From the IMG/VR virus record IMGVR_UViG_3300046616_000314, positions 310,001 through 374,000 of that record: DNA of 64,000 bases; one strand, given 5' to 3'. Each line of letters begins with the position of its first letter. Position 1 is the stretch's first letter. Made by a program: the position numbers and the translations under genes. The notes beneath the pieces are model-generated. The model saw only the letters and a list, made by a program, of their open reading frames with translations, was not told the DNA's origin and searched no databases. Below, piece by piece: positions 1 through 64,000 of the stretch.

Positions 1-90
1 GGCGTTGTGCGAGAAATAGGCACCAGCAACAGCGGCGGTCAGTTCGACGGTCGAAGTCGCGGACGACACGGGTTGAGTTTGATCAGTCAT
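1..90 (-). CDS. mucR: Ros/MucR-family transcriptional regulator, N-terminal part (runs off window)
   Basis: Translates MTDQTQPVSSATSTVELTAAVAGAYFSHNA, resembling the Ros/MucR N-terminal 'VELTADIVAAYVSNN'. TTGACA-N17-TAATTT promoter lies upstream (176-181). Only 30 aa visible. Confidence 0.55.
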   Translation of the reverse strand, partial: MTDQTQPVSSATSTVELTAAVAGAYFSHNA

Positions 91-413
91 ATTCGCTCTC
101 TGTCTGTTTCACAAAAGGATGCCGCAACCATCAGCGGCGTTGGAGAGCCTTGAAATTAGTTCGCTGCTTTCAAGGTGTCAACAGCACTCATAGAGATTTT
201 TTGATTTTATGCTGTTTTGGCAAGCCTAGACACTGATTTTAGACCAACGGATACATGAGCTAGATGCAAAAGGTTTAATGAAAAAATCAATAAAATCATA
301 TAGTTATGGTGGAGGTTCCGTAGAGGCTCACCGCTTTGGGGGCTTCTGAAACTTTTTTTGCTTTTTTGCTTGGAACCAAAGCTTTTCGAAAGATATTGCG
401 CGTAAAAGGGACC

Positions 414-914
414 ATGAGTTATGATTATCAGATGACAACGAAACTTGATCTCGGCTTCAAACACGGTGGATTGGCTCGCCAGCTATCCAATCTCTACGCT
501 TACCCTTTCGTGCTCGATGGCACGCAATGCGGCTCTATTGAGGGCTTTCTTCAGGGTGTGAAATTCCAGGGCTTGGAAGAACAAGCCTTGATTGCGTCTT
601 TGCAGGGCTACGAAGCTTATAAGACCGGGCAACTAGGGAACGACTGGAAAGAAACTCAAACCCTGTGGTGGCAGGGTAAGGCTTTTCCTCGCCTTAGTAG
701 AGAGTACCATACTCTCTTAGAGCGGGCGTACGATGCGTGCTTCGATCAGAACCCGGCTTTCGTACAAGCATTGATCGACAGCGGCATTGATGTCCTGACA
801 CATTATATGGGGCATCACGATCCGCATAATTCGGTGCTCACCGAATGGGAATACATCTATCTTATGTATCGAGCGCGTACGAAGGCGTTCCAAGGGATCA
901 TGGCAGAAACTTGA
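414..914 (+). CDS. NADAR-superfamily protein (T4 gp30.3-like)
   Basis: LSN..YPFVLDG...SIEGFLQGVK, TLWWQG..F.R.S, QN, LTH.MG, SVLTE.E pattern as in T4 gp30.3. Confidence 0.8.
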   Translation: MSYDYQMTTKLDLGFKHGGLARQLSNLYAYPFVLDGTQCGSIEGFLQGVKFQGLEEQALIASLQGYEAYKTGQLGNDWKETQTLWWQGKAFPRLSREYHTLLERAYDACFDQNPAFVQALIDSGIDVLTHYMGHHDPHNSVLTEWEYIYLMYRARTKAFQGIMAET

Positions 915-964
915 CAGTGCCTTAACGAAAGTTTATAGACAGGATTCCGGTCGAGGGAATTTCT

Positions 965-1207
965 ATGTCATCTGACGAATTTGGTATTTTGTTTCTCGCT
1001 GCGGTGTGTCTTGGACCATTTGTGTTAGTTTGTTTTTTTGCCCTGAACGAAAACCGCAACAAGGGCAAGTGGGAAACCGTCAAGGATGACGGGCGTTATT
1101 CCTATCAACAACACAAGGTGACGGGTAAGCGGCGCCTTTGGGTGTCTAAAGTTGGTCTCCTTCCTGTAAATCAGGATTGGGTAGACGGCAAAACTGATAT
1201 TCTTTAG
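965..1207 (+). CDS. hypothetical membrane protein
   Basis: N-terminal hydrophobic helix; GAGG RBS; TTGACA at 911. Confidence 0.6.
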   Translation: MSSDEFGILFLAAVCLGPFVLVCFFALNENRNKGKWETVKDDGRYSYQQHKVTGKRRLWVSKVGLLPVNQDWVDGKTDIL

Positions 1208-1209
1208 GA

Positions 1210-1515
1210 ATGAAAATGACCGCTTCCGTCCGTCAGCCCGTCGTGTGGGTGAAATCCCCGGTGAAACAAGAAGAAGAAAACGCCCGATTGGCGCGTGAAA
1301 AATCTGCAATGATCGTCAAAGTGCAGGTTCCCTTCATTGAAGACGGCGAAGTGTCGGTGTATCGTGAAGGTCGAAAGGGTTTGAAGCACCAAGCCCTGAC
1401 CGTCGAAGAACAAGCCATGCTGGGCGATGACCGCAAGGCGCATTTTAAGGCGTTATGGAACGTCGATGCCGTTCGATGGGATTTGCTGAAGCGGGTTAAG
1501 GACCAAGCGTGGTAA
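1210..1515 (+). CDS. hypothetical protein
   Basis: ORF in operon, phage-like codon use. Confidence 0.6.
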   Translation: MKMTASVRQPVVWVKSPVKQEEENARLAREKSAMIVKVQVPFIEDGEVSVYREGRKGLKHQALTVEEQAMLGDDRKAHFKALWNVDAVRWDLLKRVKDQAW

Positions 1516-1826
1516 CTTCCATTAAGTGGTATGCGCGGGTAAAAGAGACCTCTGGTGGAATTTTGAAAACGATTGACTGGGTTGAAGAAAATTGCCCCGG
1601 TTGGTCGTTTTTCGATATTAAAAGCAAAGATGGTCCGCTACCTGAAATCAAAAGTATTTTGAGCTTGAGTGCGATAGATGCACCCGAGCGCAATATGGAA
1701 TATGAAATCTATTTTGTTCAAGAAGAACATTTTGCGATATTTAAGCTATATAAGTCTGAAAGGATAATTGCATCTTCGACTGTTTGGGTAAGTAATATTC
1801 CCAATCTTTCGTGGGGACCAGAATAA
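1509..1826 (+). CDS. divergent FKLKW-family small protein
   Basis: DWVEENCPGW ... IYFVQEEHFAIFKLY. Confidence 0.5.
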   Translation: MVTSIKWYARVKETSGGILKTIDWVEENCPGWSFFDIKSKDGPLPEIKSILSLSAIDAPERNMEYEIYFVQEEHFAIFKLYKSERIIASSTVWVSNIPNLSWGPE

Positions 1827-1835
1827 CCAATTATC

Positions 1836-2096
1836 ATGATTAAGATTGAGCTAGATGTTAAGAATTCCGACATGCGTTCATTGCATGTGTGGCTCGACGC
1901 CAATTGCATTGGTTGGTGCTATCAAGGTGCAGGAAACCGTTTGTCCAACGAGCTTTGGGCAAAGAAAATGAACAAAAACATCGGCGCCCGCCAGAACGAT
2001 ATGAAAATTATTTTTTATGTAAAAGTTATCGAGGACGTTGCGACGATTCGTTTAAAATACGGCGGCGTCCGCGTAATTTCCGTCGATATCAATTGA
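1836..2096 (+). CDS. divergent FKLKW-family small protein
   Basis: VWLDANCIGW ... EDVATIRLKYGG. Confidence 0.5.
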   Translation: MIKIELDVKNSDMRSLHVWLDANCIGWCYQGAGNRLSNELWAKKMNKNIGARQNDMKIIFYVKVIEDVATIRLKYGGVRVISVDIN

Positions 2097-2139
2097 TTAA
2101 CGAATTTAAATGGTGCATAGACGCCATGAGGGGGAACCC

Positions 2140-2469
2140 ATGATCGAATTACCGAAAAACAAAAACAATTTTTGGGTTGAAGCACGTGTGCTGATCGCAG
2201 CTACCTTGCATCTGATCCTTTGGAACATCTGGCATTTGAAATTTGCCATTTTTCTCGCACTCGTCACCTTTGGGTTTGCGGATGGAATGGCAAAGCAACT
2301 GATTGCCCCCTGGCAACTGTTGGTCTTGATTTCGTTTGTCGTGTTGATCGCCTACAGCGATGGCTCTACAGCCAGAGACAGTTACGAACACCACATGCGC
2401 AAGCGTGAGAATAGCAACGCAGCTAAGTTCCAGCGTAAGATGGACAAGCTCAAAGCAAAAAAGAAATAG
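2140..2469 (+). CDS. hypothetical membrane protein
   Basis: Two to three hydrophobic segments, basic tail. Confidence 0.55.
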   Translation: MIELPKNKNNFWVEARVLIAATLHLILWNIWHLKFAIFLALVTFGFADGMAKQLIAPWQLLVLISFVVLIAYSDGSTARDSYEHHMRKRENSNAAKFQRKMDKLKAKKK

Positions 2470-2471
2470 AT

Positions 2472-2990
2472 ATGAACATCATCTATAAGCACGGCGACCT
2501 AATGGCTTCGCCGGAAACATTCATCGTTCAGGGCTGTAACGCCCAAGGTGTAATGGGTTCGGGTGTCGCGAAGCTATTGCGTGACGCAGATGAAACCATT
2601 TACTCCGAATATCGACAAGTTTACGAGGACCAAGGCAATTTCCTGAAGCAAGGGCAATGCGTTTGGGTTTTCTCGAAAGTGTTGAACAAGTTCGTTATCA
2701 ACGCGATCACACAACGATTTTATGGTCGCGAACCCGGCGTGGTCTACGCGGATTACGATGCCATTGAACAAGCGTTCCGTGACATCAATGATCATTTCTA
2801 TAAGCATCGCAACGAGAATGCGACTATCCCTCAAGTGGCAATGCCTTTGATCGGAGCCGGGCTTGCTCAAGGTAAGTGGTCGATCATCGCTCAAACCATC
2901 GAAGAAAGCGCGGAGCATTTTCAGCCCGTCGTCTATCTGATGGACGGGATCATTCCCGATGGTGTTCAAGGGGAAGTCATCAATGCGTAA
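2472..2990 (+). CDS. macrodomain protein (ADP-ribose hydrolase, T4 tk.4/DarG-like)
   Basis: GDL, QGCNAQGVMGSGVAK, VINAITQ, AMPLIGAGLAQGKW motifs. Confidence 0.9.
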   Translation: MNIIYKHGDLMASPETFIVQGCNAQGVMGSGVAKLLRDADETIYSEYRQVYEDQGNFLKQGQCVWVFSKVLNKFVINAITQRFYGREPGVVYADYDAIEQAFRDINDHFYKHRNENATIPQVAMPLIGAGLAQGKWSIIAQTIEESAEHFQPVVYLMDGIIPDGVQGEVINA

Positions 2991-3234
2991 AATTATTCTA
3001 ATTGCCTTGCTGGCTCTCAGTGCGTGTGGTCGCCCGCCCGAAAAAACCAGCGAAGACACCAAATCTACCGTGACCACCGATTTTACGTTGGTGCGCAAAT
3101 GCGAGAACGGCAGCGAGCTATATCGACTAAGCAACGGAGACCTTGCGCAATACAACGCACCTAGCGAAGGTGAGGGATATTTCGTGAAGTTCGAAGGAAC
3201 AATAGAAGAATATTGCGTCGAAGCTTCTTCTTGA
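2983..3234 (+). CDS. small lipoprotein
   Basis: MRKIILIALLALSAC lipobox. Confidence 0.7.
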   Translation: MRKIILIALLALSACGRPPEKTSEDTKSTVTTDFTLVRKCENGSELYRLSNGDLAQYNAPSEGEGYFVKFEGTIEEYCVEASS

Positions 3235-3254
3235 CCAAACGAAAATAATCGTGT

Positions 3255-3288
3255 AAAAAGCCCTTTGAAACTCTCAGAGGGCTTTTTT
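3255..3288 (+). terminator. intrinsic terminator hairpin overlapping promoter and RBS of next gene
   Basis: AAAAAGCCCT...AGGGCTTTTTT. Confidence 0.6.
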
Positions 3289-3289
3289 C

Positions 3290-3523
3290 ATGAGCACGGA
3301 ATCGATTGGTGGCGCGTTGTCAGCGGAAGAACTGGGCGAAGCCCTGTCCGGTGGTAACTGGACCGTCGTGGAGACCGATCCCCGCTGGGAAGAAGAAAAT
3401 CGTCTGCGGGCGATTGAAGACGAGAACGTTCGTCGTCGCACCGCCATGAAGAATCCCATCATTGCCTTCATCCACTGGGTTTACCAGTCCGAATGGCACA
3501 AGCAAACCAAAGCCGAACGCTGA
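3290..3523 (+). CDS. hypothetical protein
   Basis: ORF after TTGACC promoter, GAGG RBS. Confidence 0.6.
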   Translation: MSTESIGGALSAEELGEALSGGNWTVVETDPRWEEENRLRAIEDENVRRRTAMKNPIIAFIHWVYQSEWHKQTKAER

Positions 3524-3723
3524 TGGGAACGCAATTTCTTCGTCAAGGGAAATACGCCAAATTGTCGGCTCGTGGCAATGATGGTGTGGAATGGGTGGAA
3601 GATCGGGTGATTAGCTCGATCCTCTACGATGACGATATCATTGAATGTATTCGGAAAATGTACCCGGATGCTACCGAAATTCAAGTTGACCCTAACGCAG
3701 ACGAATTTAAGAGATTTATTTGA
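3523..3723 (+). CDS. hypothetical protein
   Basis: TGATG-coupled ORF. Confidence 0.5.
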   Translation: MGTQFLRQGKYAKLSARGNDGVEWVEDRVISSILYDDDIIECIRKMYPDATEIQVDPNADEFKRFI

Positions 3724-4100
3724 TGGCATATTCAGGTTGGGAAATTAGCGAAAAAGATCGCGCGACACTCATGGGGATCATGGGTGCCGCTTATCCTGAC
3801 GTGATCGCTCATCATATCACCTTGCGTCCTTTTGTTCGCAAGGATGATCCCGACGAATTGCCCCCGGAAGTTGTCGCCGAAGCTGTTGGCTGGGCGGACA
3901 ACGGTGTTGGCGTACAAGCAATTGTTGTTGCGATAAACGGTTCCACCAAGCGTCCCGATGGTCGTACTTACCATATTACGTGGTCGATCAACCGCGCCGC
4001 TGGCTACAAGCCGGTGGACAGCAATCGTGTTATCGAACTAGGCTGGAATGTGCTCTTTGAGCCTGTTCCTCTGACAGTAACTCCCAAAATCTTCAGTTAG
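3720..4100 (+). CDS. 2H phosphoesterase (cyclic phosphodiesterase)
   Basis: Two HxT motifs: HHITL and YHITW. Confidence 0.75.
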   Translation: MMAYSGWEISEKDRATLMGIMGAAYPDVIAHHITLRPFVRKDDPDELPPEVVAEAVGWADNGVGVQAIVVAINGSTKRPDGRTYHITWSINRAAGYKPVDSNRVIELGWNVLFEPVPLTVTPKIFS

Positions 4101-4110
4101 GATACTCGAT

Positions 4111-5169
4111 ATGGGTTCTTGGAACCATACCTGCATGATTTCTCGGATGCCGGTACTTGATGGAGAGAAAGTGGTTTCGCTATTCCTGGCTCAACAGAGC
4201 CAAGATTATGTGAGCTTCGTTTACGCCACCGCGTTGTGGGCGCCGATCCCGTACGTGGTTCATGGTGAATATAACGATTATGGCGCCGTCCATAATTTCA
4301 CCGGCAAAAGCGACGCGCATCTGGTGGAGTATTTTAAAGAAAATGCTATCAAGATGGGCATTGGTGAAAACGAGTACCACGATATCGAAATCAGTGAAGA
4401 AAAGATTTCGAGTGATGGTCTGGAATTCATCTACAGTGCCGACCACGAAAATCGTCTGCAATTCAGCGACTATCGGAAGAACAAACTTCTGGTGAAACAC
4501 GTCGTAATCCGCGAATCCTTGTACAACAAGGTGCTCTCGGATTACAGTTTCTCGAATTATCAAATGAAGCTGGGCGCCAAGAAAACCGACAGCTACGTTT
4601 CGGAAGATCACGAATACGTTCGGGTCAATTTCGCTTACATCACGCAAGATTGGGAAAACCAATCCAAGAAAATCATCGAACTGCTTCGCGAACAACTCAG
4701 CGAAGAAAAAAATATGTTCGGAATGCGGGATGATTATCTCATTCGGACGTTGACACAAGATATTTACGACCACGAAGCCACGCTTCCTGCGCTACAATGG
4801 TTGAGCGGTGCATCGGGTGGGCGCGGCGAGTCGGCGGGATGGATGCCCCCTCTTGGCTTCTGGTCCAAGTTCAGTGGAATGTCGGACGCTGATGCGGCTG
4901 ACTACCTGTACGAATTCCTGAAGTTTGCGTGGTTCAATCGTTTCGTTTGGGATTCGCGCATCACGTGGTTCCCGTCCTGTAACGCCAGCCAAGATTCCGA
5001 TATGGACGCCCAAGTCTTCCTGGCGAACTATATGAAGGAAGAAGCTCGATCCCTCATCAAGGAACGAATCGAAGACGATTGGGAATTCGATCCCGATCAG
5101 CTTGCGGCGGTCGATTTGCTCGATTACAAGCCCGCCAACTTCGAAGATGCCACCATCGCCGAAGACTAA
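4111..5169 (+). CDS. hypothetical protein
   Basis: 352-aa ORF with RBS, followed by terminator. Confidence 0.8.
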   Translation: MGSWNHTCMISRMPVLDGEKVVSLFLAQQSQDYVSFVYATALWAPIPYVVHGEYNDYGAVHNFTGKSDAHLVEYFKENAIKMGIGENEYHDIEISEEKISSDGLEFIYSADHENRLQFSDYRKNKLLVKHVVIRESLYNKVLSDYSFSNYQMKLGAKKTDSYVSEDHEYVRVNFAYITQDWENQSKKIIELLREQLSEEKNMFGMRDDYLIRTLTQDIYDHEATLPALQWLSGASGGRGESAGWMPPLGFWSKFSGMSDADAADYLYEFLKFAWFNRFVWDSRITWFPSCNASQDSDMDAQVFLANYMKEEARSLIKERIEDDWEFDPDQLAAVDLLDYKPANFEDATIAED

Positions 5170-5317
5170 GGAAAAAGCCCCCGGAACGATCCGGGGGCTT
5201 CTTTCGTTGGTAAGGTGTCGGGTCTGGCTAGGGTCGTGAGTGGTCTCTATGGTGCGGACACAGAGACCACTCACGAATGACCAACAACGCAGGGTCGGGT
5301 CTGGGTGTGCCAGTCAC
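5170..5317 (-). ncRNA. candidate small RNA (~150 nt)
   Basis: TTGACA(5347-5352)-N17-TAAGGT promoter, perfect 15-bp hairpin (5234-5276), two CCAGACCCGAC copies, terminator with U-tract; no convincing ORF. Confidence 0.6.
5172..5204. terminator. bidirectional intrinsic terminator
   Basis: AAAAAGCCCCCGG-AACGAT-CCGGGGGCTTCTTT. Confidence 0.85.
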
Positions 5318-5406
5318 GCTTGCACCTTATAAACCATAGTTCTCTGTGTCAAATTGAATCGGACATAATGTCGCACTTTTTTATTGCATCTGTGAGTATG
5401 CACTGA

Positions 5407-5414
5407 TATAAATA
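5407..5414 (+). promoter_or_regulatory. T4-type late promoter TATAAATA upstream of tRNA
   Basis: Exact T4 late consensus 9 nt before the tRNA. Confidence 0.6.
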
Positions 5415-5423
5415 ATAACTGTT

Positions 5424-5498
5424 GCGGGTGTAGTTCAGTGGTAGAACATCAGTTTTCCAAACTGAGTGTCGCTGGTTCGATCCCAGTCACCCGCTCCA
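5424..5498 (+). tRNA. tRNA-Gly (TCC)
   Basis: GCGGGTG/CACCCGC acceptor stem, D-loop AGTGGTA, anticodon arm TCAGT-TTTCCAA-ACTGA, GGTTCGATCC T-arm, encoded CCA. Confidence 0.95.
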
Positions 5499-5503
5499 AT
5501 CCT

Positions 5504-5743
5504 TCAAATCTTTGGTGGTGCAGGCTTCTTAGGTAGAGGCTTGATGAATGCTGGATTTGTTAGCTTGTAGTGCGTGCCACACGCCGAACAATGGAAATCC
5601 AGAGTACGGAAGATCGCATTCTTGAAATGCAGTTCCGCAACTTGACCACAATCGCAACTGAATTGCAGTGGTCCCATCATCATTTTATATTGGTTAGTAG
5701 CCTCAATCTTGGGTTCTGAACCCGGAAACTTAATAATTTTCAT
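5504..5743 (-). CDS. small zinc-ribbon protein
   Basis: CxC...CxxC (FSCDCG, FHCSACG); TAAATA late-type promoter at 5788-5793. Confidence 0.7.
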   Translation of the reverse strand: MKIIKFPGSEPKIEATNQYKMMMGPLQFSCDCGQVAELHFKNAIFRTLDFHCSACGTHYKLTNPAFIKPLPKKPAPPKI

Positions 5744-5857
5744 TTTTACTGTTGTAACAAAGACCCGACCTTTGTTTCCTTTTGGAATATTTATTGGTCA
5801 GTAAAAAATTAATAAGTCCTCATATTGAATGAATGCGTTCAATCATATAGGGCAAAA

Positions 5858-7900
5858 TTATGTCACAACCAACGTAAACGTGCGGAAATTTGACGTATAA
5901 TTGTCGTTTGCCGCCAATTCGAACGTATAAGTTCCGGCTGATACTGTTCCCGATAGTAGACCGGTTGCTGACAGCGTTGTTCCAGAAGGCAACGTTCCCG
6001 AAGCCAACATATATTTTACGCCTTGACCTTCTGGGTCAGTCGCAGAGAATTGCAAGCTGTATGCGCCTGCGGAAGCCCCTGGCAACGATGCTGCGGTATT
6101 CCAGTTAGGAGCACGGTTTGTGATTTGAACAGTAAAATTATGTGGAGTGATCAAAAACCCATCCGTTGCGGCGATAGTAAAACCATAAAAGGTAGTAGCT
6201 ACATCAACAAATGGTACGGTTCCAGTAATCACACCCGTATTTCCATTGAGTGTCCAATTATTGAAACCCAAATCTACGGAGCGATAGGTAATAGTCAAAC
6301 CATCATCTGATCCTGTATTACACGTAATAGTGATAGGATCACCGCAATTGGCTTGAATAACCGCGCTATTGTTGTACCAAATAGGTCCAGCAGCGCGCTT
6401 AGTACCCAAGAAATCCGATAGGCGAATTTCTCCCGACGTTGGAATTCTTGACGTGTATGGACGATCTACCACATAGAAATTGCCCAAACCAAAAACCTTA
6501 TGTGTATACGGATTCGTGCAGGTTCGGATGCCAAGATCATCGACGTGTTCAGTCGGGCTCAATGTCCAAACGGTACCCGAACGATTATAAACACTATTAT
6601 TTCGATTGTCATAAATCTTGGTGAAACCGACACCGGGTAATGTTCCACCGGCTGCTTTGGTTACTCCAATATTGGTTGTCTGGTTGATTTGATCCCCGGT
6701 GTAGTAAGTAGAATTTCCAGTTACGGGATCAACATATGCAAAAATATTATCGTATGTATACCATTTTGCATATACGGCGCCGGGGAGGGCTGCAACAATT
6801 TGGGCATACGTTTTCGACCCAGTAAGCGTTTGCCAACCATCCGCCGCTGTCAATGCTTGGTGGATAAATTCGATTCCACCAATTTGTTTATAATTTACAT
6901 CAAAACAATATAGACCCATAATGTGATGACATGGATTGCCATTTGTTGTGGTAGGATCGGTTACTTGGCGGCGATCCATAGACATATTGTATGTCGCGCC
7001 GCTTTCTAATTTAAAATATGCCAATTCACCGTAGGATCGTGCCTGGATAATGCTACCCCAGTATTGCCCTTGTGTTTGGATGACTGGTCCCTTGGTCGGG
7101 TCAGTAACATACGTAACCTGCCCGCCGCCGGGTAGGTTTCCACGCGGGACCATCGTTCCATAGTCAGATGATAGATACAATTGACTCGTATGAACAGAGG
7201 GGTGATTACCAGCCTCCGACAGGTACATGGAATCGAATTCCCATTGTGTGTCCACAACGTTGTTCGTAATCTCAGACAGCACGGTCTTGCGATAGTAATC
7301 AGTTAGCTTGGTTGGGGTAGGTCCAACGAATTCTGTTCGAATGTCGCCCAAGCTGATTTTCGGAAGCACTTCGAATTTGAGGATTTCGTAGATGGCATCC
7401 GAAAAGGGAATACCATCAGGGGCTCCCGACCGATTTAGGCGAATACGCGGACGTGCCGCCGGATAATTTTGCGGACAAACCCACAAGCAAAGAATTTCGT
7501 ACCATTCATTGACAACCCACGATGATGTATCAATGAAATCATCGGGCGCGATCAAGCCAGGACCACTAGTCGGACCTTTAATAATAATGTTAGTTGAGTA
7601 ATCAGTGGGCGCATCGGGATAGACAATAAAACCGGGTCTCAACCACGATGTAATACCAGATGACGCCGCAATCTTCCGCATGGTGGCGCGCATAAGATAA
7701 GACCGCCCGGCTTGTGGAACAAATGCATCAATGCCAGTGAGTGATGGACCCTCACCGGTTTTAGAACGGAATACTTGCTGACCATCACCATTAGTTACCA
7801 AATACGACGGATCAATTGGAGTCGGAGACGCCGAATTTTCATTGAATGTCCAATCGTTTACGGACGTGAAGAGGGATGGGTAGTAGGGAGGTAGAGCCAT
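5858..7900 (-). CDS. virion/tail adhesin-like protein with Ig-like C-terminal repeats
   Basis: C-terminal putative Ig repeats (NRAPNW..., GTLPSGTTLSATGLLSGT); ISLGDIRTEF/LTDYYR/IPTSGEIRLSDF motifs; late promoter. Confidence 0.7.
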   Translation of the reverse strand: MALPPYYPSLFTSVNDWTFNENSASPTPIDPSYLVTNGDGQQVFRSKTGEGPSLTGIDAFVPQAGRSYLMRATMRKIAASSGITSWLRPGFIVYPDAPTDYSTNIIIKGPTSGPGLIAPDDFIDTSSWVVNEWYEILCLWVCPQNYPAARPRIRLNRSGAPDGIPFSDAIYEILKFEVLPKISLGDIRTEFVGPTPTKLTDYYRKTVLSEITNNVVDTQWEFDSMYLSEAGNHPSVHTSQLYLSSDYGTMVPRGNLPGGGQVTYVTDPTKGPVIQTQGQYWGSIIQARSYGELAYFKLESGATYNMSMDRRQVTDPTTTNGNPCHHIMGLYCFDVNYKQIGGIEFIHQALTAADGWQTLTGSKTYAQIVAALPGAVYAKWYTYDNIFAYVDPVTGNSTYYTGDQINQTTNIGVTKAAGGTLPGVGFTKIYDNRNNSVYNRSGTVWTLSPTEHVDDLGIRTCTNPYTHKVFGLGNFYVVDRPYTSRIPTSGEIRLSDFLGTKRAAGPIWYNNSAVIQANCGDPITITCNTGSDDGLTITYRSVDLGFNNWTLNGNTGVITGTVPFVDVATTFYGFTIAATDGFLITPHNFTVQITNRAPNWNTAASLPGASAGAYSLQFSATDPEGQGVKYMLASGTLPSGTTLSATGLLSGTVSAGTYTFELAANDNYTSNFRTFTLVVT

Positions 7901-7981
7901 ACCAATATTTAGCCCAAATTTTCGTTGACAAAAATTTTCAAAGTCGATAGTGGTAGGTCGGATTAACAGGAGGATTTGTTA

Positions 7982-8206
7982 ATGAGTAAGAAAGTCCCGA
8001 CCGTGTACGAATTCGTACTCTGGGGTCTGGCGGCGATTCTAACCATGCCGATTTCGATTGTCGTGGCGTCGCGTCTGTTTAACCAGAAGAACGATTTCCT
8101 TCTGGTCATCGCTGGGCTTGTTCTGATCGGCGGCGTGCTGCTGGTCATCAAGCTCGTGTCTATCATTGTTGGGAAGCTTCAGCTTCTCGCCGCGAACAAG
8201 GAATAA
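7982..8206 (+). CDS. small membrane protein
   Basis: Two TM helices; GGAGG RBS; TTGACA at 7925. Confidence 0.7.
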   Translation: MSKKVPTVYEFVLWGLAAILTMPISIVVASRLFNQKNDFLLVIAGLVLIGGVLLVIKLVSIIVGKLQLLAANKE

Positions 8207-8210
8207 CCCT

Positions 8211-9107
8211 TTGATCAAGAAGCTTATGCTGGTTGCCGCCCTGGCGGTTACTGCGCTCACTTCGACCGCCTGTGGTCAGCGCATCGACTACAACGAAGCC
8301 GCCGTGGAAATCAAGGAATGGGGCTCGGGCGCCGGTGTCCAAGACACTGAAATCGGTACCGGTCGCTACTGGCGTCCGCCGTTCTCGGGCTACTACATCG
8401 TGAAGTTCCCGAAGCCGCTGCAAACCTACAAGTTCGACGGCGCCGATGGAAGCCAACCGTGCTTCCACTTCATCAACAAGGACAAGGTTGAAGTCACCGC
8501 CTGTCTGGCTCTGACTGCCGTGATCCAAGCCGACAAGGCTTCGAACATCGTCGGCAAGTACCAAGGCGCCATCAGCAAGGGCGGCGGCTCGGACGGCTAC
8601 GTTCTGGACGACATCATTGATGGTCCGGTCGCTCGCGAAATTCAACAAGAGTTGAATTACACCGGCATCAACTACACCACCGAACAACTCTACAACGACG
8701 GTGGTCGCGCCCTGCTGGATCAAGTATCCGTCAAGGTGAAGACGATGTTCAACCCGGATGGCATCATGCTTCAGCAACTCATGTGGGCTAAGCCTCCGCG
8801 TCTGCCGGATGACATCGTTGGGTCCATCAAGGGTGCCCTGAAGGCTCAGACCGACGCCACCCGCGCCAATGCGGAACTGGCTAAGACTGTCGCCGAAGGC
8901 AACAAGCGTCGTGCCGACGCTGACGCCAACGCCTACGTCCTGCAAACGGAAGCGCGTGCTATCGCCGCCAATCCCGAAATTCTGGCTAAGCTGGAAATCG
9001 AGCGTTCGACGGGCATCTGTCCCCGTAACGCGGCGGTCTGTGTCGTGGGTGCTGACGCTCCTGCGGTGCTGAATGCGCTGGGTACGCGCCGCAAGCAAGA
9101 AGACTAA
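8211..9107 (+). CDS. SPFH/band-7 domain lipoprotein
   Basis: Lipobox TSTAC; SPFH-like core; coiled-coil AEGNKRRADADANA; TTG start after AAGGA. Confidence 0.85.
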   Translation: MIKKLMLVAALAVTALTSTACGQRIDYNEAAVEIKEWGSGAGVQDTEIGTGRYWRPPFSGYYIVKFPKPLQTYKFDGADGSQPCFHFINKDKVEVTACLALTAVIQADKASNIVGKYQGAISKGGGSDGYVLDDIIDGPVAREIQQELNYTGINYTTEQLYNDGGRALLDQVSVKVKTMFNPDGIMLQQLMWAKPPRLPDDIVGSIKGALKAQTDATRANAELAKTVAEGNKRRADADANAYVLQTEARAIAANPEILAKLEIERSTGICPRNAAVCVVGADAPAVLNALGTRRKQED

Positions 9108-9127
9108 CGTCCTCTAGCTACGGTCTA

Positions 9128-9163
9128 GAAAGAGCCCCCGTGAGCAATCGCGGGGGCTTTTTT
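9128..9163 (+). terminator. intrinsic terminator
   Basis: AGCCCCCG...CGGGGGCT-TTTTT. Confidence 0.85.
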
Positions 9164-9223
9164 GTGTCTTGATTTTTTAATGATTGCGTGTATACTTCCG
9201 AAATTACTATGCGGAGATTTGTT

Positions 9224-9553
9224 ATGCCCGAATTTCGAGCCAGCGATATCAGGACCACGAATTATTCTCACGCTTTCCAAGCGTCGATGTTCGCTGACAA
9301 AACCGAATGGACGAAAGCCAAGAGTGGCAAGGATTTCGCTCGAAAGTTTTTCGAAAAGAATCCCGATCTTTTGGAAGACCCTCGGACGTGGCAAGCCGGT
9401 CTCGGCGTCCAATTCGAAGAAGGTAAGTGGTCCTATTACCACCCTGGCGAATTCGGCTATATGATGCCCGACACGATTCGGGCTACGTTCTCGCCAGAAG
9501 TTTTGGCGGCGATGCAAAAGCTTCAGGACTTCGGTCAACCGCATGGTCTCTAA
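9224..9553 (+). CDS. hypothetical protein
   Basis: GGAG RBS; TTGATT-N17-TATACT promoter upstream. Confidence 0.65.
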   Translation: MPEFRASDIRTTNYSHAFQASMFADKTEWTKAKSGKDFARKFFEKNPDLLEDPRTWQAGLGVQFEEGKWSYYHPGEFGYMMPDTIRATFSPEVLAAMQKLQDFGQPHGL

Positions 9554-10559
9554 ACTCCTAACGCGCGAGCAATTCAGCGAGCAAGTGATTGGTCGTGCGA
9601 AGGGGAAGTGCGTCTTTTGTGGTGATCCGGCTACCGAAGCTCATCACATTATGGATCGCAAATTATTTAAGGATGGCGGATACTATCTCGATAACGGCGC
9701 GGCTGTCTGTAATACCTGCCATATGAAATGCGAAGACAACACATTCACAGTTGAAGAAGTCAGAAAAGCGGCGGGTATTACTGAAGTAATTCTTCCACTT
9801 GACTTTGACCCCGACTTACTATACGATAAGTGGGGTAATATCACACTTAGTGACGGAACAAGGGTCAAGGGACCGTTGTTTGAGGACACTGCGGTCCAAA
9901 AACTTTTGAAGAGGGAGCTTCGCATGTATGAACATCTTGTAAAGTATTCCTCGACTCCGCATCTGCCTCAGTCGCGGACGCGCACGGAAGACGACAAGGT
10001 TCTCAAGACCATCGAACATCTGTTGAAGTTCAATGGTGTTGCGACTGAAAAAATGGATGGCGAGAATGCCTCGCTGTACAACCATCACTATCACGCACGG
10101 TCGCTTGATAGTCGTCACCACGTGTCGCGTGATTGGATCAAGTCGTTCTGGGCAACCATCAAGGAAGACATTCCGGTGGGTTGGCGCGTGTGCGGCGAAA
10201 ATCTGTTCGCAGAGCATTCCATTGGTTACAACGACCTTCCGAGCTATTTCCTCGGATTTTCGGTGTGGACCGACAAGAACGAATGTTTGGGCTGGGATGA
10301 TAGCCTGGAATGGTTCGACCTTCTGGGCGTCACTCCGGTCCCGGTGCTGTATCGCGGTCCTATCTCTGAACAAGTCATCATGGACTTGATCAAGGGTATC
10401 GACATCACGGTTCAAGAGGGTTTCGTCCTTCGTAACGAAGGTTCGTTCCACTACGACGATTTTGCTTCTAATGTTGCCAAGTGGGTGCGTCCTAAGCACG
10501 TGCAAACGGACCAACATTGGATGGCGAAGGATGTCGTGCCCAACGGGCTTAGGAAGTAA
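9543..10559 (+). CDS. HNH domain fused to ATP-dependent RNA ligase
   Basis: N-terminal CxxC...AHHI...NG..VCxxCH; C-terminal TEKMDGEN (motif I), GENL, EGFVLR, AKWVR. Confidence 0.85.
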   Translation: MVSKLLTREQFSEQVIGRAKGKCVFCGDPATEAHHIMDRKLFKDGGYYLDNGAAVCNTCHMKCEDNTFTVEEVRKAAGITEVILPLDFDPDLLYDKWGNITLSDGTRVKGPLFEDTAVQKLLKRELRMYEHLVKYSSTPHLPQSRTRTEDDKVLKTIEHLLKFNGVATEKMDGENASLYNHHYHARSLDSRHHVSRDWIKSFWATIKEDIPVGWRVCGENLFAEHSIGYNDLPSYFLGFSVWTDKNECLGWDDSLEWFDLLGVTPVPVLYRGPISEQVIMDLIKGIDITVQEGFVLRNEGSFHYDDFASNVAKWVRPKHVQTDQHWMAKDVVPNGLRK

Positions 10560-10560
10560 G

Positions 10561-11538
10561 ATGCGTGCAGTAATTTTTGACATTGATGGCACGCTAGCGA
10601 ACTGCGATCACCGGTTGCACTATCTAGACAATGGTCGCAACTGGGATGGCTTCTTCGGTGATATGCATCTGGACACGCCGATTGAGGCGGTGGCTTGGCT
10701 TGCCCAATTCATCGCCTCAAACGCGCGTGCTGGCGCCTTTGACACCGATATGAAGGGCATCATGCGCGACGACCACGTTGCCGTGCTCGTTGTCACCGCG
10801 CGCCCCGATGACAAGGATTATCGCGCCGTCACTGAAAAGTGGCTGGCTGACCATGACATCGTGTACGATAAAATTTACATGCGTGCCGGTGGAGACTATC
10901 GCCCTGACCAAATCGTCAAGGGCGAAATCCTTCAGCAAATCCTTGAAGATGGCTACGATCCCTTCTTGGTGGTCGATGACCGTCCGCAAGTGGTGGATAT
11001 GTGGCGTAGCTTCGGCATCACCACGTTCCAATGTGCGGCTGATGAGAGCAAGCGTTGCCGCCCCGAAGATCAAGGCAAGCTGCTTCTGACGATGCTGGTT
11101 GGTCCCGCGTGTGCGGGTAAGAGCACCTATTGCAAGAAACACTTCAAGGCGGATGACATCATTTCGACTGATGACATTCGGGTGCAACTGTACGGGGATC
11201 GTTCAAAAGGGCATAATCCCGATGAGCTTGCGCGCACGTGGAAGTATGCTCACTCGCTGATCAAGGCACGGTTGGAGAATGGCGTATACACGGTTCTGGA
11301 CGCCACGAACCTCAAGAAGAAAGATCGCCTCAAGGTTCTGGAATCGGTTCCTTCGGGCGTGTTGGTCGAGTACGTTGTGTTGGATCGCGATTATGATACG
11401 AAGATCGCGGAACGCGGTGTGCGCTCTGTTGAACTGATTGATAAACACCATAAAACGTTTAAAAGCCAAATCAAAGAAATCCTGAATGCAGACGGGATGG
11501 GCTTTGTGATGGTGAAGGACGCGAGAGAAAAGAAATGA
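10561..11538 (+). CDS. polynucleotide 3'-phosphatase / 5'-kinase (PseT-like, reversed domain order)
   Basis: HAD FDIDGT...VTAR...DDRPQVVDMWR, then P-loop GPACAGKST...LDATN. Confidence 0.88.
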   Translation: MRAVIFDIDGTLANCDHRLHYLDNGRNWDGFFGDMHLDTPIEAVAWLAQFIASNARAGAFDTDMKGIMRDDHVAVLVVTARPDDKDYRAVTEKWLADHDIVYDKIYMRAGGDYRPDQIVKGEILQQILEDGYDPFLVVDDRPQVVDMWRSFGITTFQCAADESKRCRPEDQGKLLLTMLVGPACAGKSTYCKKHFKADDIISTDDIRVQLYGDRSKGHNPDELARTWKYAHSLIKARLENGVYTVLDATNLKKKDRLKVLESVPSGVLVEYVVLDRDYDTKIAERGVRSVELIDKHHKTFKSQIKEILNADGMGFVMVKDAREKK

Positions 11539-11852
11539 AATATTATGCGTTGCCACTAAACGGAGAGTATGACACCCGACTGTCTTACGACCAATCGGGT
11601 TTGCAATCCGTTGAGTGGCGAGATTATGCGGGTCAGTTCACACTTGAACTGACTTTGACTGAATTTTTGAATCAATATCAAAGCATTGCTGGTTGGATGG
11701 ACCGTAATGGTTTCACCGATGCTGACTTTGATGCGATTCTAGAAGTGTCCGAGAACAACCGGAGCGAAACTTGCGTTCTGGTCGCCTTCTTGGATTCGGA
11801 TCAACGTATGCTGTTCAAGATGAAGTACGGCGGCAATTTTTGGATGACTTAA
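11535..11852 (+). CDS. FKLKW-family small protein
   Basis: GWMDRNG ... VAFLDSDQRMLFKMKYG. Confidence 0.7.
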   Translation: MKYYALPLNGEYDTRLSYDQSGLQSVEWRDYAGQFTLELTLTEFLNQYQSIAGWMDRNGFTDADFDAILEVSENNRSETCVLVAFLDSDQRMLFKMKYGGNFWMT

Positions 11853-12209
11853 ATGCTATTTGATGAAGCTACGGCAAACAAAATTTGTGATCTTCTGATG
11901 CCCCTGGTCGATAACGAACACGGCATGGGCGTGCTGCAAAAGGGTTTGGGGTTCACCGTGACCCCCGAATTCCTTGAAGCCATGATGCAAGCTGACAGCT
12001 TTTGCTCTGGCTTTGTTCTATCGAGCATTGTTCCGCGTGAGCAAGCCGAAGAAGTATATAACGAGAATCTTCGTTTGAGCCTTGAAAAGGCTGATGACGA
12101 ACACAACTCGACATATGGTCCAAATACCCCGGCTCATATCGTCATGGCGCAAATCAAAGAGCGTCATAAGGACAAGTATCCCAACATGAAGTGGGGCGAC
12201 GAAGATTAG
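11853..12209 (+). CDS. hypothetical protein
   Basis: ORF contiguous with upstream gene. Confidence 0.6.
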   Translation: MLFDEATANKICDLLMPLVDNEHGMGVLQKGLGFTVTPEFLEAMMQADSFCSGFVLSSIVPREQAEEVYNENLRLSLEKADDEHNSTYGPNTPAHIVMAQIKERHKDKYPNMKWGDED

Positions 12210-12273
12210 TGCTTGACACACTAAGTAATTAGTGTACTATGCTGTTATTGATTAGCAGCATAGGCAACCGCAC

Positions 12274-12603
12274 ATGACCCGCAAGACTTTCGCTCTCGCC
12301 GCTGTCGCCGTTCTGGCTGCTGCCGCCGCCGCTGCTGGTGGTGCGATCACCGTCAATAAGTATGTCGAAGCCCGCGTGGCTGTCGCCACGAAGATCGGCT
12401 ACTACGACGGTTATTATGCCCACGACGGCTACGACATGATGAAGTCGGTTGGTCAACTGTGTGACGCGGCTGTCAAGCTTCATGTTAAGCGCGGCGAGAA
12501 TAAGGAAGCCGAAGCTCTTTTCGTGGAATGCCCGACCTATTACGCCAAGGCGGAAGATTTCAAGCCGAAGACCGATGCGTTCGGCAACGCTCTGAAGAAA
12601 TAA
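12274..12603 (+). CDS. hypothetical exported protein
   Basis: Ala-rich signal peptide; TTGACA promoter at 12213. Confidence 0.65.
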   Translation: MTRKTFALAAVAVLAAAAAAAGGAITVNKYVEARVAVATKIGYYDGYYAHDGYDMMKSVGQLCDAAVKLHVKRGENKEAEALFVECPTYYAKAEDFKPKTDAFGNALKK

Positions 12604-12645
12604 ACTGCGGACTCTTTGCCGAATTAACTGCCAATAAATATTGGC

Positions 12646-13017
12646 ATGAAATTCAATGGCGACGCCCTTCTTAAGTTCCTCAAAGCCCTCCCGGCAATCT
12701 CTTTCGCGATTATGCTGGGTGCTGGCGTTGTGGCGACTTGCTTTGCCATCTGGTATACCTACATTATTGCGTATCGTACGTGGCCCGAAAGTGCCGTTCC
12801 TCAACAATTGGGAGCCGTTACTATCGGTCTGTACATTTCGCTTGGTTTGATTGGTGCAGTTCTGTTTGTCCTGGCATTCGGCAAGATCGATAGTCTTAAG
12901 ATCACAACGGCTACCGGCATCGGTGGAGAAATCGACTTTGATGAAGATCACAGTGCGGCTCCCCAAGTTGTGACCACAACGACAACAACTGTTGCTCCTA
13001 CGCCACCAACCGTATAA
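12646..13017 (+). CDS. late membrane protein (two TM helices)
   Basis: TAAATA 5 nt before ATG; two hydrophobic helices. Confidence 0.65.
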   Translation: MKFNGDALLKFLKALPAISFAIMLGAGVVATCFAIWYTYIIAYRTWPESAVPQQLGAVTIGLYISLGLIGAVLFVLAFGKIDSLKITTATGIGGEIDFDEDHSAAPQVVTTTTTTVAPTPPTV

Positions 13018-13018
13018 T

Positions 13019-13047
13019 TTGACTTAGCCTAAGCGGCGCCATATAAT
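13019..13047 (+). promoter_or_regulatory. sigma70-type promoter (leaderless)
   Basis: TTGACT-N17-TATAAT, 6 nt before ATG 13054. Confidence 0.8.
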
Positions 13048-13053
13048 GCGCCC

Positions 13054-13746
13054 ATGGTTGATATTCTTTTCCTTGCTAGAGAGTGGGCGTCGATTCATCG
13101 CGCCGAAGAAATCCGTCCGAGTTGGATGGAATTCTTCAGAATTTTGTGGGCATATTCAAGCAAGGGTCGTTTCTATCACACCCTTAAGCATCTAGAGCAT
13201 GGCTTGCGCTTTATTGCGAACAACCATGCCAATGCCCGCGCAGTTCACATTGCCAAACTGGCATATTTTTATCATGACATCGTGTACAACGCCACGCGCG
13301 AGGATCACACGAACGAAGAAGATAGCGCAGAGGCGTTCATCGCCTATACACGCGCCGTTGGGTTCTCTTCGGATACCATCACGCATGGTGTCGCTCTGAT
13401 TTACGCGACGAAGAATCATTTCGCAGATCATTTCTCCAATCGTGCGGATGGCGGCTATTTGATTCAGTCGCTTTGGGCAATCATGAGCGACGCTGACCTG
13501 TGTATCCTGGCGTCAAACGAAGAAACCTATCTGGGCTATGCCACCAAAATTTGGCATGAGTATAAGATCGTTGGCGAAGAAAAATATATCGAAGGTCGCC
13601 TAAATTTCCTTCGCAAGGTCGCGGATAACAACGTCAAAATTTTCAAGACGCCTAAGATGATTGAGCATTTCGAACAGAAAGCTCACATGAATCTGGTGAA
13701 TGAAATTTCACGCCTGACCGTGATCCCACATTCAATCATCAAATGA
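13054..13746 (+). CDS. HD-superfamily metal-dependent phosphohydrolase
   Basis: RFYHTLKH, YFYHDIVY, NEEDSA, DADLCIL. Confidence 0.85.
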   Translation: MVDILFLAREWASIHRAEEIRPSWMEFFRILWAYSSKGRFYHTLKHLEHGLRFIANNHANARAVHIAKLAYFYHDIVYNATREDHTNEEDSAEAFIAYTRAVGFSSDTITHGVALIYATKNHFADHFSNRADGGYLIQSLWAIMSDADLCILASNEETYLGYATKIWHEYKIVGEEKYIEGRLNFLRKVADNNVKIFKTPKMIEHFEQKAHMNLVNEISRLTVIPHSIIK

Positions 13747-14009
13747 GATACGGTGCGCCTGTCCCGAATGAGTATATTCAATATACTTGGGCGGATGATG
13801 ATGAGCGATACTATCAAGGTATCGAAGATAAGGAACAGGTGAAGGAAGAACTTTACGATTGGTGCGATGACAATCTCGCTGATCCATACAAATTTTCTCT
13901 GGACCTAACGGGGTACTACCCTGGTGGGGCAATGGTATGGAAGTTAGTCACCGATAACGAGGATGACGCCACGTTTTTCATGATGAAGTGGGGCGGGCTT
14001 AATCCTTAG
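13743..14009 (+). CDS. FKLKW-family small protein
   Basis: DWCDDNL ... NEDDATFFMMKWG; ATGA overlap with upstream stop. Confidence 0.75.
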   Translation: MRYGAPVPNEYIQYTWADDDERYYQGIEDKEQVKEELYDWCDDNLADPYKFSLDLTGYYPGGAMVWKLVTDNEDDATFFMMKWGGLNP

Positions 14010-14706
14010 CCCAACGTGATTTCATGACTTCGGGTTGTTGCGTAAAATTCCCGGTCTCTTGGTTATACCATCCTGCAAATTTTGGATGGCTGGTCAGGAA
14101 TTCCAATTCTTCATCTTTCAACGGGAATGAGCCGTATGGACCATTCATCGAACTGATATAGATAGCGATCAGAAATTGATCCAAAGGCTTTACGGCGCCT
14201 TCCGCCGCTTTGAAACGTTCCCATTCGTCGCCCATGACCCGGCGGCGCAACGGGTTCGGGTTTTCGCTATCTTTCTCGTCGTCCTCGCCGTTGTATTTGT
14301 CGAGGGTTGACTTGGTGACTACGAATTCTTCGCGTTCATTTTTGTGATGATTCCCGCTGGGGATGCTGTAACCCCAATTGAATGGAATGATTTTATAGCG
14401 TTGAGCGATTTTGGCTTGATCTAGTTTGATCATGACATCGCCCCACTTCATAGCGAAGTGAGGATCGCGGGTAAGTGAGATACCTTTCATCCAATAGGAA
14501 TCTTCATATTCGGGATCATTGTCTTTGCGACGCTTGCCATCAGCCCAAAAGCGTTGGGTGGTAGTCCCGCCCATTTCGTTCTTGTTTAGGGCTGCAATAG
14601 CCTTCCAAGCGTCTCGATAGCCATGCCAAAGAGCCGCGTCGCGACCTTCCATAATCATCACGTTCTCCGGTGTGATTCCTTCGACAATGTTCATCAAATC
14701 GCGCAT
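13999..14706 (-). CDS. late protein with putative ADP-ribosyltransferase-like motifs
   Basis: LWHG ... ISLTRD ... EREE; N-terminal MRDLMNIVE; late promoter. Confidence 0.55.
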   Translation of the reverse strand: MRDLMNIVEGITPENVMIMEGRDAALWHGYRDAWKAIAALNKNEMGGTTTQRFWADGKRRKDNDPEYEDSYWMKGISLTRDPHFAMKWGDVMIKLDQAKIAQRYKIIPFNWGYSIPSGNHHKNEREEFVVTKSTLDKYNGEDDEKDSENPNPLRRRVMGDEWERFKAAEGAVKPLDQFLIAIYISSMNGPYGSFPLKDEELEFLTSHPKFAGWYNQETGNFTQQPEVMKSRWAKD

Positions 14707-14711
14707 TGAAA

Positions 14712-14728
14712 TATTTATCCACTAAATA
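14712..14728. promoter_or_regulatory. back-to-back late promoters (TAAATA on each strand)
   Basis: TATTTA 14712-14717 and TAAATA 14723-14728, each 5 nt from an ATG. Confidence 0.7.
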
Positions 14729-14733
14729 CTTTC

Positions 14734-15114
14734 ATGGACATTCCCGGTTTCGACCCAAAAGTATTCACTGATCAGCAATTACTCGACAAAGAAACCGAGT
14801 TGCATAAGCGTATCGCCTATGCCGCTCGCTTCGCGGGGGCTGATACTATTCAACAATTTCAAAATTTCCTACAGGCGATTGCGACCGAACGAATGGAACG
14901 CCTAGTTCATTCAACATGGGAAATGCGTCAAAAGATGTTCCCAGATGTTATTGAGTCTGATCCCGACATGATTGAGAAAAAAGATAGTGAAATTGAGACC
15001 AAAGATGCGGTAAGATCAGGGCGTAGAGTTGGTAGAGACCGCCTTGGAACCAAGGTGATTATGGAAAAATCTTCAACCCCTACGACTAATTTGATTACAC
15101 CAAATAAAAAGTAA
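14734..15114 (+). CDS. hypothetical late protein
   Basis: ORF after TAAATA. Confidence 0.65.
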   Translation: MDIPGFDPKVFTDQQLLDKETELHKRIAYAARFAGADTIQQFQNFLQAIATERMERLVHSTWEMRQKMFPDVIESDPDMIEKKDSEIETKDAVRSGRRVGRDRLGTKVIMEKSSTPTTNLITPNKK

Positions 15115-15124
15115 GGTATTTTTC

Positions 15125-15823
15125 ATGGGTGATGAAGATGAACTGCCCGGCGTATATACTACATATAATTTTGAACTAAAATTAATTCGCTGTCTTGAAA
15201 ACATGCTGGTTCCAACCACGCTAAAGGTCGCGGCTGAATTCATTGCTATAGAAGATGCCGATGAGGACGATATTGATTTCGCCTTCACCAAAATTCGCTA
15301 TTGGCTGGATTACGTTGTTTCCAAGAGCGTTGTTTTCTCACACGACAATTCGTCCGCAATCGAAATGTTTATTGACGAATCCACCAATTCTCGGCTGGGT
15401 AACGTCATGGTGCTAACGCCCGAAGAACCGGACGATCAGCATCTTGCGGCAATCCTCCAAGCCAAGCTTACGGCACTGGCGGGCGGTAGTCTGATTTTTG
15501 GTCCGATGGAACTGACATCGGATAACATCGTCGGCTTGACGTTTACGTTCATTGGCGATTCGAGTGCCGTTCTTCCGTCTAACGAAGAGTGGGCTGGTAC
15601 ACGAACCTATTTCGATGAACCTTGGTGGAACCGCGATGATGGTTCGACCCTGGACGTGCTTCCACCGGAAGATGCCGATCTGAGCATCAAGCCTAGCTGG
15701 GCGTTCAATTTCGATTTCCTAAAGAAAAATCGACAGAACCCGACCAAGGCTGGTATGATCGTCAGACCTGAATTTAAGCCGACCGTCATCACGGGTGGCA
15801 AGACCGAAGATAAAGATGATTGA
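15125..15823 (+). CDS. hypothetical protein
   Basis: 232-aa acidic ORF. Confidence 0.75.
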   Translation: MGDEDELPGVYTTYNFELKLIRCLENMLVPTTLKVAAEFIAIEDADEDDIDFAFTKIRYWLDYVVSKSVVFSHDNSSAIEMFIDESTNSRLGNVMVLTPEEPDDQHLAAILQAKLTALAGGSLIFGPMELTSDNIVGLTFTFIGDSSAVLPSNEEWAGTRTYFDEPWWNRDDGSTLDVLPPEDADLSIKPSWAFNFDFLKKNRQNPTKAGMIVRPEFKPTVITGGKTEDKDD

Positions 15824-16349
15824 TAACGTAACACGCAAGGTCGATGCTTGGGGTCGAATTATTGTCGATTCCAGTGCTCTTGTTGATCTCATTTACGATG
15901 GCGTCGATATCACTACTCTTCTCGTTGAGAGTAATGAAGAGACTGCTGCGTTCAATGATCTATGCAAGAAATTCGACAAAGCGGATAGCGTTCTCAGAAC
16001 ACCGGAACCGCTGGACATTGATCCAGCGGATTTCCACGCCGAAAAATCGTCTACATGGGCTATATCCAAGGATATACAGGAACTAGACGTTCGGTCGCTA
16101 TTGCTGTCTCTGTGCTCATCTGAGACGGCTACAGCACGTGTTAATATGGAAATGGATATGTTTGAAGAAAGAGGTTTGATCCCCTTGCTTCAACTCATGG
16201 TCTATCTGGTTGACCATTTCAGACAGAATAAAATCGTGTGGGGCGTCGGGCGCGGTAGTTCGGTTTCGAGCTATTGCCTGTATCTGATCGGCGTCCACAA
16301 AATCGACAGCATCCAATACGACTTGGATATCAACGATTTCTTGAAGTAG
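15816..16349 (+). CDS. DNA polymerase III alpha-subunit fragment
   Basis: RVNMEM..F, VWGVGRGSSVSS..LYLIGVHKID...YDL motif of DnaE. Confidence 0.85.
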   Translation: MIDNVTRKVDAWGRIIVDSSALVDLIYDGVDITTLLVESNEETAAFNDLCKKFDKADSVLRTPEPLDIDPADFHAEKSSTWAISKDIQELDVRSLLLSLCSSETATARVNMEMDMFEERGLIPLLQLMVYLVDHFRQNKIVWGVGRGSSVSSYCLYLIGVHKIDSIQYDLDINDFLK

Positions 16350-16674
16350 CGTTTCTGACGCCAGCCAAGAGGCTGAACTTAGAACCACTGGCGCCTTGAA
16401 TGATAGACCGGCGCATTTTCTCAAATTCTGCCAGTTCTTCAAGGGACAGGACTTCGCCACCGAACTTGATTCGGAACACGGCTGCGTCCTCGGCATTCTC
16501 GAAATAATAATCCGAGAAGTAGGCGTGATGGTGGGCAGACCAATTGCCCTGGCGACCATTCGCCTTGATGAACTTGTAATAGGTGCCGCGTTCTGGACCG
16601 TTTTCGGTCCATTCCCGAGCAACCCGCACGATATGCGGAGCGGCGATATGCTTATAATCGACATACTTACCCAT
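16330..16674 (-). CDS. FKLKW-family small protein
   Basis: GNW ... YYFENAEDAAVFRIKFG. Confidence 0.7.
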   Translation of the reverse strand: MGKYVDYKHIAAPHIVRVAREWTENGPERGTYYKFIKANGRQGNWSAHHHAYFSDYYFENAEDAAVFRIKFGGEVLSLEELAEFEKMRRSIIQGASGSKFSLLAGVRNATSRNR

Positions 16675-16886
16675 TACGGAATTTCCTTAATGCGATTGCC
16701 ACCATGCTTAAGAATGAAGAAAGTAGCATCTTCTTCATTTTCGAAATAGAAATACGAATGCCTCCGATGGCGAATACACCAATTACCCGTAAGGTTAAGG
16801 TCTTTCATCACAATCGAAAGATCACGCCTCCCCAAATCAATGAGGAAGGCGTTCTTTAGTTTAGAGTGGAGAACGTGATCTCCCAT
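16674..16886 (-). CDS. FKLKW-family small protein
   Basis: GNW ... FYFENEEDATFFILKHG. Confidence 0.7.
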   Translation of the reverse strand: MGDHVLHSKLKNAFLIDLGRRDLSIVMKDLNLTGNWCIRHRRHSYFYFENEEDATFFILKHGGNRIKEIP

Positions 16887-17497
16887 TAGTCTTCCGTCTT
16901 CGGAGCGTGCATGGCGCGAACCAGACGCATTTGATTCTTCAAGCTATGCTTGATGATTTCGTACGCGCGTTCCTGTTGCGGAAAGTTGCGTCGAGCTTGC
17001 TTCAGCATCGGAATGATATTTTCTTCCGCGAAATCGACATAGCTCAATTGCTTCGCTGGGGTGAACACGCCGACCATGGACGAGAAATTGTGATCGCGAT
17101 CAATGCCCTTGTCGAGGCTGGCGATAGGGTCATTGCTCATGCTGATGAACAATTCCTTCTCGTCGCGCTTCACACCGCGATATTCCTTCGTCATGTTCCA
17201 CACGGCGTTACCGGTCAGGTCGCCGAAGCGAGCGCGAAGGGTGGCGGGATCAACGTCGTAATCCTCGCTCACGTCGTGCAGGAGAGCCGTGCTGATGGTT
17301 TCTTCCGGGTGCATCAGATCGGGCAGAGCCCGCGCCAGATGCGCGATGCTGACCTGATGTTCGAATTCGGGCGTCACGCCATCCTTGCGAAAGCCGGTGT
17401 GCAGCGATTCGGCGAAATCCATGGCTTCCAGAGCCTTGTTGAAGCCCCGACCCAGGAGCCAATACCGAAGTGCAATACGGCGTTTTTCGAAGGACAT
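16886..17497 (-). CDS. RelA/SpoT-type HD hydrolase (small alarmone hydrolase-like)
   Basis: H.GFRKDG.TP...H, ALLHDVSED, K..DR.HN. Confidence 0.85.
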   Translation of the reverse strand: MSFEKRRIALRYWLLGRGFNKALEAMDFAESLHTGFRKDGVTPEFEHQVSIAHLARALPDLMHPEETISTALLHDVSEDYDVDPATLRARFGDLTGNAVWNMTKEYRGVKRDEKELFISMSNDPIASLDKGIDRDHNFSSMVGVFTPAKQLSYVDFAEENIIPMLKQARRNFPQQERAYEIIKHSLKNQMRLVRAMHAPKTED

Positions 17498-17608
17498 ATG
17501 AACAACCTTTCTGTCTACATAATTAGAGTAACACAGAAATATAGAGTTTCAACCAATATTATCCTAAAATGAGGATAAATAAGTATACAGAGAATGGAGA
17601 ATTAACAA

Positions 17609-17959
17609 ATGTCTAAGATCAAATCCCGTTTTGGTAGAGACCTAGATTTCGGTGCCTTGGTTGCCAAGAACCCGAACACGCCTGCGGCGGGTAATGCTTC
17701 GATGAATGCTCGCGGCGACAAAATTGGTCGCAATGGCGAAATCATCAAGACTCGCGAAGCAATTTCGCACGAATATCACGCGACTTCGCGCACCGTGCAA
17801 CAACAAGTTGCCCTGCGTAATCTGAAGTCAGAAGTCTTCCAATCCCCGGCGGAAGCACTTGCTTCGCTGGCTGCGGCGAAAACCGCCCCGGCTCCGGTGG
17901 CGGAAGTAGAGAAGACCCCTGCGAAGAAACCTCGCAAGCTGGACGACTCGGCAGAATAA
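17609..17959 (+). CDS. hypothetical late protein
   Basis: TAAATA promoter, GGAG RBS. Confidence 0.75.
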   Translation: MSKIKSRFGRDLDFGALVAKNPNTPAAGNASMNARGDKIGRNGEIIKTREAISHEYHATSRTVQQQVALRNLKSEVFQSPAEALASLAAAKTAPAPVAEVEKTPAKKPRKLDDSAE

Positions 17960-17990
17960 AGAAAAGGGCGGGGAAATCCCCGCCCTTTTC
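17960..17990. terminator. bidirectional intrinsic terminator
   Basis: GAAAAGGGCGGGGA-AA-TCCCCGCCCTTTTC. Confidence 0.85.
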
Positions 17991-18211
17991 ATTTTACAGA
18001 TTATTCGATTTCACCAATTAAGGAACCGAACCCCGTTGCCCTATGTAGAAGAACACGCCCGTCTGTAGTCGGCTGCGTTTTGCGAAGGACCATCCGCAAA
18101 TACACAATATCATGTTTCAAAAGTCTGTCAACGAAAATTTTCGTAAAAATGAAATTGCAATCTGTTAACCAAACCTGTATTCTACGTTAATCAATTAAGT
18201 ACAGGTATTTT

Positions 18212-18565
18212 ATGTCCATTTTAACCCGTGCAGAGATTAGCACATTTACACCGCTTGTTAATCATGTCTTTGTGACCGATCTGGATTCTGGTGTTCAAAA
18301 AACAAAGAATGGCATCCTAATTCCCGATGACAACATGACCAATCGTGGCGTTCGTCCGCGTTGGGGTCAAGTCTATGCAGTTGGTCCCGACGTGACCGAA
18401 CTGAAGCCGGGCGAGTGGATTTATATCGAACACGGTCGCTGGACCGAACGCATCACGCTTCAATTTGAAGACCATGAAGTCAACGTTTGGCGCGTCGATT
18501 TCCCTGCGGCTGTCATGGTTGCCTCGGAAACCGATCCACGAAATACCGACCGAACCACACTTTAA
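18212..18565 (+). CDS. groES: GroES-like co-chaperonin
   Basis: PL..HVFV, KT..GILIPD, GQVYAVGP....LKPGE. Confidence 0.85.
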   Translation: MSILTRAEISTFTPLVNHVFVTDLDSGVQKTKNGILIPDDNMTNRGVRPRWGQVYAVGPDVTELKPGEWIYIEHGRWTERITLQFEDHEVNVWRVDFPAAVMVASETDPRNTDRTTL

Positions 18566-18589
18566 AATTGGTTTTTCCGTTTCGGTCTG

Positions 18590-18605
18590 GTATGGTTAAC
18601 CATAC
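18590..18605. promoter_or_regulatory. perfect 16-bp palindrome GTATGGTTAACCATAC (candidate operator)
   Basis: Intergenic, upstream of clamp loader; near-copy at 43834-43848. Confidence 0.55.
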
Positions 18606-18630
18606 TTTGAAAATTTAGGTTTTTTGATTA

Positions 18631-19566
18631 ATGAGCGTTGAACTCTGGGTGGAAAAATACCGCCCGAATACCCTTGACGAATTCGTCTGGAAAGATACCG
18701 CGCAGCGCAAAACAGCCGAAGAATGGATCAAGCAAGGCGCCTTCCCGCACCTGATGTTCTCGGGTGTCCAGGGTTCGGGTAAGACCAGCCTTGCCAAACT
18801 TCTGCTAAAGATGCTGAACATCCCTCGGGGTGACATCTTGGAAATCAACGCTAGTCGTGAACGTCAAGTTGACGTTATCCAAGATCGCATCGTTAATTTC
18901 GTTCAGACTTGGGCTCTTGGTCCGACTGGTATTAAGTACATTATTCTTGACGAAGCTGACAGCATGAGCCAATTGGCTCAACGTGTTCTTCGCGGGGAAA
19001 TGGAAAAGTATCACGATATGTGCCGGTTTATTTTGACCTGCAACTATCCTGAACGTATCATTCCGGCTATTCACTCGCGTTGCCAGGGCTACCGTTTCGG
19101 TTCTCTGGACTCCGATGAATTCACGGCTCGGGTGGGTGAAATTCTCGTCACGGAAAACGTCAATTTCGAAGTTGACGACCTTCTGGTGTACGTGGAAAAG
19201 ACCTATCCCGACCTACGGAAGTGTATCAACCTTGCTCAACAACATTCGTCGTCGGGTACGCTCGCGCCGCTTGAAGCTGATGAGGAAGGTACAAAGGATT
19301 ACCTAGTTGATATGGTCAATCTGTTCAACTCGGGTAAGTTCTTGGAAGCTCGTAAGCTTGTTGTCGGTCAGGCGCAAGTCGAAGAGTATCCCGAAATCTT
19401 CAAGTTCATGTATCGTAACCTGAACTTGTGGGGTGCTACCGAAGACAAGCAGGATGAGGCTTTGCTTATCATCCGGCGCGGTCTGGTAAATCACGCGGTA
19501 GTAGCGGACTTTGAAATCAATCTGGCGGCGACGCTGGCTGAACTTTCGCGTCTGGCAAAATCGTAG
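18631..19566 (+). CDS. clamp loader AAA+ subunit (RFC small subunit/gp44-like)
   Basis: WVEKYRP, GVQGSGKTS, EINAS, ILDEAD, SRC motif. Confidence 0.95.
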   Translation: MSVELWVEKYRPNTLDEFVWKDTAQRKTAEEWIKQGAFPHLMFSGVQGSGKTSLAKLLLKMLNIPRGDILEINASRERQVDVIQDRIVNFVQTWALGPTGIKYIILDEADSMSQLAQRVLRGEMEKYHDMCRFILTCNYPERIIPAIHSRCQGYRFGSLDSDEFTARVGEILVTENVNFEVDDLLVYVEKTYPDLRKCINLAQQHSSSGTLAPLEADEEGTKDYLVDMVNLFNSGKFLEARKLVVGQAQVEEYPEIFKFMYRNLNLWGATEDKQDEALLIIRRGLVNHAVVADFEINLAATLAELSRLAKS

Positions 19567-19573
19567 GATAACA

Positions 19574-19753
19574 ATGATTCCTGATTTGGAAATTTATAGT
19601 GCCATTCGGCGCGCTGATGGTTCCGTTCTCGTAACTTTTAGCAATCAACGAATGGAAAAATATAGCAATCCAGTGGACATTGCAGTTATCATACAGAAAT
19701 TGAAGAGACAGCAAGAAACTCTGCCTCCTAGATTTCCTAGTTTATTATCTTAA
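19574..19753 (+). CDS. hypothetical small protein
   Basis: AGGA RBS, ATG 19574. Confidence 0.45.
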   Translation: MIPDLEIYSAIRRADGSVLVTFSNQRMEKYSNPVDIAVIIQKLKRQQETLPPRFPSLLS

Positions 19754-19756
19754 TTT

Positions 19757-20230
19757 TTGGAGAATATTTTGGACGACACTGAAAACGTTGTGACTCCGGT
19801 TGAAGCAGCCGAAGCCACCAAGAAGGCGACATATGATCGCTACTTGCGTAATCGTCCTTTCCTCGTGATCAACACGGTTCGTCGTCCTTCTTCGAAGGCT
19901 CGCACGAATAAAGCGGGTTGGGCAGAGGACGAGACGAACTGGGAAGTTTTCGAACAACCCGTTCTTGTGGACCGTGTTAATGCGGTTCACATGAGAGACG
20001 CCACCGTCATTATTGACGTTATGAAGGCAGAAGTTGTTAAGACGCGCTTCGCGGACAATAGTCCAGAGGAAGTCGTCAACTACTACCTGAATAAGTATCG
20101 CGAACAAATTTCGGAAGCGATGGGCGTTTGGCTGAACAATATGTCTAAGAAGGTTGCTGCAAATATGCGCCGCGAAGACGAATTGGCGGCTGTCGCTGCG
20201 AAGATCGACGCTACTTATAGCGCGGTCTAA
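19757..20230 (+). CDS. hypothetical protein
   Basis: ORF with phage-like codon use. Confidence 0.7.
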   Translation: MENILDDTENVVTPVEAAEATKKATYDRYLRNRPFLVINTVRRPSSKARTNKAGWAEDETNWEVFEQPVLVDRVNAVHMRDATVIIDVMKAEVVKTRFADNSPEEVVNYYLNKYREQISEAMGVWLNNMSKKVAANMRREDELAAVAAKIDATYSAV

Positions 20231-20245
20231 CTCGGAAACCATTTT

Positions 20246-20854
20246 ATGAAATACATCCTTACGGATATTGACGACACAATCTTGCGCTTTGCTGACGCTT
20301 TCCAAGATTGGGCGGAAACCAAAGGTTATATCGGCACGGATCGTTTGCGCGATACTTGCTCAATAGAAAAACTTTTGGGGTCAACGGATCGAGAGATTGT
20401 CAACAATTTTATTGACGAATTTTCGTGTGATCCGAAGTTCATGGCTAACCTTGAACCCGAACCAGACGCGCTCGTCATTCTCCCGGTATTGCATAAGATG
20501 GGTTACGAAATCGTGGCAATTTCCTCATGTTCGGATAAGCCGGGCGTGCAGGAAAGTAGAGAAGCAAACCTGAAGAAAGTTTTCGGGTTTGATTTTGCTG
20601 CGGTCCATTGTGTGGGATTGCAGCAACCGAAAAGTGCAGTGTTGAAGAATTATCCTTCATCGATTTGGGTGGAAGATAATTTTAAACACGCACTTGACGG
20701 GGCGTCCATAGGTCACAAGAGCTACCTAATGGAACGTGAGTATAACCGTGACAAAGGTTTGAGATTTGCCACGGGGCGCATGGTACCGAATTGGTACCAT
20801 ATCCACCATGATATTGTGCAACAGGGTTTTCTTTTAGATTATGCGAGTGCGTGA
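20246..20854 (+). CDS. HAD-family 5'(3')-deoxyribonucleotidase-like protein
   Basis: ILTDIDDT, R..NL, IWVEDN. Confidence 0.8.
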   Translation: MKYILTDIDDTILRFADAFQDWAETKGYIGTDRLRDTCSIEKLLGSTDREIVNNFIDEFSCDPKFMANLEPEPDALVILPVLHKMGYEIVAISSCSDKPGVQESREANLKKVFGFDFAAVHCVGLQQPKSAVLKNYPSSIWVEDNFKHALDGASIGHKSYLMEREYNRDKGLRFATGRMVPNWYHIHHDIVQQGFLLDYASA

Positions 20855-21026
20855 GCAACTTTTAGACTTGGAACGCCAACGTCGGTTAGAAATTGAACAA
20901 CGTCGTATCGGTCAGCTAAAGACCCTTCGTAATCAATTTTCCACTTCGTATAGCAAAAAAGCTATCGAATATTTGGATACCGCCATTGCCCTTCTCGAAA
21001 GCGAGAATCAATGTTCGGGAAACTAA
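20841..21026 (+). CDS. hypothetical small protein
   Basis: Overlapping operon ORF. Confidence 0.45.
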   Translation: MRVREQLLDLERQRRLEIEQRRIGQLKTLRNQFSTSYSKKAIEYLDTAIALLESENQCSGN

Positions 21027-21562
21027 CGACCATTTGCGGTCCAATGTATGCTGGTAAGACCACGGAACTTTTGAAGCGAGTCCTATGGGCTCAACAGGGT
21101 CAAAAGAAACGTGTTCTGGTAGTAAAGCCAGCATTTGATGATCGGTTCTCAACCACTAAGATCGTCTCACATGACGGTCTTTCGGTTGACGCCAAGTCAG
21201 TTACGACTTGGGATCAAGTTGCCTTAGAAGCCGCCGACTCTGAAATTGTGTTCGTAGACGAAATACAATTTTTCCAAGAGCCGCATTTCAAGGGAAATAT
21301 CATTGAGCATATTCGAGACTGTCTAATAACGGGCGCCGACGTTGTAGTTACAGGTCTCGATATGGACTGGCAAGGAGAGCCGTTTCTGAAGACGGCTCTC
21401 CTTGCCGGAATGGCAGACAGCACGATTAAGCTGAAGGCTAACTGCACCCGTTGCGGTCAGCCTGCCGCCAAGACGCATAAGAAAGTCCCCGATGGGGAGC
21501 AAATCGAACTGGGCGCGGCTGACAAATACGAAGCCCGCTGTAACGATCACTGGGGTATGTGA
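21011..21562 (+). CDS. tk: thymidine kinase
   Basis: GPMYAGKTTEL, VDEIQF, GLDMDW.G.PF, C..CG, YEARC. Confidence 0.95.
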   Translation: MFGKLTTICGPMYAGKTTELLKRVLWAQQGQKKRVLVVKPAFDDRFSTTKIVSHDGLSVDAKSVTTWDQVALEAADSEIVFVDEIQFFQEPHFKGNIIEHIRDCLITGADVVVTGLDMDWQGEPFLKTALLAGMADSTIKLKANCTRCGQPAAKTHKKVPDGEQIELGAADKYEARCNDHWGM

Positions 21563-21698
21563 TGAAAGACGCCGCGATAGGCATAATCATCCTGTCCGCG
21601 TTCTTGATCACGGGATATCTAGTGCTTCTGCGCAAGCCAGGGATTGCAATCATCTACCTATTGGTGATGACCTACATCCTCATGGCGACGATGAACAG

Positions 21699-21911
21699 CT
21701 AGAATAAAATCGAAATTTCACGAACGTTGCCATCCTTGTCACGCACGAGGATGGCTTCTTCGTTTTTACGAACAGTCTTGACCCATTCAAGAAGCTTGAG
21801 GCTGTTCTTCACGGTTTCGGTATAGGTCGAATCCGTCTCTGCAACGTGTGCATCGAGAAAATCCCACACCGACTGTGGGATAGACATATTCAAATTACGC
21901 CGCTTAACCAT
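21699..21911 (-). CDS. ribbon-helix-helix DNA-binding protein
   Basis: RNLNMSIPQSVWDFLD....S.TETVKNSLKL. Confidence 0.65.
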   Translation of the reverse strand: MVKRRNLNMSIPQSVWDFLDAHVAETDSTYTETVKNSLKLLEWVKTVRKNEEAILVRDKDGNVREISILF

Positions 21912-21952
21912 AGCATTTCTCCGATTCTGCTTAGGTATAGCACGTATTTTGG

Positions 21953-22231
21953 CTACCACCAAACGTGAATAAAGACCGGGGTTACAGCAACGTCGATGTC
22001 GTGTTGCTTCAAGAACCTCAACATCTTCCCGTCGAAATCGTCAAGCGTATCGACGCTCGGACCATCGTACTCCGGGTGATAGTAATCGCGCAGCAACGTG
22101 AGATCGATCACCGAATGCTTACGAAAAAACTCGGTACTGATGTACCGCGCCTTGATTAGAGCTTGGATGTCTTGATCGGGAATAAAGCACCAATCAAGAA
22201 CAACGGCATTCCGATGGATGAATTCGCTCAT
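21953..22231 (-). CDS. hypothetical protein
   Basis: AGGAG RBS, TTGACA promoter. Confidence 0.6.
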   Translation of the reverse strand: MSEFIHRNAVVLDWCFIPDQDIQALIKARYISTEFFRKHSVIDLTLLRDYYHPEYDGPSVDTLDDFDGKMLRFLKQHDIDVAVTPVFIHVWW

Positions 22232-22431
22232 ACAAATCTCCTGATCAATGGTGGGGATTATTGCACGCTTATATGATTTTGTCAAGAAGACAATCATTAC
22301 TAATGAATACTATTAATATCGAAGTATAGCCAAGTATTTGCTATGGTTAATAAGTGAATAGATCATGAGTAGTCAAAAATTCCCTAGATAAAACCATACT
22401 TATTTAAAAAAATCTCTACTCCTAAATATTT

Positions 22432-23253
22432 GTGAGCGGTTTTAACAAACTCAAAATGGAGGCTGAAGTGGCAAGACACCTCGCCAGAAATGCAAAACGG
22501 TCTAACAAGCCCAACCCTCGGGAAGAACGCAACTCACCCGAATATTCTCGTTCTAAGCAACGAGGCGCCAACGTCATCGACTTTGATCACGGCAAAACTC
22601 AAACCAAAATTAAGCGTGTAGAACTTACACCGCGTAACCTAGCCCAAGAAGACTACGTTGATGCTCTCGAAAACGATAGCAAGTCAGTAGTTTTCGCAAT
22701 GGGTCCAGCCGGTTGCGGTAAGACTTTGCTGGCAACACAGTATGCCATCAAGTGCTTGCAAGAAGGTTTGATTTCCAAAATCGTCATTACTCGTCCAGCC
22801 GTCTCGGTTGACGAAGAACACGGCTTCCTCCCCGGCGATCTTATCGCCAAGATGACGCCCTGGATGATGCCGATTTTGGACGTGTTCAAGGAACATTATT
22901 CGAAAGATCAAGTCTTGAAGATGTTCACTGATGAAGTAGTCGAAATCGCTCCCCTCGCGTATATGCGCGGTCGCACATTCAAAAACGCAATCATCATTGC
23001 CGACGAAATGCAAAATTCGCAAGTCAGCCAAATGAAGATGGTTCTCACCCGTATCGGTGAAAACAGTCGTATGATCGTAACTGGTGACTTGAACCAGCAT
23101 GATCGCGGTTTCAAGATCAATGGTCTTGGTGATTTTGTTGAACGTCTAGAAAAGCGTGGAAGCAAGGCGATTTCCGTCATTCGCTTCGATGCACACGACG
23201 TTGAACGTCACCCGATCATTGAAGAAATTCTTGATATCTATGGTGATGACTAA
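22432..23253 (+). CDS. phoH: PhoH-family ATPase
   Basis: GPAGCGKT, ITRPAV, GFLPG, AYMRGRTF, DEMQN, GDLNQ.D; true start may be GTG 22468. Confidence 0.95.
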   Translation: MSGFNKLKMEAEVARHLARNAKRSNKPNPREERNSPEYSRSKQRGANVIDFDHGKTQTKIKRVELTPRNLAQEDYVDALENDSKSVVFAMGPAGCGKTLLATQYAIKCLQEGLISKIVITRPAVSVDEEHGFLPGDLIAKMTPWMMPILDVFKEHYSKDQVLKMFTDEVVEIAPLAYMRGRTFKNAIIIADEMQNSQVSQMKMVLTRIGENSRMIVTGDLNQHDRGFKINGLGDFVERLEKRGSKAISVIRFDAHDVERHPIIEEILDIYGDD

Positions 23254-23300
23254 ACAACAGTATAACCGGGGCGCCGCTCACTGACCCGGATGGTTAAACT

Positions 23301-23331
23301 GAAAGCCCCGCTCTAATCAGCGGGGCTTTTG
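23301..23331. terminator. bidirectional intrinsic terminator
   Basis: AAAGCCCCGCT...AGCGGGGCTTTT between convergent genes. Confidence 0.8.
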
Positions 23332-23340
23332 AGTCCTCGG

Positions 23341-23583
23341 TTATGCAGCTTTCCTATTCATATCAACGTATTCGTCATACGCTGCTTTAAACGAAAGCCC
23401 AATATACCATCGATTGTTGTTCGGACACGTCTTAATCCACAACGTATCGTCGCGGCGATCATAGCCGAACGCTTCAATTACTTTTTCAAGTTGCTCTCGC
23501 GTCCCCTCATGCAGGGTAGACGGAAAATCATGCCCATATTCAGCAAATGCTTTGGTAACACGCCAATAAATCAAATCTGTCAT
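23341..23583 (-). CDS. hypothetical protein
   Basis: AAGGA RBS, TTGACA promoter. Confidence 0.6.
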   Translation of the reverse strand: MTDLIYWRVTKAFAEYGHDFPSTLHEGTREQLEKVIEAFGYDRRDDTLWIKTCPNNNRWYIGLSFKAAYDEYVDMNRKAA

Positions 23584-23711
23584 GAGCAATTTCCTTAGTC
23601 GGATTCCCGACAGATATCCGTGCATCTGCGCGCTGTCAAGCTACGAAAATCGGCTTGACAAATATAGGATAGACGATAATATAGCCAAATATTCGTTTAG
23701 GAGTATTTGTC

Positions 23712-24089
23712 TTGAAGCTTAAGAAAGCCCCCAAATCGGTTGCCGATATTCGTACGAAGAAGGCTCAAGGAAGCCATATGGCGCCGACAAGCTGGGACAG
23801 CTACTTGCGCACTATGAACGAGCCCAGGCGCGTTCTAACGCCCAAGGAAGCCCGCGAAGCGGGCAAGGCATACTCCGGTCCCCTCATGGACGATAAGGGC
23901 AAACTGGACGGTTCCTGCAACCGCACGGCGTGCCAATATCCGCTTAAGGGCGAGCCCCGACAGTGGTATATGGAGGACATCACGAAGAACCACTATTGCG
24001 ATCAGTGCGCTCGCATGTTCAATCGTGATGATCGCGATATGCGTCAACCCCAACGTTGTATGCCGGTGGACCGAACCCATGAAGATTAA
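23712..24089 (+). CDS. hypothetical protein with Cys-rich (zinc-binding?) C-terminus
   Basis: CNRTAC...YCDQC; AGGAG RBS. Confidence 0.65.
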   Translation: MKLKKAPKSVADIRTKKAQGSHMAPTSWDSYLRTMNEPRRVLTPKEAREAGKAYSGPLMDDKGKLDGSCNRTACQYPLKGEPRQWYMEDITKNHYCDQCARMFNRDDRDMRQPQRCMPVDRTHED

Positions 24090-24375
24090 ACTTCGCATCA
24101 CCATGCGCGCAGGCATGAACGGCGAGCTTGCTCGCAAAGGAACCCCGTATTCGGACTACGAAATCCTGTTGGTGGATGAACTTCCGACTTACTCGGAAAC
24201 CGTGCTGAATACCATCGTGGGTTATGATCGGTTCATGAGCCACGTCTACGACATCGACCAGATTCGCCAGGATGCGGTGACGTATCTGAACGAGAAGGCG
24301 AAGTTCATGCATATTCAAATCGCCGAACCGGAGATCATCATCACCGATGCCGCCAAGAAATTGATGCTGGACTAA
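24079..24375 (+). CDS. hypothetical protein
   Basis: Operon ORF. Confidence 0.55.
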   Translation: MKIKLRITMRAGMNGELARKGTPYSDYEILLVDELPTYSETVLNTIVGYDRFMSHVYDIDQIRQDAVTYLNEKAKFMHIQIAEPEIIITDAAKKLMLD

Positions 24376-24785
24376 TGTATCAAGAACTTGTTCAATTTTT
24401 TCCCAAGCGTGGAACGCTTGATATTGCTCGCGGCAAGTTTGTGCTTGCTCTAGGGAGCGATATGGATTGGTCTATCTACAAGATCATGCGGCTGGAAAAG
24501 TACGGCGACAGAGTGTTCATCGATACGGATTTTATCGATGATCCATTTCCGTTTGATACGGCGTCGTATAGCTTTCATTCGCAAGAACAATTTGAATTTC
24601 ATGATGGTGACAGTTTCATCATGAAGAAAGATATTGTTGGCGTCTTTGATACTAAGGAACAAGTCAAAGCGGTCGGTGATATGATGGACGAATTGACACA
24701 CCAATTCCGAAGGCGTACAGCCGAAATGCGCCTTGAATTTTGGATGGGAACCCAAGGTGTGATCAACACCGGCACGAGGTACTAA
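24375..24785 (+). CDS. hypothetical protein
   Basis: TAATG-coupled ORF. Confidence 0.6.
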   Translation: MYQELVQFFPKRGTLDIARGKFVLALGSDMDWSIYKIMRLEKYGDRVFIDTDFIDDPFPFDTASYSFHSQEQFEFHDGDSFIMKKDIVGVFDTKEQVKAVGDMMDELTHQFRRRTAEMRLEFWMGTQGVINTGTRY

Positions 24786-24786
24786 C

Positions 24787-25026
24787 ATGCCTTTGTATAT
24801 GGACCCGCTTGAAATGGAAATTCCGATGGAATACGTCGAATTTCCATCTGGTGATCTGAAACGTGAGCTAGTGCATTGGTGTAAAGCAAATCTCGGAACG
24901 TGTTATCACTTTGAAGAAACCGAAGCCGACAAATGGAAATTTGTTACTTTGGATGTCGAAGAAATGGCATTGTTTAAATTGAAGTGGTCCAGACAAACAA
25001 AAACGGCGGGGTTTCCCCCGCCGTAA
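24787..25026 (+). CDS. FKLKW-family small protein
   Basis: HWCKANLG ... DVEEMALFKLKWS. Confidence 0.75.
   Translation: MPLYMDPLEMEIPMEYVEFPSGDLKRELVHWCKANLGTCYHFEETEADKWKFVTLDVEEMALFKLKWSRQTKTAGFPPP
24998..25024 (-). terminator. terminator of capsid operon
   Basis: ACGGCGGGG...CCCCGCCGT with U-tract on minus strand. Confidence 0.75.
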
Positions 25027-25050
25027 TCGTTGTCTATTTCTAAGCTAGGC

Positions 25051-26265
25051 TTAGATGAAGGACAGAGTGCCGGTGTCGATTGCAACCAGACCCAGGTAGT
25101 CAGCAGCGTTGCCGAGCGACGAAGCACTGTTGGACAGTTCAACGTAGCCGTAACGTGTTTGGAAGCTAACGACTGGTTCGAAGGTTTGCGGATCGATAAC
25201 AACGCCCGAGCTTGTCAGCGGGACGTAAGGGCAGTAGAACGCAGCGGCGTCCATTTCGTTACCCTTATAACCAACCAGAACCGGAGTTGCGTCCGAAGCG
25301 TATTGGTCAACGTAAACGCGCATGGAGTTGTTCAGAGTACCGACATACTTAGTATTGGTCGGAGCTTCGAAAACGCCTTCGGTTGTACGGGCGAAAGCCG
25401 ATGTAGTTGCGGATTGCAGGATGGTCAGAGCGGTCGGCGAAACGACAACCCAGTTACCAGCACCACGGCGAGTACGCGAAGCGATCAGGTTAGCTTGACG
25501 GTTGATCAAGATAGCCAGAGCGGCGTGAACGTCACCGACGAAGGTCGGGGTACCCGAGACTTCATCTTGCTTGAAGGTCGAAGTAGCAGCACCCGGCAGA
25601 GCACGCAGCGAAACCAAGATTTCTTGGTCGATTTCTGCGGTGATTTCTTGAGCCAGGATTGCCATGATTTCTGCTTCGATGTCAATGCCTTGTTGGGCTT
25701 GAGCATCTTGGGCAGCTTCGTAAGTCCAGCGAGCCGACAGCTTGCGCGACTTAGCTTCAACGACTTCCTTCAGGATTTGGATCGACAGGCGATTACCCGG
25801 CTTTCCTTCCAGAGCGGATGTCGGTGCAGCCTTCGGGGTAGCAACGTTTTCGTTACCCGAATAGAAACGAGCGATGTCAAACGGCGACAGGGCTTCGTTA
25901 CCAGCCGAGACACCACCGCCAGCGGTCGGAACGGTATCAGCGTAACGGACGCGCAGGGTGTGGATTTGGGCAACGGGACCGGTCATCGGTTGAACGCCGA
26001 TGATTTCGTTGGCGATAACGGTAGGCATAACGCGGCGGATAACCGGCAGAATGACCTTGTTCAGAGTAGCAACCGACGCTGCGTTGGTAGCACCGGCAGT
26101 AGCCGATTCCATCAGGCGCAGTTCGCGACGGGTGTTCTCAAGAACAGTTTCCATCATCTTCTTCTTAGTTGTGTTAGGTGTACCGTCCATATTACGGGTC
26201 AGGTCTTCACCTTCGCAAAGCGTTTGCTTGATTACGCTCCACTGAGATTCAAAAAGCTTCGACAT
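25051..26265 (-). CDS. gp23: major capsid protein (T4 gp23-like)
   Basis: GVQPMTGP, AKSRKLSARWT.E.AQD, LAQEITAEID.EI, TRRGAGN, FYCPYVPL, TRYG. Confidence 0.97.
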   Translation of the reverse strand: MSKLFESQWSVIKQTLCEGEDLTRNMDGTPNTTKKKMMETVLENTRRELRLMESATAGATNAASVATLNKVILPVIRRVMPTVIANEIIGVQPMTGPVAQIHTLRVRYADTVPTAGGGVSAGNEALSPFDIARFYSGNENVATPKAAPTSALEGKPGNRLSIQILKEVVEAKSRKLSARWTYEAAQDAQAQQGIDIEAEIMAILAQEITAEIDQEILVSLRALPGAATSTFKQDEVSGTPTFVGDVHAALAILINRQANLIASRTRRGAGNWVVVSPTALTILQSATTSAFARTTEGVFEAPTNTKYVGTLNNSMRVYVDQYASDATPVLVGYKGNEMDAAAFYCPYVPLTSSGVVIDPQTFEPVVSFQTRYGYVELSNSASSLGNAADYLGLVAIDTGTLSFI

Positions 26266-26283
26266 TTTGAAAAAACTCCTTAT

Positions 26284-27531
26284 TTACTTAATACCGGCAA
26301 GGCGAATAACTTGCGCTAGTTCATGATCGATTTCGGCGTCTGTATCGGAAACCGATTCTTCAAGCCGTGCGCGGCGGTCGCCAGTGACGACGGTTCCACG
26401 CTGTTCTTGGTGGTTCTTCTTCTCTTCCATCAGAGCGGGCTTAGCCGTGGCAATTGCCGGGCGAGCCTTGCTTTCGTTCAGAACGACAGGAAGGAGACGA
26501 TTGAAGGATTCGCGGAGGTTAGGTGTTTTCACCATTTCCAGCATACCTTCCATGACTTGCTTCTTTTCACCGCGAAGGTTAGAAAGAAGTTCGTTCATGA
26601 TTTTCGTGCGAACCGCACGGTCTTCAGCCAGCTTATTCTTGCGAATAAGTGCAGCCGACGATTGTTCAGCTTCGTTCAGCTTGGACTTCAATGAAGCCAG
26701 TTCTGATTCCTTCGATTCAACGACGGTTTGCAGAGTGGCAATTTCAGTACCTTCGACTAGATAGCTAGTCATGAATTCAGCAGCGACAGCTTCGAAGATG
26801 CGACGACCGAACGAGTTCTGACGATTACGTTCTAGGTCTTCATGCAACTGGGTCATTTCACGCTTCAGCGACTCATTCACCATTTCCTCAACCTTTTTGG
26901 CAGAGTGCTTGATGAATGTAGTTTGAGTTTCCTTCAGCTTCTTACGACCTTCGGAAACCAGCTTCAGACGAGTTTCGACTAGAGCACGGTGATCTTCTTT
27001 AAATTCAACGAGTTCTTTGCTGAGATTACGCACAACAAATTCATCGATTTTTTGGACACGTTCAGCTTGTTGCTTAGCAACGCTTTCCTTCAGAGCCTTC
27101 AGGTCTTCAAGAGCCGTCTTGCGGGTCTCAACGAGAGCCGAACGGGCTTCCTTCAGCTTGATAGCTTCCTTGGAAAGTTGTTCCACGGCGAAGTTGTTTG
27201 TAAGGTCAACGTGTTCCTTCAACTTCGTCTTGTACTGAGCACGCGATTCTTTTACTGCATTACGGAATGCCTTACGGGCTTCAGCCAACTTAGCGACTTC
27301 AGCCGATTGCTTTTCCGCATGTTCTGTGACCGCTGTAGTAATCATACGGTCCATAGCTTCGACGAGTTGTCCGTGGTCATGTTCATAACGACGGGCAAAT
27401 TCTTCGCGAATCGACAGTTCTGCCTCTTCACGCGCCGCAGCCACCTTTGCATCAAAGGCTTCCTGTAGGCTTTCAACGATGTCCGAAGACAGTCCAGCCT
27501 GACCAAGAAGTTCTGCGAGAGTTTTATCCAT
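26284..27531 (-). CDS. prohead core scaffold protein (gp22-like)
   Basis: Coiled-coil protein between protease and MCP; FGRRIFEA motif. Confidence 0.85.
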   Translation of the reverse strand: MDKTLAELLGQAGLSSDIVESLQEAFDAKVAAAREEAELSIREEFARRYEHDHGQLVEAMDRMITTAVTEHAEKQSAEVAKLAEARKAFRNAVKESRAQYKTKLKEHVDLTNNFAVEQLSKEAIKLKEARSALVETRKTALEDLKALKESVAKQQAERVQKIDEFVVRNLSKELVEFKEDHRALVETRLKLVSEGRKKLKETQTTFIKHSAKKVEEMVNESLKREMTQLHEDLERNRQNSFGRRIFEAVAAEFMTSYLVEGTEIATLQTVVESKESELASLKSKLNEAEQSSAALIRKNKLAEDRAVRTKIMNELLSNLRGEKKQVMEGMLEMVKTPNLRESFNRLLPVVLNESKARPAIATAKPALMEEKKNHQEQRGTVVTGDRRARLEESVSDTDAEIDHELAQVIRLAGIK

Positions 27532-27534
27532 AGG

Positions 27535-27680
27535 ATGAGTTCTCCTTTGGGTTTAATCGGTTCTTTGACTGACGCCTAGACTTCAGTCATACTTACAAGG
27601 CAAGATGATTTCAGATCATGTTGAGCAAATCGGTCGGAACCAAAGAACGCTGCAACGTGTAAGAAACACTTGCCTATACA
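27535..27680 (-). promoter_or_regulatory. structured 5' leader of scaffold/capsid operon
   Basis: TAAATA promoter near 27685 followed by several interleaved complementary segments. Confidence 0.5.
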
Positions 27681-27751
27681 ATTATTTAGATAGACAATAA
27701 AAAAGCCCCCAGTTAAGGCGGCTTTTTCGCGTTTTTTATTCAACTAAATTG

Positions 27752-27778
27752 AAAAAGCCCTCCGAAGAGGGCTTTTTA
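27752..27778 (-). terminator. intrinsic terminator after protease gene
   Basis: AAAAAGCCCT-CCGAAG-AGGGCTTTTT. Confidence 0.8.
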
Positions 27779-27783
27779 CTGTA

Positions 27784-28425
27784 TTAGCGGAATTTTAGAT
27801 TATCGATTACTTTCAGAAGTGTCTCTTTCAAGTGCTTCTGAGCCTTGGGGTCTTCGACCATGGCATGAGCCAACTTGTCGATTTCGTAGCCCTGGCGAGA
27901 GTGCATCATCGCTTCATAGACAGCCTTCGGATAAGCATTCTGAGCCGAAGGGCGAGCAACCACGTCAACCGTGATGATTTCGAAATCCGAAACGTTACCG
28001 CTTGCATCAACGTTACCCGATCCGCGCGACGAAACGCCGAGCTTCACGCCGCTTTCCAGCAGAGTACGGATGATGTTGCCCTTCGGTGTTTCGAGGATTT
28101 GCAACTTGCCCATACCGGTGTTGCCATCCATCCACATCTTAGTAATCATGTGGGAAACGCGATCTAGGTTGATGGTCAGTTCTTCGGGGTGATCACACTC
28201 GCCGAGAACGCTTTCGCCCTTGTGCAGGGTTTCATTGATGTTATCGACCGCCTTACGAATCTCGTTAGTCGGGTAAACACGTTGGTTCAGGTTACGGACG
28301 CCACCTTGAATAAAGACGCCAGACATGAACAGCTTCTTCTTGGCGGTATCGCCTTCGCCTTCGGTCTTCGCTTCAACGATTAGTCCAGCTTGATCAAAGG
28401 TCAATTGTTCTGTAAGAAATTTCAT
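27784..28425 (-). CDS. gp21: prohead protease (T4 gp21-like)
   Basis: G.FIQ..VRN.NQRVYP, LGECDHP, LGVSSRGSG, D.V..PSA. Confidence 0.95.
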   Translation of the reverse strand: MKFLTEQLTFDQAGLIVEAKTEGEGDTAKKKLFMSGVFIQGGVRNLNQRVYPTNEIRKAVDNINETLHKGESVLGECDHPEELTINLDRVSHMITKMWMDGNTGMGKLQILETPKGNIIRTLLESGVKLGVSSRGSGNVDASGNVSDFEIITVDVVARPSAQNAYPKAVYEAMMHSRQGYEIDKLAHAMVEDPKAQKHLKETLLKVIDNLKFR

Positions 28426-28525
28426 TTGCTTATCTCAAATTTAATTACAGGCAAATTCGCCCACGTAATGTCAATATTATTTAGTCGAAACTGTACTTGC
28501 TTTATCTTCAACGTAATCTTTTCAA

Positions 28526-28554
28526 CAAAAAACCCCGGAGTTTCCTCCGGGGTC
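28526..28554 (-). terminator. intrinsic terminator
   Basis: ACCCCGGAG...CTCCGGGGT, U-tract on minus strand. Confidence 0.8.
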
Positions 28555-28580
28555 ATTGTAGTAAGTCGTTAATCTAGAAT

Positions 28581-29606
28581 TTACTTCTTGATCAGCGGCG
28601 AGACGTTGTTACCGTCCGACTTCAACTTATTGACTTCAGCAGCAGGCTTATTGCCTTCCTTGCTGATCTTTTCCATCGAAGGTGCGGTAGGCTTGTTGTT
28701 CTTGTGTTGCTTTGCAGCGGCAACGGTCGGTGCTGTTTCACGAGCGAAACCCGAGTGGTTCTTGCTCTTGATTTGAACCGGAGCACCACCCTGACGGGCT
28801 TCCTTGCTCTTTTGCGGGATAGCAGCCGACTTGTTCTGTGTGAACGAAGGACCAGTGCCGATTTCGTCGCCGTCAGTCAGAGCGATCTTGATGGCTTGCA
28901 ATTCCGACAGAACCGATTCGTTCATGTCGTCATAGTCGTCATCTAGGTCTTCGTCTTCGTTAACGTCGTCTTCGTCAGTGTCAGCCATGTCGTCTTGGAT
29001 TTCATCAGCTTCGTCTTCGTCACCTTCCGGTGCAACGTCCAGACCTTCGTCGTCGGTCGGAGCGAATTCGTCAGCCGGTTCGTCCAGAGTTTCATCGCCG
29101 TCAACGCCAGCATCAGCTTCCGCTTCGCCGTTGAATGCAGCCATAACTTGTTCGAACTTCGAAACCATGTCGTCAATCTTGCCGGTCAGTTCATCGATTT
29201 GATCTTCGACGGTTTCCGGTTCATCGTTCAGGTCGGTGTCGAGATCGTCAGCCGGTTCGCCCAGGTCATCGCCCAGTTCGCCAGCAGCATCATCAACGCC
29301 GTCAACGCCATCTTCGGCACCGAAGGCGCCAGCGTCGTCAGCAACGTCGCCCGTTTCCAGGTTTTCGTCATCAGCAACGTCATCTTCGTCGCCGTCTTCT
29401 AGGTCGGTCAGGTCTTCTTCAGTGAAGTAGTGTTCCGACGAGATTTCTTGATCCCAATTTTCTTCTAGAGCAAATTCGTCACCCGAACGGTTAGATTCGT
29501 GGATTTGACGAGCACGCTCAACGATGAAATTGTGGAAATATTCTTGGGCTTTGTCGTTCTCTTCATTAAGAAGGGCGACCAGTGCCTTTTCTAGCATAGC
29601 ACGCAT
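28581..29606 (-). CDS. highly acidic prohead core/internal head protein
   Basis: D/E-rich; lies between portal and protease; GGAG RBS; late promoter. Confidence 0.75.
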   Translation of the reverse strand: MRAMLEKALVALLNEENDKAQEYFHNFIVERARQIHESNRSGDEFALEENWDQEISSEHYFTEEDLTDLEDGDEDDVADDENLETGDVADDAGAFGAEDGVDGVDDAAGELGDDLGEPADDLDTDLNDEPETVEDQIDELTGKIDDMVSKFEQVMAAFNGEAEADAGVDGDETLDEPADEFAPTDDEGLDVAPEGDEDEADEIQDDMADTDEDDVNEDEDLDDDYDDMNESVLSELQAIKIALTDGDEIGTGPSFTQNKSAAIPQKSKEARQGGAPVQIKSKNHSGFARETAPTVAAAKQHKNNKPTAPSMEKISKEGNKPAAEVNKLKSDGNNVSPLIKK

Positions 29607-29776
29607 GTTATTAGTTCTCCCATATGGTTTTGCACGACGCCGCTCAAGCATCTGAATTATTTAGTTCTTTGAATATAAATGCTGTTGTTAACTGTAAAAA
29701 ACAGTATATTTTTTGAATAACAGCAATATGATGGGTGAAAACTAGGAGAATTTAAGACTAAATCCCCCTGAATTCA

Positions 29777-30019
29777 CTACATCGGGAAGCCACCGCCTTC
29801 ACCTTCATCGGGTGATGAGTACATCACACTGATCAAATCTTGGTGTTTCAGTTTCTCCAACTTGCGCAATGCACGCATACGCTTCAATCGGTTTAGAGCC
29901 GAAAGTGTGAGCTTGGGCTTACGAGTATCGTCCAAGTTACGTTTATTCAACGCATCCTTGGCAGGATCGTAGTAAGCTGTTTGCATATCGCGTTCATCGA
30001 CAAATTCAAAAATTTTCAT
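29777..30019 (-). CDS. hypothetical head-module protein
   Basis: Directly downstream of portal; DTRKP.LTL..LN.L..MR. Confidence 0.75.
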   Translation of the reverse strand: MKIFEFVDERDMQTAYYDPAKDALNKRNLDDTRKPKLTLSALNRLKRMRALRKLEKLKHQDLISVMYSSPDEGEGGGFPM

Positions 30020-30033
30020 ATCCCAAATCCTTC

Positions 30034-31812
30034 TTACATCGGACCCGCGCCACCACCCGGCGGGGGTGCAGCATCAGGAGCCCCACCAGGGACGCCACCA
30101 CCTTCAGGGGGTGCATCGCCGTCCAGTGCTGCTTCGTCTCCCGGTGGCAGTTCCATGTCATCACCCGGCGGGCGAATACCAACGGCGCCAAGATCGCCAT
30201 CAGGTTCGCTTTCAGCAGCCGTTGTACCGGTTGCCTTACGAACCTTGTCGGGATTCTCTTCCTTCCACAGACGCTCGTTTTCCACCATTTCGTCTTCAGA
30301 GAGGTTCAAGAAGCGGGTCAGCTTAAAGCGTTCCGACAGTTTCTTGATCCCTTGAACACCGGCATAGACTTGCGTTTGTTGTAGGTCGAGTTCGATCTGA
30401 CGATATTTAGTGAAGTTTTGGGGAGGATTAAATCGTAATTCAAATAGGCTTTGTTCGATTTCAATGCCGTTTTCCTTCAAGTAATACTTGAAGTCTTCAT
30501 CGAATTTATTAGCAAGCAAAGCTTGTTGGCGCATACAATACTTGTTGAAACGGAATTCTTGAATAACCGCTGCACCAAGCTTGCCGTCATTATATGACAC
30601 GCCTTGACCTTCATCGTCACCGATAGCCAGATACGAAGAAGGAATACGCAGACCGCGCGCCATCTTACGGCTGAAATAGCTCAAGTCGCCAATGTCACCG
30701 AGCGAATCGCCGCCCGGCAAGGTTTCGACCTTTGAGCCACGACCATCAGCCGATTGAGCAAAGTAATAGTCTTCAAGAATACCCAGAGGATTATAAGCAG
30801 CATCCATGATCGAAGACCCGCCGCCAGTGCGGTTAGGAATACGACGTTGGTGGATTTCGTTCTTGATTTGCTCAATGTGCGACTTGGCACGAACCGGAGG
30901 CATGTTACCAACGTCAATATAGAACACGCGACGTTCGGGAGCGCGCTGAACGCGATAGATGATGATCGAATCTTCAAGCAATTCTTTTTGCTTATACGTC
31001 TTGAAGATGGGTTCAAGGATAGATTTGCCGAAGGGCCAATTGGCGTCCATGCCAACTGACAAGGAAAGGTGAACAACGTGCTTGGCTTCGATGACGCTCA
31101 TTTCAACAAGCGAGTTGCCACCCTGCATGGTACGGGGATCGCGGTTTTGTCCTGCCATTTGGAAGTTCGATGAACTGGTTGTGCCACCGCCGCCAACTGG
31201 ACGGCTGTTCGGAATCAGCGAGGTACCGAACGGGGTACGATACTGAGTGGGGTCAGCAGTCTTAGTGGCAAACTTGCCTTGGAGGTTCAGGTCTAGACCA
31301 CGAACGATATACTCATCCGGCTTCTTACCTTGGGTTTCGTCAACCTTGACCATTTCAACAGCGAAGTGGTCAATCCAGAGCCATTCACCCGTTTCGGGGT
31401 CACGCAAGAAGAACTGATCGCCGTTCTTCATGGTTTGGCGGAAGATATGCCACAGGCGGCTCTTGAAATCGTTGAGCTTTACCCATTTTGTCAAGTAACT
31501 CTTGATGAGAGTTACTTCAGTTTCATTGGCTTCTTCGGTATAAAGAATATCAAACGGTTCTTCATTCTGTTCTTCAGATTGTGTACAGAAGTCAGCAATA
31601 GTGTCCAGCGCAGCATTAATATCGCTATCGCGGTCCATGTCTTCGTATTGATAGTAACGCTGAATACGGTTAGGGTGTCCAGCGTAGACTTCCGGCAGAT
31701 AGCTTGCGTATTTCGCAGAAGCAGAAGCCCCCGCACTATAGCCAGTATTGCCGCCACTAATAGGAGTGGTTGCTACCGGATTTACGACTACAAAGTGTTT
31801 TTTCCAAGACAT
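30034..31812 (-). CDS. gp20: portal protein (T4 gp20-like)
   Basis: LEDSIIIYRVQRAPERRVFYIDVGNMP, EDYYF, GRGSKVETLPGG, LRIPSS. Confidence 0.97.
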   Translation of the reverse strand: MSWKKHFVVVNPVATTPISGGNTGYSAGASASAKYASYLPEVYAGHPNRIQRYYQYEDMDRDSDINAALDTIADFCTQSEEQNEEPFDILYTEEANETEVTLIKSYLTKWVKLNDFKSRLWHIFRQTMKNGDQFFLRDPETGEWLWIDHFAVEMVKVDETQGKKPDEYIVRGLDLNLQGKFATKTADPTQYRTPFGTSLIPNSRPVGGGGTTSSSNFQMAGQNRDPRTMQGGNSLVEMSVIEAKHVVHLSLSVGMDANWPFGKSILEPIFKTYKQKELLEDSIIIYRVQRAPERRVFYIDVGNMPPVRAKSHIEQIKNEIHQRRIPNRTGGGSSIMDAAYNPLGILEDYYFAQSADGRGSKVETLPGGDSLGDIGDLSYFSRKMARGLRIPSSYLAIGDDEGQGVSYNDGKLGAAVIQEFRFNKYCMRQQALLANKFDEDFKYYLKENGIEIEQSLFELRFNPPQNFTKYRQIELDLQQTQVYAGVQGIKKLSERFKLTRFLNLSEDEMVENERLWKEENPDKVRKATGTTAAESEPDGDLGAVGIRPPGDDMELPPGDEAALDGDAPPEGGGVPGGAPDAAPPPGGGAGPM

Positions 31813-31886
31813 ATGAATCTTTTCGAATAGTTACAATAGGATATTTAGTTAATTATGCCTATTAACCACGAAGATTACAATATTTA

Positions 31887-34463
31887 CTATTTCATTCCGT
31901 CAGTTAATGTGCCGTTAGTCTTACGCAATAGATCGTTGTTTTCTTTTTGAAGACGCAGGTTTGTTTGCCCTTGTTGTTCCAACATTAGGCGCATTTGACG
32001 CATTTCTTTGGCTGTTTCATCCGATCCAGCGGATTGCTTAGGTACATAGCCAAGGTCGCCCGAGCCCAATGGTGCGCCGGGTAAAGGCTTGCCAGTCGGG
32101 GATTTAACAGTGCCCGAAGGTGCTTTCTTTCCAGACAGCTTATCGTAAGCAAAACCACCAATAGCTTCGCCGCCTTTTGCACCAGCCCATGCACCAATAG
32201 CCGAGCCAGCAGCACCGCCGATGACGGCACCAATGACCGTGCCAGGACCAGGGACGATAGAGCCCACGACGCCGCCGATCAGAGCACCGATTTGTGCGCC
32301 GCCAGCAGCACCAAGGGCGCCGCCTGCTAGCCCACCAGTGAGCTTAGCTAGTTTTTTCTTAGCCTCTTCGGGCGTGATCTTTCCACTATCGACGGCTTCT
32401 TTGATTTTCACCATATCGTTGACAGCCATACCAGCCGTGATAGCAACGCCAAGAAGACCGGCGCCCTTTGTTAAACCGGAACCGAACTTAGCTACCTTGG
32501 AACCTGCACCGGCAACTTCAAGAACACCCGTCAGACCTTTAGAGCCATATTTTTCAGCAGCCATTCCGAGCTTGCCGCCAATGCCTTTGCTTCTGAACAG
32601 GCGTTGCTCAACCGCAGCCATACGCTTTGCTGAGCCCGCGCCCTTGCGCCAGCCCTTACCACGGCGTCTGCGTCCCTTGCCTTCGACCAGATCGTCAAGG
32701 ACACCCCCGCCGCCACCACCGCCATTGACGGATGCCGCATTGATGTTAACGACACCAGCAGTGACGTGCATCTTGGAATTGCCCATCAGCATACCGAGGG
32801 CTTGCTTAGCCTTAAGGAAAGCAACCAGACCGACGAAACTAGTCACAACCAGCGATCCGGTCTCACCCAGGAAACCGAGTTGCTTATGTACAAAGCGCAG
32901 ACTATCGAGGAAGAAACCAGCGATGAATGTTCCGGCTGTAACCAGAGCCGAACCCACCTTGAACAGCATGTCCAACATCGAAGCAAAACGCTCGATATTT
33001 TGTGGTGTAACGGTTTCAGAAATGAACAAGCCGAGATTTGTTCCGAGTTTTTCGAACAGCGGCGCAAGTTTGTCGAAGGCTCCACCTTCACCCATAGCGG
33101 ATTCAATGGATTCCAGCGGCTTAAGCAATGCGTCAACGAATTTACCGCGCAAACGCTTGAACACGCTGTCAAATGCAGTAAAGAAATTCGTTACTTTCTT
33201 TTGACGTTCGATATCCGCCGAGTTTGCTTTCTTTTGCGCCGCAGTATAGACCGTAATCTCTGATCCTAATTTGATCAAAGATTTAGCAGTCGCATCACCC
33301 GTCGAAGCATTGACCTTCAGCATTTGCAGAACTTGTGGGTTCGTAAGCAATTGCTTCATCTGTGTATTGAACGACGCAGTTGCCTCATCCGGGTCCATGC
33401 CGTTCGCAATATTGTCTTGTAATTGTTGAAGGAAATCAACACCTTGACCTAAGCCTTGATCCAACAATTTCTGACCCAGATCAGAGAATTGGGGACCAAT
33501 GCCGCCCGCAGTTTCAGCAAACGCTTGGGACAACATTGTACCAGCTTGCCCGGTTTGGGCGGCAAGATCATACACAACCTTTTCGATTGCTTTGTTGTAG
33601 GTTCCCATACCGGCTTTGGTTGTTTGTTGCATGGTTGCAACAAGAACTTCAGTGTCCAATGCCGCCTTACCATCTTGAATGATTTGCTCTCTGAGCTTAC
33701 CCGTGATGACAGCCATGGACGAAACACTTAGTGCGAATTCTTGAACCGCCTTGGCTTGTGACTTGGTATTCTTAGCTGATTTGTCCCCGGTCAAACGCTG
33801 AGTATCCAAGGCGATGCCTTGGAGATCATTCATTTGTTCAAGAGTAAAGCCGTAATTACCAGCAGCATCCGTAAGCTCACGAACACGCTTGCTCAAACCG
33901 GTGAAGTCTTTCAAGCCGACGTTGGCGATAACAACACTGTTCTTCTTGATAACGGTGGCAAGTTCATCCAACGGCAAACCAGCTTGGGCAGCAGCACGAG
34001 ACATCGTGAACATGCTACCGCTGAAGGTTTGTCCATAGTTGGACAGGTCTTTCATAACCTTTGCAGACTCTTGACCGTACTTCAAGAAACTCTCAAGGAA
34101 GAAACCAGCGGTTGCCATACCGCCATAGATCATCTTGTTGTTGCTTGGGCGGTTGCCCGTCATCTTATCAACAGCATTGTCGAGACCACGAGCAAACTTG
34201 CTCATGAAGCCCGGTAGGGCATTCATCATGCTCTTAGATGACGAAGTATTTTTTAGGAACTGATCAGTGCTACTCTTTAACGCCTTGACGTGATCTTGAG
34301 TAGACTTGGTATCGTCTTGAAGGTTCTTGCGCAGGATTTGACGAGCGTTCGACTTCCCGGCAGCAGTAGCGTCGAGATTATCCGCGATTTGCTTAAGCAA
34401 ACCGGTTGACTTGTTCATCGAGTTAACAAGTTCTGCTAATGCTACGTCAGTAATGTCAGCCAT
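31887..34463 (-). CDS. tape-measure-like tail/baseplate hub protein
   Basis: Long helical A/K/L-rich protein with TM-like segments and C-terminal glycine zipper (GALIGGVVGSIVPGPGTVIG); late promoter. Confidence 0.7.
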   Translation of the reverse strand: MADITDVALAELVNSMNKSTGLLKQIADNLDATAAGKSNARQILRKNLQDDTKSTQDHVKALKSSTDQFLKNTSSSKSMMNALPGFMSKFARGLDNAVDKMTGNRPSNNKMIYGGMATAGFFLESFLKYGQESAKVMKDLSNYGQTFSGSMFTMSRAAAQAGLPLDELATVIKKNSVVIANVGLKDFTGLSKRVRELTDAAGNYGFTLEQMNDLQGIALDTQRLTGDKSAKNTKSQAKAVQEFALSVSSMAVITGKLREQIIQDGKAALDTEVLVATMQQTTKAGMGTYNKAIEKVVYDLAAQTGQAGTMLSQAFAETAGGIGPQFSDLGQKLLDQGLGQGVDFLQQLQDNIANGMDPDEATASFNTQMKQLLTNPQVLQMLKVNASTGDATAKSLIKLGSEITVYTAAQKKANSADIERQKKVTNFFTAFDSVFKRLRGKFVDALLKPLESIESAMGEGGAFDKLAPLFEKLGTNLGLFISETVTPQNIERFASMLDMLFKVGSALVTAGTFIAGFFLDSLRFVHKQLGFLGETGSLVVTSFVGLVAFLKAKQALGMLMGNSKMHVTAGVVNINAASVNGGGGGGGVLDDLVEGKGRRRRGKGWRKGAGSAKRMAAVEQRLFRSKGIGGKLGMAAEKYGSKGLTGVLEVAGAGSKVAKFGSGLTKGAGLLGVAITAGMAVNDMVKIKEAVDSGKITPEEAKKKLAKLTGGLAGGALGAAGGAQIGALIGGVVGSIVPGPGTVIGAVIGGAAGSAIGAWAGAKGGEAIGGFAYDKLSGKKAPSGTVKSPTGKPLPGAPLGSGDLGYVPKQSAGSDETAKEMRQMRLMLEQQGQTNLRLQKENNDLLRKTNGTLTDGMK

Positions 34464-34561
34464 AAAAAAGAACCCACAAATATTCAAATATATTTAGGGT
34501 CGTATTAAAGCCCGCCTTAATTGCTCCATAAATACCTATATAACTCTTTAGGAATTTTCAC

Positions 34562-35455
34562 ATGAGCGATGCGTTTGATGATTTTGATGAATCTGCAATG
34601 TTTTCACCAGCAGCGGTTTCGGGCAATCCTCTAGCCAAGTATTTCCGTCAGCCGGGCTTGCATATTGATTTGCCGACGCGCGGTGCATTCTTGCGCCCCG
34701 AACAATATAATCCGACGATGGCAGGACAAATCCCGGTCTTGCCCATGCGCGCGGCTGACGAACTATTGCTGTCGTCCCCAGATGCATTGATGAGTGGCTA
34801 TGCCATTGAAAAGTTGTTGGAATCATGTGTCCCAGACATCAAGGCGCCGCGCGCGATCTCTACGCCAGACCTAGACGTGATCTTGCTGGCTATTCGTGCT
34901 GCGACCTACGGTAACACCATGGAAATCCAGGCACGTTGCCCCAAGTGCGGTCACAATCATGAAATGGACTGTGATCTTGGTGGAATGCTGGCAGGCATGG
35001 TTCACATTGAATTGGAAGACGGTCTAGTTCGACTATCCGACGAAATTCTAGTGTATACGAAGCCGTTTGACATGGAAATCGGCACTCGAATTGCCATGGT
35101 TGCTTATGATGTCAACCGCATGATTCAAGAGATCGAAGAAGATACACCCGAGGCAGAGCGTTCGCAAATTCGAAACGCTGCACACAAGCGTCTGACCGAT
35201 CTATCGGTTCGGTCGCTGGCGGAATCGATTACTAAGGTTGTTGTGCCGAACAACACCGTGACCAAGACATCCGACATTGCTGAATTCTTGTCGAACATCC
35301 CGAAGCCTTGGTTTGAAAAGATTGAAAAGACCGTGGATAGCATGAATTCCAAGGGTCTCGACAAGGGCGTCAACGTCCAGTGCGAAGCTTGCCAGCACGA
35401 GTGGAAGTCGGACGTGGAGTTTGACCCTTCTAGTTTTTTCGCCAAGGGCTCTTGA
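34562..35455 (+). CDS. baseplate hub/tail assembly chaperone (T4 gp26-like)
   Basis: NPL..YFRQP, PM...DEL, D.D.ILLAIRAATYG, two CxxC, ends FDPSSFF. Confidence 0.8.
   Translation: MSDAFDDFDESAMFSPAAVSGNPLAKYFRQPGLHIDLPTRGAFLRPEQYNPTMAGQIPVLPMRAADELLLSSPDALMSGYAIEKLLESCVPDIKAPRAISTPDLDVILLAIRAATYGNTMEIQARCPKCGHNHEMDCDLGGMLAGMVHIELEDGLVRLSDEILVYTKPFDMEIGTRIAMVAYDVNRMIQEIEEDTPEAERSQIRNAAHKRLTDLSVRSLAESITKVVVPNNTVTKTSDIAEFLSNIPKPWFEKIEKTVDSMNSKGLDKGVNVQCEACQHEWKSDVEFDPSSFFAKGS
35434..35440 (+). other. -1 ribosomal frameshift slippery heptamer T TTT TTC
   Basis: X XXY YYZ heptamer in the correct phase; -1 frame reads directly into ORF 35452-35673. Confidence 0.65.
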
Positions 35456-35673
35456 GGATCACTGATCGTCAAGAGCTAGGTCAATTCTTGAAAGAATATG
35501 CAGTCGGTACAAAGAAATTGATTTTAGATATTCATGAAATCATGTGGTACATGCGCGGTTCGGTTTCGCGAGAAGAAGCATGGACACTATGCTTTGAAGA
35601 ACGCGAAGCTATTAAAGAAATGATCGCGGAGAAAGTCAAAAACGTAGAGAAATCGGGACTACCGATCCTATGA
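35452..35673 (+). CDS. tail/baseplate chaperone C-terminal part (gp51-like; probably expressed as frameshift fusion)
   Basis: WYMRG.VSREEAW.L..EER; only a TTG start. Confidence 0.7.
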   Translation: MRITDRQELGQFLKEYAVGTKKLILDIHEIMWYMRGSVSREEAWTLCFEEREAIKEMIAEKVKNVEKSGLPIL

Positions 35674-35996
35674 GCGAGTTTTCCGAAACTTGTACGTTCT
35701 TCGGTGTTCGTGCTTTGAACGAAGTGAATTACTTTGTGCTTCGCATGATCGCCGAAGATCATTCCCGCCCGGCGTGGCTGAACGGCAAGCACAAGCTTGA
35801 ACTGTTGCCACGCTGGAATGAAGCCGTTCGCGGAACTGGCAACCTTTATCCAACCCAAAGCGTCGCGGGATACAAAGTCGCCCGGCGTTTGTTATGGCTT
35901 GTCGAGAATTTACAGGGTGGATGGTGTTTAGACGTAGCCGGTATTCATTTCGAAACCGATGACGATCTCGTACACTTCAGACTGAAATTTAGCTAG
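35670..35996 (+). CDS. FKLKW-family small protein
   Basis: LWLVENLQGGW ... IHFETDDDLVHFRLKFS; ATGA overlap. Confidence 0.7.
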   Translation: MSEFSETCTFFGVRALNEVNYFVLRMIAEDHSRPAWLNGKHKLELLPRWNEAVRGTGNLYPTQSVAGYKVARRLLWLVENLQGGWCLDVAGIHFETDDDLVHFRLKFS

Positions 35997-36216
35997 TACC
36001 GAGTATCCACTTGCCGAGCTTATAGCAGATCGAGACACCGACAAGGGTGAGGGCGGCATACAGAACCCACATTAGGTGTGAGATCGCGTAGATTAGAAAC
36101 AAGACGAATAGAGATATCAAACAAACCGAGATTGCAATAGCCGCCGCGCCAGCGATGACGTGGAAACACATATCGCATATAATCTTGATGATATCGGATA
36201 AAGTGTTTTCTCTCAA
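35989..36216 (-). CDS. small membrane protein
   Basis: Hydrophobic; overlaps RNase H stop. Confidence 0.5.
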   Translation of the reverse strand: MRENTLSDIIKIICDMCFHVIAGAAAIAISVCLISLFVLFLIYAISHLMWVLYAALTLVGVSICYKLGKWILGTS

Positions 36217-36581
36217 TTCAAGTCCTCGATATATTGCCCCGCGAGGTTATCGTTCCGGCGGACATGCAACAAAGTCAGACGCGGAAGCCGCGCTTTGACT
36301 TGATCGAAACAAGCCTTGTAGGTCTTCAGTTCCGGGGCGTTGACCTTCCACTTCCCAAGAGCTTGCTGAATGACCAGATTCGAGTCACCGAGGATGGTGA
36401 TGTCTTGGTCTTTATAGTGATCAGCTAGTTCGACCGCCGCCAGGAAAGCAATCCATTCAGCTTCGTTGTTTGTGCCGTCATGAATGCGTTGGTGAAAGCG
36501 CACGGACCCGCATTCGGAAACCACCGCGATTTCCATCTTGCCAGGGTTCGGCTTACATCCACCATCGAAATAAATTTTCAT
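36213..36581 (-). CDS. rnhA: ribonuclease HI
   Basis: IYFDGG...NPG, TNNEAE, GDSNLV, RRNDN.A. Confidence 0.92.
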   Translation of the reverse strand: MKIYFDGGCKPNPGKMEIAVVSECGSVRFHQRIHDGTNNEAEWIAFLAAVELADHYKDQDITILGDSNLVIQQALGKWKVNAPELKTYKACFDQVKARLPRLTLLHVRRNDNLAGQYIEDLN

Positions 36582-36889
36582 TTCATACGCCACAAACACT
36601 CCGACCAGCGGAGCAAAAACAAAGGAATAATTTCCGTATCGGTAAAGAATATCACATTTGAGCCGTAACCCCAACCGTGAACTTCGGTATGTTCCAACGA
36701 TAAATCAGCGGGATCATCCGACGACAGCCACATGGGTTCCCCGTGTTCTTTCGTCATCCAATCTATAATGCGTTGAGTAGTTTCCGAACGGAAGAACAGA
36801 TTGCCATCCGCAATTTGGAAGGCATAGAGGATCGGAAACTTTGGGTTGTTGCTGTCGAACTGCGCGACGTGACAAGAATACGTCTTCAT
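36578..36889 (-). CDS. FKLKW-family small protein
   Basis: DWMTKEHG ... IFFTDTEIIPLFLLRWS. Confidence 0.65.
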   Translation of the reverse strand: MKTYSCHVAQFDSNNPKFPILYAFQIADGNLFFRSETTQRIIDWMTKEHGEPMWLSSDDPADLSLEHTEVHGWGYGSNVIFFTDTEIIPLFLLRWSECLWRMK

Positions 36890-37155
36890 CAGTCGTCTCG
36901 GAACGAAACGAAATCTGACCACCGTAACTTGAACTGCACAAACTGTTCATGATTAGGGAAATAGAGGATAGTTCCCGTACGAGCCCATTGGGTAGGAACA
37001 GCATCATCCGGTTTCAGCCCGTGCAAAATTGCGGGAGCACCGAACGTCGTGGTCATCCACTTTATAATATCACAGAAGTAATCAGTAGGTATTAGCCCAC
37101 CATCTTTGTCCAAGATGCTGGCAATCACCGGACCATCTTCTAAGATCATCATCAT
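36889..37155 (-). CDS. FKLKW-family small protein
   Basis: KWMTTTFG ... LYFPNHEQFVQFKLRWS. Confidence 0.7.
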   Translation of the reverse strand: MMMILEDGPVIASILDKDGGLIPTDYFCDIIKWMTTTFGAPAILHGLKPDDAVPTQWARTGTILYFPNHEQFVQFKLRWSDFVSFRDD

Positions 37156-37394
37156 ATGCGGTAGAATTTCTTCTTGCGCTTCGTTTTGTAGACGACTTTC
37201 CCATCATGATCGACATACATGCCGACCAGAACATCTTCTTCGGGGGCTTCACGATACTCGCGAATCATTTCGTGCCCGTGGCGAATCAAATCATAGACAA
37301 CCCGAAGGGTTGCGGCGGCGATCAGAGCCATGAACGTGACGCCCACGAATTGCATGACAATGCCGATCCCGCCTAGAATTTCTTCAATGCTCAT
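37152..37394 (-). CDS. small membrane protein
   Basis: N-terminal TM; ATGA coupling. Confidence 0.55.
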   Translation of the reverse strand: MSIEEILGGIGIVMQFVGVTFMALIAAATLRVVYDLIRHGHEMIREYREAPEEDVLVGMYVDHDGKVVYKTKRKKKFYRI

Positions 37395-37684
37395 GACAGT
37401 ATCGCAAACGCAACCATCCCCAGAAGCAGTTCTATACCAAGAACCATGAAGATTGTCCCGTAAATTATACGACGAACGGTAACTTTTCGGCGATCTTTCC
37501 TAACGGGCTTGGCTTGTTCAACTTGTCGTATAGGTGAACCATCCGGCTTTCGTTTCAGGACATATACACCCGAGGGAGCCCGGTCACAGGCGGCAGTAAT
37601 CGCAGAATAGCTTCCATACTCCGCAAGAAGGGCGCGCATGTCCATCATCTTAGTCGGTTGCTGATGGCGTCGATCTAGCTTCAT
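37391..37684 (-). CDS. hypothetical membrane-anchored protein
   Basis: C-terminal TM; ATGA coupling. Confidence 0.5.
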   Translation of the reverse strand: MKLDRRHQQPTKMMDMRALLAEYGSYSAITAACDRAPSGVYVLKRKPDGSPIRQVEQAKPVRKDRRKVTVRRIIYGTIFMVLGIELLLGMVAFAILS

Positions 37685-37980
37685 CGGCGGCGGGCCTTGT
37701 TGGCGGCGACCTGTTTCTTACGTCCCTCACGTGCTCCCACCATTTGACGCTCTTGGACAGACCCATTGTAGGAACGTAAAACACGCGAGTAGAGGGCGTC
37801 AACCATCTGATCCAGTTCATCGGGCGATTTTGTAGGATTGCCCCGGATAAGGTTGGCTCGCAAAGTCTTTCTAATCTGATATGACGTGTATGATTTGGTT
37901 TCTTCCCGATTTTCTCGGATCATACGCTTGCTGATTTCAGTAACAGCCGAGTGATAGTTTGTAGAGGTAAGATACGCCAT
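37681..37980 (-). CDS. hypothetical basic protein (leaderless)
   Basis: TTGAGA-N17-TATATT 6 nt before ATG. Confidence 0.6.
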   Translation of the reverse strand: MAYLTSTNYHSAVTEISKRMIRENREETKSYTSYQIRKTLRANLIRGNPTKSPDELDQMVDALYSRVLRSYNGSVQERQMVGAREGRKKQVAANKARRR

Positions 37981-38063
37981 ATAGTTAATATATACGAATT
38001 ATTCCTAACTCTCAATTTTTAGTTCGCTAAATATGTATGTAGTTTATTCGGGAATTTTCATAC

Positions 38064-38558
38064 ATGGCGGTCCAAAGCAAAAACAAAGGGAACACTTTCG
38101 AACGAAAGATTTCAAATCTTTTATCAAAGCGTTTCGCTGAGATTACTGGAATTGAGACGGCTTTCCGCCGGAACATCGATTCGGGATCGTTCTTCGGAGG
38201 CAAGAACCAACAGCGCACGGTTACGCACAATCTTGAAACCGCGACGTTTGGTGATATCGTTTGCCCATCGAATTTTAAATTTTCGCTAGAGTGCAAGCAC
38301 TACAAATCGGCGCCATCTTTTGCGTTGCTGATCAATCAGAACTGGAAAGAATTGGATAGTTGGATTGAACAGGCTTCCCAGGATGCCGCCAATGGCGATA
38401 AGGCTCTTGCGGTCATCGTCAAGTACAACAACGTCCCTGAGATCGTCGTTCTCGATAAACTCCCCGCAGGTTTGACAGCTATCGTCAACTACAAGCAATA
38501 TTTTGTATTGCCTCTGGCTGCATGGCTTGCTCTACCAGATACAGAATTTTTCGATTGA
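38064..38558 (+). CDS. PD-(D/E)XK Holliday-junction resolvase-like nuclease
   Basis: KGNTFER, GDI, LECKHY, W.EQA. Confidence 0.8.
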   Translation: MAVQSKNKGNTFERKISNLLSKRFAEITGIETAFRRNIDSGSFFGGKNQQRTVTHNLETATFGDIVCPSNFKFSLECKHYKSAPSFALLINQNWKELDSWIEQASQDAANGDKALAVIVKYNNVPEIVVLDKLPAGLTAIVNYKQYFVLPLAAWLALPDTEFFD

Positions 38559-38572
38559 GAAAAGAATAGACT

Positions 38573-38962
38573 ATGTTAGATTGTGGTATGGTTTTTAATC
38601 CGATCACCGCTACGAACAAATCTAATAAGATGAAGAAACGCAACCGGCGAAATGTCGGAACTGCGACCAAGCATCGTAAGAAAGAACGTCCCGAGGGCGT
38701 AACTTTCAACTATGAGATCGTTCTTCAACGGGCTTCAAACCCCAATTACAGCTACCAGGGCTCGCCGAAAGAGATCGAGCGACGTAGGATGGTGGATGCC
38801 GTGATCGCCGCGACTAAGCGGATGCCGCAATTCAAAGTCATTGAAAATCCCAGTTATCGTTGGGCGATGACAACTAAGCTCTATGTTATGTCGGAAGACG
38901 AAGTGATCTTCCTGACGCTCATGGCAAAGGATGTGATTTTCCGCGTCTACAAATATTCTTAG
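38573..38962 (+). CDS. hypothetical protein (weak FKLKW-family resemblance)
   Basis: LYVMSEDEVIFLTL near C-terminus. Confidence 0.55.
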   Translation: MLDCGMVFNPITATNKSNKMKKRNRRNVGTATKHRKKERPEGVTFNYEIVLQRASNPNYSYQGSPKEIERRRMVDAVIAATKRMPQFKVIENPSYRWAMTTKLYVMSEDEVIFLTLMAKDVIFRVYKYS

Positions 38963-39246
38963 TAGATGCCGTACTTGAGCCGCATCAGACAAGCGGCTTC
39001 AATCGTTTTGAATTTGAGCGTAGTTTTGTCGTACGACCGAAGACCGAGGGTTGGTAAATCCCCGTCTAAATTATCTTCCATCCATTTTGTTACTTCCGGT
39101 GTGAACTGTGTAATTTGTTTCCCGGTACCATCCCTATAATCATTGTATAGAATATCGTGCGAAACAACGACCATTCGCATTCCGAATTCAGGGTCTTTCA
39201 AATTTTTGGCAAGTTTAGCCAGGATTTCCGTCACAGCCGCGTCCAT
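38959..39246 (-). CDS. FKLKW-family small protein
   Basis: EVTKWMEDNL ... LKFKTIEAACLMRLKYG. Confidence 0.7.
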   Translation of the reverse strand: MDAAVTEILAKLAKNLKDPEFGMRMVVVSHDILYNDYRDGTGKQITQFTPEVTKWMEDNLDGDLPTLGLRSYDKTTLKFKTIEAACLMRLKYGIY

Positions 39247-39248
39247 AT

Positions 39249-39545
39249 CTAAAGCCATTTGAGTTTGAACATCGTTAGGTCTTCTTCCGTGGCGAAGACG
39301 ACTTGGCTGTAACCGGTGTACGGATATTTCGATGCACCACTATGGCAGCGGACAGGATGCATTTCCACGTCATTCTTTTCGCACCATTCATCAATGTCGC
39401 CTCTAAGGCGCATGGTGGACATCGGGTCTGCCAAATCGAATTGACTTATGACAAACGCATACGGAACCCGGATGACCAACGGTAATTGCTCACCCCGGCG
39501 GGCTTGCAATCGAATTTCGTTTAGGTCGCCCGGTTGGATTATCAT
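39249..39545 (-). CDS. FKLKW-family small protein
   Basis: EWCEKND ... VFATEEDLTMFKLKWL. Confidence 0.8.
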   Translation of the reverse strand: MIIQPGDLNEIRLQARRGEQLPLVIRVPYAFVISQFDLADPMSTMRLRGDIDEWCEKNDVEMHPVRCHSGASKYPYTGYSQVVFATEEDLTMFKLKWL

Positions 39546-39742
39546 CGGAAATAAGTCGAGATTGCGTTGATCGCCATGCGCAACGCACTGAGGTTCAGCA
39601 GCAGGAAGCCAGACCAAAACATGATGGTCTGAGTCATGATTTCCTTGGGATCGAGATCGGGAAGCTTATCCAGAATCTTACCAGCCATGACAAAGGCTGT
39701 CGCCAGGGCAAGAAATCCCGCAACGGTCCAGATGCTAATCAT
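39542..39742 (-). CDS. small membrane protein
   Basis: Two TM helices. Confidence 0.5.
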   Translation of the reverse strand: MISIWTVAGFLALATAFVMAGKILDKLPDLDPKEIMTQTIMFWSGFLLLNLSALRMAINAISTYFR

Positions 39743-40124
39743 CTTTTTTATTATACCAGTAATGAACCGAGCCGTTGGCATCCTTGTAGGATTTCTCGTA
39801 ATCAATACTGATTACCTTAGCGAGCCAAGGTGTAATGATTCGATAGTGCTGGGGATGACGTTCTTGATCCATCGTATAGGAAGACATTTTTATAGCCTTC
39901 ACTGTACGCTTGCCCGTGGGGGTTTCATACAAATCCCAACGCCACATGACGCCGCTACTAGTTTCACCAAGTACCGTATGCTTAAACACAGGAGTACGTG
40001 CATAAATCGCGTCAGCCTTCAACGCCCGCTTGGCTTCTCGCCAGCGGAAGAATTCGACATACCAACGGACTAAGAAAAAACTCTTGTCCTCGATTTTAGT
40101 CAGAGTAGTCATGTAACCTATCAT
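39735..40124 (-). CDS. hypothetical protein
   Basis: Operon ORF. Confidence 0.55.
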   Translation of the reverse strand: MIGYMTTLTKIEDKSFFLVRWYVEFFRWREAKRALKADAIYARTPVFKHTVLGETSSGVMWRWDLYETPTGKRTVKAIKMSSYTMDQERHPQHYRIITPWLAKVISIDYEKSYKDANGSVHYWYNKKDD

Positions 40125-40530
40125 GCCACTTCATTTTGTAGAGCACAAGATTTTCTTCAGTGTTAAACATAATAAATGCAGGCGGAAGCTTAAACCCGTG
40201 GTTCGCCTTGAAGGTGTCAAATTCGGTGCTATCTGGGAAAGCGATCAAGTCCCAATTGAACTTTCCGACCGTCTCATCAAGCCATTTCTTGATTGACGAG
40301 CCGCCTACCGAAAAATGCCATTCATCGGTCCAGCCGTAATAGACTTGGATGTTGTCGGGCGTGGGAGCACGCCATTCTGACCACACATGCCCAATCGTGG
40401 CTCCGCTATGGGGCGGATTGCTACTAGTGCCCGGTTGCCCCCATCGATAGCTTGAGGGATGGATCATGTAGCCTTTATCAATCGGTCCCATGAATTTAGA
40501 AGTGGCTACGTTCAATATCACGTTTGCCAC
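40096..40530 (-). CDS. FKLKW-family protein
   Basis: KWLDETVG ... IMFNTEENLVLYKMKWH. Confidence 0.7.
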   Translation of the reverse strand: MANVILNVATSKFMGPIDKGYMIHPSSYRWGQPGTSSNPPHSGATIGHVWSEWRAPTPDNIQVYYGWTDEWHFSVGGSSIKKWLDETVGKFNWDLIAFPDSTEFDTFKANHGFKLPPAFIMFNTEENLVLYKMKWHDRLHDYSD

Positions 40531-40792
40531 CCATGAATGCCATAGTCAGAATGTCTTCGAACAATTCGGCACGCACACACCGAGCGGGCATGTTGCGAAA
40601 CATAGCACGATTGAAAATCATCGTGTCCACTTCGTTACGCGGGCACTTCAAGACGGTCAGATTGCCTTTCTCATTATATGAGACGAGCAATGGATGCGTA
40701 GGATCACCCCGGAAGAATACGACGACCGGAGTGTTGTCATGCGGGATCGGAAGATAGTCACCTTCCTCCACAATTTTATCCAGAAAGCTCAT
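40496..40792 (-). CDS. hypothetical protein
   Basis: Operon ORF. Confidence 0.5.
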   Translation of the reverse strand: MSFLDKIVEEGDYLPIPHDNTPVVVFFRGDPTHPLLVSYNEKGNLTVLKCPRNEVDTMIFNRAMFRNMPARCVRAELFEDILTMAFMGGKRDIERSHF

Positions 40793-41095
40793 TTAGCCGA
40801 CCTTAAGTTTTACGAACGCGGCTTCCTCTTCAGTCGCGCACGGAATTAACAGCAGTGTATCATGTTCTCGGATAGCCACGATAAGTTTTTTACTGTTGCC
40901 ATTCATATACGTCCATAGCTTTTCGCTGACGCGATTGACTGGGAATTCGAAAACGACAAAATATGCCTCAAGGTTCAAATCAACCCTGGCGCCGACCGAA
41001 GGTACTTCTAAACGATTTACGTTCGACACGCTTGGGCGCACGTAAGTAGAGTGCCGTGGATTTTCACCAATAAGATCGCGAAGGCATTGCTTCAC
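40793..41095 (-). CDS. FKLKW-family small protein (paralogue of 41092-41397)
   Basis: YV.PSVS..NR, LWTYMN, PCATEEEAAFVKLK. Confidence 0.7.
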   Translation of the reverse strand: MKQCLRDLIGENPRHSTYVRPSVSNVNRLEVPSVGARVDLNLEAYFVVFEFPVNRVSEKLWTYMNGNSKKLIVAIREHDTLLLIPCATEEEAAFVKLKVG

Positions 41096-41397
41096 TGGCT
41101 TGCCTTGATTTTCAAGAATGTTGCATCTTCTTCTGATGCGCAGGGGACGTGCAATACCAGCCGGTCATTTGTTGTGACTTCCACAACACAGAATTCATTC
41201 ATATTATTCATATGCGCCCACAAGTAATCACTAATGAAATTGTCATTAAGATGAAATGTAGCGAAATATCCGGTCGCCGCCAAATTCACCAATCCACTAT
41301 TAGCACGGGAGAATCTGTTCATATATGATACACTAGGTGTCACATATAAAAGTTCACGCCAATTCTCACTGACAATAGAGCTAAGCTGTTGCATCAT
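41092..41397 (-). CDS. FKLKW-family small protein
   Basis: YV.PSVS..NR, LWAHMN, PCASEEDATFLKIK. Confidence 0.7.
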   Translation of the reverse strand: MMQQLSSIVSENWRELLYVTPSVSYMNRFSRANSGLVNLAATGYFATFHLNDNFISDYLWAHMNNMNEFCVVEVTTNDRLVLHVPCASEEDATFLKIKASQ

Positions 41398-41738
41398 CCA
41401 AACCTTAGTTTGAAATCAATCATGGCATCTGTATGCTGACCCAGAAAGTCAACAATTAGCATTGCTTTGCTATGAACTATGTAGCGAGCCCCGTAAATCA
41501 AGAAATAATCATTTGTCGTATCGCATAGATAATCAATGATTTTGTCGTGCCGGGGTGTTCTCACGTGGTAGGAGAACGGGAGAATGACTGGATTGTGGAC
41601 CAGAGCATGATGAGCCTCTTCGGTTTTATAGTACCGTTCGGCAACCAAGGTCTTGAACGCGCCATAGTCTACAGGCTTTAGGAATTCGAGACGAACCCGT
41701 TCCGAATCTTCTCCTAAAGCCTGTAGCAGGGTCATCAT
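41394..41738 (-). CDS. FKLKW-family small protein
   Basis: VDF...TDAMIDFKLRFG; ATGA overlap with gp46 stop. Confidence 0.6.
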   Translation of the reverse strand: MMTLLQALGEDSERVRLEFLKPVDYGAFKTLVAERYYKTEEAHHALVHNPVILPFSYHVRTPRHDKIIDYLCDTTNDYFLIYGARYIVHSKAMLIVDFLGQHTDAMIDFKLRFG

Positions 41739-43801
41739 ATCGAAGCGTCGTCCTCTAGACGGGTGAAGCCGTTTTCCTTCTTCACCAACATAATTCGGTC
41801 GATGCGTCCGATCAGTTCTTCGCGGTGACTGATCAAGAACACGTTCTTGCCACGGTCACGCGCGAGGCTTTTCAAGACCGCTAGCGCACTTTCCACACCG
41901 TATTGGTCTAGCCCATTATCGATAAGTTCGTCAACGAAAAATAAATTGACGGTATCGTTGAGGCTTTCCCAAACGTCACGGAACGACCAAGATGTTGCCA
42001 TGATAACACGGTTCATTTCGCCGCGCGACAACTGTTCAAAGTCGAAGTCTCGACCCAACATCGTAATATCAACCGAGAGATCGGATTGGAACTTAACTTC
42101 GTGCGGTAGACCTAACTTGTCGAGATAGTGGTTGACACGTTGGTTCAGGTACGAAAGGTTCTGATCAATGATCTTCTTACGGATGAACGAGTCTTTGGAC
42201 GTGAGAAGCTTCCACAGGAAATCTTGGTGCTGGAACAAGCTCGTATAGTCGTTGATCTTCGCGTAATCAATTTCCTGCAACGTGCCACGCAACGTATCGG
42301 CTTGGGTATTAAAGGGATTTCCCTTTTGACCTTCGACTTCCAATTCCTTCACCAGAGCGTCGAACAGTTGCTTGGCGCGATAAACTTCATCCTTAGAATT
42401 GAATAAAGTTTCCGGCTTGGAGGCTTGGTGATCGTGCGAGAGAACCCGATAGTTCTCCAAGCTTTCCTGATGCGTGCTTAGAGCCAGGACCAACTTTTCC
42501 AATGCGGCTTCCTTGACCGCAGCCTTTTCAGCAGCTTCGGTTTGACGCTTACCAACTTCCGATTGGAGAGTTTCGATTTCTGTTTGAACAGCATCGATAC
42601 TTTTTTCCAATGCAACAATCGTATCCTGAAGCTTGGTGATTTCAGTATTGTGCTTGGTTTGTTGGGTACGCAAGCGTTCAAGCATGTCTTCTAGGTGTTT
42701 AGTATCCTTGAGACCTTGACCACATGACAAACACGAATGAGCATCCGGGTTGGCTAGATCACTTTCGACCTTAGCTAACTTGGACTGTTCGTGGCTGATA
42801 GAATGTTCAATATTGGTAATGCTATCACGAGTACGCTTTATTTCAGATTTGAGACGTGCGACTTGCGAGGATGCGTCAGCAGATGCTTCTTTGGTATATC
42901 GAGAGATATCTGACTGTAGAGAAACCATTTCGCGACGAAGATGGGAGATTTCCCGCTCCGACTCATCCATACTGACACGATATTCACGTTCTTGCCCCGA
43001 CCACAACTCAAGGGCATCAAACTTGATGATTTCTGAGTCATAGTCGATGTCGCGCATTGTCGCAATCTCGTCTGCCAGCGTTGCTAGCGTACGATCATGG
43101 CTACGTTGCCAGGATTCAGCTTGGGCAATCGCGGCGCCAATAGCCGTCTCAATCCGAGTGTTGGCTTCGGTATGAGCCTTGATCATTGATTCTTCGTCGC
43201 GAATCAAATCCTTGGTATTGTCGCGTAGGATTTTCAGCGCAGCAGCACGGGTGCTGATTTGCGTGACGCCCAACAGTTCTTCAATGATTTCTCGCTGATC
43301 GCTGACCTTCATACGCAGGAAAGGTTCGGTATAGGTTGTCATGGCAACAATGTGTTGGAACATTGCGCTAGACATGCCGAAGACTTTGTTGATCTCTGCT
43401 TGTGTGTGACGGTTCTCACCCAAGGCGTCATTCTGATCAACCGCATATTTTTGTTCTTTGTTATTCACATAGAACTTCAGAACGTCAGGCTTCTTGCCGC
43501 GCTCGATACGATACTTGACCCCATCCTTTTCAATATCAATCGTCACCAGCATGTTCTTGCCGTTGATGTTATTGATTAGATTGGGGATTTTGATCTTGCT
43601 GATTGGCTTACCGAAGATACCATAGCTGATGGCTTGCGCCAACGTAGTCTTGCCTGCACCGTTCTTAGTGATGCCGCCATTGGTGTCAGTATTATGACCC
43701 AGGACGAGTGTAAGACCATTCTTATCTAGGTTTACAGCTTGGGTAACGGCACCCGTAGAGAGAAAATTCTTTAGAGTAATATTCGTAATCTTAAGCATCA
43801 A
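41735..43801 (-). CDS. gp46: recombination endonuclease subunit (gp46/SbcC/Rad50-like SMC ATPase)
   Basis: KNFLS.G, NGAGKTT, zinc hook CLSCGQ, LSRGE signature, FVDE, LISH. Confidence 0.95.
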   Translation of the reverse strand: MMLKITNITLKNFLSTGAVTQAVNLDKNGLTLVLGHNTDTNGGITKNGAGKTTLAQAISYGIFGKPISKIKIPNLINNINGKNMLVTIDIEKDGVKYRIERGKKPDVLKFYVNNKEQKYAVDQNDALGENRHTQAEINKVFGMSSAMFQHIVAMTTYTEPFLRMKVSDQREIIEELLGVTQISTRAAALKILRDNTKDLIRDEESMIKAHTEANTRIETAIGAAIAQAESWQRSHDRTLATLADEIATMRDIDYDSEIIKFDALELWSGQEREYRVSMDESEREISHLRREMVSLQSDISRYTKEASADASSQVARLKSEIKRTRDSITNIEHSISHEQSKLAKVESDLANPDAHSCLSCGQGLKDTKHLEDMLERLRTQQTKHNTEITKLQDTIVALEKSIDAVQTEIETLQSEVGKRQTEAAEKAAVKEAALEKLVLALSTHQESLENYRVLSHDHQASKPETLFNSKDEVYRAKQLFDALVKELEVEGQKGNPFNTQADTLRGTLQEIDYAKINDYTSLFQHQDFLWKLLTSKDSFIRKKIIDQNLSYLNQRVNHYLDKLGLPHEVKFQSDLSVDITMLGRDFDFEQLSRGEMNRVIMATSWSFRDVWESLNDTVNLFFVDELIDNGLDQYGVESALAVLKSLARDRGKNVFLISHREELIGRIDRIMLVKKENGFTRLEDDASI

Positions 43802-43942
43802 TCACAACTTTTTGTGCGAACTTATCTGTTCGTCATGGTTAACAATACCCTAATTGCGCTATAAAAGTCAAAATACTTCTGCTATGGGCTTGACATTATC
43901 TGAGAGTATGCGAAGTTAGGAACATAATTTTTGGAGCCATTC

Positions 43943-44284
43943 ATGAGCGGTCTTGAAATCATCCCCGATCTGTTGAAGGTTGACATGAACCGCATCAGGA
44001 TCGATTGCACCGGTCAACGCGACACCTTGGCGACGCTGGGCAACCTGATGTTCATGTGCGGTCTCAACGGTATCAACCCCCTAGAACTGGTCATCGTGGA
44101 TCAAGCTGGGAAGCTGACTGCTGACCAAACTGTCGGGCTGACGGTTATCCAGCGACCGGACAACGGCTGGTATACGGACGTGTTCTGCGCTCAAGAAGAT
44201 AAAATTTTTATCATTCTGGATCGCGCCAACATCGTTCCCGAATTTGTTCGCAATCGCTGCTACAACATTCACGCGGACGGGTAA
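43943..44284 (+). CDS. hypothetical protein
   Basis: GGAG RBS; TTGACA upstream. Confidence 0.65.
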   Translation: MSGLEIIPDLLKVDMNRIRIDCTGQRDTLATLGNLMFMCGLNGINPLELVIVDQAGKLTADQTVGLTVIQRPDNGWYTDVFCAQEDKIFIILDRANIVPEFVRNRCYNIHADG

Positions 44285-44347
44285 TGCTGACTTGACAGCT
44301 AGAGAATAGCTGCTAGTATTCAGTATATTCTTTTTGGAGATTGTTTC

Positions 44348-44557
44348 ATGCACGACCCCGCGCTGACCAACGTCACTTTTTCTGAAACGTTTGCTGGCTC
44401 GGATTTTGCCAAGCAACGCGGGCGTGACATCAACACTCTGATTTCCAACAAGATCAAGCTGGGGCATTTCGCACCCGGTCAGAATTTTCTCGACTTCGGC
44501 GACGTGATTGCCGACCTGATGGCGCAAGCCTACGAAATGGGCAGGGAAGACAATTAA
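44348..44557 (+). CDS. hypothetical protein
   Basis: GGAG RBS; TTGACA at 44292. Confidence 0.6.
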   Translation: MHDPALTNVTFSETFAGSDFAKQRGRDINTLISNKIKLGHFAPGQNFLDFGDVIADLMAQAYEMGREDN

Positions 44558-44558
44558 T

Positions 44559-44867
44559 ATGGATTTCATTCAAAACGTTTTCGGTTTCTGTCGCCGGGTC
44601 AAGAACGACCGGACCATTCTCGACGCCTTCAATCACATGCTGGGCGAGTGCGTCGAACTGAAGGACGAAATCAAGAAGGTCGAAGCCGGTGAAACCGAAG
44701 GCGATGACGGCATTGTCGGCGAAGCTATCGACGTGATGGCTTGCGCCCTGGACATCATCTGGCAGCATCGTCCCGACATCACGTCGGAAGAACTGAACGC
44801 CATCATGACCCGCAAGTGCGAAAAGTGGGAGCGCAAGGTTGCCGAGAAAGCGGCGCAATCCGCATGA
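44559..44867 (+). CDS. MazG-like nucleotide pyrophosphohydrolase
   Basis: GECVELKDEI ... GEAIDVMACALD ... K.EKW. Confidence 0.75.
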   Translation: MDFIQNVFGFCRRVKNDRTILDAFNHMLGECVELKDEIKKVEAGETEGDDGIVGEAIDVMACALDIIWQHRPDITSEELNAIMTRKCEKWERKVAEKAAQSA

Positions 44868-45271
44868 CCTATATGTGGAACGTTGACGGCTTCATGGAGA
44901 AGGCGACCGATAAAGGTTATCTGGTCAACGCCGCGCTCGCGAAGCATTTCGGCTGGACCAAGCCCATCTTGACTGCAAAGTCGGCGCCGGAATACGTCAC
45001 GACTTCCAACGCGAGTCCGCGAGGCGCAGCCGTCTTGGTGTACTTCCCCGACCACGCGGGTAACATGCGCAAGCTCGCGTTTGAGTATGACTATTCCAAG
45101 ATGGTCTTTACTGTTATCGAATTCGTTCCTTCCACGGCTACGACGCCCATGACGACGAAGACGTTGATTACTTTTTCGCCCTGGATTTATCCTGGCGAAA
45201 CCAACTGGTTCATGCAGCCAAGTCACACCGTCGATATTGGTTGGGTGCTTGAACAGATTTATCCGAGGTAG
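44864..45271 (+). CDS. hypothetical protein
   Basis: ATGA-coupled ORF. Confidence 0.6.
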   Translation: MTYMWNVDGFMEKATDKGYLVNAALAKHFGWTKPILTAKSAPEYVTTSNASPRGAAVLVYFPDHAGNMRKLAFEYDYSKMVFTVIEFVPSTATTPMTTKTLITFSPWIYPGETNWFMQPSHTVDIGWVLEQIYPR

Positions 45272-45274
45272 ATC

Positions 45275-45787
45275 ATGACCGCTGTCTTTATTATCAACAA
45301 CGACGGTACGCACGAATTCCTTGACGGCGTGGAATATACTCCGACGTATGCGCGCTTCCCTGACCGGAGATACTATCGCATCAAGGAAATGCGGACGGCT
45401 ATCGGAGAACAAGGCTGGAACGTCTATCGTGGCAAGACCGTGGTTGGGCAAGCCTACCGGGATTCGTGCGCTCAAGGTATCTTCGCGGACAAGTATCACG
45501 AATGGCTGTACACCACGCATAAGGGCATCGTGGCTCAGAACGAGACCATCAAAGCCACGACCGGGCACTATGATCTCAATTTTAGCCTGTTCCAAATCTT
45601 CCTTGGGCGCATCCTCTGGGGATATAAGGACAAGACCACGGCTGGTGAAAAGATCGACTCTGATCTGTATTTTGCAAAGAGTTTCGCGGACGTTGGACCC
45701 ACTGACGGGGAAGTTCATCAGAAGCGTATTCGTGAACGCGATTTGATGCAAAAAATTAAAAATCATTTCGACAATTTCGAGCACTGA
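45275..45787 (+). CDS. hypothetical protein
   Basis: GAGG RBS. Confidence 0.65.
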   Translation: MTAVFIINNDGTHEFLDGVEYTPTYARFPDRRYYRIKEMRTAIGEQGWNVYRGKTVVGQAYRDSCAQGIFADKYHEWLYTTHKGIVAQNETIKATTGHYDLNFSLFQIFLGRILWGYKDKTTAGEKIDSDLYFAKSFADVGPTDGEVHQKRIRERDLMQKIKNHFDNFEH

Positions 45788-45788
45788 C

Positions 45789-46070
45789 ATGGCAGGCGGA
45801 ACCTACGCGGCTGTAGAGCCTACGAAAACTTACCCGGTTTACATTCCGTTGGCATGTGATCTTAAGAACTCGGTGTTTCGGAATTACACTTGGGCTGGGT
45901 TCTCGTTTGGCGATGCGACCCATGTTCACCAGTGGTGCATGAGCAAGTTCGGCTATTCTCCGGTCATTTATTTTGCTGATCATGACGACGACTATTGCTT
46001 CGATATCCGAATGCATTCCGAAGAGGATGTAGCCATGTTTAAACTTAAGTGGTCCGAACTAATGACATGA
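45789..46070 (+). CDS. FKLKW-family small protein
   Basis: QWCMSKFGYSP ... HSEEDVAMFKLKWS. Confidence 0.8.
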   Translation: MAGGTYAAVEPTKTYPVYIPLACDLKNSVFRNYTWAGFSFGDATHVHQWCMSKFGYSPVIYFADHDDDYCFDIRMHSEEDVAMFKLKWSELMT

Positions 46071-46318
46071 CCGGAATTTATACGGCTTATTTTCCAAGTC
46101 ATGCAAACATTGCGAAATCATTATTTCGCAACTGGAATAACGAATTGGGGTTCCCTTCGAAAACCCCTGTTTATCAGTGGTGCATGAAACAATTCGGCTA
46201 TTCTCCCAGAGTGGTTGCCACCGTAGATGTTACACTGGGAAATAATATCAATTACGGATTTGACGCCGAATTGAAATCAGAAAATGATGCCATGATGTTT
46301 AGACTCAAGTGGTGCTAA
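46067..46318 (+). CDS. FKLKW-family small protein
   Basis: QWCMKQFGYSP ... KSENDAMMFRLKWC. Confidence 0.8.
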   Translation: MTGIYTAYFPSHANIAKSLFRNWNNELGFPSKTPVYQWCMKQFGYSPRVVATVDVTLGNNINYGFDAELKSENDAMMFRLKWC

Positions 46319-46378
46319 ATGTCTTGACAGTCTAGTATTCCATGGTATGTTCTCTATATTCTTTATGGAGATCAAGTC

Positions 46379-46891
46379 ATGGAATATCAACGCCTCCCGG
46401 CTAAGAACGGCTTCCTTCTGGTTGATGGCGTTCGTCTGGACGAAATTGATCTCGACAGCTTTAAGTCGTTTCAAACGTTCCACAAATTCTGTGACGATTT
46501 CTGGACTGCCTACGACGCCCACTATGGCGCCGATGGTATGCAACATGAAGATCAAATCTTCGATCAAGCCTACTGCGCTGCGCTGAACGCGACGCGCCAA
46601 CGGCTGTCGGCTGAACGCGCCGCCCAAGACATCGCTACCGAAATGGCGACTCCGATGAACATCGGTGGTGAGAGCTATAATCGCCTTGCCCGCTGCTCGG
46701 TCGCCCATGTTGGCTGGGAATCGGACAACACCGCCTGGATCGTTGAAAAGGACGGCAAGCGTTTTGTGGCTTCGACCGATCACGGACAACAAGCCCTGTC
46801 GAACGAAGACTATCTGAAGGGCAAGCTCGCGGAATATCAAAAGCTGATCCTCGAAACCGAAGACGCTCTGTGGGTGCTCAATGCCCGCTAA
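46379..46891 (+). CDS. hypothetical early protein
   Basis: TTGACA at 46324; GGAG RBS. Confidence 0.7.
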   Translation: MEYQRLPAKNGFLLVDGVRLDEIDLDSFKSFQTFHKFCDDFWTAYDAHYGADGMQHEDQIFDQAYCAALNATRQRLSAERAAQDIATEMATPMNIGGESYNRLARCSVAHVGWESDNTAWIVEKDGKRFVASTDHGQQALSNEDYLKGKLAEYQKLILETEDALWVLNAR

Positions 46892-47084
46892 GAGCCTCAA
46901 GGAACGCATTCTCGACGCCGATGTACGCGCCAGCACTTACCTTGGCGACTACAACGAGCTTGTCGAGCGCGGCTATCCCGAGAGCGGTCCCAAGGCTCAA
47001 ACCTTGTTCCGCAAGGCTCAATTCTGGCTTGATCGCCATACCCTTCTGACCAATCAGGGCGATAAGCCCGCGCCGAAAGAATAA
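46881..47084 (+). CDS. hypothetical protein
   Basis: Operon ORF. Confidence 0.55.
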   Translation: MPAKSLKERILDADVRASTYLGDYNELVERGYPESGPKAQTLFRKAQFWLDRHTLLTNQGDKPAPKE

Positions 47085-47086
47085 TT

Positions 47087-47287
47087 ATGAAGACCTTGAC
47101 CGCAAACGTCCCCGCTGATCTTGTCGATAAGATCGCCCGTGTTGAAGGTCTGGTTCGGGCTGCGGATGAATCGCGGCTGGTGTTCCAGCGGCGTTGCCTG
47201 ATGCTCTATGATATTTCGATGGGGCGCACCACCTATATCGCCACGCGCAAGCCTACACCCGTAGGGGAAGTGGTGCTAGATGCATAA
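47087..47287 (+). CDS. hypothetical protein
   Basis: Operon ORF. Confidence 0.5.
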   Translation: MKTLTANVPADLVDKIARVEGLVRAADESRLVFQRRCLMLYDISMGRTTYIATRKPTPVGEVVLDA

Positions 47288-47513
47288 ACACAAATGCTTT
47301 CGTCAGCGAGAAGCAACACTGTTAACTTATGGCGAAGACCTGAGTTTACAGGAAGACGTTGTTGCGTGGATGAAAGCAAATAACGTTCACTTGACCTTCA
47401 GTAATGTCGGTGGGCGTAGTTATGGGCGGGGCGATGATACTGGTGTACCTATCGTCGTCTATACTTTCGAAGATACCGAACAAGCGTTTTTGTTTAGGCT
47501 CAAGTGGCTCTGA
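47280..47513 (+). CDS. FKLKW-family small protein
   Basis: AWMKANN ... YTFEDTEQAFLFRLKWL. Confidence 0.8.
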   Translation: MHKHKCFRQREATLLTYGEDLSLQEDVVAWMKANNVHLTFSNVGGRSYGRGDDTGVPIVVYTFEDTEQAFLFRLKWL

Positions 47514-47764
47514 TGGCAAAACTCACCTATCTGTCTTGCGAAGACAGAACCATATATGTCTATTCGAATACTATGCAGTGGTGGACACCGCAAATGATGG
47601 CGTGGATGAACGAACATAAATTCAAACCATACGCTGCACTGTCGCCCAAATATCCCACGACGGGCTCGCGATTTGGCGAGACGATTCCCTATGATGCCGT
47701 TTGTCTTTCGTTTACATTCGAGAACGAAGATCAAATGATGATGTTCAGGATCAAATGGCTATGA
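47513..47764 (+). CDS. FKLKW-family small protein
   Basis: AWMNEH ... FTFENEDQMMMFRIKWL. Confidence 0.8.
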   Translation: MAKLTYLSCEDRTIYVYSNTMQWWTPQMMAWMNEHKFKPYAALSPKYPTTGSRFGETIPYDAVCLSFTFENEDQMMMFRIKWL

Positions 47765-48129
47765 AACCTCCTATGCTTATTGGCATCCATGAATGGCAAA
47801 AATTCTGTGAAGAATATGGCGCCGTTGCGTTGATACCCGATGCTATCTGTTCTTCGCAATTCATCATGCGTCGGGAATTGACGAGAATTTCCAACAGTAC
47901 AAATTTCAAACATTTTGTAACTCTGGGTCCAACGATCAATCATGGTCGCTATGAAATGTTTGATATTTTTCAAACGTGGCGACCCGAGGGACCATGGGCA
48001 TATGTTCAAACGCCCGATTATGATCCCGTTACAAATAAATCGTCAACTGTGTTCAGATTGTACTTTACATCTGAGGAAGATGCTGTAGTATTCAAGATGA
48101 AATTTTCATCTTATAATTACGGGATTTGA
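47761..48129 (+). CDS. FKLKW-family protein
   Basis: LYFTSEEDAVVFKMKFS. Confidence 0.75.
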   Translation: MKPPMLIGIHEWQKFCEEYGAVALIPDAICSSQFIMRRELTRISNSTNFKHFVTLGPTINHGRYEMFDIFQTWRPEGPWAYVQTPDYDPVTNKSSTVFRLYFTSEEDAVVFKMKFSSYNYGI

Positions 48130-48521
48130 TCATGCTGTATAAGACTCGTTGGGGTACCCATATCGATCTGTCGAAGATCGTGGCGATCACTGCCGAAACG
48201 ACCTACAAGTCGGTCTCTGTCACGGCACAACTACTCAACGAACCGATGAAGTTCCATCTGCAACATGCAGCGGACAATCAATACGGCGAAGACTGCGACA
48301 AGCGTGCCCAAGCTCTTGCCGCCGAAGGCAAGGACAAAAATGAAGCCTACGCCAACTACGCCGTTGGATGCGATGCGCTTCGCATCGAATGGGTCAACGA
48401 CCTGATGCAAGCCTGGACCGACTACAAGGCTTCGCGCGCCGCTCGACTCGACGCTTTGCTGACCCGCCTGGACGGCTCGTCGGACAAGGACGCCGTTGCC
48501 CTCATCAACGCTCTGTCGTAA
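48126..48521 (+). CDS. hypothetical protein
   Basis: Operon ORF, GC-rich codons. Confidence 0.6.
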   Translation: MIMLYKTRWGTHIDLSKIVAITAETTYKSVSVTAQLLNEPMKFHLQHAADNQYGEDCDKRAQALAAEGKDKNEAYANYAVGCDALRIEWVNDLMQAWTDYKASRAARLDALLTRLDGSSDKDAVALINALS

Positions 48522-48531
48522 GGTTCAAATC

Positions 48532-48714
48532 ATGATCGGCATCGTTGACACGCTCGCTACCCTGAAGAAGTTCAGTGACAAGCTTGTTGCTGAACGTATC
48601 GCCGAAGCTCGCGCCCAAATGCCCGAGTGGATGGCGGCTTCGTTCTCTGACCAAGATGTCGAGAACTGGATCACCGAACAACGCCTGCGCGCGGCTGTCG
48701 TCGCCACGGCGTAA
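48532..48714 (+). CDS. hypothetical protein
   Basis: AAGG RBS. Confidence 0.5.
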   Translation: MIGIVDTLATLKKFSDKLVAERIAEARAQMPEWMAASFSDQDVENWITEQRLRAAVVATA

Positions 48715-48974
48715 TGTCTACTGTGGAAATCATAACGACCGATGCGGGTCCGAATGATTGCTTGGTTTACACGACCAAGGTTCATATCGATACCACCAGG
48801 GACAAAGTGTATGTCCCTGGCGCGAATCAGTTGATTCCAGAAATATATGACTTCCTAAATGCGCGTGGCTGTCGTAGTTGGTCGCATCAAAGTAACGGTA
48901 CTTTTGAAGTACGTTTCGTCTTCTACAATATGCAAGAAGATGATCTAGTCATGTTCAAACTAAAATTCATTTGA
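48714..48974 (+). CDS. FKLKW-family small protein
   Basis: EIYDFLNARG ... QEDDLVMFKLKFI. Confidence 0.75.
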   Translation: MSTVEIITTDAGPNDCLVYTTKVHIDTTRDKVYVPGANQLIPEIYDFLNARGCRSWSHQSNGTFEVRFVFYNMQEDDLVMFKLKFI

Positions 48975-49027
48975 CAGAATAAAACTCTGTGGTAGCTTAT
49001 GTATATAAGCACTTCGGAGATTCTTTG

Positions 49028-49180
49028 ATGTCTAAGCAAACGCAAGAGAGCTACGTTGGTCCGCGTCCTGCGGGTCCGCAAGCGCAAGCGTATTGGATTC
49101 AGATTACCGAAGCGCGTTGTAAGGCGGCGTGGTACTCCAAGTACCGCACCTATCGTCAACTCGTGAAGCGGGGCGTCTGA
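49028..49180 (+). CDS. hypothetical small protein
   Basis: GGAG RBS; TTGACA promoter upstream. Confidence 0.5.
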   Translation: MSKQTQESYVGPRPAGPQAQAYWIQITEARCKAAWYSKYRTYRQLVKRGV

Positions 49181-49182
49181 TC

Positions 49183-49452
49183 ATGGAAACCAAGCGTTAC
49201 AGGGCGTTCAAGACTGCGGGTCAATCCCTGGCGGCTCTGAACCGGGCTATGCTCAAGGGCGAAATCCCCTCGGACAATGCCGAACACAAGCGTCTGACTG
49301 ATGAGCATATCGCGTACGTCGGTTCGTTTGAATACGCGCTGTTGCTCTGCTATGAGCAAATCCAGCGCGGTAATCCGTGGGGCGTGATGACGACTCTCGG
49401 TTGGCATATCGAACAACGTTTTATCGCCCTTTGTGATGCGGTGAGGAAGTAA
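49183..49452 (+). CDS. hypothetical protein
   Basis: Operon ORF. Confidence 0.55.
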   Translation: METKRYRAFKTAGQSLAALNRAMLKGEIPSDNAEHKRLTDEHIAYVGSFEYALLLCYEQIQRGNPWGVMTTLGWHIEQRFIALCDAVRK

Positions 49453-49455
49453 GCC

Positions 49456-50322
49456 ATGACCGTCAACATCACCGTCATCGACAAGGACTTTGACTGGTCC
49501 AAGGCTCCCGAGCGTGTGGGCGGAAGCGTGAATTCGTGGTATCAGGATGATCGGAGGTTTTTCGAGAATCCTAAGAGCTTGGCGAAAGCCAAGGCTGTTC
49601 TTGAAGCACGCGGCTTGGACTTCGACATTTTCATCACTCCCGGTAAGCCGCTGGGTAACGGTGATATGGCTAAGATTGGCATCAAGCCGACTGCTGGGCG
49701 GACGACCATTGTCTTCACCAACAACGTGTCGCAGCCGTGGAATTGGAAGCCGCTGAACGCCTGGATCATCTGTCACCGTCTGGGGCATGTCTTCCAAGGC
49801 GGGACGACGGCTAATGGAATGCCGCATCGGGATCGGTCGGCGTTGCAGGCTATGGATTCTGGCATCCTGAATGCGATTGCTGGCTTGTGGAATGCTGGAA
49901 CTGTTTCCAACGGTGGTATGTGCCAGTATACTAAGCACACCAGCAATCTATCATCCATGGGTGCTAGTGATGATCTCATGGTGTTCTCGAATTTTATCTT
50001 CACGATGAAGAGTGCTCGCGAACACGCCATCGCTAACCCGCTGGACATTACGGCGGAATTGTTGGCGCAATTCCTCATCACCGGTTCCGTTAAGTTCAAA
50101 CGTTTCGAGGAATGGAATTTCCCCACGAAATTCGAAGTCGATGATCGGGAACTGATTGATAAAATTCGTCGTCCACCCCGTAGGCGCATGATGAGTGCCA
50201 TGGCGAATCCCGATGCCAACGTTGACGAAATGAACCGGTTGATATCCGCCACTGAGCAACGTATAAACGAAATTATTCCGCCTGCGATGGAGAGCATCAA
50301 GGGCGGCGTCTACCTCTTCTAA
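49456..50322 (+). CDS. hypothetical protein with zincin-like HRLGH motif
   Basis: WIICHRLGH ... AELLAQF. Confidence 0.7.
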   Translation: MTVNITVIDKDFDWSKAPERVGGSVNSWYQDDRRFFENPKSLAKAKAVLEARGLDFDIFITPGKPLGNGDMAKIGIKPTAGRTTIVFTNNVSQPWNWKPLNAWIICHRLGHVFQGGTTANGMPHRDRSALQAMDSGILNAIAGLWNAGTVSNGGMCQYTKHTSNLSSMGASDDLMVFSNFIFTMKSAREHAIANPLDITAELLAQFLITGSVKFKRFEEWNFPTKFEVDDRELIDKIRRPPRRRMMSAMANPDANVDEMNRLISATEQRINEIIPPAMESIKGGVYLF

Positions 50323-50334
50323 AGTGAGTGCGTC

Positions 50335-51075
50335 ATGCAACCCCTGTTCAACGTCAACGGTCTAATGTTCTGGAATGCGAAGCAGATCAAGCTTCGTAAT
50401 ACATTTAAAGAATATTTCGCTGACGGAATGCAAGCCGCACTGATCGCAGCTAACCCGGCTTGGCGTTTCGAGGAAATCGAGGCGCCGTTGCTGACCCCGC
50501 GTGATCTTCTGAACGTGAACTACACCGAAGAAGACATCTGGGTTCAAGGTGGCGAGGAAGCCCGTGAATTGGCTCTACGCCCCGAAACGACCCCTGGCAG
50601 CTACGTCTATGCCCAAAGCCTGTTAAACGGTCACACGGGCTTTAAACCGCCTCTGGTGGTGTGGCAGGCGGGTAAGTCGTTCCGGCGGGAGCAAGATCAA
50701 GTCACCAAGAACATGCGTCTCAAGGAATTCTATCAACAAGAATTCCAATGCATCTTCACGGCTGACACCCTGAACGATTATCACTCGTACATCCTTGAGC
50801 CCGTGCGCAAGATGATTGGCGACATGATCGGTCTGCCGACTCGTCTGGTGGAATCGGATCGTCTGCCGTCTTACAGTAAGATCACCATGGATGTCGAAGT
50901 TGATAACGGCGACAAGTGGATGGAAGTGTGCAGCATTTCTCTTCGCACGGACTTCCCTGACAAGGCTCGCTTTGCGGGCAAGGGTAGCGTGCAAATTGAA
51001 AAAGATTTGCTGGTACTTGAAGTCGCGATTGGTCTGGATCGCTGCGTTTACAATTGGGAGCAAGCTCACAAATGA
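50335..51075 (+). CDS. class II aminoacyl-tRNA synthetase catalytic core (GlyRS-like), no anticodon domain
   Basis: LRPETT.G, QAGKSFRRE, MRLKEFYQQEFQ (motif 2), EVCSIS.R.DF, EVAIGLDR (motif 3). Confidence 0.85.
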   Translation: MQPLFNVNGLMFWNAKQIKLRNTFKEYFADGMQAALIAANPAWRFEEIEAPLLTPRDLLNVNYTEEDIWVQGGEEARELALRPETTPGSYVYAQSLLNGHTGFKPPLVVWQAGKSFRREQDQVTKNMRLKEFYQQEFQCIFTADTLNDYHSYILEPVRKMIGDMIGLPTRLVESDRLPSYSKITMDVEVDNGDKWMEVCSISLRTDFPDKARFAGKGSVQIEKDLLVLEVAIGLDRCVYNWEQAHK

Positions 51076-51446
51076 GTAAGAGCGATCATATCAAGGATGC
51101 TCTCTGTAATTGGGTAAAGGCAGCGAGCTATTCGGTTCTTACCAACGTAGTAGACGATTGCGCGCATGACTCTACCGGTAAGCTAGTCCATATTGGGTAC
51201 GCTTATTCGTCGGGTGAGCAAGCATCACATTGGAAGCGTCGTTCCAAGCGGGTTCTTCCCGATGGATCGATTGAGCGCATCTTCGCTTTGCAACACGGCA
51301 TGAAGAAAATCGCACCGGGTATGGTTCTGCGCGTGATTCCCGATCATCTACATACGATTGAACACTCGGATGGGTCAGTCGTCGTTTCTGAGATCGATGA
51401 CAATGCGGCGATGAAAACCCCTGGCTATCGCCATTCTTGGGAATAG
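51072..51446 (+). CDS. hypothetical protein
   Basis: ATGA-coupled ORF. Confidence 0.55.
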   Translation: MSKSDHIKDALCNWVKAASYSVLTNVVDDCAHDSTGKLVHIGYAYSSGEQASHWKRRSKRVLPDGSIERIFALQHGMKKIAPGMVLRVIPDHLHTIEHSDGSVVVSEIDDNAAMKTPGYRHSWE

Positions 51447-51464
51447 TGTTTAACATTGACAATG

Positions 51465-51507
51465 AAAAACTCCGTGCTATACATGAAATATAGTCACGGA
51501 GTTTTTT
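51465..51507 (+). terminator. hairpin overlapping promoter -10 and RBS
   Basis: AAAAACTCCGTG...CACGGAGTTTTT. Confidence 0.6.
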
Positions 51508-51508
51508 A

Positions 51509-51757
51509 ATGTCTAATGACCTGAAGAAATATGATCGTGTGCGAATTTTGCATGGTTCGCAGACCTTTCACGGTCAGGTCGATAGCATTCGCAAGGGCTA
51601 TTCCAGCCAGTACGCCGATGATCGGCACTACACCGAAGATCGCCTTCTGATTTCCTTCATGCATGACGGGCAGAAGCGTTTCTTCTATCGGAACGATTTC
51701 TACGAGACTGAAGCGGGCTTGGAAGTTCTCTTCGAAAACGCTCTCAATACGATCTAA
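51509..51757 (+). CDS. hypothetical protein
   Basis: GGAG RBS; TTGACA at 51456. Confidence 0.6.
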   Translation: MSNDLKKYDRVRILHGSQTFHGQVDSIRKGYSSQYADDRHYTEDRLLISFMHDGQKRFFYRNDFYETEAGLEVLFENALNTI

Positions 51758-52167
51758 ATAAATTTCAGCGAAAAGAATACTGCGCTATCGTGGTCAAAGA
51801 AACTGACCCGATAGTGCATTAACACGTCTCCGTTTTGGGAATGTTCCCGAATCAAACGGATCGACCATTTTCCCGTAATATTTTCATTCGCAACGATTTC
51901 GTCAGCGATCTTGACGAAAGTATCCGCGAGTTTGAGCGACGAGTTTTCGATCTTGACTTGAACAACATTGCGGCATTCGCCATGCTGAAAATTAGCAAAC
52001 CGTTCACTTCTTAGATTCTTATCATCCCAGGTGATGGATGGATGTTCAAGTCTAAAATAGCTGATAGAGGTTGAATCCGTATGTGGGATTACAAACGCTA
52101 GACCTACGCCGTCACGTCGAAGTGATCCAGATGCAATACTCTTGAAAGTTTCAGAAGCTATACTCAT
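51754..52167 (-). CDS. FKLKW-family protein
   Basis: GKW ... VSFFDHDSAVFFSLKFI. Confidence 0.65.
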   Translation of the reverse strand: MSIASETFKSIASGSLRRDGVGLAFVIPHTDSTSISYFRLEHPSITWDDKNLRSERFANFQHGECRNVVQVKIENSSLKLADTFVKIADEIVANENITGKWSIRLIREHSQNGDVLMHYRVSFFDHDSAVFFSLKFI

Positions 52168-52249
52168 ACTCTAATTTAACACATAATTACTCTTGACGAA
52201 TATTAAAAGCGTGGTACTTTACATTATTCTTTGATGTTTAGGACCCCAC

Positions 52250-52765
52250 ATGGCTAAGATCACCATCAAGACCCGAAGCAAGTACGATTCCATTAAGGAA
52301 GTGCTTCGGGATGGTGTGTTGGTTGCCGAATTCGCGTGGTCGCGTCAAAAGGTCCGTTGCATCGGTCGCCCTGATGAAATCCAATGCAAGGGCACGCTCT
52401 ACGACATCAAGACGGCTACGCATTCGAGCCTGAATGGCTTTGCTTGGTTTAGCGATGTCGTCAAGCATATCAACTCCATCTACGACAACCCTGACAAAGT
52501 GAAGTTCACGTTCGTTGGAAATGATTATAGCCGTCGCGAAGGTCGCCGCGACTATAGCCCGGTTTGGAAAGCTATCGGTCTGCATGGCTGGGGTAAGCTT
52601 GAAGGCGAAGTGGGTGAATGGTGCATCCAAAATTTTGGATACGCCCCGGAAACCCGTCCAGATGCGGCAAATACAAATAGGCTTCAGCGCGGCGCCGCCT
52701 TCAACTATATCTTCATCTTCCGTTGCGATGACGATTTTGTCGCGTTTAAGATGCGGTGGCTCTGA
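52250..52765 (+). CDS. FKLKW-family domain fused to unrelated N-terminal region
   Basis: EWCIQNFGY.P ... RCDDDFVAFKMRWL; AGGA RBS; TTGACG promoter at 52193. Confidence 0.8.
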   Translation: MAKITIKTRSKYDSIKEVLRDGVLVAEFAWSRQKVRCIGRPDEIQCKGTLYDIKTATHSSLNGFAWFSDVVKHINSIYDNPDKVKFTFVGNDYSRREGRRDYSPVWKAIGLHGWGKLEGEVGEWCIQNFGYAPETRPDAANTNRLQRGAAFNYIFIFRCDDDFVAFKMRWL

Positions 52766-53016
52766 TGGCGACGATCACGGCTCCCATATCTCGCTGTCTT
52801 GACGCGGTATATAAAAGCGTCGGTTGGAACGCCGTATTACCAGATACGGTGGTTGGTCTATGGTGCGTTCAACATTTGGGTTATCTTCCGAGTGTTCAAT
52901 ACAATTCGGGTTTCCCTTCCGAAAAGAATTGGCAATGCCACGCTGAAATGTTTGTTGAGTTTCGCAGCGAAGATGATGCCGTTGTCTTCAAAATGAAGTG
53001 GAGCGGGCGAGGATGA
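52765..53016 (+). CDS. FKLKW-family small protein
   Basis: WCVQHLGYLP ... RSEDDAVVFKMKWS. Confidence 0.8.
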   Translation: MATITAPISRCLDAVYKSVGWNAVLPDTVVGLWCVQHLGYLPSVQYNSGFPSEKNWQCHAEMFVEFRSEDDAVVFKMKWSGRG

Positions 53017-53240
53017 CCATGCTCTACATTCCCTATGACGACACGCACCCGGTGTACAATTCGATCCATTCGGTGATCGGAGGTTTCGCCATGAGATCGA
53101 CTGGACCTGTCGCCGAGTGGTGCATGAAAAACATCGGCTATCGTCCCTGGATTTATGCCAGGGGCGGACGCGATTACGGTTTCGAGATCGAGTTTCGTAA
53201 TGACACGGCGGCTGCACTCTTCAAGGTGAAGTGGCTATGA
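53013..53240 (+). CDS. FKLKW-family small protein
   Basis: WCMKNIGYRP ... AALFKVKWL. Confidence 0.8.
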   Translation: MTMLYIPYDDTHPVYNSIHSVIGGFAMRSTGPVAEWCMKNIGYRPWIYARGGRDYGFEIEFRNDTAAALFKVKWL

Positions 53241-53464
53241 AAATGTTTATTTCCTATGCCGATGCTAAGCGTCATGATTTCTATAATCAAATGGCGGCTA
53301 GGGGTGGCTTGCATTTCATTTTTCTATCGCCGTTGTGGATATGGTGCAATGAAGTTCTAGATTACCAACCATTCATCAGTCTTCGGGTTGGTATTGATTC
53401 TGGTTTGGATGTAGAATTCCAGACGGACGAAGATGCGCTATTGTTCAGGATGAAATGGCTATGA
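53237..53464 (+). CDS. FKLKW-family small protein
   Basis: WCNEVLDYQP ... TDEDALLFRMKWL. Confidence 0.8.
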   Translation: MKMFISYADAKRHDFYNQMAARGGLHFIFLSPLWIWCNEVLDYQPFISLRVGIDSGLDVEFQTDEDALLFRMKWL

Positions 53465-53661
53465 TAACACTCACCGTTTCTCGTGAAAAATATGTCAAAG
53501 TCGAAGGCTGGTACGTCAAGCCATATAAGGGTGATTACTTTTATGTTTGGTGTATTGAAAATCTAGGGTATTATCCAAAGACTTCGGCGTTCCTTGATTC
53601 AGTATCCGTTAGTTTCAAAACCGAGGAAGATGCAGGGGTGTTCACAATAAAATGGCTATGA
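53461..53661 (+). CDS. FKLKW-family small protein
   Basis: GWY ... WCIENLGYYP ... EEDAGVFTIKWL. Confidence 0.8.
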   Translation: MITLTVSREKYVKVEGWYVKPYKGDYFYVWCIENLGYYPKTSAFLDSVSVSFKTEEDAGVFTIKWL

Positions 53662-53867
53662 TGGTAGTAACGAAAGTTTCGATGACCGAAGCGCAGTATA
53701 CGAAGTTGCTCGCACTTGACGAGAACTGCCGGAATGCGTGCGTCGATTGGTTTCACGATTCGTTGGGCTATCGTCCTTACACACATAGCGAATGGGGTAG
53801 CCACATTTTCGAAATGACGTTCCTGTCTGAAGAAGATGCGGCATTGTTCAAGATAAAGTTTCTCTGA
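53658..53867 (+). CDS. FKLKW-family small protein
   Basis: WFHDSLGYRP ... EEDAALFKIKFL. Confidence 0.8.
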   Translation: MMVVTKVSMTEAQYTKLLALDENCRNACVDWFHDSLGYRPYTHSEWGSHIFEMTFLSEEDAALFKIKFL

Positions 53868-54463
53868 TGTTGACCTATTATCGTGATCCCATGACGTACA
53901 ACGTCATCTGGTGCCATGAAATCCCCTCGTGCGTGCTTGGGGAAACGCGGGATGTTATCGATATTCAAGTGTTCTTCAATGGACGGTTGGTTCATACCAC
54001 TCGTACTCAAGTCAAAAGCTTGAGACGCGCGCAGGCTCAAAAATTCTTTGAAGTTCGCGTGGCTCCGCTTATGTCGGACATCGGTACGCCGTTGACGAAG
54101 CGTATCAGCGATATCGAAGGCTATAACGACCGCGATTGGATCAACCGGGCACGGACCTTCCGCTATTTCGTCCATGTCGTTGCCTGGAACGAAACGGTCA
54201 TCAAGGAAGAATTCAAGGTCTGGAAATACGGTGTGTTCCTGCCGATCCACGTGCGCGACACGGAAATCCGTTCGAAGGAAATGGCGGTGATGAACGAGTA
54301 CGTCGCAGCCCAGTTCCAAAAAGATGCGGCTGTCGGCTTCACGATCACACAATTTGGTCACACCGAAAATAAAACCGTGGTATACCCTTTTGGTTTCATG
54401 AGCGAGGACGATGCCATGCTCATGATGCTGAAATTCAATGGTTTTAAGATGATTAAGTTATGA
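53867..54463 (+). CDS. FKLKW-family domain with N-terminal extension
   Basis: FMSEDDAMLMMLKF. Confidence 0.7.
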   Translation: MLTYYRDPMTYNVIWCHEIPSCVLGETRDVIDIQVFFNGRLVHTTRTQVKSLRRAQAQKFFEVRVAPLMSDIGTPLTKRISDIEGYNDRDWINRARTFRYFVHVVAWNETVIKEEFKVWKYGVFLPIHVRDTEIRSKEMAVMNEYVAAQFQKDAAVGFTITQFGHTENKTVVYPFGFMSEDDAMLMMLKFNGFKMIKL

Positions 54464-54780
54464 CAGATGGTGAGACAGATTTCCCAGTGAAGGCGACCGC
54501 TGATCAGTATTTTCGGATCGGCGGCTGGTATACCAAAAGTGCCATGGCGCCCGAATTGTTGATGGAACATCCAAATATGGATCAACCATTTCTTGTGTGG
54601 TGTCGGGAGGTCTTGGGTTATTATCCGCACACAGTGGACGTGTGGGAACAACAGTACGATATCTGGGAAAAGACACACGCCAATAACAATATCGATGAGG
54701 TTCCGCGTCTTGAAATCGGTTATATCGCGTACATGCGGACGGCTGAAGACGCAGTAGAATTCAAGCTGAAGTGGTTGTGA
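54460..54780 (+). CDS. FKLKW-family small protein
   Basis: GWY ... WCREVLGYYP ... AEDAVEFKLKWL. Confidence 0.8.
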   Translation: MTDGETDFPVKATADQYFRIGGWYTKSAMAPELLMEHPNMDQPFLVWCREVLGYYPHTVDVWEQQYDIWEKTHANNNIDEVPRLEIGYIAYMRTAEDAVEFKLKWL

Positions 54781-55055
54781 TGGAACTTCTCGACTACACC
54801 ACTAAAAATAAACTGACCGCGAGCGAAGACACCTACATGGCTATTGACGGCTGGTTCGTCAATTCCATCTTGGGTGATTCCGATACGTTGGAAGACGAGA
54901 TTTACAACGAAAACAAATTCGTCATCTGGTGCAGAGACCATTTGGGATACTACCCGTATTCGGTGACACGCGGCGAAGACGACAATGAATGTTATGTTGC
55001 GGTCTATTTCAAGAAAAGAGATCACGCCGCTTTGTTCAGACTACGGTGGCTCTGA
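54780..55055 (+). CDS. FKLKW-family small protein
   Basis: GWF ... WCRDHLGYYP ... HAALFRLRWL. Confidence 0.8.
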   Translation: MELLDYTTKNKLTASEDTYMAIDGWFVNSILGDSDTLEDEIYNENKFVIWCRDHLGYYPYSVTRGEDDNECYVAVYFKKRDHAALFRLRWL

Positions 55056-55339
55056 TGGAAATTTTGGACAAGGCAACGCGCCACAAATTGATTGCGCCAT
55101 ATGACAAGTACATGGCAACCGATGGTTGGTTTGCTAAGACAATCATGGTCCCAAGTATGGAAGGTGTCGAACGATACGACGACGCTCTAGGGATTCCTTT
55201 CATCGGGTGGTGTGAACAAGAACTGGGTTACTATCCGTACACAAAACTAATTTCCGCACGCGCGACCAATTTTCAACACATGGTGGTCTATTTTAAAAAA
55301 GCCGAACACGCTGCCATATTCAAATTAAAATGGTGCTAG
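55055..55339 (+). CDS. FKLKW-family small protein
   Basis: GWF ... WCEQELGYYP ... HAAIFKLKWC. Confidence 0.8.
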   Translation: MEILDKATRHKLIAPYDKYMATDGWFAKTIMVPSMEGVERYDDALGIPFIGWCEQELGYYPYTKLISARATNFQHMVVYFKKAEHAAIFKLKWC

Positions 55340-55621
55340 ATGGATATCATGCTCCATCAAACGCCGCATAGTGTTGACGTATCAACATCACAGTACGTTC
55401 AAACGTCTGGTTGGTATGTGACCACGTGTTTCAAGCATTGTGGCTATGACGTGTTCCATAATCCTATATATGCAGAACTTAATTCGTATGAATTTGTCAA
55501 ATGGTGCAAAGAAAAACTTGGCTACTATCCTCTCTCCGAAGATTCAAAGACGGAAGAGGTCATAACCACGTATTTCAAAACTGCCGCCGACTTACTTCAT
55601 TTTCGGTTGAAATGGCTATGA
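55340..55621 (+). CDS. FKLKW-family small protein
   Basis: GWY ... WCKEKLGYYP ... DLLHFRLKWL. Confidence 0.8.
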   Translation: MDIMLHQTPHSVDVSTSQYVQTSGWYVTTCFKHCGYDVFHNPIYAELNSYEFVKWCKEKLGYYPLSEDSKTEEVITTYFKTAADLLHFRLKWL

Positions 55622-55908
55622 CATTTCCACAAGATCGCCACGTCGATTTGTACGATCCTGCAATCTATACGCATTCAATGTTCTTGACGAACCGCGAGTA
55701 TGAGAGTGTGGAGGGATGGTTCCGCGATCCCGAAGACGCTAGCTATGAGTTTTATGAATGGTGCGTCAGCACCTTGGGGTATTATCCCATCGTCACGCAT
55801 GATTATCTGTCACCCGCGAGAAGGCTACGGGCTTCGGGGGTTAAGAGCACGTGCGGAAATTTTAAAAGTGAAGAAGATGCCATTCTGTTTAGGCTGAAAT
55901 GGCTATGA
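55618..55908 (+). CDS. FKLKW-family small protein
   Basis: GWF ... WCVSTLGYYP ... EEDAILFRLKWL. Confidence 0.8.
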   Translation: MTFPQDRHVDLYDPAIYTHSMFLTNREYESVEGWFRDPEDASYEFYEWCVSTLGYYPIVTHDYLSPARRLRASGVKSTCGNFKSEEDAILFRLKWL

Positions 55909-56183
55909 AAAAAACCAACAGCATGTCTTCCACGGTATTAGGCAACGATGTCGTGTATTTTGAGACACCGGGTTGGTACACCGAATGCGACCTTGCGTCG
56001 TATTCAGAAGAAAATAATATGAAACGCTATTACCACGTGATCGACACCAAGTATGAATACGTGCGTTGGTGTCTCGACCACCTTGGCTACTATCCAACTA
56101 CTCGTCTGAGCGATACCAACGAATTCATCATCTATTTGGATAGTGATGAAGACGCTACTCTATTCAAGTTGAAATGGTTATGA
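55905..56183 (+). CDS. FKLKW-family small protein
   Basis: GWY ... WCLDHLGYYP ... DEDATLFKLKWL. Confidence 0.8.
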   Translation: MKKTNSMSSTVLGNDVVYFETPGWYTECDLASYSEENNMKRYYHVIDTKYEYVRWCLDHLGYYPTTRLSDTNEFIIYLDSDEDATLFKLKWL

Positions 56184-56449
56184 AATATATTCAGCTACGC
56201 AAACCTACCAAGCATTGTCTTACGGCAAAATACCATCAGTACATTTTGACTGATGGATGGTTCACGTACGAAATTGCCATAGATGTCGGGCGCGAGCACG
56301 CTGAGCTTCATCCCTTTGTACAATGGTGCTTTGTTAATCTAGGGTACTATCCGTATTCTGAAGACTCCCGCGCGCATGTCGAAGATTTGATAAACATCTA
56401 TTTTCGATCCCAAGCCGACGCCGCTATGTTCAAGATGAAGTGGCTCTAG
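56180..56449 (+). CDS. FKLKW-family small protein
   Basis: GWF ... WCFVNLGYYP ... ADAAMFKMKWL. Confidence 0.8.
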   Translation: MKYIQLRKPTKHCLTAKYHQYILTDGWFTYEIAIDVGREHAELHPFVQWCFVNLGYYPYSEDSRAHVEDLINIYFRSQADAAMFKMKWL

Positions 56450-56450
56450 A

Positions 56451-56672
56451 ATGGGCTACATCATGACCATCCCGCGCCTAGAATACGAAGACGTTCCCGG
56501 CTGGTACGTCAATCCTAATTTGCTTGTGGGCGAATATCGGGAATGGTGTGATCTTCATCTTGGTTATTATCCGTTCACCGAACATAGTGATATTGGTGAC
56601 GTGGATGGAAAAACGTACGTCATGTTTGAGTCTGAAGAAGATTCACTTTTGTTCAAGTTGAAATGGTTATGA
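56451..56672 (+). CDS. FKLKW-family small protein
   Basis: GWY ... WCDLHLGYYP ... EEDSLLFKLKWL. Confidence 0.8.
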   Translation: MGYIMTIPRLEYEDVPGWYVNPNLLVGEYREWCDLHLGYYPFTEHSDIGDVDGKTYVMFESEEDSLLFKLKWL

Positions 56673-56905
56673 AGACTTACCCAGTATCGATATGGAAGTA
56701 TTACGATACTGACGGTTGGTTGATAACCGAAACCCGTGATGAGATATTGCCGGATATTGTTCTGCATTCAGAATACCATGAATGGTGCATGAAACATCTT
56801 GGCTATTACCCAATGACGTTATATACTGATTCGTCAGACGATTATGTTGACGTGGAATTTGAAACGGACGACCACGCGGCATTGTTTATATTGAAGTGGG
56901 GATAA
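56669..56905 (+). CDS. FKLKW-family small protein
   Basis: GWL ... WCMKHLGYYP ... DHAALFILKWG. Confidence 0.8.
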   Translation: MKTYPVSIWKYYDTDGWLITETRDEILPDIVLHSEYHEWCMKHLGYYPMTLYTDSSDDYVDVEFETDDHAALFILKWG

Positions 56906-57177
56906 TGCCGCCTATCGACGTGACATACATTCACCGAGACCTTCCGCATCTTATGGTGTGGAAGAAGGCGGATGATATCACCCGTGGCGGCGGAATAAGC
57001 ACGGAATTTGTCATGTCCGATTATTTCCGCCAATGGTGCATGGAAAACGTCGGCTATCTTCCCGAAGTGTGGATGGATAACCTTCGACTACGTAATTCGA
57101 TGGATGAGCATTTCTGGGTGAAGTTCATCTTCGATGATCCAGAGCACGCTATGTTGTTCAGGTTCAAATTCCAATGA
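56905..57177 (+). CDS. FKLKW-family small protein
   Basis: WCMENVGYLP ... EHAMLFRFKFQ. Confidence 0.8.
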   Translation: MPPIDVTYIHRDLPHLMVWKKADDITRGGGISTEFVMSDYFRQWCMENVGYLPEVWMDNLRLRNSMDEHFWVKFIFDDPEHAMLFRFKFQ

Positions 57178-57428
57178 CCCGCAACGAAACGATCTACTTC
57201 AACCCAGAGCAAACGCCGTTTCGGTATAGCCGTAAGCGGGCTCTTGTCATTGGGCTAGCCAGCCACAATGCATCGCGGTTTGGGCACCTTACAGATGAAG
57301 CCAATGCCATTACGAAATGGATGGATACCAATGGCATCATGTGGTGGTGGCGTGGGATGCTGGGGAATTACACCACGATTGGAATTTATGAAAAAGACTT
57401 TCCTTATTTCAAATTGAAATGGCTATGA
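57174..57428 (+). CDS. FKLKW-family small protein
   Basis: KWMDTNGI ... EKDFPYFKLKWL. Confidence 0.75.
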   Translation: MTRNETIYFNPEQTPFRYSRKRALVIGLASHNASRFGHLTDEANAITKWMDTNGIMWWWRGMLGNYTTIGIYEKDFPYFKLKWL

Positions 57429-57658
57429 CCGAACTAGTGATCGAATATGACACCTTCATGGATGTCGATGGCTGGTTCATCGACCCACGGTATCGGCGTA
57501 ACGATCCGTTCACGTCATGGTGCATGGAAAATCTTGGCTATTATCCCAAGGCAGAAATGCGCTCTACGGCACCGCCGACCGAGAGTTATTCTACCGGAGT
57601 GGTTGGACATTTCCTAAGCGACGATCATGCCGCCATGTTCAAGTTGAAATGGCTATGA
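57425..57658 (+). CDS. FKLKW-family small protein
   Basis: GWF ... WCMENLGYYP ... DHAAMFKLKWL. Confidence 0.8.
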   Translation: MTELVIEYDTFMDVDGWFIDPRYRRNDPFTSWCMENLGYYPKAEMRSTAPPTESYSTGVVGHFLSDDHAAMFKLKWL

Positions 57659-57879
57659 TTACTGTCCCGGTTGAATATCACGTGTATTATGAGATTGAAG
57701 GCTGGTACGTCAATCAACATGAGCCGGATACTGAGGACGACGCCCATTTTAGCAAATGGTGTATGAACACTCTTGGTTATTATCCATGGATTCACTACTC
57801 ACGAAGCGGCTTCGGTGAGCTTACCGCAAATTTCGAGACTGCCGAAGACGCAGCAGTATTCAGGTTGAAATGGCTATGA
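57655..57879 (+). CDS. FKLKW-family small protein
   Basis: GWY ... WCMNTLGYYP ... EDAAVFRLKWL. Confidence 0.8.
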   Translation: MITVPVEYHVYYEIEGWYVNQHEPDTEDDAHFSKWCMNTLGYYPWIHYSRSGFGELTANFETAEDAAVFRLKWL

Positions 57880-58106
57880 CCAGTATTCTCGTTCGGTATG
57901 GGACCTATGCACGAGTCGATGGCTGGTACATGGATTGGGAATTTTCAAAGCCCGAAGAGGCTTTTGTACTCTGGTGCGATAAGCATCTAGGTTATTATCC
58001 CAAAACTACATCTGTTCGCAACACATTGAATGGCAGTACGGAATTTGTTAGAGTAGAATTAGAAAACGATGACCATGCAATGTTGTTCAAGTTGAAGTGG
58101 CTATGA
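57876..58106 (+). CDS. FKLKW-family small protein
   Basis: GWY ... WCDKHLGYYP ... DHAMLFKLKWL. Confidence 0.8.
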   Translation: MTSILVRYGTYARVDGWYMDWEFSKPEEAFVLWCDKHLGYYPKTTSVRNTLNGSTEFVRVELENDDHAMLFKLKWL

Positions 58107-58474
58107 GAATTCGTCAGCTTTCCTTCCCGGTTGTGAACAGCAAAGAGGTTGTCACCTTCTATTTTGCTGCGATCCCCACGCGCCTAATCTTCGGCGACGT
58201 GAACGCCCAGGATTGGTTGAGACAGAACTGTGGGTTTTGTAATACTGAACTGATTTTCAATCCCGTTGAGCGTGCCATTCGTAAAGACTTCTACGAAAGC
58301 AATGTCATGTGGGGTTTGATTATAGACGCAAACGATACAGAAACATCGGGCTATGGGCGTATGTTCTATAAATTGTGTGAGCCTGATATGTCCGAATATC
58401 TCACGCGCAGTTATTGCATTTGGTTTCGGCGCGAAGAAGATGCGGCAATGTTCAAGATGAAATATCATGGATAG
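58103..58474 (+). CDS. FKLKW-family protein
   Basis: DWLRQNCG ... WFRREEDAAMFKMKY. Confidence 0.8.
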   Translation: MRIRQLSFPVVNSKEVVTFYFAAIPTRLIFGDVNAQDWLRQNCGFCNTELIFNPVERAIRKDFYESNVMWGLIIDANDTETSGYGRMFYKLCEPDMSEYLTRSYCIWFRREEDAAMFKMKYHG

Positions 58475-58994
58475 AATTACGATCATGGGTCCGACCGAGA
58501 CCCACGAGCTTTCCGGGTATTCCCTGAATCACGCGATTGCCTATGTCTCCAATTTCATATCGCTTCGCGAACACGTTATCAAATGGTTGAACACCTATCA
58601 GATCAACGTGACCGTTCAAGTTATCGCTTCGCAGCAATACAACGCCAAGAAAGAGCGGCTTGATGCACGTAACCAAGGCTATGACAAAATCGGACGTAAG
58701 ATCATCTTGCGTTTCGAGCGTGATTCCGAAGCGTTGCTATTCTGGTATCACCATGATCTGAAACACACGGTTCATTTTTGCGACAAGTTGGGTCAGCACA
58801 TTCATTATGGTGATCGCCGGTATTATTTCACCGCACATATTGAAGACTGGATTGCGGAAAATGATATCCTTGTCCCGCTGATTGATCGAACAGCGAAGAC
58901 ATTTCAAGAAGGCGTGACCGAAGTCGGATATCACTATGATATCTGGTTTGCTAAGGACGAACATGCTACAATGTTTAAATTGAAATGGGGCTGA
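58467..58994 (+). CDS. FKLKW-family protein, two tandem domains
   Basis: KWLNTY..LRFERDSEALLF; DWIAEND..IWFAKDEHATMFKLKWG. Confidence 0.8.
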   Translation: MDRITIMGPTETHELSGYSLNHAIAYVSNFISLREHVIKWLNTYQINVTVQVIASQQYNAKKERLDARNQGYDKIGRKIILRFERDSEALLFWYHHDLKHTVHFCDKLGQHIHYGDRRYYFTAHIEDWIAENDILVPLIDRTAKTFQEGVTEVGYHYDIWFAKDEHATMFKLKWG

Positions 58995-58996
58995 AG

Positions 58997-59311
58997 ATGT
59001 TCGTTGATTACGAAAAAATCGGCACGTACTTGATGATTATGGCTGGCATTGGGATGCTGTTCCTTGTGCCTCTCATCTTCATCGCAGGCGACCAATCCTT
59101 TGACGATGCCGTTGCAAAGCAAATGGTCGTTGATCGCGGCTACACCAGTGTTCGAATCGACCAACCGGCGCCTATGCAATGCGCTGGACGCTATCAGACC
59201 AACTCACGCTATTTTGTGGCGAAGCGTACAGATGGACGATGGGCACGGGGTGTATTATGCGCCGGAACGTTCAATCAGAACGTCGATGTCAAAGAATACA
59301 AAGTCTACTAG
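58997..59311 (+). CDS. membrane-anchored protein
   Basis: N-terminal TM, two Cys; sits at the convergence point of the two arrays. Confidence 0.65.
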   Translation: MFVDYEKIGTYLMIMAGIGMLFLVPLIFIAGDQSFDDAVAKQMVVDRGYTSVRIDQPAPMQCAGRYQTNSRYFVAKRTDGRWARGVLCAGTFNQNVDVKEYKVY

Positions 59312-59523
59312 CCGTACTTCAGCTTCAGCATAGCCGCTGCATCTTCGTTCTTATGATACATCTGTATTCTGAGCATTCGGGGATCGCCGAAGCTATAGCC
59401 CCAACGTGTTCCAAAATTTGACGCCATGAACTGATATAGTTCATCGGTCAACATGAAATCGTCTGCATTGCCTGCCATTGGCAAATACACGGTGTGGAAA
59501 CACTCGTCAGTAGCGGTTTTCAT
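59308..59523 (-). CDS. FKLKW-family small protein
   Basis: ELYQFMASNFG ... NEDAAAMLKLKYG. Confidence 0.75.
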   Translation of the reverse strand: MKTATDECFHTVYLPMAGNADDFMLTDELYQFMASNFGTRWGYSFGDPRMLRIQMYHKNEDAAAMLKLKYG

Positions 59524-59876
59524 TGCGTAACCCATAGTAAGCGCATAAGCGTCATATCTTCTTCACTAGTGAAGAAAAACCGATGTAGTTTCGGATGAAT
59601 CGGGTCTTCAGCCATGATGAAATACGTCCAAGGCTGAAACGTAATCTTTTTCGGGACAATATTCAACATATTATCGAGAAAGCTTTTGTTGCTGGTATGG
59701 TATTCGATATCAAACGTGAATAGTTCTTTGTGTTCAAGCATGTCATTAATATACGACATGATCCAATCTATGTTTTCATTCGTGGCGGTAATGTAATGGA
59801 AGCTCAAGCGTCGCAAACCTTGTTCGGCGGCGCGAGCATATACTTCATCAAGGTCTTTGGAGGTTATTTTAGGCAT
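59520..59876 (-). CDS. FKLKW-family protein
   Basis: FFFTSEEDMTLMRLLW. Confidence 0.7.
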   Translation of the reverse strand: MPKITSKDLDEVYARAAEQGLRRLSFHYITATNENIDWIMSYINDMLEHKELFTFDIEYHTSNKSFLDNMLNIVPKKITFQPWTYFIMAEDPIHPKLHRFFFTSEEDMTLMRLLWVTQ

Positions 59877-60109
59877 CAGCCGAACTTCATCTTTACAAGC
59901 GCAATGTCATCATCCGTGCCCGCAAAAGTGCTGATGGTGATGATTTTGGTCAAAGGATTCATCGAATAGCTCCAAGCTAATTCGAACGTTTGGCTCATAT
60001 ACATATACAGTTCGTAAGACAAGAACATGGTTCTGCTATGCCGAGTGTCGGTTGTGCGCTCACTGAACGCCAGTTCGATCTTACGGGTATTGATAATGTG
60101 ATACTTCAT
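59876..60109 (-). CDS. FKLKW-family small protein
   Basis: ELYMYMSQTF ... TDDDIALVKMKFG. Confidence 0.7.
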   Translation of the reverse strand: MKYHIINTRKIELAFSERTTDTRHSRTMFLSYELYMYMSQTFELAWSYSMNPLTKIITISTFAGTDDDIALVKMKFG

Positions 60110-60348
60110 AGGAATTTCAGCTTGAATAGCATCGCGATCTCTTCATCATTGAAGTTGATGATGAAACGTTTGCGGTTCGACAATAGCAATCCCGTCACGA
60201 ATTGAAACCCTGGTGGGGCAATGCCGTGGTCGTTGAACCATTCCAGCACGTGCGGACGGTATTCCCAACGCGCAGACGGTCCAACGATGAAAATCTTATC
60301 ATCGGTGTCTGACGCCCATTTGCGGGCTGATTCGTGAATGACCTTCAT
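60106..60348 (-). CDS. FKLKW-family small protein
   Basis: EWFNDHGI.PP ... DEEIAMLFKLKFL. Confidence 0.8.
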   Translation of the reverse strand: MKVIHESARKWASDTDDKIFIVGPSARWEYRPHVLEWFNDHGIAPPGFQFVTGLLLSNRKRFIINFNDEEIAMLFKLKFL

Positions 60349-60560
60349 AGCCATTTCATCTTGAATGCAACGGCTTCTTCACTCGATAAGAATTCGAGGA
60401 CGATCATGTCTTTGGTGGCACTTTTAGTGATAGATGGAAGGCTGATGCCATTGGCATTGCACCATTGCTTCACTTCGCCCGAAAGTCTCGCCTGCCACGA
60501 ATTGTAGTAGACGATTTCTTTGGCGGCGGGCAAATGATAGGAAAAGGCGATTGTCTTCAT
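60345..60560 (-). CDS. FKLKW-family small protein
   Basis: QWCNANGI.LP ... SEEAVAFKMKWL. Confidence 0.8.
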   Translation of the reverse strand: MKTIAFSYHLPAAKEIVYYNSWQARLSGEVKQWCNANGISLPSITKSATKDMIVLEFLSSEEAVAFKMKWL

Positions 60561-60790
60561 AGGAATTTCAGCTTGAACATGGCTGCATCGTCCTCACTAG
60601 CGAACGTCAACACAAAGCCGTTTGCAGTCTTACCAGTATACCGAAGTTCTCGAAAACAAATCAATTTAATTCCGGCGGCGAGAAGTTGCGTTCTCCCCTC
60701 CCTGGTAAGACGGCGATTGTAGGACCCATGTTCGACGCTCAAAAAAGTGAATTCAATGAACTGCGAATATGTAACAGTAAGGTCGCTCAT
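60557..60790 (-). CDS. FKLKW-family small protein
   Basis: LTFASEDDAAMFKLKFL. Confidence 0.8.
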   Translation of the reverse strand: MSDLTVTYSQFIEFTFLSVEHGSYNRRLTREGRTQLLAAGIKLICFRELRYTGKTANGFVLTFASEDDAAMFKLKFL

Positions 60791-61035
60791 GACCATTTCA
60801 TCTTGAACATCATGGCATCCTCATCCGTATAAAATGAGAATACGTACATATAGGACAACACCACTTCGCCGGGAAAGTGTGCAGCGTTGAATGCTGTCGT
60901 GTTGATACGCGGTTCTCGCGCCAAATTCTTTCCACACCAGATGCGAATGTCTTTGCGCAAAACATCGTGATCGTGCGATTGGATATTAATGTAATCGCGA
61001 ATGTTGTACGGGTGGATATAGACACAATTACTCAT
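60787..61035 (-). CDS. FKLKW-family small protein
   Basis: IWCGKNL ... TDEDAMMFKMKWS. Confidence 0.8.
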   Translation of the reverse strand: MSNCVYIHPYNIRDYINIQSHDHDVLRKDIRIWCGKNLAREPRINTTAFNAAHFPGEVVLSYMYVFSFYTDEDAMMFKMKWS

Positions 61036-61718
61036 GACGCCCATTTCATCTTGTAGATAAGGCGGGCTTCGTCCGTGGGGAGGAAGAGGAAGTTTTCTTT
61101 GCTATTCCAATTCCAAATGAATTCGCATTTGTGTTGGATGATGAGATCGTAAAGGGCGCCGTCGAACGCTTTGTCAGGCGTATTATATTCCGACTGTTCC
61201 TTGATCCAACTCGACGTACACCGGGTTGGGTCTAGTAGCGGCGTGGGGACGTATTCGAAGCCGATTCTATTCCACGTGTATTGCCCTGGACGTTCACCGT
61301 AGCCGAGACGTTGAACAAGATCGTAGGTCAGGTGAACATACGTTTCACCAAATGCTTCATCGTATTTTGCCAAGAAGGCGCACTGATCCGGTGTGACCGG
61401 ATTGGCGAATTCAAGATGGAAAATGGTGACGTGTTTTGGATTCTTGCGGTTCAGGGGACGATTGATGTTCGTCCGACGCAGCAACGGCAATTGCCCGAAG
61501 TGTTCAAGAAACCACGCTTGATAATCGGGTGCGATCTGCGACCAATACCAATTGGTGCTCCCGATGTCGATTCGTTCGTCGTCATGCCCGGCATGTTCAC
61601 CGAACCAGAAAGCGGCGAGATTATTCGAGATAAGAATCTCTACCGTAGGCTTAACTTCAGGCAAGCGCGTATGATTGCTGCCTACCTTGATGACCGTGAT
61701 ATTGGTAAGTTTTCCCAT
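61032..61718 (-). CDS. FKLKW-family protein, probably two domains (leaderless)
   Basis: AWFLEHFG..P; PTDEARLIYKMKW; TAGACA-N17-TATTGT 6 nt before ATG. Confidence 0.75.
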   Translation of the reverse strand: MGKLTNITVIKVGSNHTRLPEVKPTVEILISNNLAAFWFGEHAGHDDERIDIGSTNWYWSQIAPDYQAWFLEHFGQLPLLRRTNINRPLNRKNPKHVTIFHLEFANPVTPDQCAFLAKYDEAFGETYVHLTYDLVQRLGYGERPGQYTWNRIGFEYVPTPLLDPTRCTSSWIKEQSEYNTPDKAFDGALYDLIIQHKCEFIWNWNSKENFLFLPTDEARLIYKMKWAS

Positions 61719-61750
61719 GCGTAGACAATAAACGAAAATACGTTCGTTGT

Positions 61751-62080
61751 CTAGTGCAAGTATACGTGCAAGAACTTCATCTTGAACATCGCCGCCATGT
61801 CTTCATCGGGAAAAGGAATGACGTATGTAATAGGGTGCTTTACTTTAGTACCATTGATTCGAGCCAACTGGTCTGCAAAGGCTGTCTCGCCCGTATCGGG
61901 TTCTTCGATGCCCAGTGATGCCAGAACCTCTTCGGACTGTTCTGGGGGCACTTCAGCAATCTCTACACCCCGTTCGTCGCACCATTCTTGCACGGTGCGA
62001 TAAAGCTCGCGACGTTTCGCCCAACCGTTGAAGTGGGTCAGCTTGAATACTTGTTCTTCTGTGAGATAGAGATAAAACAT
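61751..62080 (-). CDS. FKLKW-family small protein
   Basis: EWCDERGV ... PDEDMAAMFKMKFL. Confidence 0.8.
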   Translation of the reverse strand: MFYLYLTEEQVFKLTHFNGWAKRRELYRTVQEWCDERGVEIAEVPPEQSEEVLASLGIEEPDTGETAFADQLARINGTKVKHPITYVIPFPDEDMAAMFKMKFLHVYLH

Positions 62081-62087
62081 GAGATAT

Positions 62088-62348
62088 TTATAGCCATTTC
62101 AATTTGAACAATGTCGCGTCATCTTCAGATTGGAATTCAATACTGTAGCTATTGATAGTTTTGTCTTCGGGGTCTTCATCAGACCAATTAAGGTGCGTGG
62201 TGATCTTGATGTCATATCCCAGGTTGTCGAGACACCATTCACAAACTTCTTTGCCATGGATAGCAGGACGATAGTCGCGACCAATATAGCTCCATTCACA
62301 GAGTAAGGTGTAGCCCTTCTCTTTGGTCAAATGCAATCGCGAAGTCAT
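62088..62348 (-). CDS. FKLKW-family small protein
   Basis: EWCLDNLGY ... SEDDATLFKLKWL. Confidence 0.8.
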   Translation of the reverse strand: MTSRLHLTKEKGYTLLCEWSYIGRDYRPAIHGKEVCEWCLDNLGYDIKITTHLNWSDEDPEDKTINSYSIEFQSEDDATLFKLKWL

Positions 62349-62665
62349 AGCCATTTCATCTTGAACATCAGTAGATCGGCTGCGGTCTTGAATTTCAAAG
62401 AATAGTAATGGGTGGCGTCCGAATGTTTGGGAGCTTTGTGACGCAGAAATAGCGGAACAAGTTCTAGATTTTGATCACACCATTCTTCAATATTTGCGGC
62501 TAGTCTATAGCTATTGCACAAACGGTTGCCGACCATGCGAAAAACAAAATAGTCTCGCCAGTTCGCGCTTGGAACATCGATGGTAATTTTGTTTCGCACT
62601 GATATTGGCACCTTGATTACGTGCTTCAGGTCTGATGCGCGAAGGTTTCTGGGATACTCAGTCAT
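62345..62665 (-). CDS. FKLKW-family small protein
   Basis: EWCDQNL ... TAADLLMFKMKWL. Confidence 0.8.
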   Translation of the reverse strand: MTEYPRNLRASDLKHVIKVPISVRNKITIDVPSANWRDYFVFRMVGNRLCNSYRLAANIEEWCDQNLELVPLFLRHKAPKHSDATHYYSLKFKTAADLLMFKMKWL

Positions 62666-62931
62666 AGAAATTTCAACTTGAACTGGACCAATTGTTCGTC
62701 AGTGGAATCAGGCAAACAAATCAGCCATTCGTTACCAATCATTCCGCTATTACACGTGATGTACGGAAGGGGATCGAACCCGGCGATCTTACACCATTCG
62801 ATTTCATCTGGCTTGGTGATGTTGTACTCAAGTTCTTTCCCCTTCAGAACCGAGACACCATAGGGCGACCACGTTGCGAAACGAGTGAGCAACTGAGTAA
62901 TGTCGATGTCGATATAGCGATCTTGTTTCAT
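62662..62931 (-). CDS. FKLKW-family small protein
   Basis: EWCKIAGF ... TDEQLVQFKLKFL. Confidence 0.8.
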   Translation of the reverse strand: MKQDRYIDIDITQLLTRFATWSPYGVSVLKGKELEYNITKPDEIEWCKIAGFDPLPYITCNSGMIGNEWLICLPDSTDEQLVQFKLKFL

Positions 62932-63179
62932 AGCCACTTCAACTTGAACAGGGTCGCATCTTCTTCAGATCGAAATACCAGCTTGAGTTTTCCTACGTCT
63001 GGTTGATCAGCTTCTTGAATCCGGGGCGTAGCAATCTTGTTTTCAACACACCATTTTTTGATAGGAGGTACCCAACGGTATATGAAATATGGATTCCCCT
63101 CACTGGGATGATAATCAGGATTATGCTCTGAAAGGGTCAGAGGAATCAATGCGATATATTGACAAACGAGTGCAGTCAT
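62928..63179 (-). CDS. FKLKW-family small protein
   Basis: KWCVENKI.TP ... SEEDATLFKLKWL. Confidence 0.8.
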   Translation of the reverse strand: MTALVCQYIALIPLTLSEHNPDYHPSEGNPYFIYRWVPPIKKWCVENKIATPRIQEADQPDVGKLKLVFRSEEDATLFKLKWL

Positions 63180-63394
63180 AGCCACTTCATCTTGAACATC
63201 AACGCGGTTTCTTCGTCATCGAACACCAGTCGGAATTCTTCGTCGTCCCAGGACAGAGCGGGCATGGTAATCTTGTTGGTGGCGCACCATGACGCGACTT
63301 GCGGTCTCCAATTACACACATAGTTACCGTCTTGTGGGTAAGCGTCGATAACCAATTTAAATATCTGCATTTGTGGATAAAGATATTCAGTCAT
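63176..63394 (-). CDS. FKLKW-family small protein
   Basis: SWCATNKI.MP ... DEETALMFKMKWL. Confidence 0.8.
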   Translation of the reverse strand: MTEYLYPQMQIFKLVIDAYPQDGNYVCNWRPQVASWCATNKITMPALSWDDEEFRLVFDDEETALMFKMKWL

Positions 63395-63609
63395 AGCCAC
63401 TTCAGCTTGAATAACGTTGCGTCTTCATCGTTGCGATATCCTATCCGAAACTCTTGATCGTCTATTATGCTTTGGCGCAAGTATGGGATGATGATATCGT
63501 TGGCGATACACCACTTACTGACAGCCTCGTGCCAATACCACATGCCTGAAGGTCTATTACAGCGGCATAGGTCTTTCAGTTGCGTGTATGTGTAGTAGAT
63601 GAGGATCAT
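63391..63609 (-). CDS. FKLKW-family small protein
   Basis: KWCIANDI.IP ... DEDATLFKLKWL. Confidence 0.8.
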   Translation of the reverse strand: MILIYYTYTQLKDLCRCNRPSGMWYWHEAVSKWCIANDIIIPYLRQSIIDDQEFRIGYRNDEDATLFKLKWL

Positions 63610-63833
63610 CGCCATTTCAGTTTGAAGAGTGCCGCTTCTTCTTCGGTGTCGATAAACATATCATGAACCCAATCTGTAATATAGCCCACACGACTATAAA
63701 TTGGACAAGAATCTATATTATATACTATGCGATTATCGAAGCACCATTTCTCCATTTCGGGAAGCAACTCCCATTCATTCCAATCAAATTGGGTGACTTC
63801 GCGGTCGTATAGACTGATACGGGTACGGACCAT
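63606..63833 (-). CDS. FKLKW-family small protein
   Basis: KWCFDNRI ... TEEEAALFKLKWR. Confidence 0.8.
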   Translation of the reverse strand: MVRTRISLYDREVTQFDWNEWELLPEMEKWCFDNRIVYNIDSCPIYSRVGYITDWVHDMFIDTEEEAALFKLKWR

Positions 63834-63988
63834 CACACACCGGGTATGTGTCTAGAGTGATATTCCCGTTGATAATCGCTACACTGATCAAAATAGCCCG
63901 TCATGCAGATGGGACATTCGGGTTGATAATGTTCCTCTTCTTGCGAAGACCCTTGCCACCAATTCCAGATAGCCTTGAGAATTTTCAT
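63833..63988 (-). CDS. 51-aa non-family protein embedded in the array
   Basis: MKILKAIWNWW...ECPIC...; ATGA-coupled to an upstream ...FKWL* end and TGATG-coupled to the next gene. Confidence 0.55.
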   Translation of the reverse strand: MKILKAIWNWWQGSSQEEEHYQPECPICMTGYFDQCSDYQREYHSRHIPGV

Positions 63989-64000
63989 AGCCATTTGAAC

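What the first reader, a model, noticed from the sequence alone, without database searches (positions are those of the whole stretch)
53220..63990. Gene ends double as a recurrent DNA junction and restart signal: cassette-like architecture without an integrase
Seen: the 3' end of most array genes reads approximately GA(AG)GA(TC)GC-N5-TGTTCAAG(TAC)TGAA(AG)TGG(CT)TATGA. The Leu-stop codons supply the next gene's ATG (TGG CTA TGA gives ATGA; TGG CTC TGA TG gives TGATG). Nearly all junctions overlap by 1 or 4 nt and lack a clear Shine-Dalgarno sequence. An unrelated 51-aa gene (63833-63988) is coupled in with the same junction. Inference: crossover between any two of these 25-40 bp ends would delete, duplicate or insert whole genes precisely, keeping both reading frame and translational coupling. 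This would be an integron-like accordion driven by phage recombination. Caveat: synonymous variation (AAA/AAG, CTA/TTA/CTC) suggests much of the conservation is at protein level.
Basis: partly seen in the sequence, partly recalled or inferred. Interest (0 to 1): 0.75.

Follow-up and report, generated by a model that had tools for sequence, protein, structure and literature searches.

The report
Giant small-protein gene family, translationally coupled
The repeated "junction" is the coding sequence for the conserved tail of a small phage protein copied about 250 times in a 561-kb phage, with its last codon and stop tuned to overlap the next gene's start; it is not a dedicated recombination site, though one whole-gene gain or loss does map to it.

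Summary
In the window, 34 of 40 array gene ends overlap the next start by 4 nt (ATGA, 27) or 1 nt (7). Shine-Dalgarno-like motifs are absent.

The motif encodes the conserved C-terminal helix (…EEDAxLFKLKW-L-stop) of an undescribed small-protein family with no Pfam, PHROG or NCBIfam match and a weakly KH-like predicted fold. The 561-kb T4-related jumbo phage has about 250 copies, roughly 15% of its DNA. The window shows part of an 80-gene pair of convergent arrays.

Nucleotide conservation is almost entirely explained by the protein: mean pairwise identity of the ends is 56.4%, against about 55% after synonymous resampling. The strong exception is the last Leu codon (CTA/TTA 69% vs 19% expected) and the TGA stop, which create the overlapping ATG. 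That fits translational coupling.

There is no integrase, hairpin, promoter or terminator at the junctions, and no near-identical copies. Arrays grew by old local tandem duplication.

A near-identical freshwater relative carries extra family gene(s) between two genes adjacent here, and both breakpoints lie in the same 21-nt motif. So the motif is probably incidental microhomology for rare unequal crossover, not a cassette system.

The parts
52250..58994 (+). Plus-strand array of 23 tightly packed small genes (68-198 aa). All are family members ending in ...EEDAxLFKLKW-x-stop or a degenerate form of it.
   Evidence: ORFs and translations; gene-end table; HMM hits; junction classes
52142..52204 (+). 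Two sigma-70-like promoter matches just upstream of the first plus-strand array gene. This is a candidate array promoter, by inference only.
   Evidence: Promoter-like sites are not enriched over shuffles across the region, so this is weak.
57638..57658 (+). Example junction TTCAAGTTGAAATGGCTATGA (FKLKWL-stop, with the next gene's ATG inside CTATGA). At this junction the close freshwater relative has different neighbours on both sides.
   Evidence: read laying records 5 and 6 and loose ends; the relative's flanking sequences are absent from this genome
58985..59311 (+). Non-family 108-aa ORF with a hydrophobic N-terminal stretch. It is the last gene of the plus-strand array.
   Evidence: translation; no Pfam or PHROG hit
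59308..59311 (.). The point where the two convergent arrays meet. The two stop codons overlap in CTAG, leaving no intergenic space and no terminator.
   Evidence: Sequence; terminator scan
59308..63836 (-). Minus-strand array, window part: 16 family genes (71-228 aa). It belongs to a 59-gene run that continues to genome 386,480.
63833..63994 (-). Unrelated Cys-containing 53-aa (51-aa) gene embedded in the array and coupled at both ends.
   Evidence: no family hit
63985..64000 (-). 3' end (FKWL-stop) of the next family gene. The rest of the gene lies beyond the window.

Best explanation
The recurrent gene-end sequence is the codons of the conserved C-terminal beta-strand and helix (F-x-[ST]-E-E-D-A-x-L-F-K-L-K-W-L) of an undescribed family of small phage proteins of about 70-110 aa. 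The family has expanded to about 250 copies in this 561-kb T4-related jumbo phage.

The last sense codon and the stop are additionally selected (CTA or TTA, or another NNA codon, followed by TGA). This places the next gene's ATG over the stop as ATGA. Ribosomes that finish one gene can then restart on the next without a Shine-Dalgarno site, so dozens of genes can be translated from long polycistronic mRNAs.

The arrays arose by local tandem duplication followed by deep divergence. The short shared ends (a 21-nt core) are incidental microhomology at which rare unequal crossovers add or remove whole in-frame genes. They are not a dedicated recombination site.

Shown here: the family, its size, the codon bias, the overlaps, the missing SD, the clustering of paralogs with their neighbours, and one indel at the motif. 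Inferred: reinitiation itself, polycistronic transcription, the crossover mechanism, and what the proteins do. My best guess for function is a diversified set of small KH-like binding modules used in host takeover or nucleic-acid binding.
For: Family and scale:
- My HMM finds 250 ORFs at E<1e-3 (206 at E<1e-5), about 15% of the genome. The largest array has 80 genes.
- The genome search with alignment A1 gives at least 147 matches here, capped by the tool. Other jumbo phage records give 32, 13, 11, 6 and 4.
- Cultured Sinorhizobium phage Phosso has 15.

Protein-level conservation:
- The 45-nt ends are 56.4% identical pairwise, against 54.6-54.9% after synonymous resampling.
- AF2 places the motif in the last strand and helix of a confident fold (pLDDT 84.6 and 79.5).

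Start-stop selection:
- The terminal Leu is CTA in 56 of 94 cases and TTA in 9 of 94. Expected counts are 10.8 and 7.0 (p=1e-46).
- TGA is the stop in 109 of 152 family genes, against 27% of long ORFs.
- ATGA follows 116 of 250 family genes, against 47 of 377 other ORFs.
- In the window, 34 of 40 gene ends overlap the next start by 4 or 1 nt.
- Unit length mod 3 equals 2 in 60 of 78 cases.
- SD-like motifs occur at 4% of junction starts.
- Junction windows fold less stably than internal windows, -9.3 vs -11.2 kcal/mol, p=4e-5.
- Members in 50 unrelated IMG/VR loci behave the same way: 67 of 88 overlap, and the terminal Leu is TTA or CTA in 26 of 29.
- Coupling at ATGA/TGATG overlaps is experimentally established in bacteria (PMC6728339).

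Tandem duplication:
- The best paralog is the adjacent family gene in 53 of 250 cases and within 3 positions in 73 of 250. Random expectation is about 6.

Indel at the motif.
Against: - There is modest synonymous bias at three internal motif codons: Phe TTC, the first Lys AAG and the inner Leu TTG/CTG (p between 1e-6 and 1e-14 against the family's own usage). Protein constraint alone does not explain it. For Phe and Lys it points toward the codons preferred in long ORFs.
- Pairs sharing at least 20 exact nt number 46, against 7-17 under the null models.
- Neither reinitiation nor polycistronic transcription was measured.
- Protein function is unknown. The KH-like similarity is weak (best Z 5.4-6.4, below the tool's 8 guideline).
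Confidence: 0.75

Rival explanations
1. The 25-40 bp gene ends are a selected DNA junction at which phage recombination routinely deletes, duplicates or inserts whole genes, giving an integron-like accordion.
For: - One whole-gene difference from a 95-100% identical relative has both breakpoints inside the 21-nt motif. The inserted sequence is absent from this genome.
- Paralogs cluster with their neighbours.
- The phage encodes homologous-recombination proteins: a RecA/UvsX-like protein at genome 531,693-532,463 and an SbcC/gp46-like protein at window 41735-43801.
- There is a small excess of pairs sharing at least 20 exact nt.
Against: - No DNA conservation beyond codon choice outside the last codon and stop.
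- The typical shared exact run is 7 nt and the maximum is 26 nt.
- No hairpin at the ends.
- No tyrosine or serine recombinase in 561 kb.
- The closest paralogs are only 42-50% identical in protein, and no nucleotide similarity exists outside the motif. There are therefore no recent duplications or conversion tracts.
- Six of seven junctions covered in the relative are colinear.
- Selection for intact genes would place surviving indel ends at gene borders under any mechanism.
Confidence: 0.12
2. The conserved extreme C-terminus (…FKLKW-L-COOH) is a recognition tag read by a common partner, for example for packaging, export or proteolysis. It would be conserved for that reason rather than as a fold element.
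For: - The motif sits exactly at the C-terminus. In 152 of 212 members only one residue follows the aromatic (W/F/Y) position.
- It is by far the most conserved part across about 250 otherwise 20-40% identical paralogs.
Against: - Both AF2 models bury it as the terminal helix packed on the sheet, with pLDDT around 90.
- Some members carry C-terminal extensions of 2-13 residues.
- No partner is known.
Confidence: 0.08
3. The motif is a regulatory nucleic-acid element, such as a PeSL-like promoter/terminator cassette or an RNA processing site, embedded in the gene ends.
For: TTGAAA inside the motif resembles a -35 hexamer. This is a sequence observation only.
Against: - Promoter-like and terminator-like sites are not enriched: 24 vs 25±4 and 8 vs 10.7±3.7.
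- The ends fold no better than shuffles.
- There is no intergenic space.
- Synonymous sites are free.
Confidence: 0.03

Closest known systems
Translational coupling by termination-reinitiation at ATGA/TGATG overlaps (Huber et al. 2019, PMC6728339)
   Same: The overlap types are the same. Downstream starts lack or do not need an SD. The arrangement is operon-like and tightly packed.
   Different: Here the overlap is built into the conserved last codon of a protein family and repeated through arrays of up to 59 co-oriented genes. Coupling itself was not measured.
PeSL regulatory cassettes in T4-type phage hyperplastic regions (Arbiol et al. 2010, PMC2839356; Comeau et al. 2014, PMC4122927)
   Same: Both occur in T4-related phages. 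Both are repeated short sequences between small non-essential genes, proposed to mediate gain, loss and shuffling of whole genes by recombination.
   Different: PeSLs are intergenic. They consist of a sigma-70 promoter, a stem-loop terminator and an SD, and they were shown to form mini-circles. Here the repeat is coding, has no promoter, hairpin or SD, and is conserved only through the protein.
Integron gene cassettes
   Same: Arrays of small promoterless genes separated by a recurrent end sequence.
   Different: There is no IntI integrase, no attC hairpin and no attI/Pc. The genes here are paralogs of one family, not unrelated cassettes.
Lineage-specific expansions in jumbo phages and giant viruses, e.g. 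the ~35-copy zinc-ribbon expansion in Bacillus phage G, called unprecedented by Iyer et al. 2021 (PMC7824862)
   Same: A tandemly amplified and diverged small-domain family in a very large phage genome.
   Different: The scale is about 250 copies and about 15% of the genome, roughly seven-fold larger. The family has no Pfam, PHROG or NCBIfam model.
Type I KH domains (hnRNP K, Nova, FBP; atypical KHDC3/OOEP)
   Same: One model shows a beta-alpha-alpha-beta-beta-alpha order, and both models share a beta-alpha-beta-beta-alpha core. KH domains top the VIA-align lists for both models.
   Different: There is no conserved GxxG loop, no KH Pfam hit, and Z is only 5.4-6.4. This is a lead, not a membership.

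Membership tests
Integron / gene cassette array | Adjacent IntI-type tyrosine recombinase | tested here: not met
   PF00589 has no match in the whole 561-kb genome, with positive controls in 14 of 14 genomes. PF00239 has none either.
Integron / gene cassette array | attC site: an imperfect inverted repeat that folds as a hairpin at each cassette end | tested here: not met
   The 45-nt gene ends fold at -6.4 kcal/mol, against -6.1 for shuffles. Pairwise identity is explained by the protein.
PeSL cassettes of T4-type phages | Intergenic sigma-70 promoter plus stem-loop terminator plus SD between the genes | tested here: not met
   34 of 40 junctions overlap, so there is no intergenic DNA. Promoters and terminators are not enriched. 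SD-like motifs occur at 4% of starts.
Translationally coupled overlapping gene pairs (termination-reinitiation) | Co-directed genes with an ATGA or TGATG stop/start overlap | tested here: met
   27 ATGA and 7 one-nt overlaps among 40 ends in the window. ATGA follows 116 of 250 family genes genome-wide, against 47 of 377 other ORFs. Codon bias creates the ATG.
Translationally coupled overlapping gene pairs (termination-reinitiation) | Downstream translation depends on upstream translation | not testable with these tools
   Needs reporter fusions or ribosome profiling. No RNA run holding this DNA was found.
Genomic accordion (recent copy-number amplification, as in poxvirus K3L) | Near-identical tandem copies whose number varies | tested here: not met
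   The closest paralog pairs are 42-50% identical in protein. Self-blastn finds only 35-60-nt matches at the motif.
Tandem multigene family (duplication and divergence) | Homologous genes in head-to-tail arrays whose nearest relatives are their neighbours | tested here: met
   The best hit is the adjacent family gene in 53 of 250 cases and within 3 positions in 73 of 250, against about 6 expected. Alignment A1 shows a shared domain.
Type I KH domain | Beta-alpha-alpha-beta-beta-alpha fold | tested here: inconclusive
   Model 1 has this order. Model 2 shares only the beta-alpha-beta-beta-alpha core. KH domains rank top, but Z is 5.4-6.4, under the tool's guideline of 8. Foldseek finds nothing at E<0.02.
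Type I KH domain | Conserved GxxG loop between helices 1 and 2, and a match to KH profiles | tested here: not met
   Alignments A1, A3 and A4 show no conserved GxxG, and the region is variable with low pLDDT. There is no Pfam hit.

The most novel reading that the evidence does not exclude
The family's conserved end works as a self-propagating plug-and-play joint. Because every copy ends with the same codons and an ATGA restart, any unequal crossover between two ends yields an intact, correctly translated array. This would let the phage rapidly gain, lose and reshuffle members of a ~250-strong repertoire of small KH-like binders, possibly host-takeover or anti-defence factors, under arms-race selection. 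It would be a coding-sequence analogue of PeSL or integron cassettes that needs no dedicated recombinase.
Probability: 0.2. Interest if true: 0.8.

Novelty: new variant of a known kind. Interest (0 to 1): 0.55.

Why it matters
- One undescribed small-protein family takes up about 15% of a 561-kb phage genome. That is roughly seven times the largest lineage-specific expansion highlighted in a survey of 224 jumbo phages (PMC7824862). It marks a major unknown investment of huge phages.
- The family occurs in many uncultured phages and in a cultured Sinorhizobium phage, so it can be studied experimentally.
- The arrays are an extreme natural example of serial SD-less start-stop coupling, with up to 59 genes in one orientation.
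- The single motif-bounded indel gives a concrete, testable case of how coding microhomology could make a gene array evolvable.

Tried and rejected
- Megablast and tblastn against INPHARED phages with the array and one member found no match.
- Pfam, PHROGs and NCBIfam scans of window members and of 51 outside members found no family. The only hits were one sub-threshold PHROG and two sub-threshold Pfam hits.
- An HMM search of PDB sequences gave nothing below E=0.04.
- Foldseek against PDB, BFVD and AFDB clusters gave nothing at E<0.02.
- I searched for close relatives so that I could compare arrays. The search for related loci in viral contigs failed with a single protein, an alignment and a tighter alignment. 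It also failed in metagenome contigs.
- The search for homologous proteins returned only the query itself.
- Exact-protein look-ups returned only the source sample's two assemblies.
- A second metagenome scan was not run. The same peptide pattern had already failed.
- The long multi-repeat proteins P0012, P0021 and P0031 in the representative search are spurious summed weak hits, either HA-domain repeats or low complexity.
- I tested whether the ATG or GTG formed by Lys-Trp (AAA/AAG TGG) is the selected start. AAA use equals the family background and does not depend on Trp vs Phe/Tyr, so the ATGA start is the selected one.
- An assembly artefact is rejected. A 171.5-kb Logan contig and the 561-kb JGI contig agree with 0 differences at even depth of about 37.
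- Read laying returned only contigs, not raw reads, so rare joints or circles could not be sought.
Full report
**What the window is.** The window is bases 310,001-374,000 of a 561,116-bp IMG/VR virus record that CheckV rates 97% complete. The record comes from a rhizosphere metagenome. Its portal protein (window 30034-31812) matches T4 gp20 in Pfam. The portal is about 51% identical to those of Sinorhizobium phage Phosso (469 kb) and Agrobacterium phage Atu_ph07 (490 kb), and 45-47% identical to Rak2-like jumbo phages. This is therefore a T4-related jumbo phage, probably of a soil proteobacterium.

**Checking the observation.** The described motif and overlaps are present and far beyond chance.
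- The 36-nt consensus has 16 matches within 3 mismatches. The 21-nt core has 18 matches within 1 mismatch. Shuffles give none for either.
- Of 40 array gene ends in the window, 27 are ATGA overlaps and 7 are TGATG/TAATG overlaps.
- SD-like cores occur upstream of only 6 of 149 junction starts. The figure is 22% for crude starts of long ORFs and 6.8% at random positions.
- The small unrelated gene at 63833-63994 is coupled at both ends.

The stated coordinates need correcting. The array begins at 52250. It consists of two convergent arrays whose last stop codons overlap in CTAG at 59308-59311, with no terminator between them. The minus-strand array continues beyond the window to genome position 386,480.

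**What the motif is.** All these genes are paralogs of 20-40% identity that share a C-terminal F-x-[ST]-E-E-D-A-x-L-F-K-L-K-W-L and an internal W-C-x3-L-G-Y-x-P.
- An HMM of the last 60 residues finds 250 stop-to-stop ORFs at E<1e-3 in this genome, and 206 at E<1e-5. They sit in about 45 clusters and cover about 15% of the DNA. The largest array has 80 genes over 24 kb.
- With the same profile, five other jumbo phage records hold 4-32 copies, Phosso holds 15 (all annotated hypothetical), and Atu_ph07 holds none.
- A profile search of 1.84 billion cluster representatives returns only 330 proteins. About 40% of the top 150 belong to this genome.
- A degenerate DNA pattern finds the motif in 50 IMG/VR loci from contigs of 5-480 kb.
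- No Pfam, PHROG or NCBIfam model matches.
- AF2 models of two subfamilies (pLDDT 84.6 and 79.5) share a beta-alpha-beta-beta-alpha core in which the motif forms the last strand and the terminal helix.
- KH type I domains top both VIA-align lists, but at Z 5.4-6.4, and the family has no GxxG loop. This is only a lead.

**Is the DNA conserved beyond the protein?** I tested this in four ways.
1. Synonymous codon use at each conserved residue, compared with the family's own usage. The terminal Leu is CTA in 56 of 94 cases and TTA in 9, where 10.8 and 7.0 are expected (p=1e-46). TGA is the stop in 109 of 152 family genes, against 27% of long ORFs. The Lys before Trp shows no bias. Phe, the first Lys and the inner Leu show modest bias.
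2. Pairwise comparison of 147 canonical 45-nt ends. Mean identity is 56.4%, against 54.6-54.9% when synonymous codons are resampled. The mean longest shared exact run is 7.2 nt and the maximum is 26 nt. Only 46 of 10,731 pairs share 20 nt or more, against 7-17 under the null models. Those 46 pairs simply use the same codons for FKLKWL-stop and are not otherwise close paralogs.
3. Self-blastn of the array. It finds only 35-60-nt matches at gene ends and one 124-nt match at 72%.
4. Folding. The ends have no hairpin potential beyond shuffles. The 60 nt around the ATGA are less structured than windows inside the same genes (-9.3 vs -11.2 kcal/mol, p=4e-5).

The nucleotide motif is therefore a protein motif plus a start-stop overlap. 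Members in unrelated phages show the same feature: 67 of 88 overlap the next gene, and the terminal Leu is TTA or CTA in 26 of 29. The coupling is thus a trait of the family. Termination-reinitiation at such overlaps is experimentally established (PMC6728339). It was not measured here.

**How the arrays evolved.** The best paralog of a gene is the adjacent family gene in 53 of 250 cases and lies within three positions in 73 of 250. Random expectation is about 6. Growth was therefore by local tandem duplication. The closest pairs are only 42-50% identical, so the duplications are old. Nothing resembles an active accordion of near-identical copies.

The genome has no tyrosine or serine recombinase. 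It does encode a RecA/UvsX-like protein and an SbcC/gp46-like protein.

**Comparison with a close relative.** Three freshwater metagenome runs hold short, low-depth contigs 95-100% identical to parts of window 57.3-62 kb.
- Six junctions are colinear: 57428, 57879, 58106, 59310, 60560 and 60796.
- At junction 57638-57658, one contig matches the end of gene 57419-57658 up to the last base of the stop, then continues into a different family-like N-terminus.
- Another contig matches gene 57649-57879 from the first base of the 21-nt motif, but is preceded by a different family C-terminus. This contig carries the same three variants as the X3 contig that covers the start of gene 57649-57879.
- Neither foreign flank exists in this genome.

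The relative therefore has at least one extra family gene between two genes that are adjacent here, and both breakpoints fall in the same 21-nt direct repeat. That is what an unequal crossover between junctions would produce. It is a single event from short contigs. Selection for intact genes would also bias surviving indels toward gene borders.

**Verdict.** The claim of a conserved DNA junction or integron-like system is not. The claim that whole genes come and go at the motif has one supporting case. The closest published concept, PeSL cassettes in T4-type phages (PMC2839356, PMC4122927), differs because PeSLs are intergenic promoter-terminator elements.

The more striking result is the scale of the expansion. 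It is about seven-fold larger than the ~35-copy zinc-ribbon expansion in phage G, which a survey of 224 jumbo phages called unprecedented (PMC7824862). What these proteins do remains open.

Noticed in passing
window 59308-59311: The two convergent arrays end with overlapping stop codons (CTAG). There is no intergenic DNA and no terminator-like hairpin, so convergent transcripts would collide unless the arrays are expressed at different times.
   Followed up: partly
window 1500-48974 (e.g. 13704-14009, 24763-25026, 39249-39665, 45747-48974): Seventeen further family members are scattered singly or in small groups among structural and replication genes upstream of the main array.
   Followed up: partly
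genome-wide family gene ends: Three internal motif codons show unexplained synonymous bias relative to the family's own usage: Phe TTC 70%, first Lys AAG 60%, inner Leu TTG/CTG 77%. NTG followed by AAR also creates a TGA in the +1 frame.
   Followed up: partly
window 57367-61975: A 95-100% identical relative of this rhizosphere phage is present at low depth in freshwater metagenomes from two other studies.
   Followed up: partly
window 63833-63994 (-): The embedded 53-aa non-family protein contains C-P-I-C and a third Cys further on. It could be a small metal-binding peptide. It has no database match.
   Followed up: no
window 58985-59311 (+): A 108-aa ORF with a hydrophobic N-terminal segment closes the plus-strand array. 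It is not a family member and has no Pfam or PHROG hit.
   Followed up: no
window 50335-51075 (+): A 246-aa ORF matches the class II aminoacyl-tRNA synthetase core (tRNA-synt_2b, E=8e-10). It is much shorter than a full synthetase.
   Followed up: no
window 53867-54463, 58467-58994, 61032-61718: Some array members are two to three times longer (175-228 aa). They carry N-terminal extensions in front of the family core, and 53867-54463 has a degenerate C-terminal motif.
   Followed up: no
window 41735-43801 (-), 30034-31812 (-), 5424-5498 (+), 5858-7900 (-): SbcC/gp46-like SMC-type ATPase, T4-type portal, tRNA-Gly(TCC), and a 680-aa protein with a C-terminal He_PIG Ig-like domain.
   Followed up: partly
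PV764938.1 (Sinorhizobium phage Phosso) vs MF403008.1 (Atu_ph07): The two nearest cultured relatives by portal identity differ sharply. Phosso has 15 family matches and Atu_ph07 has none.
   Followed up: partly
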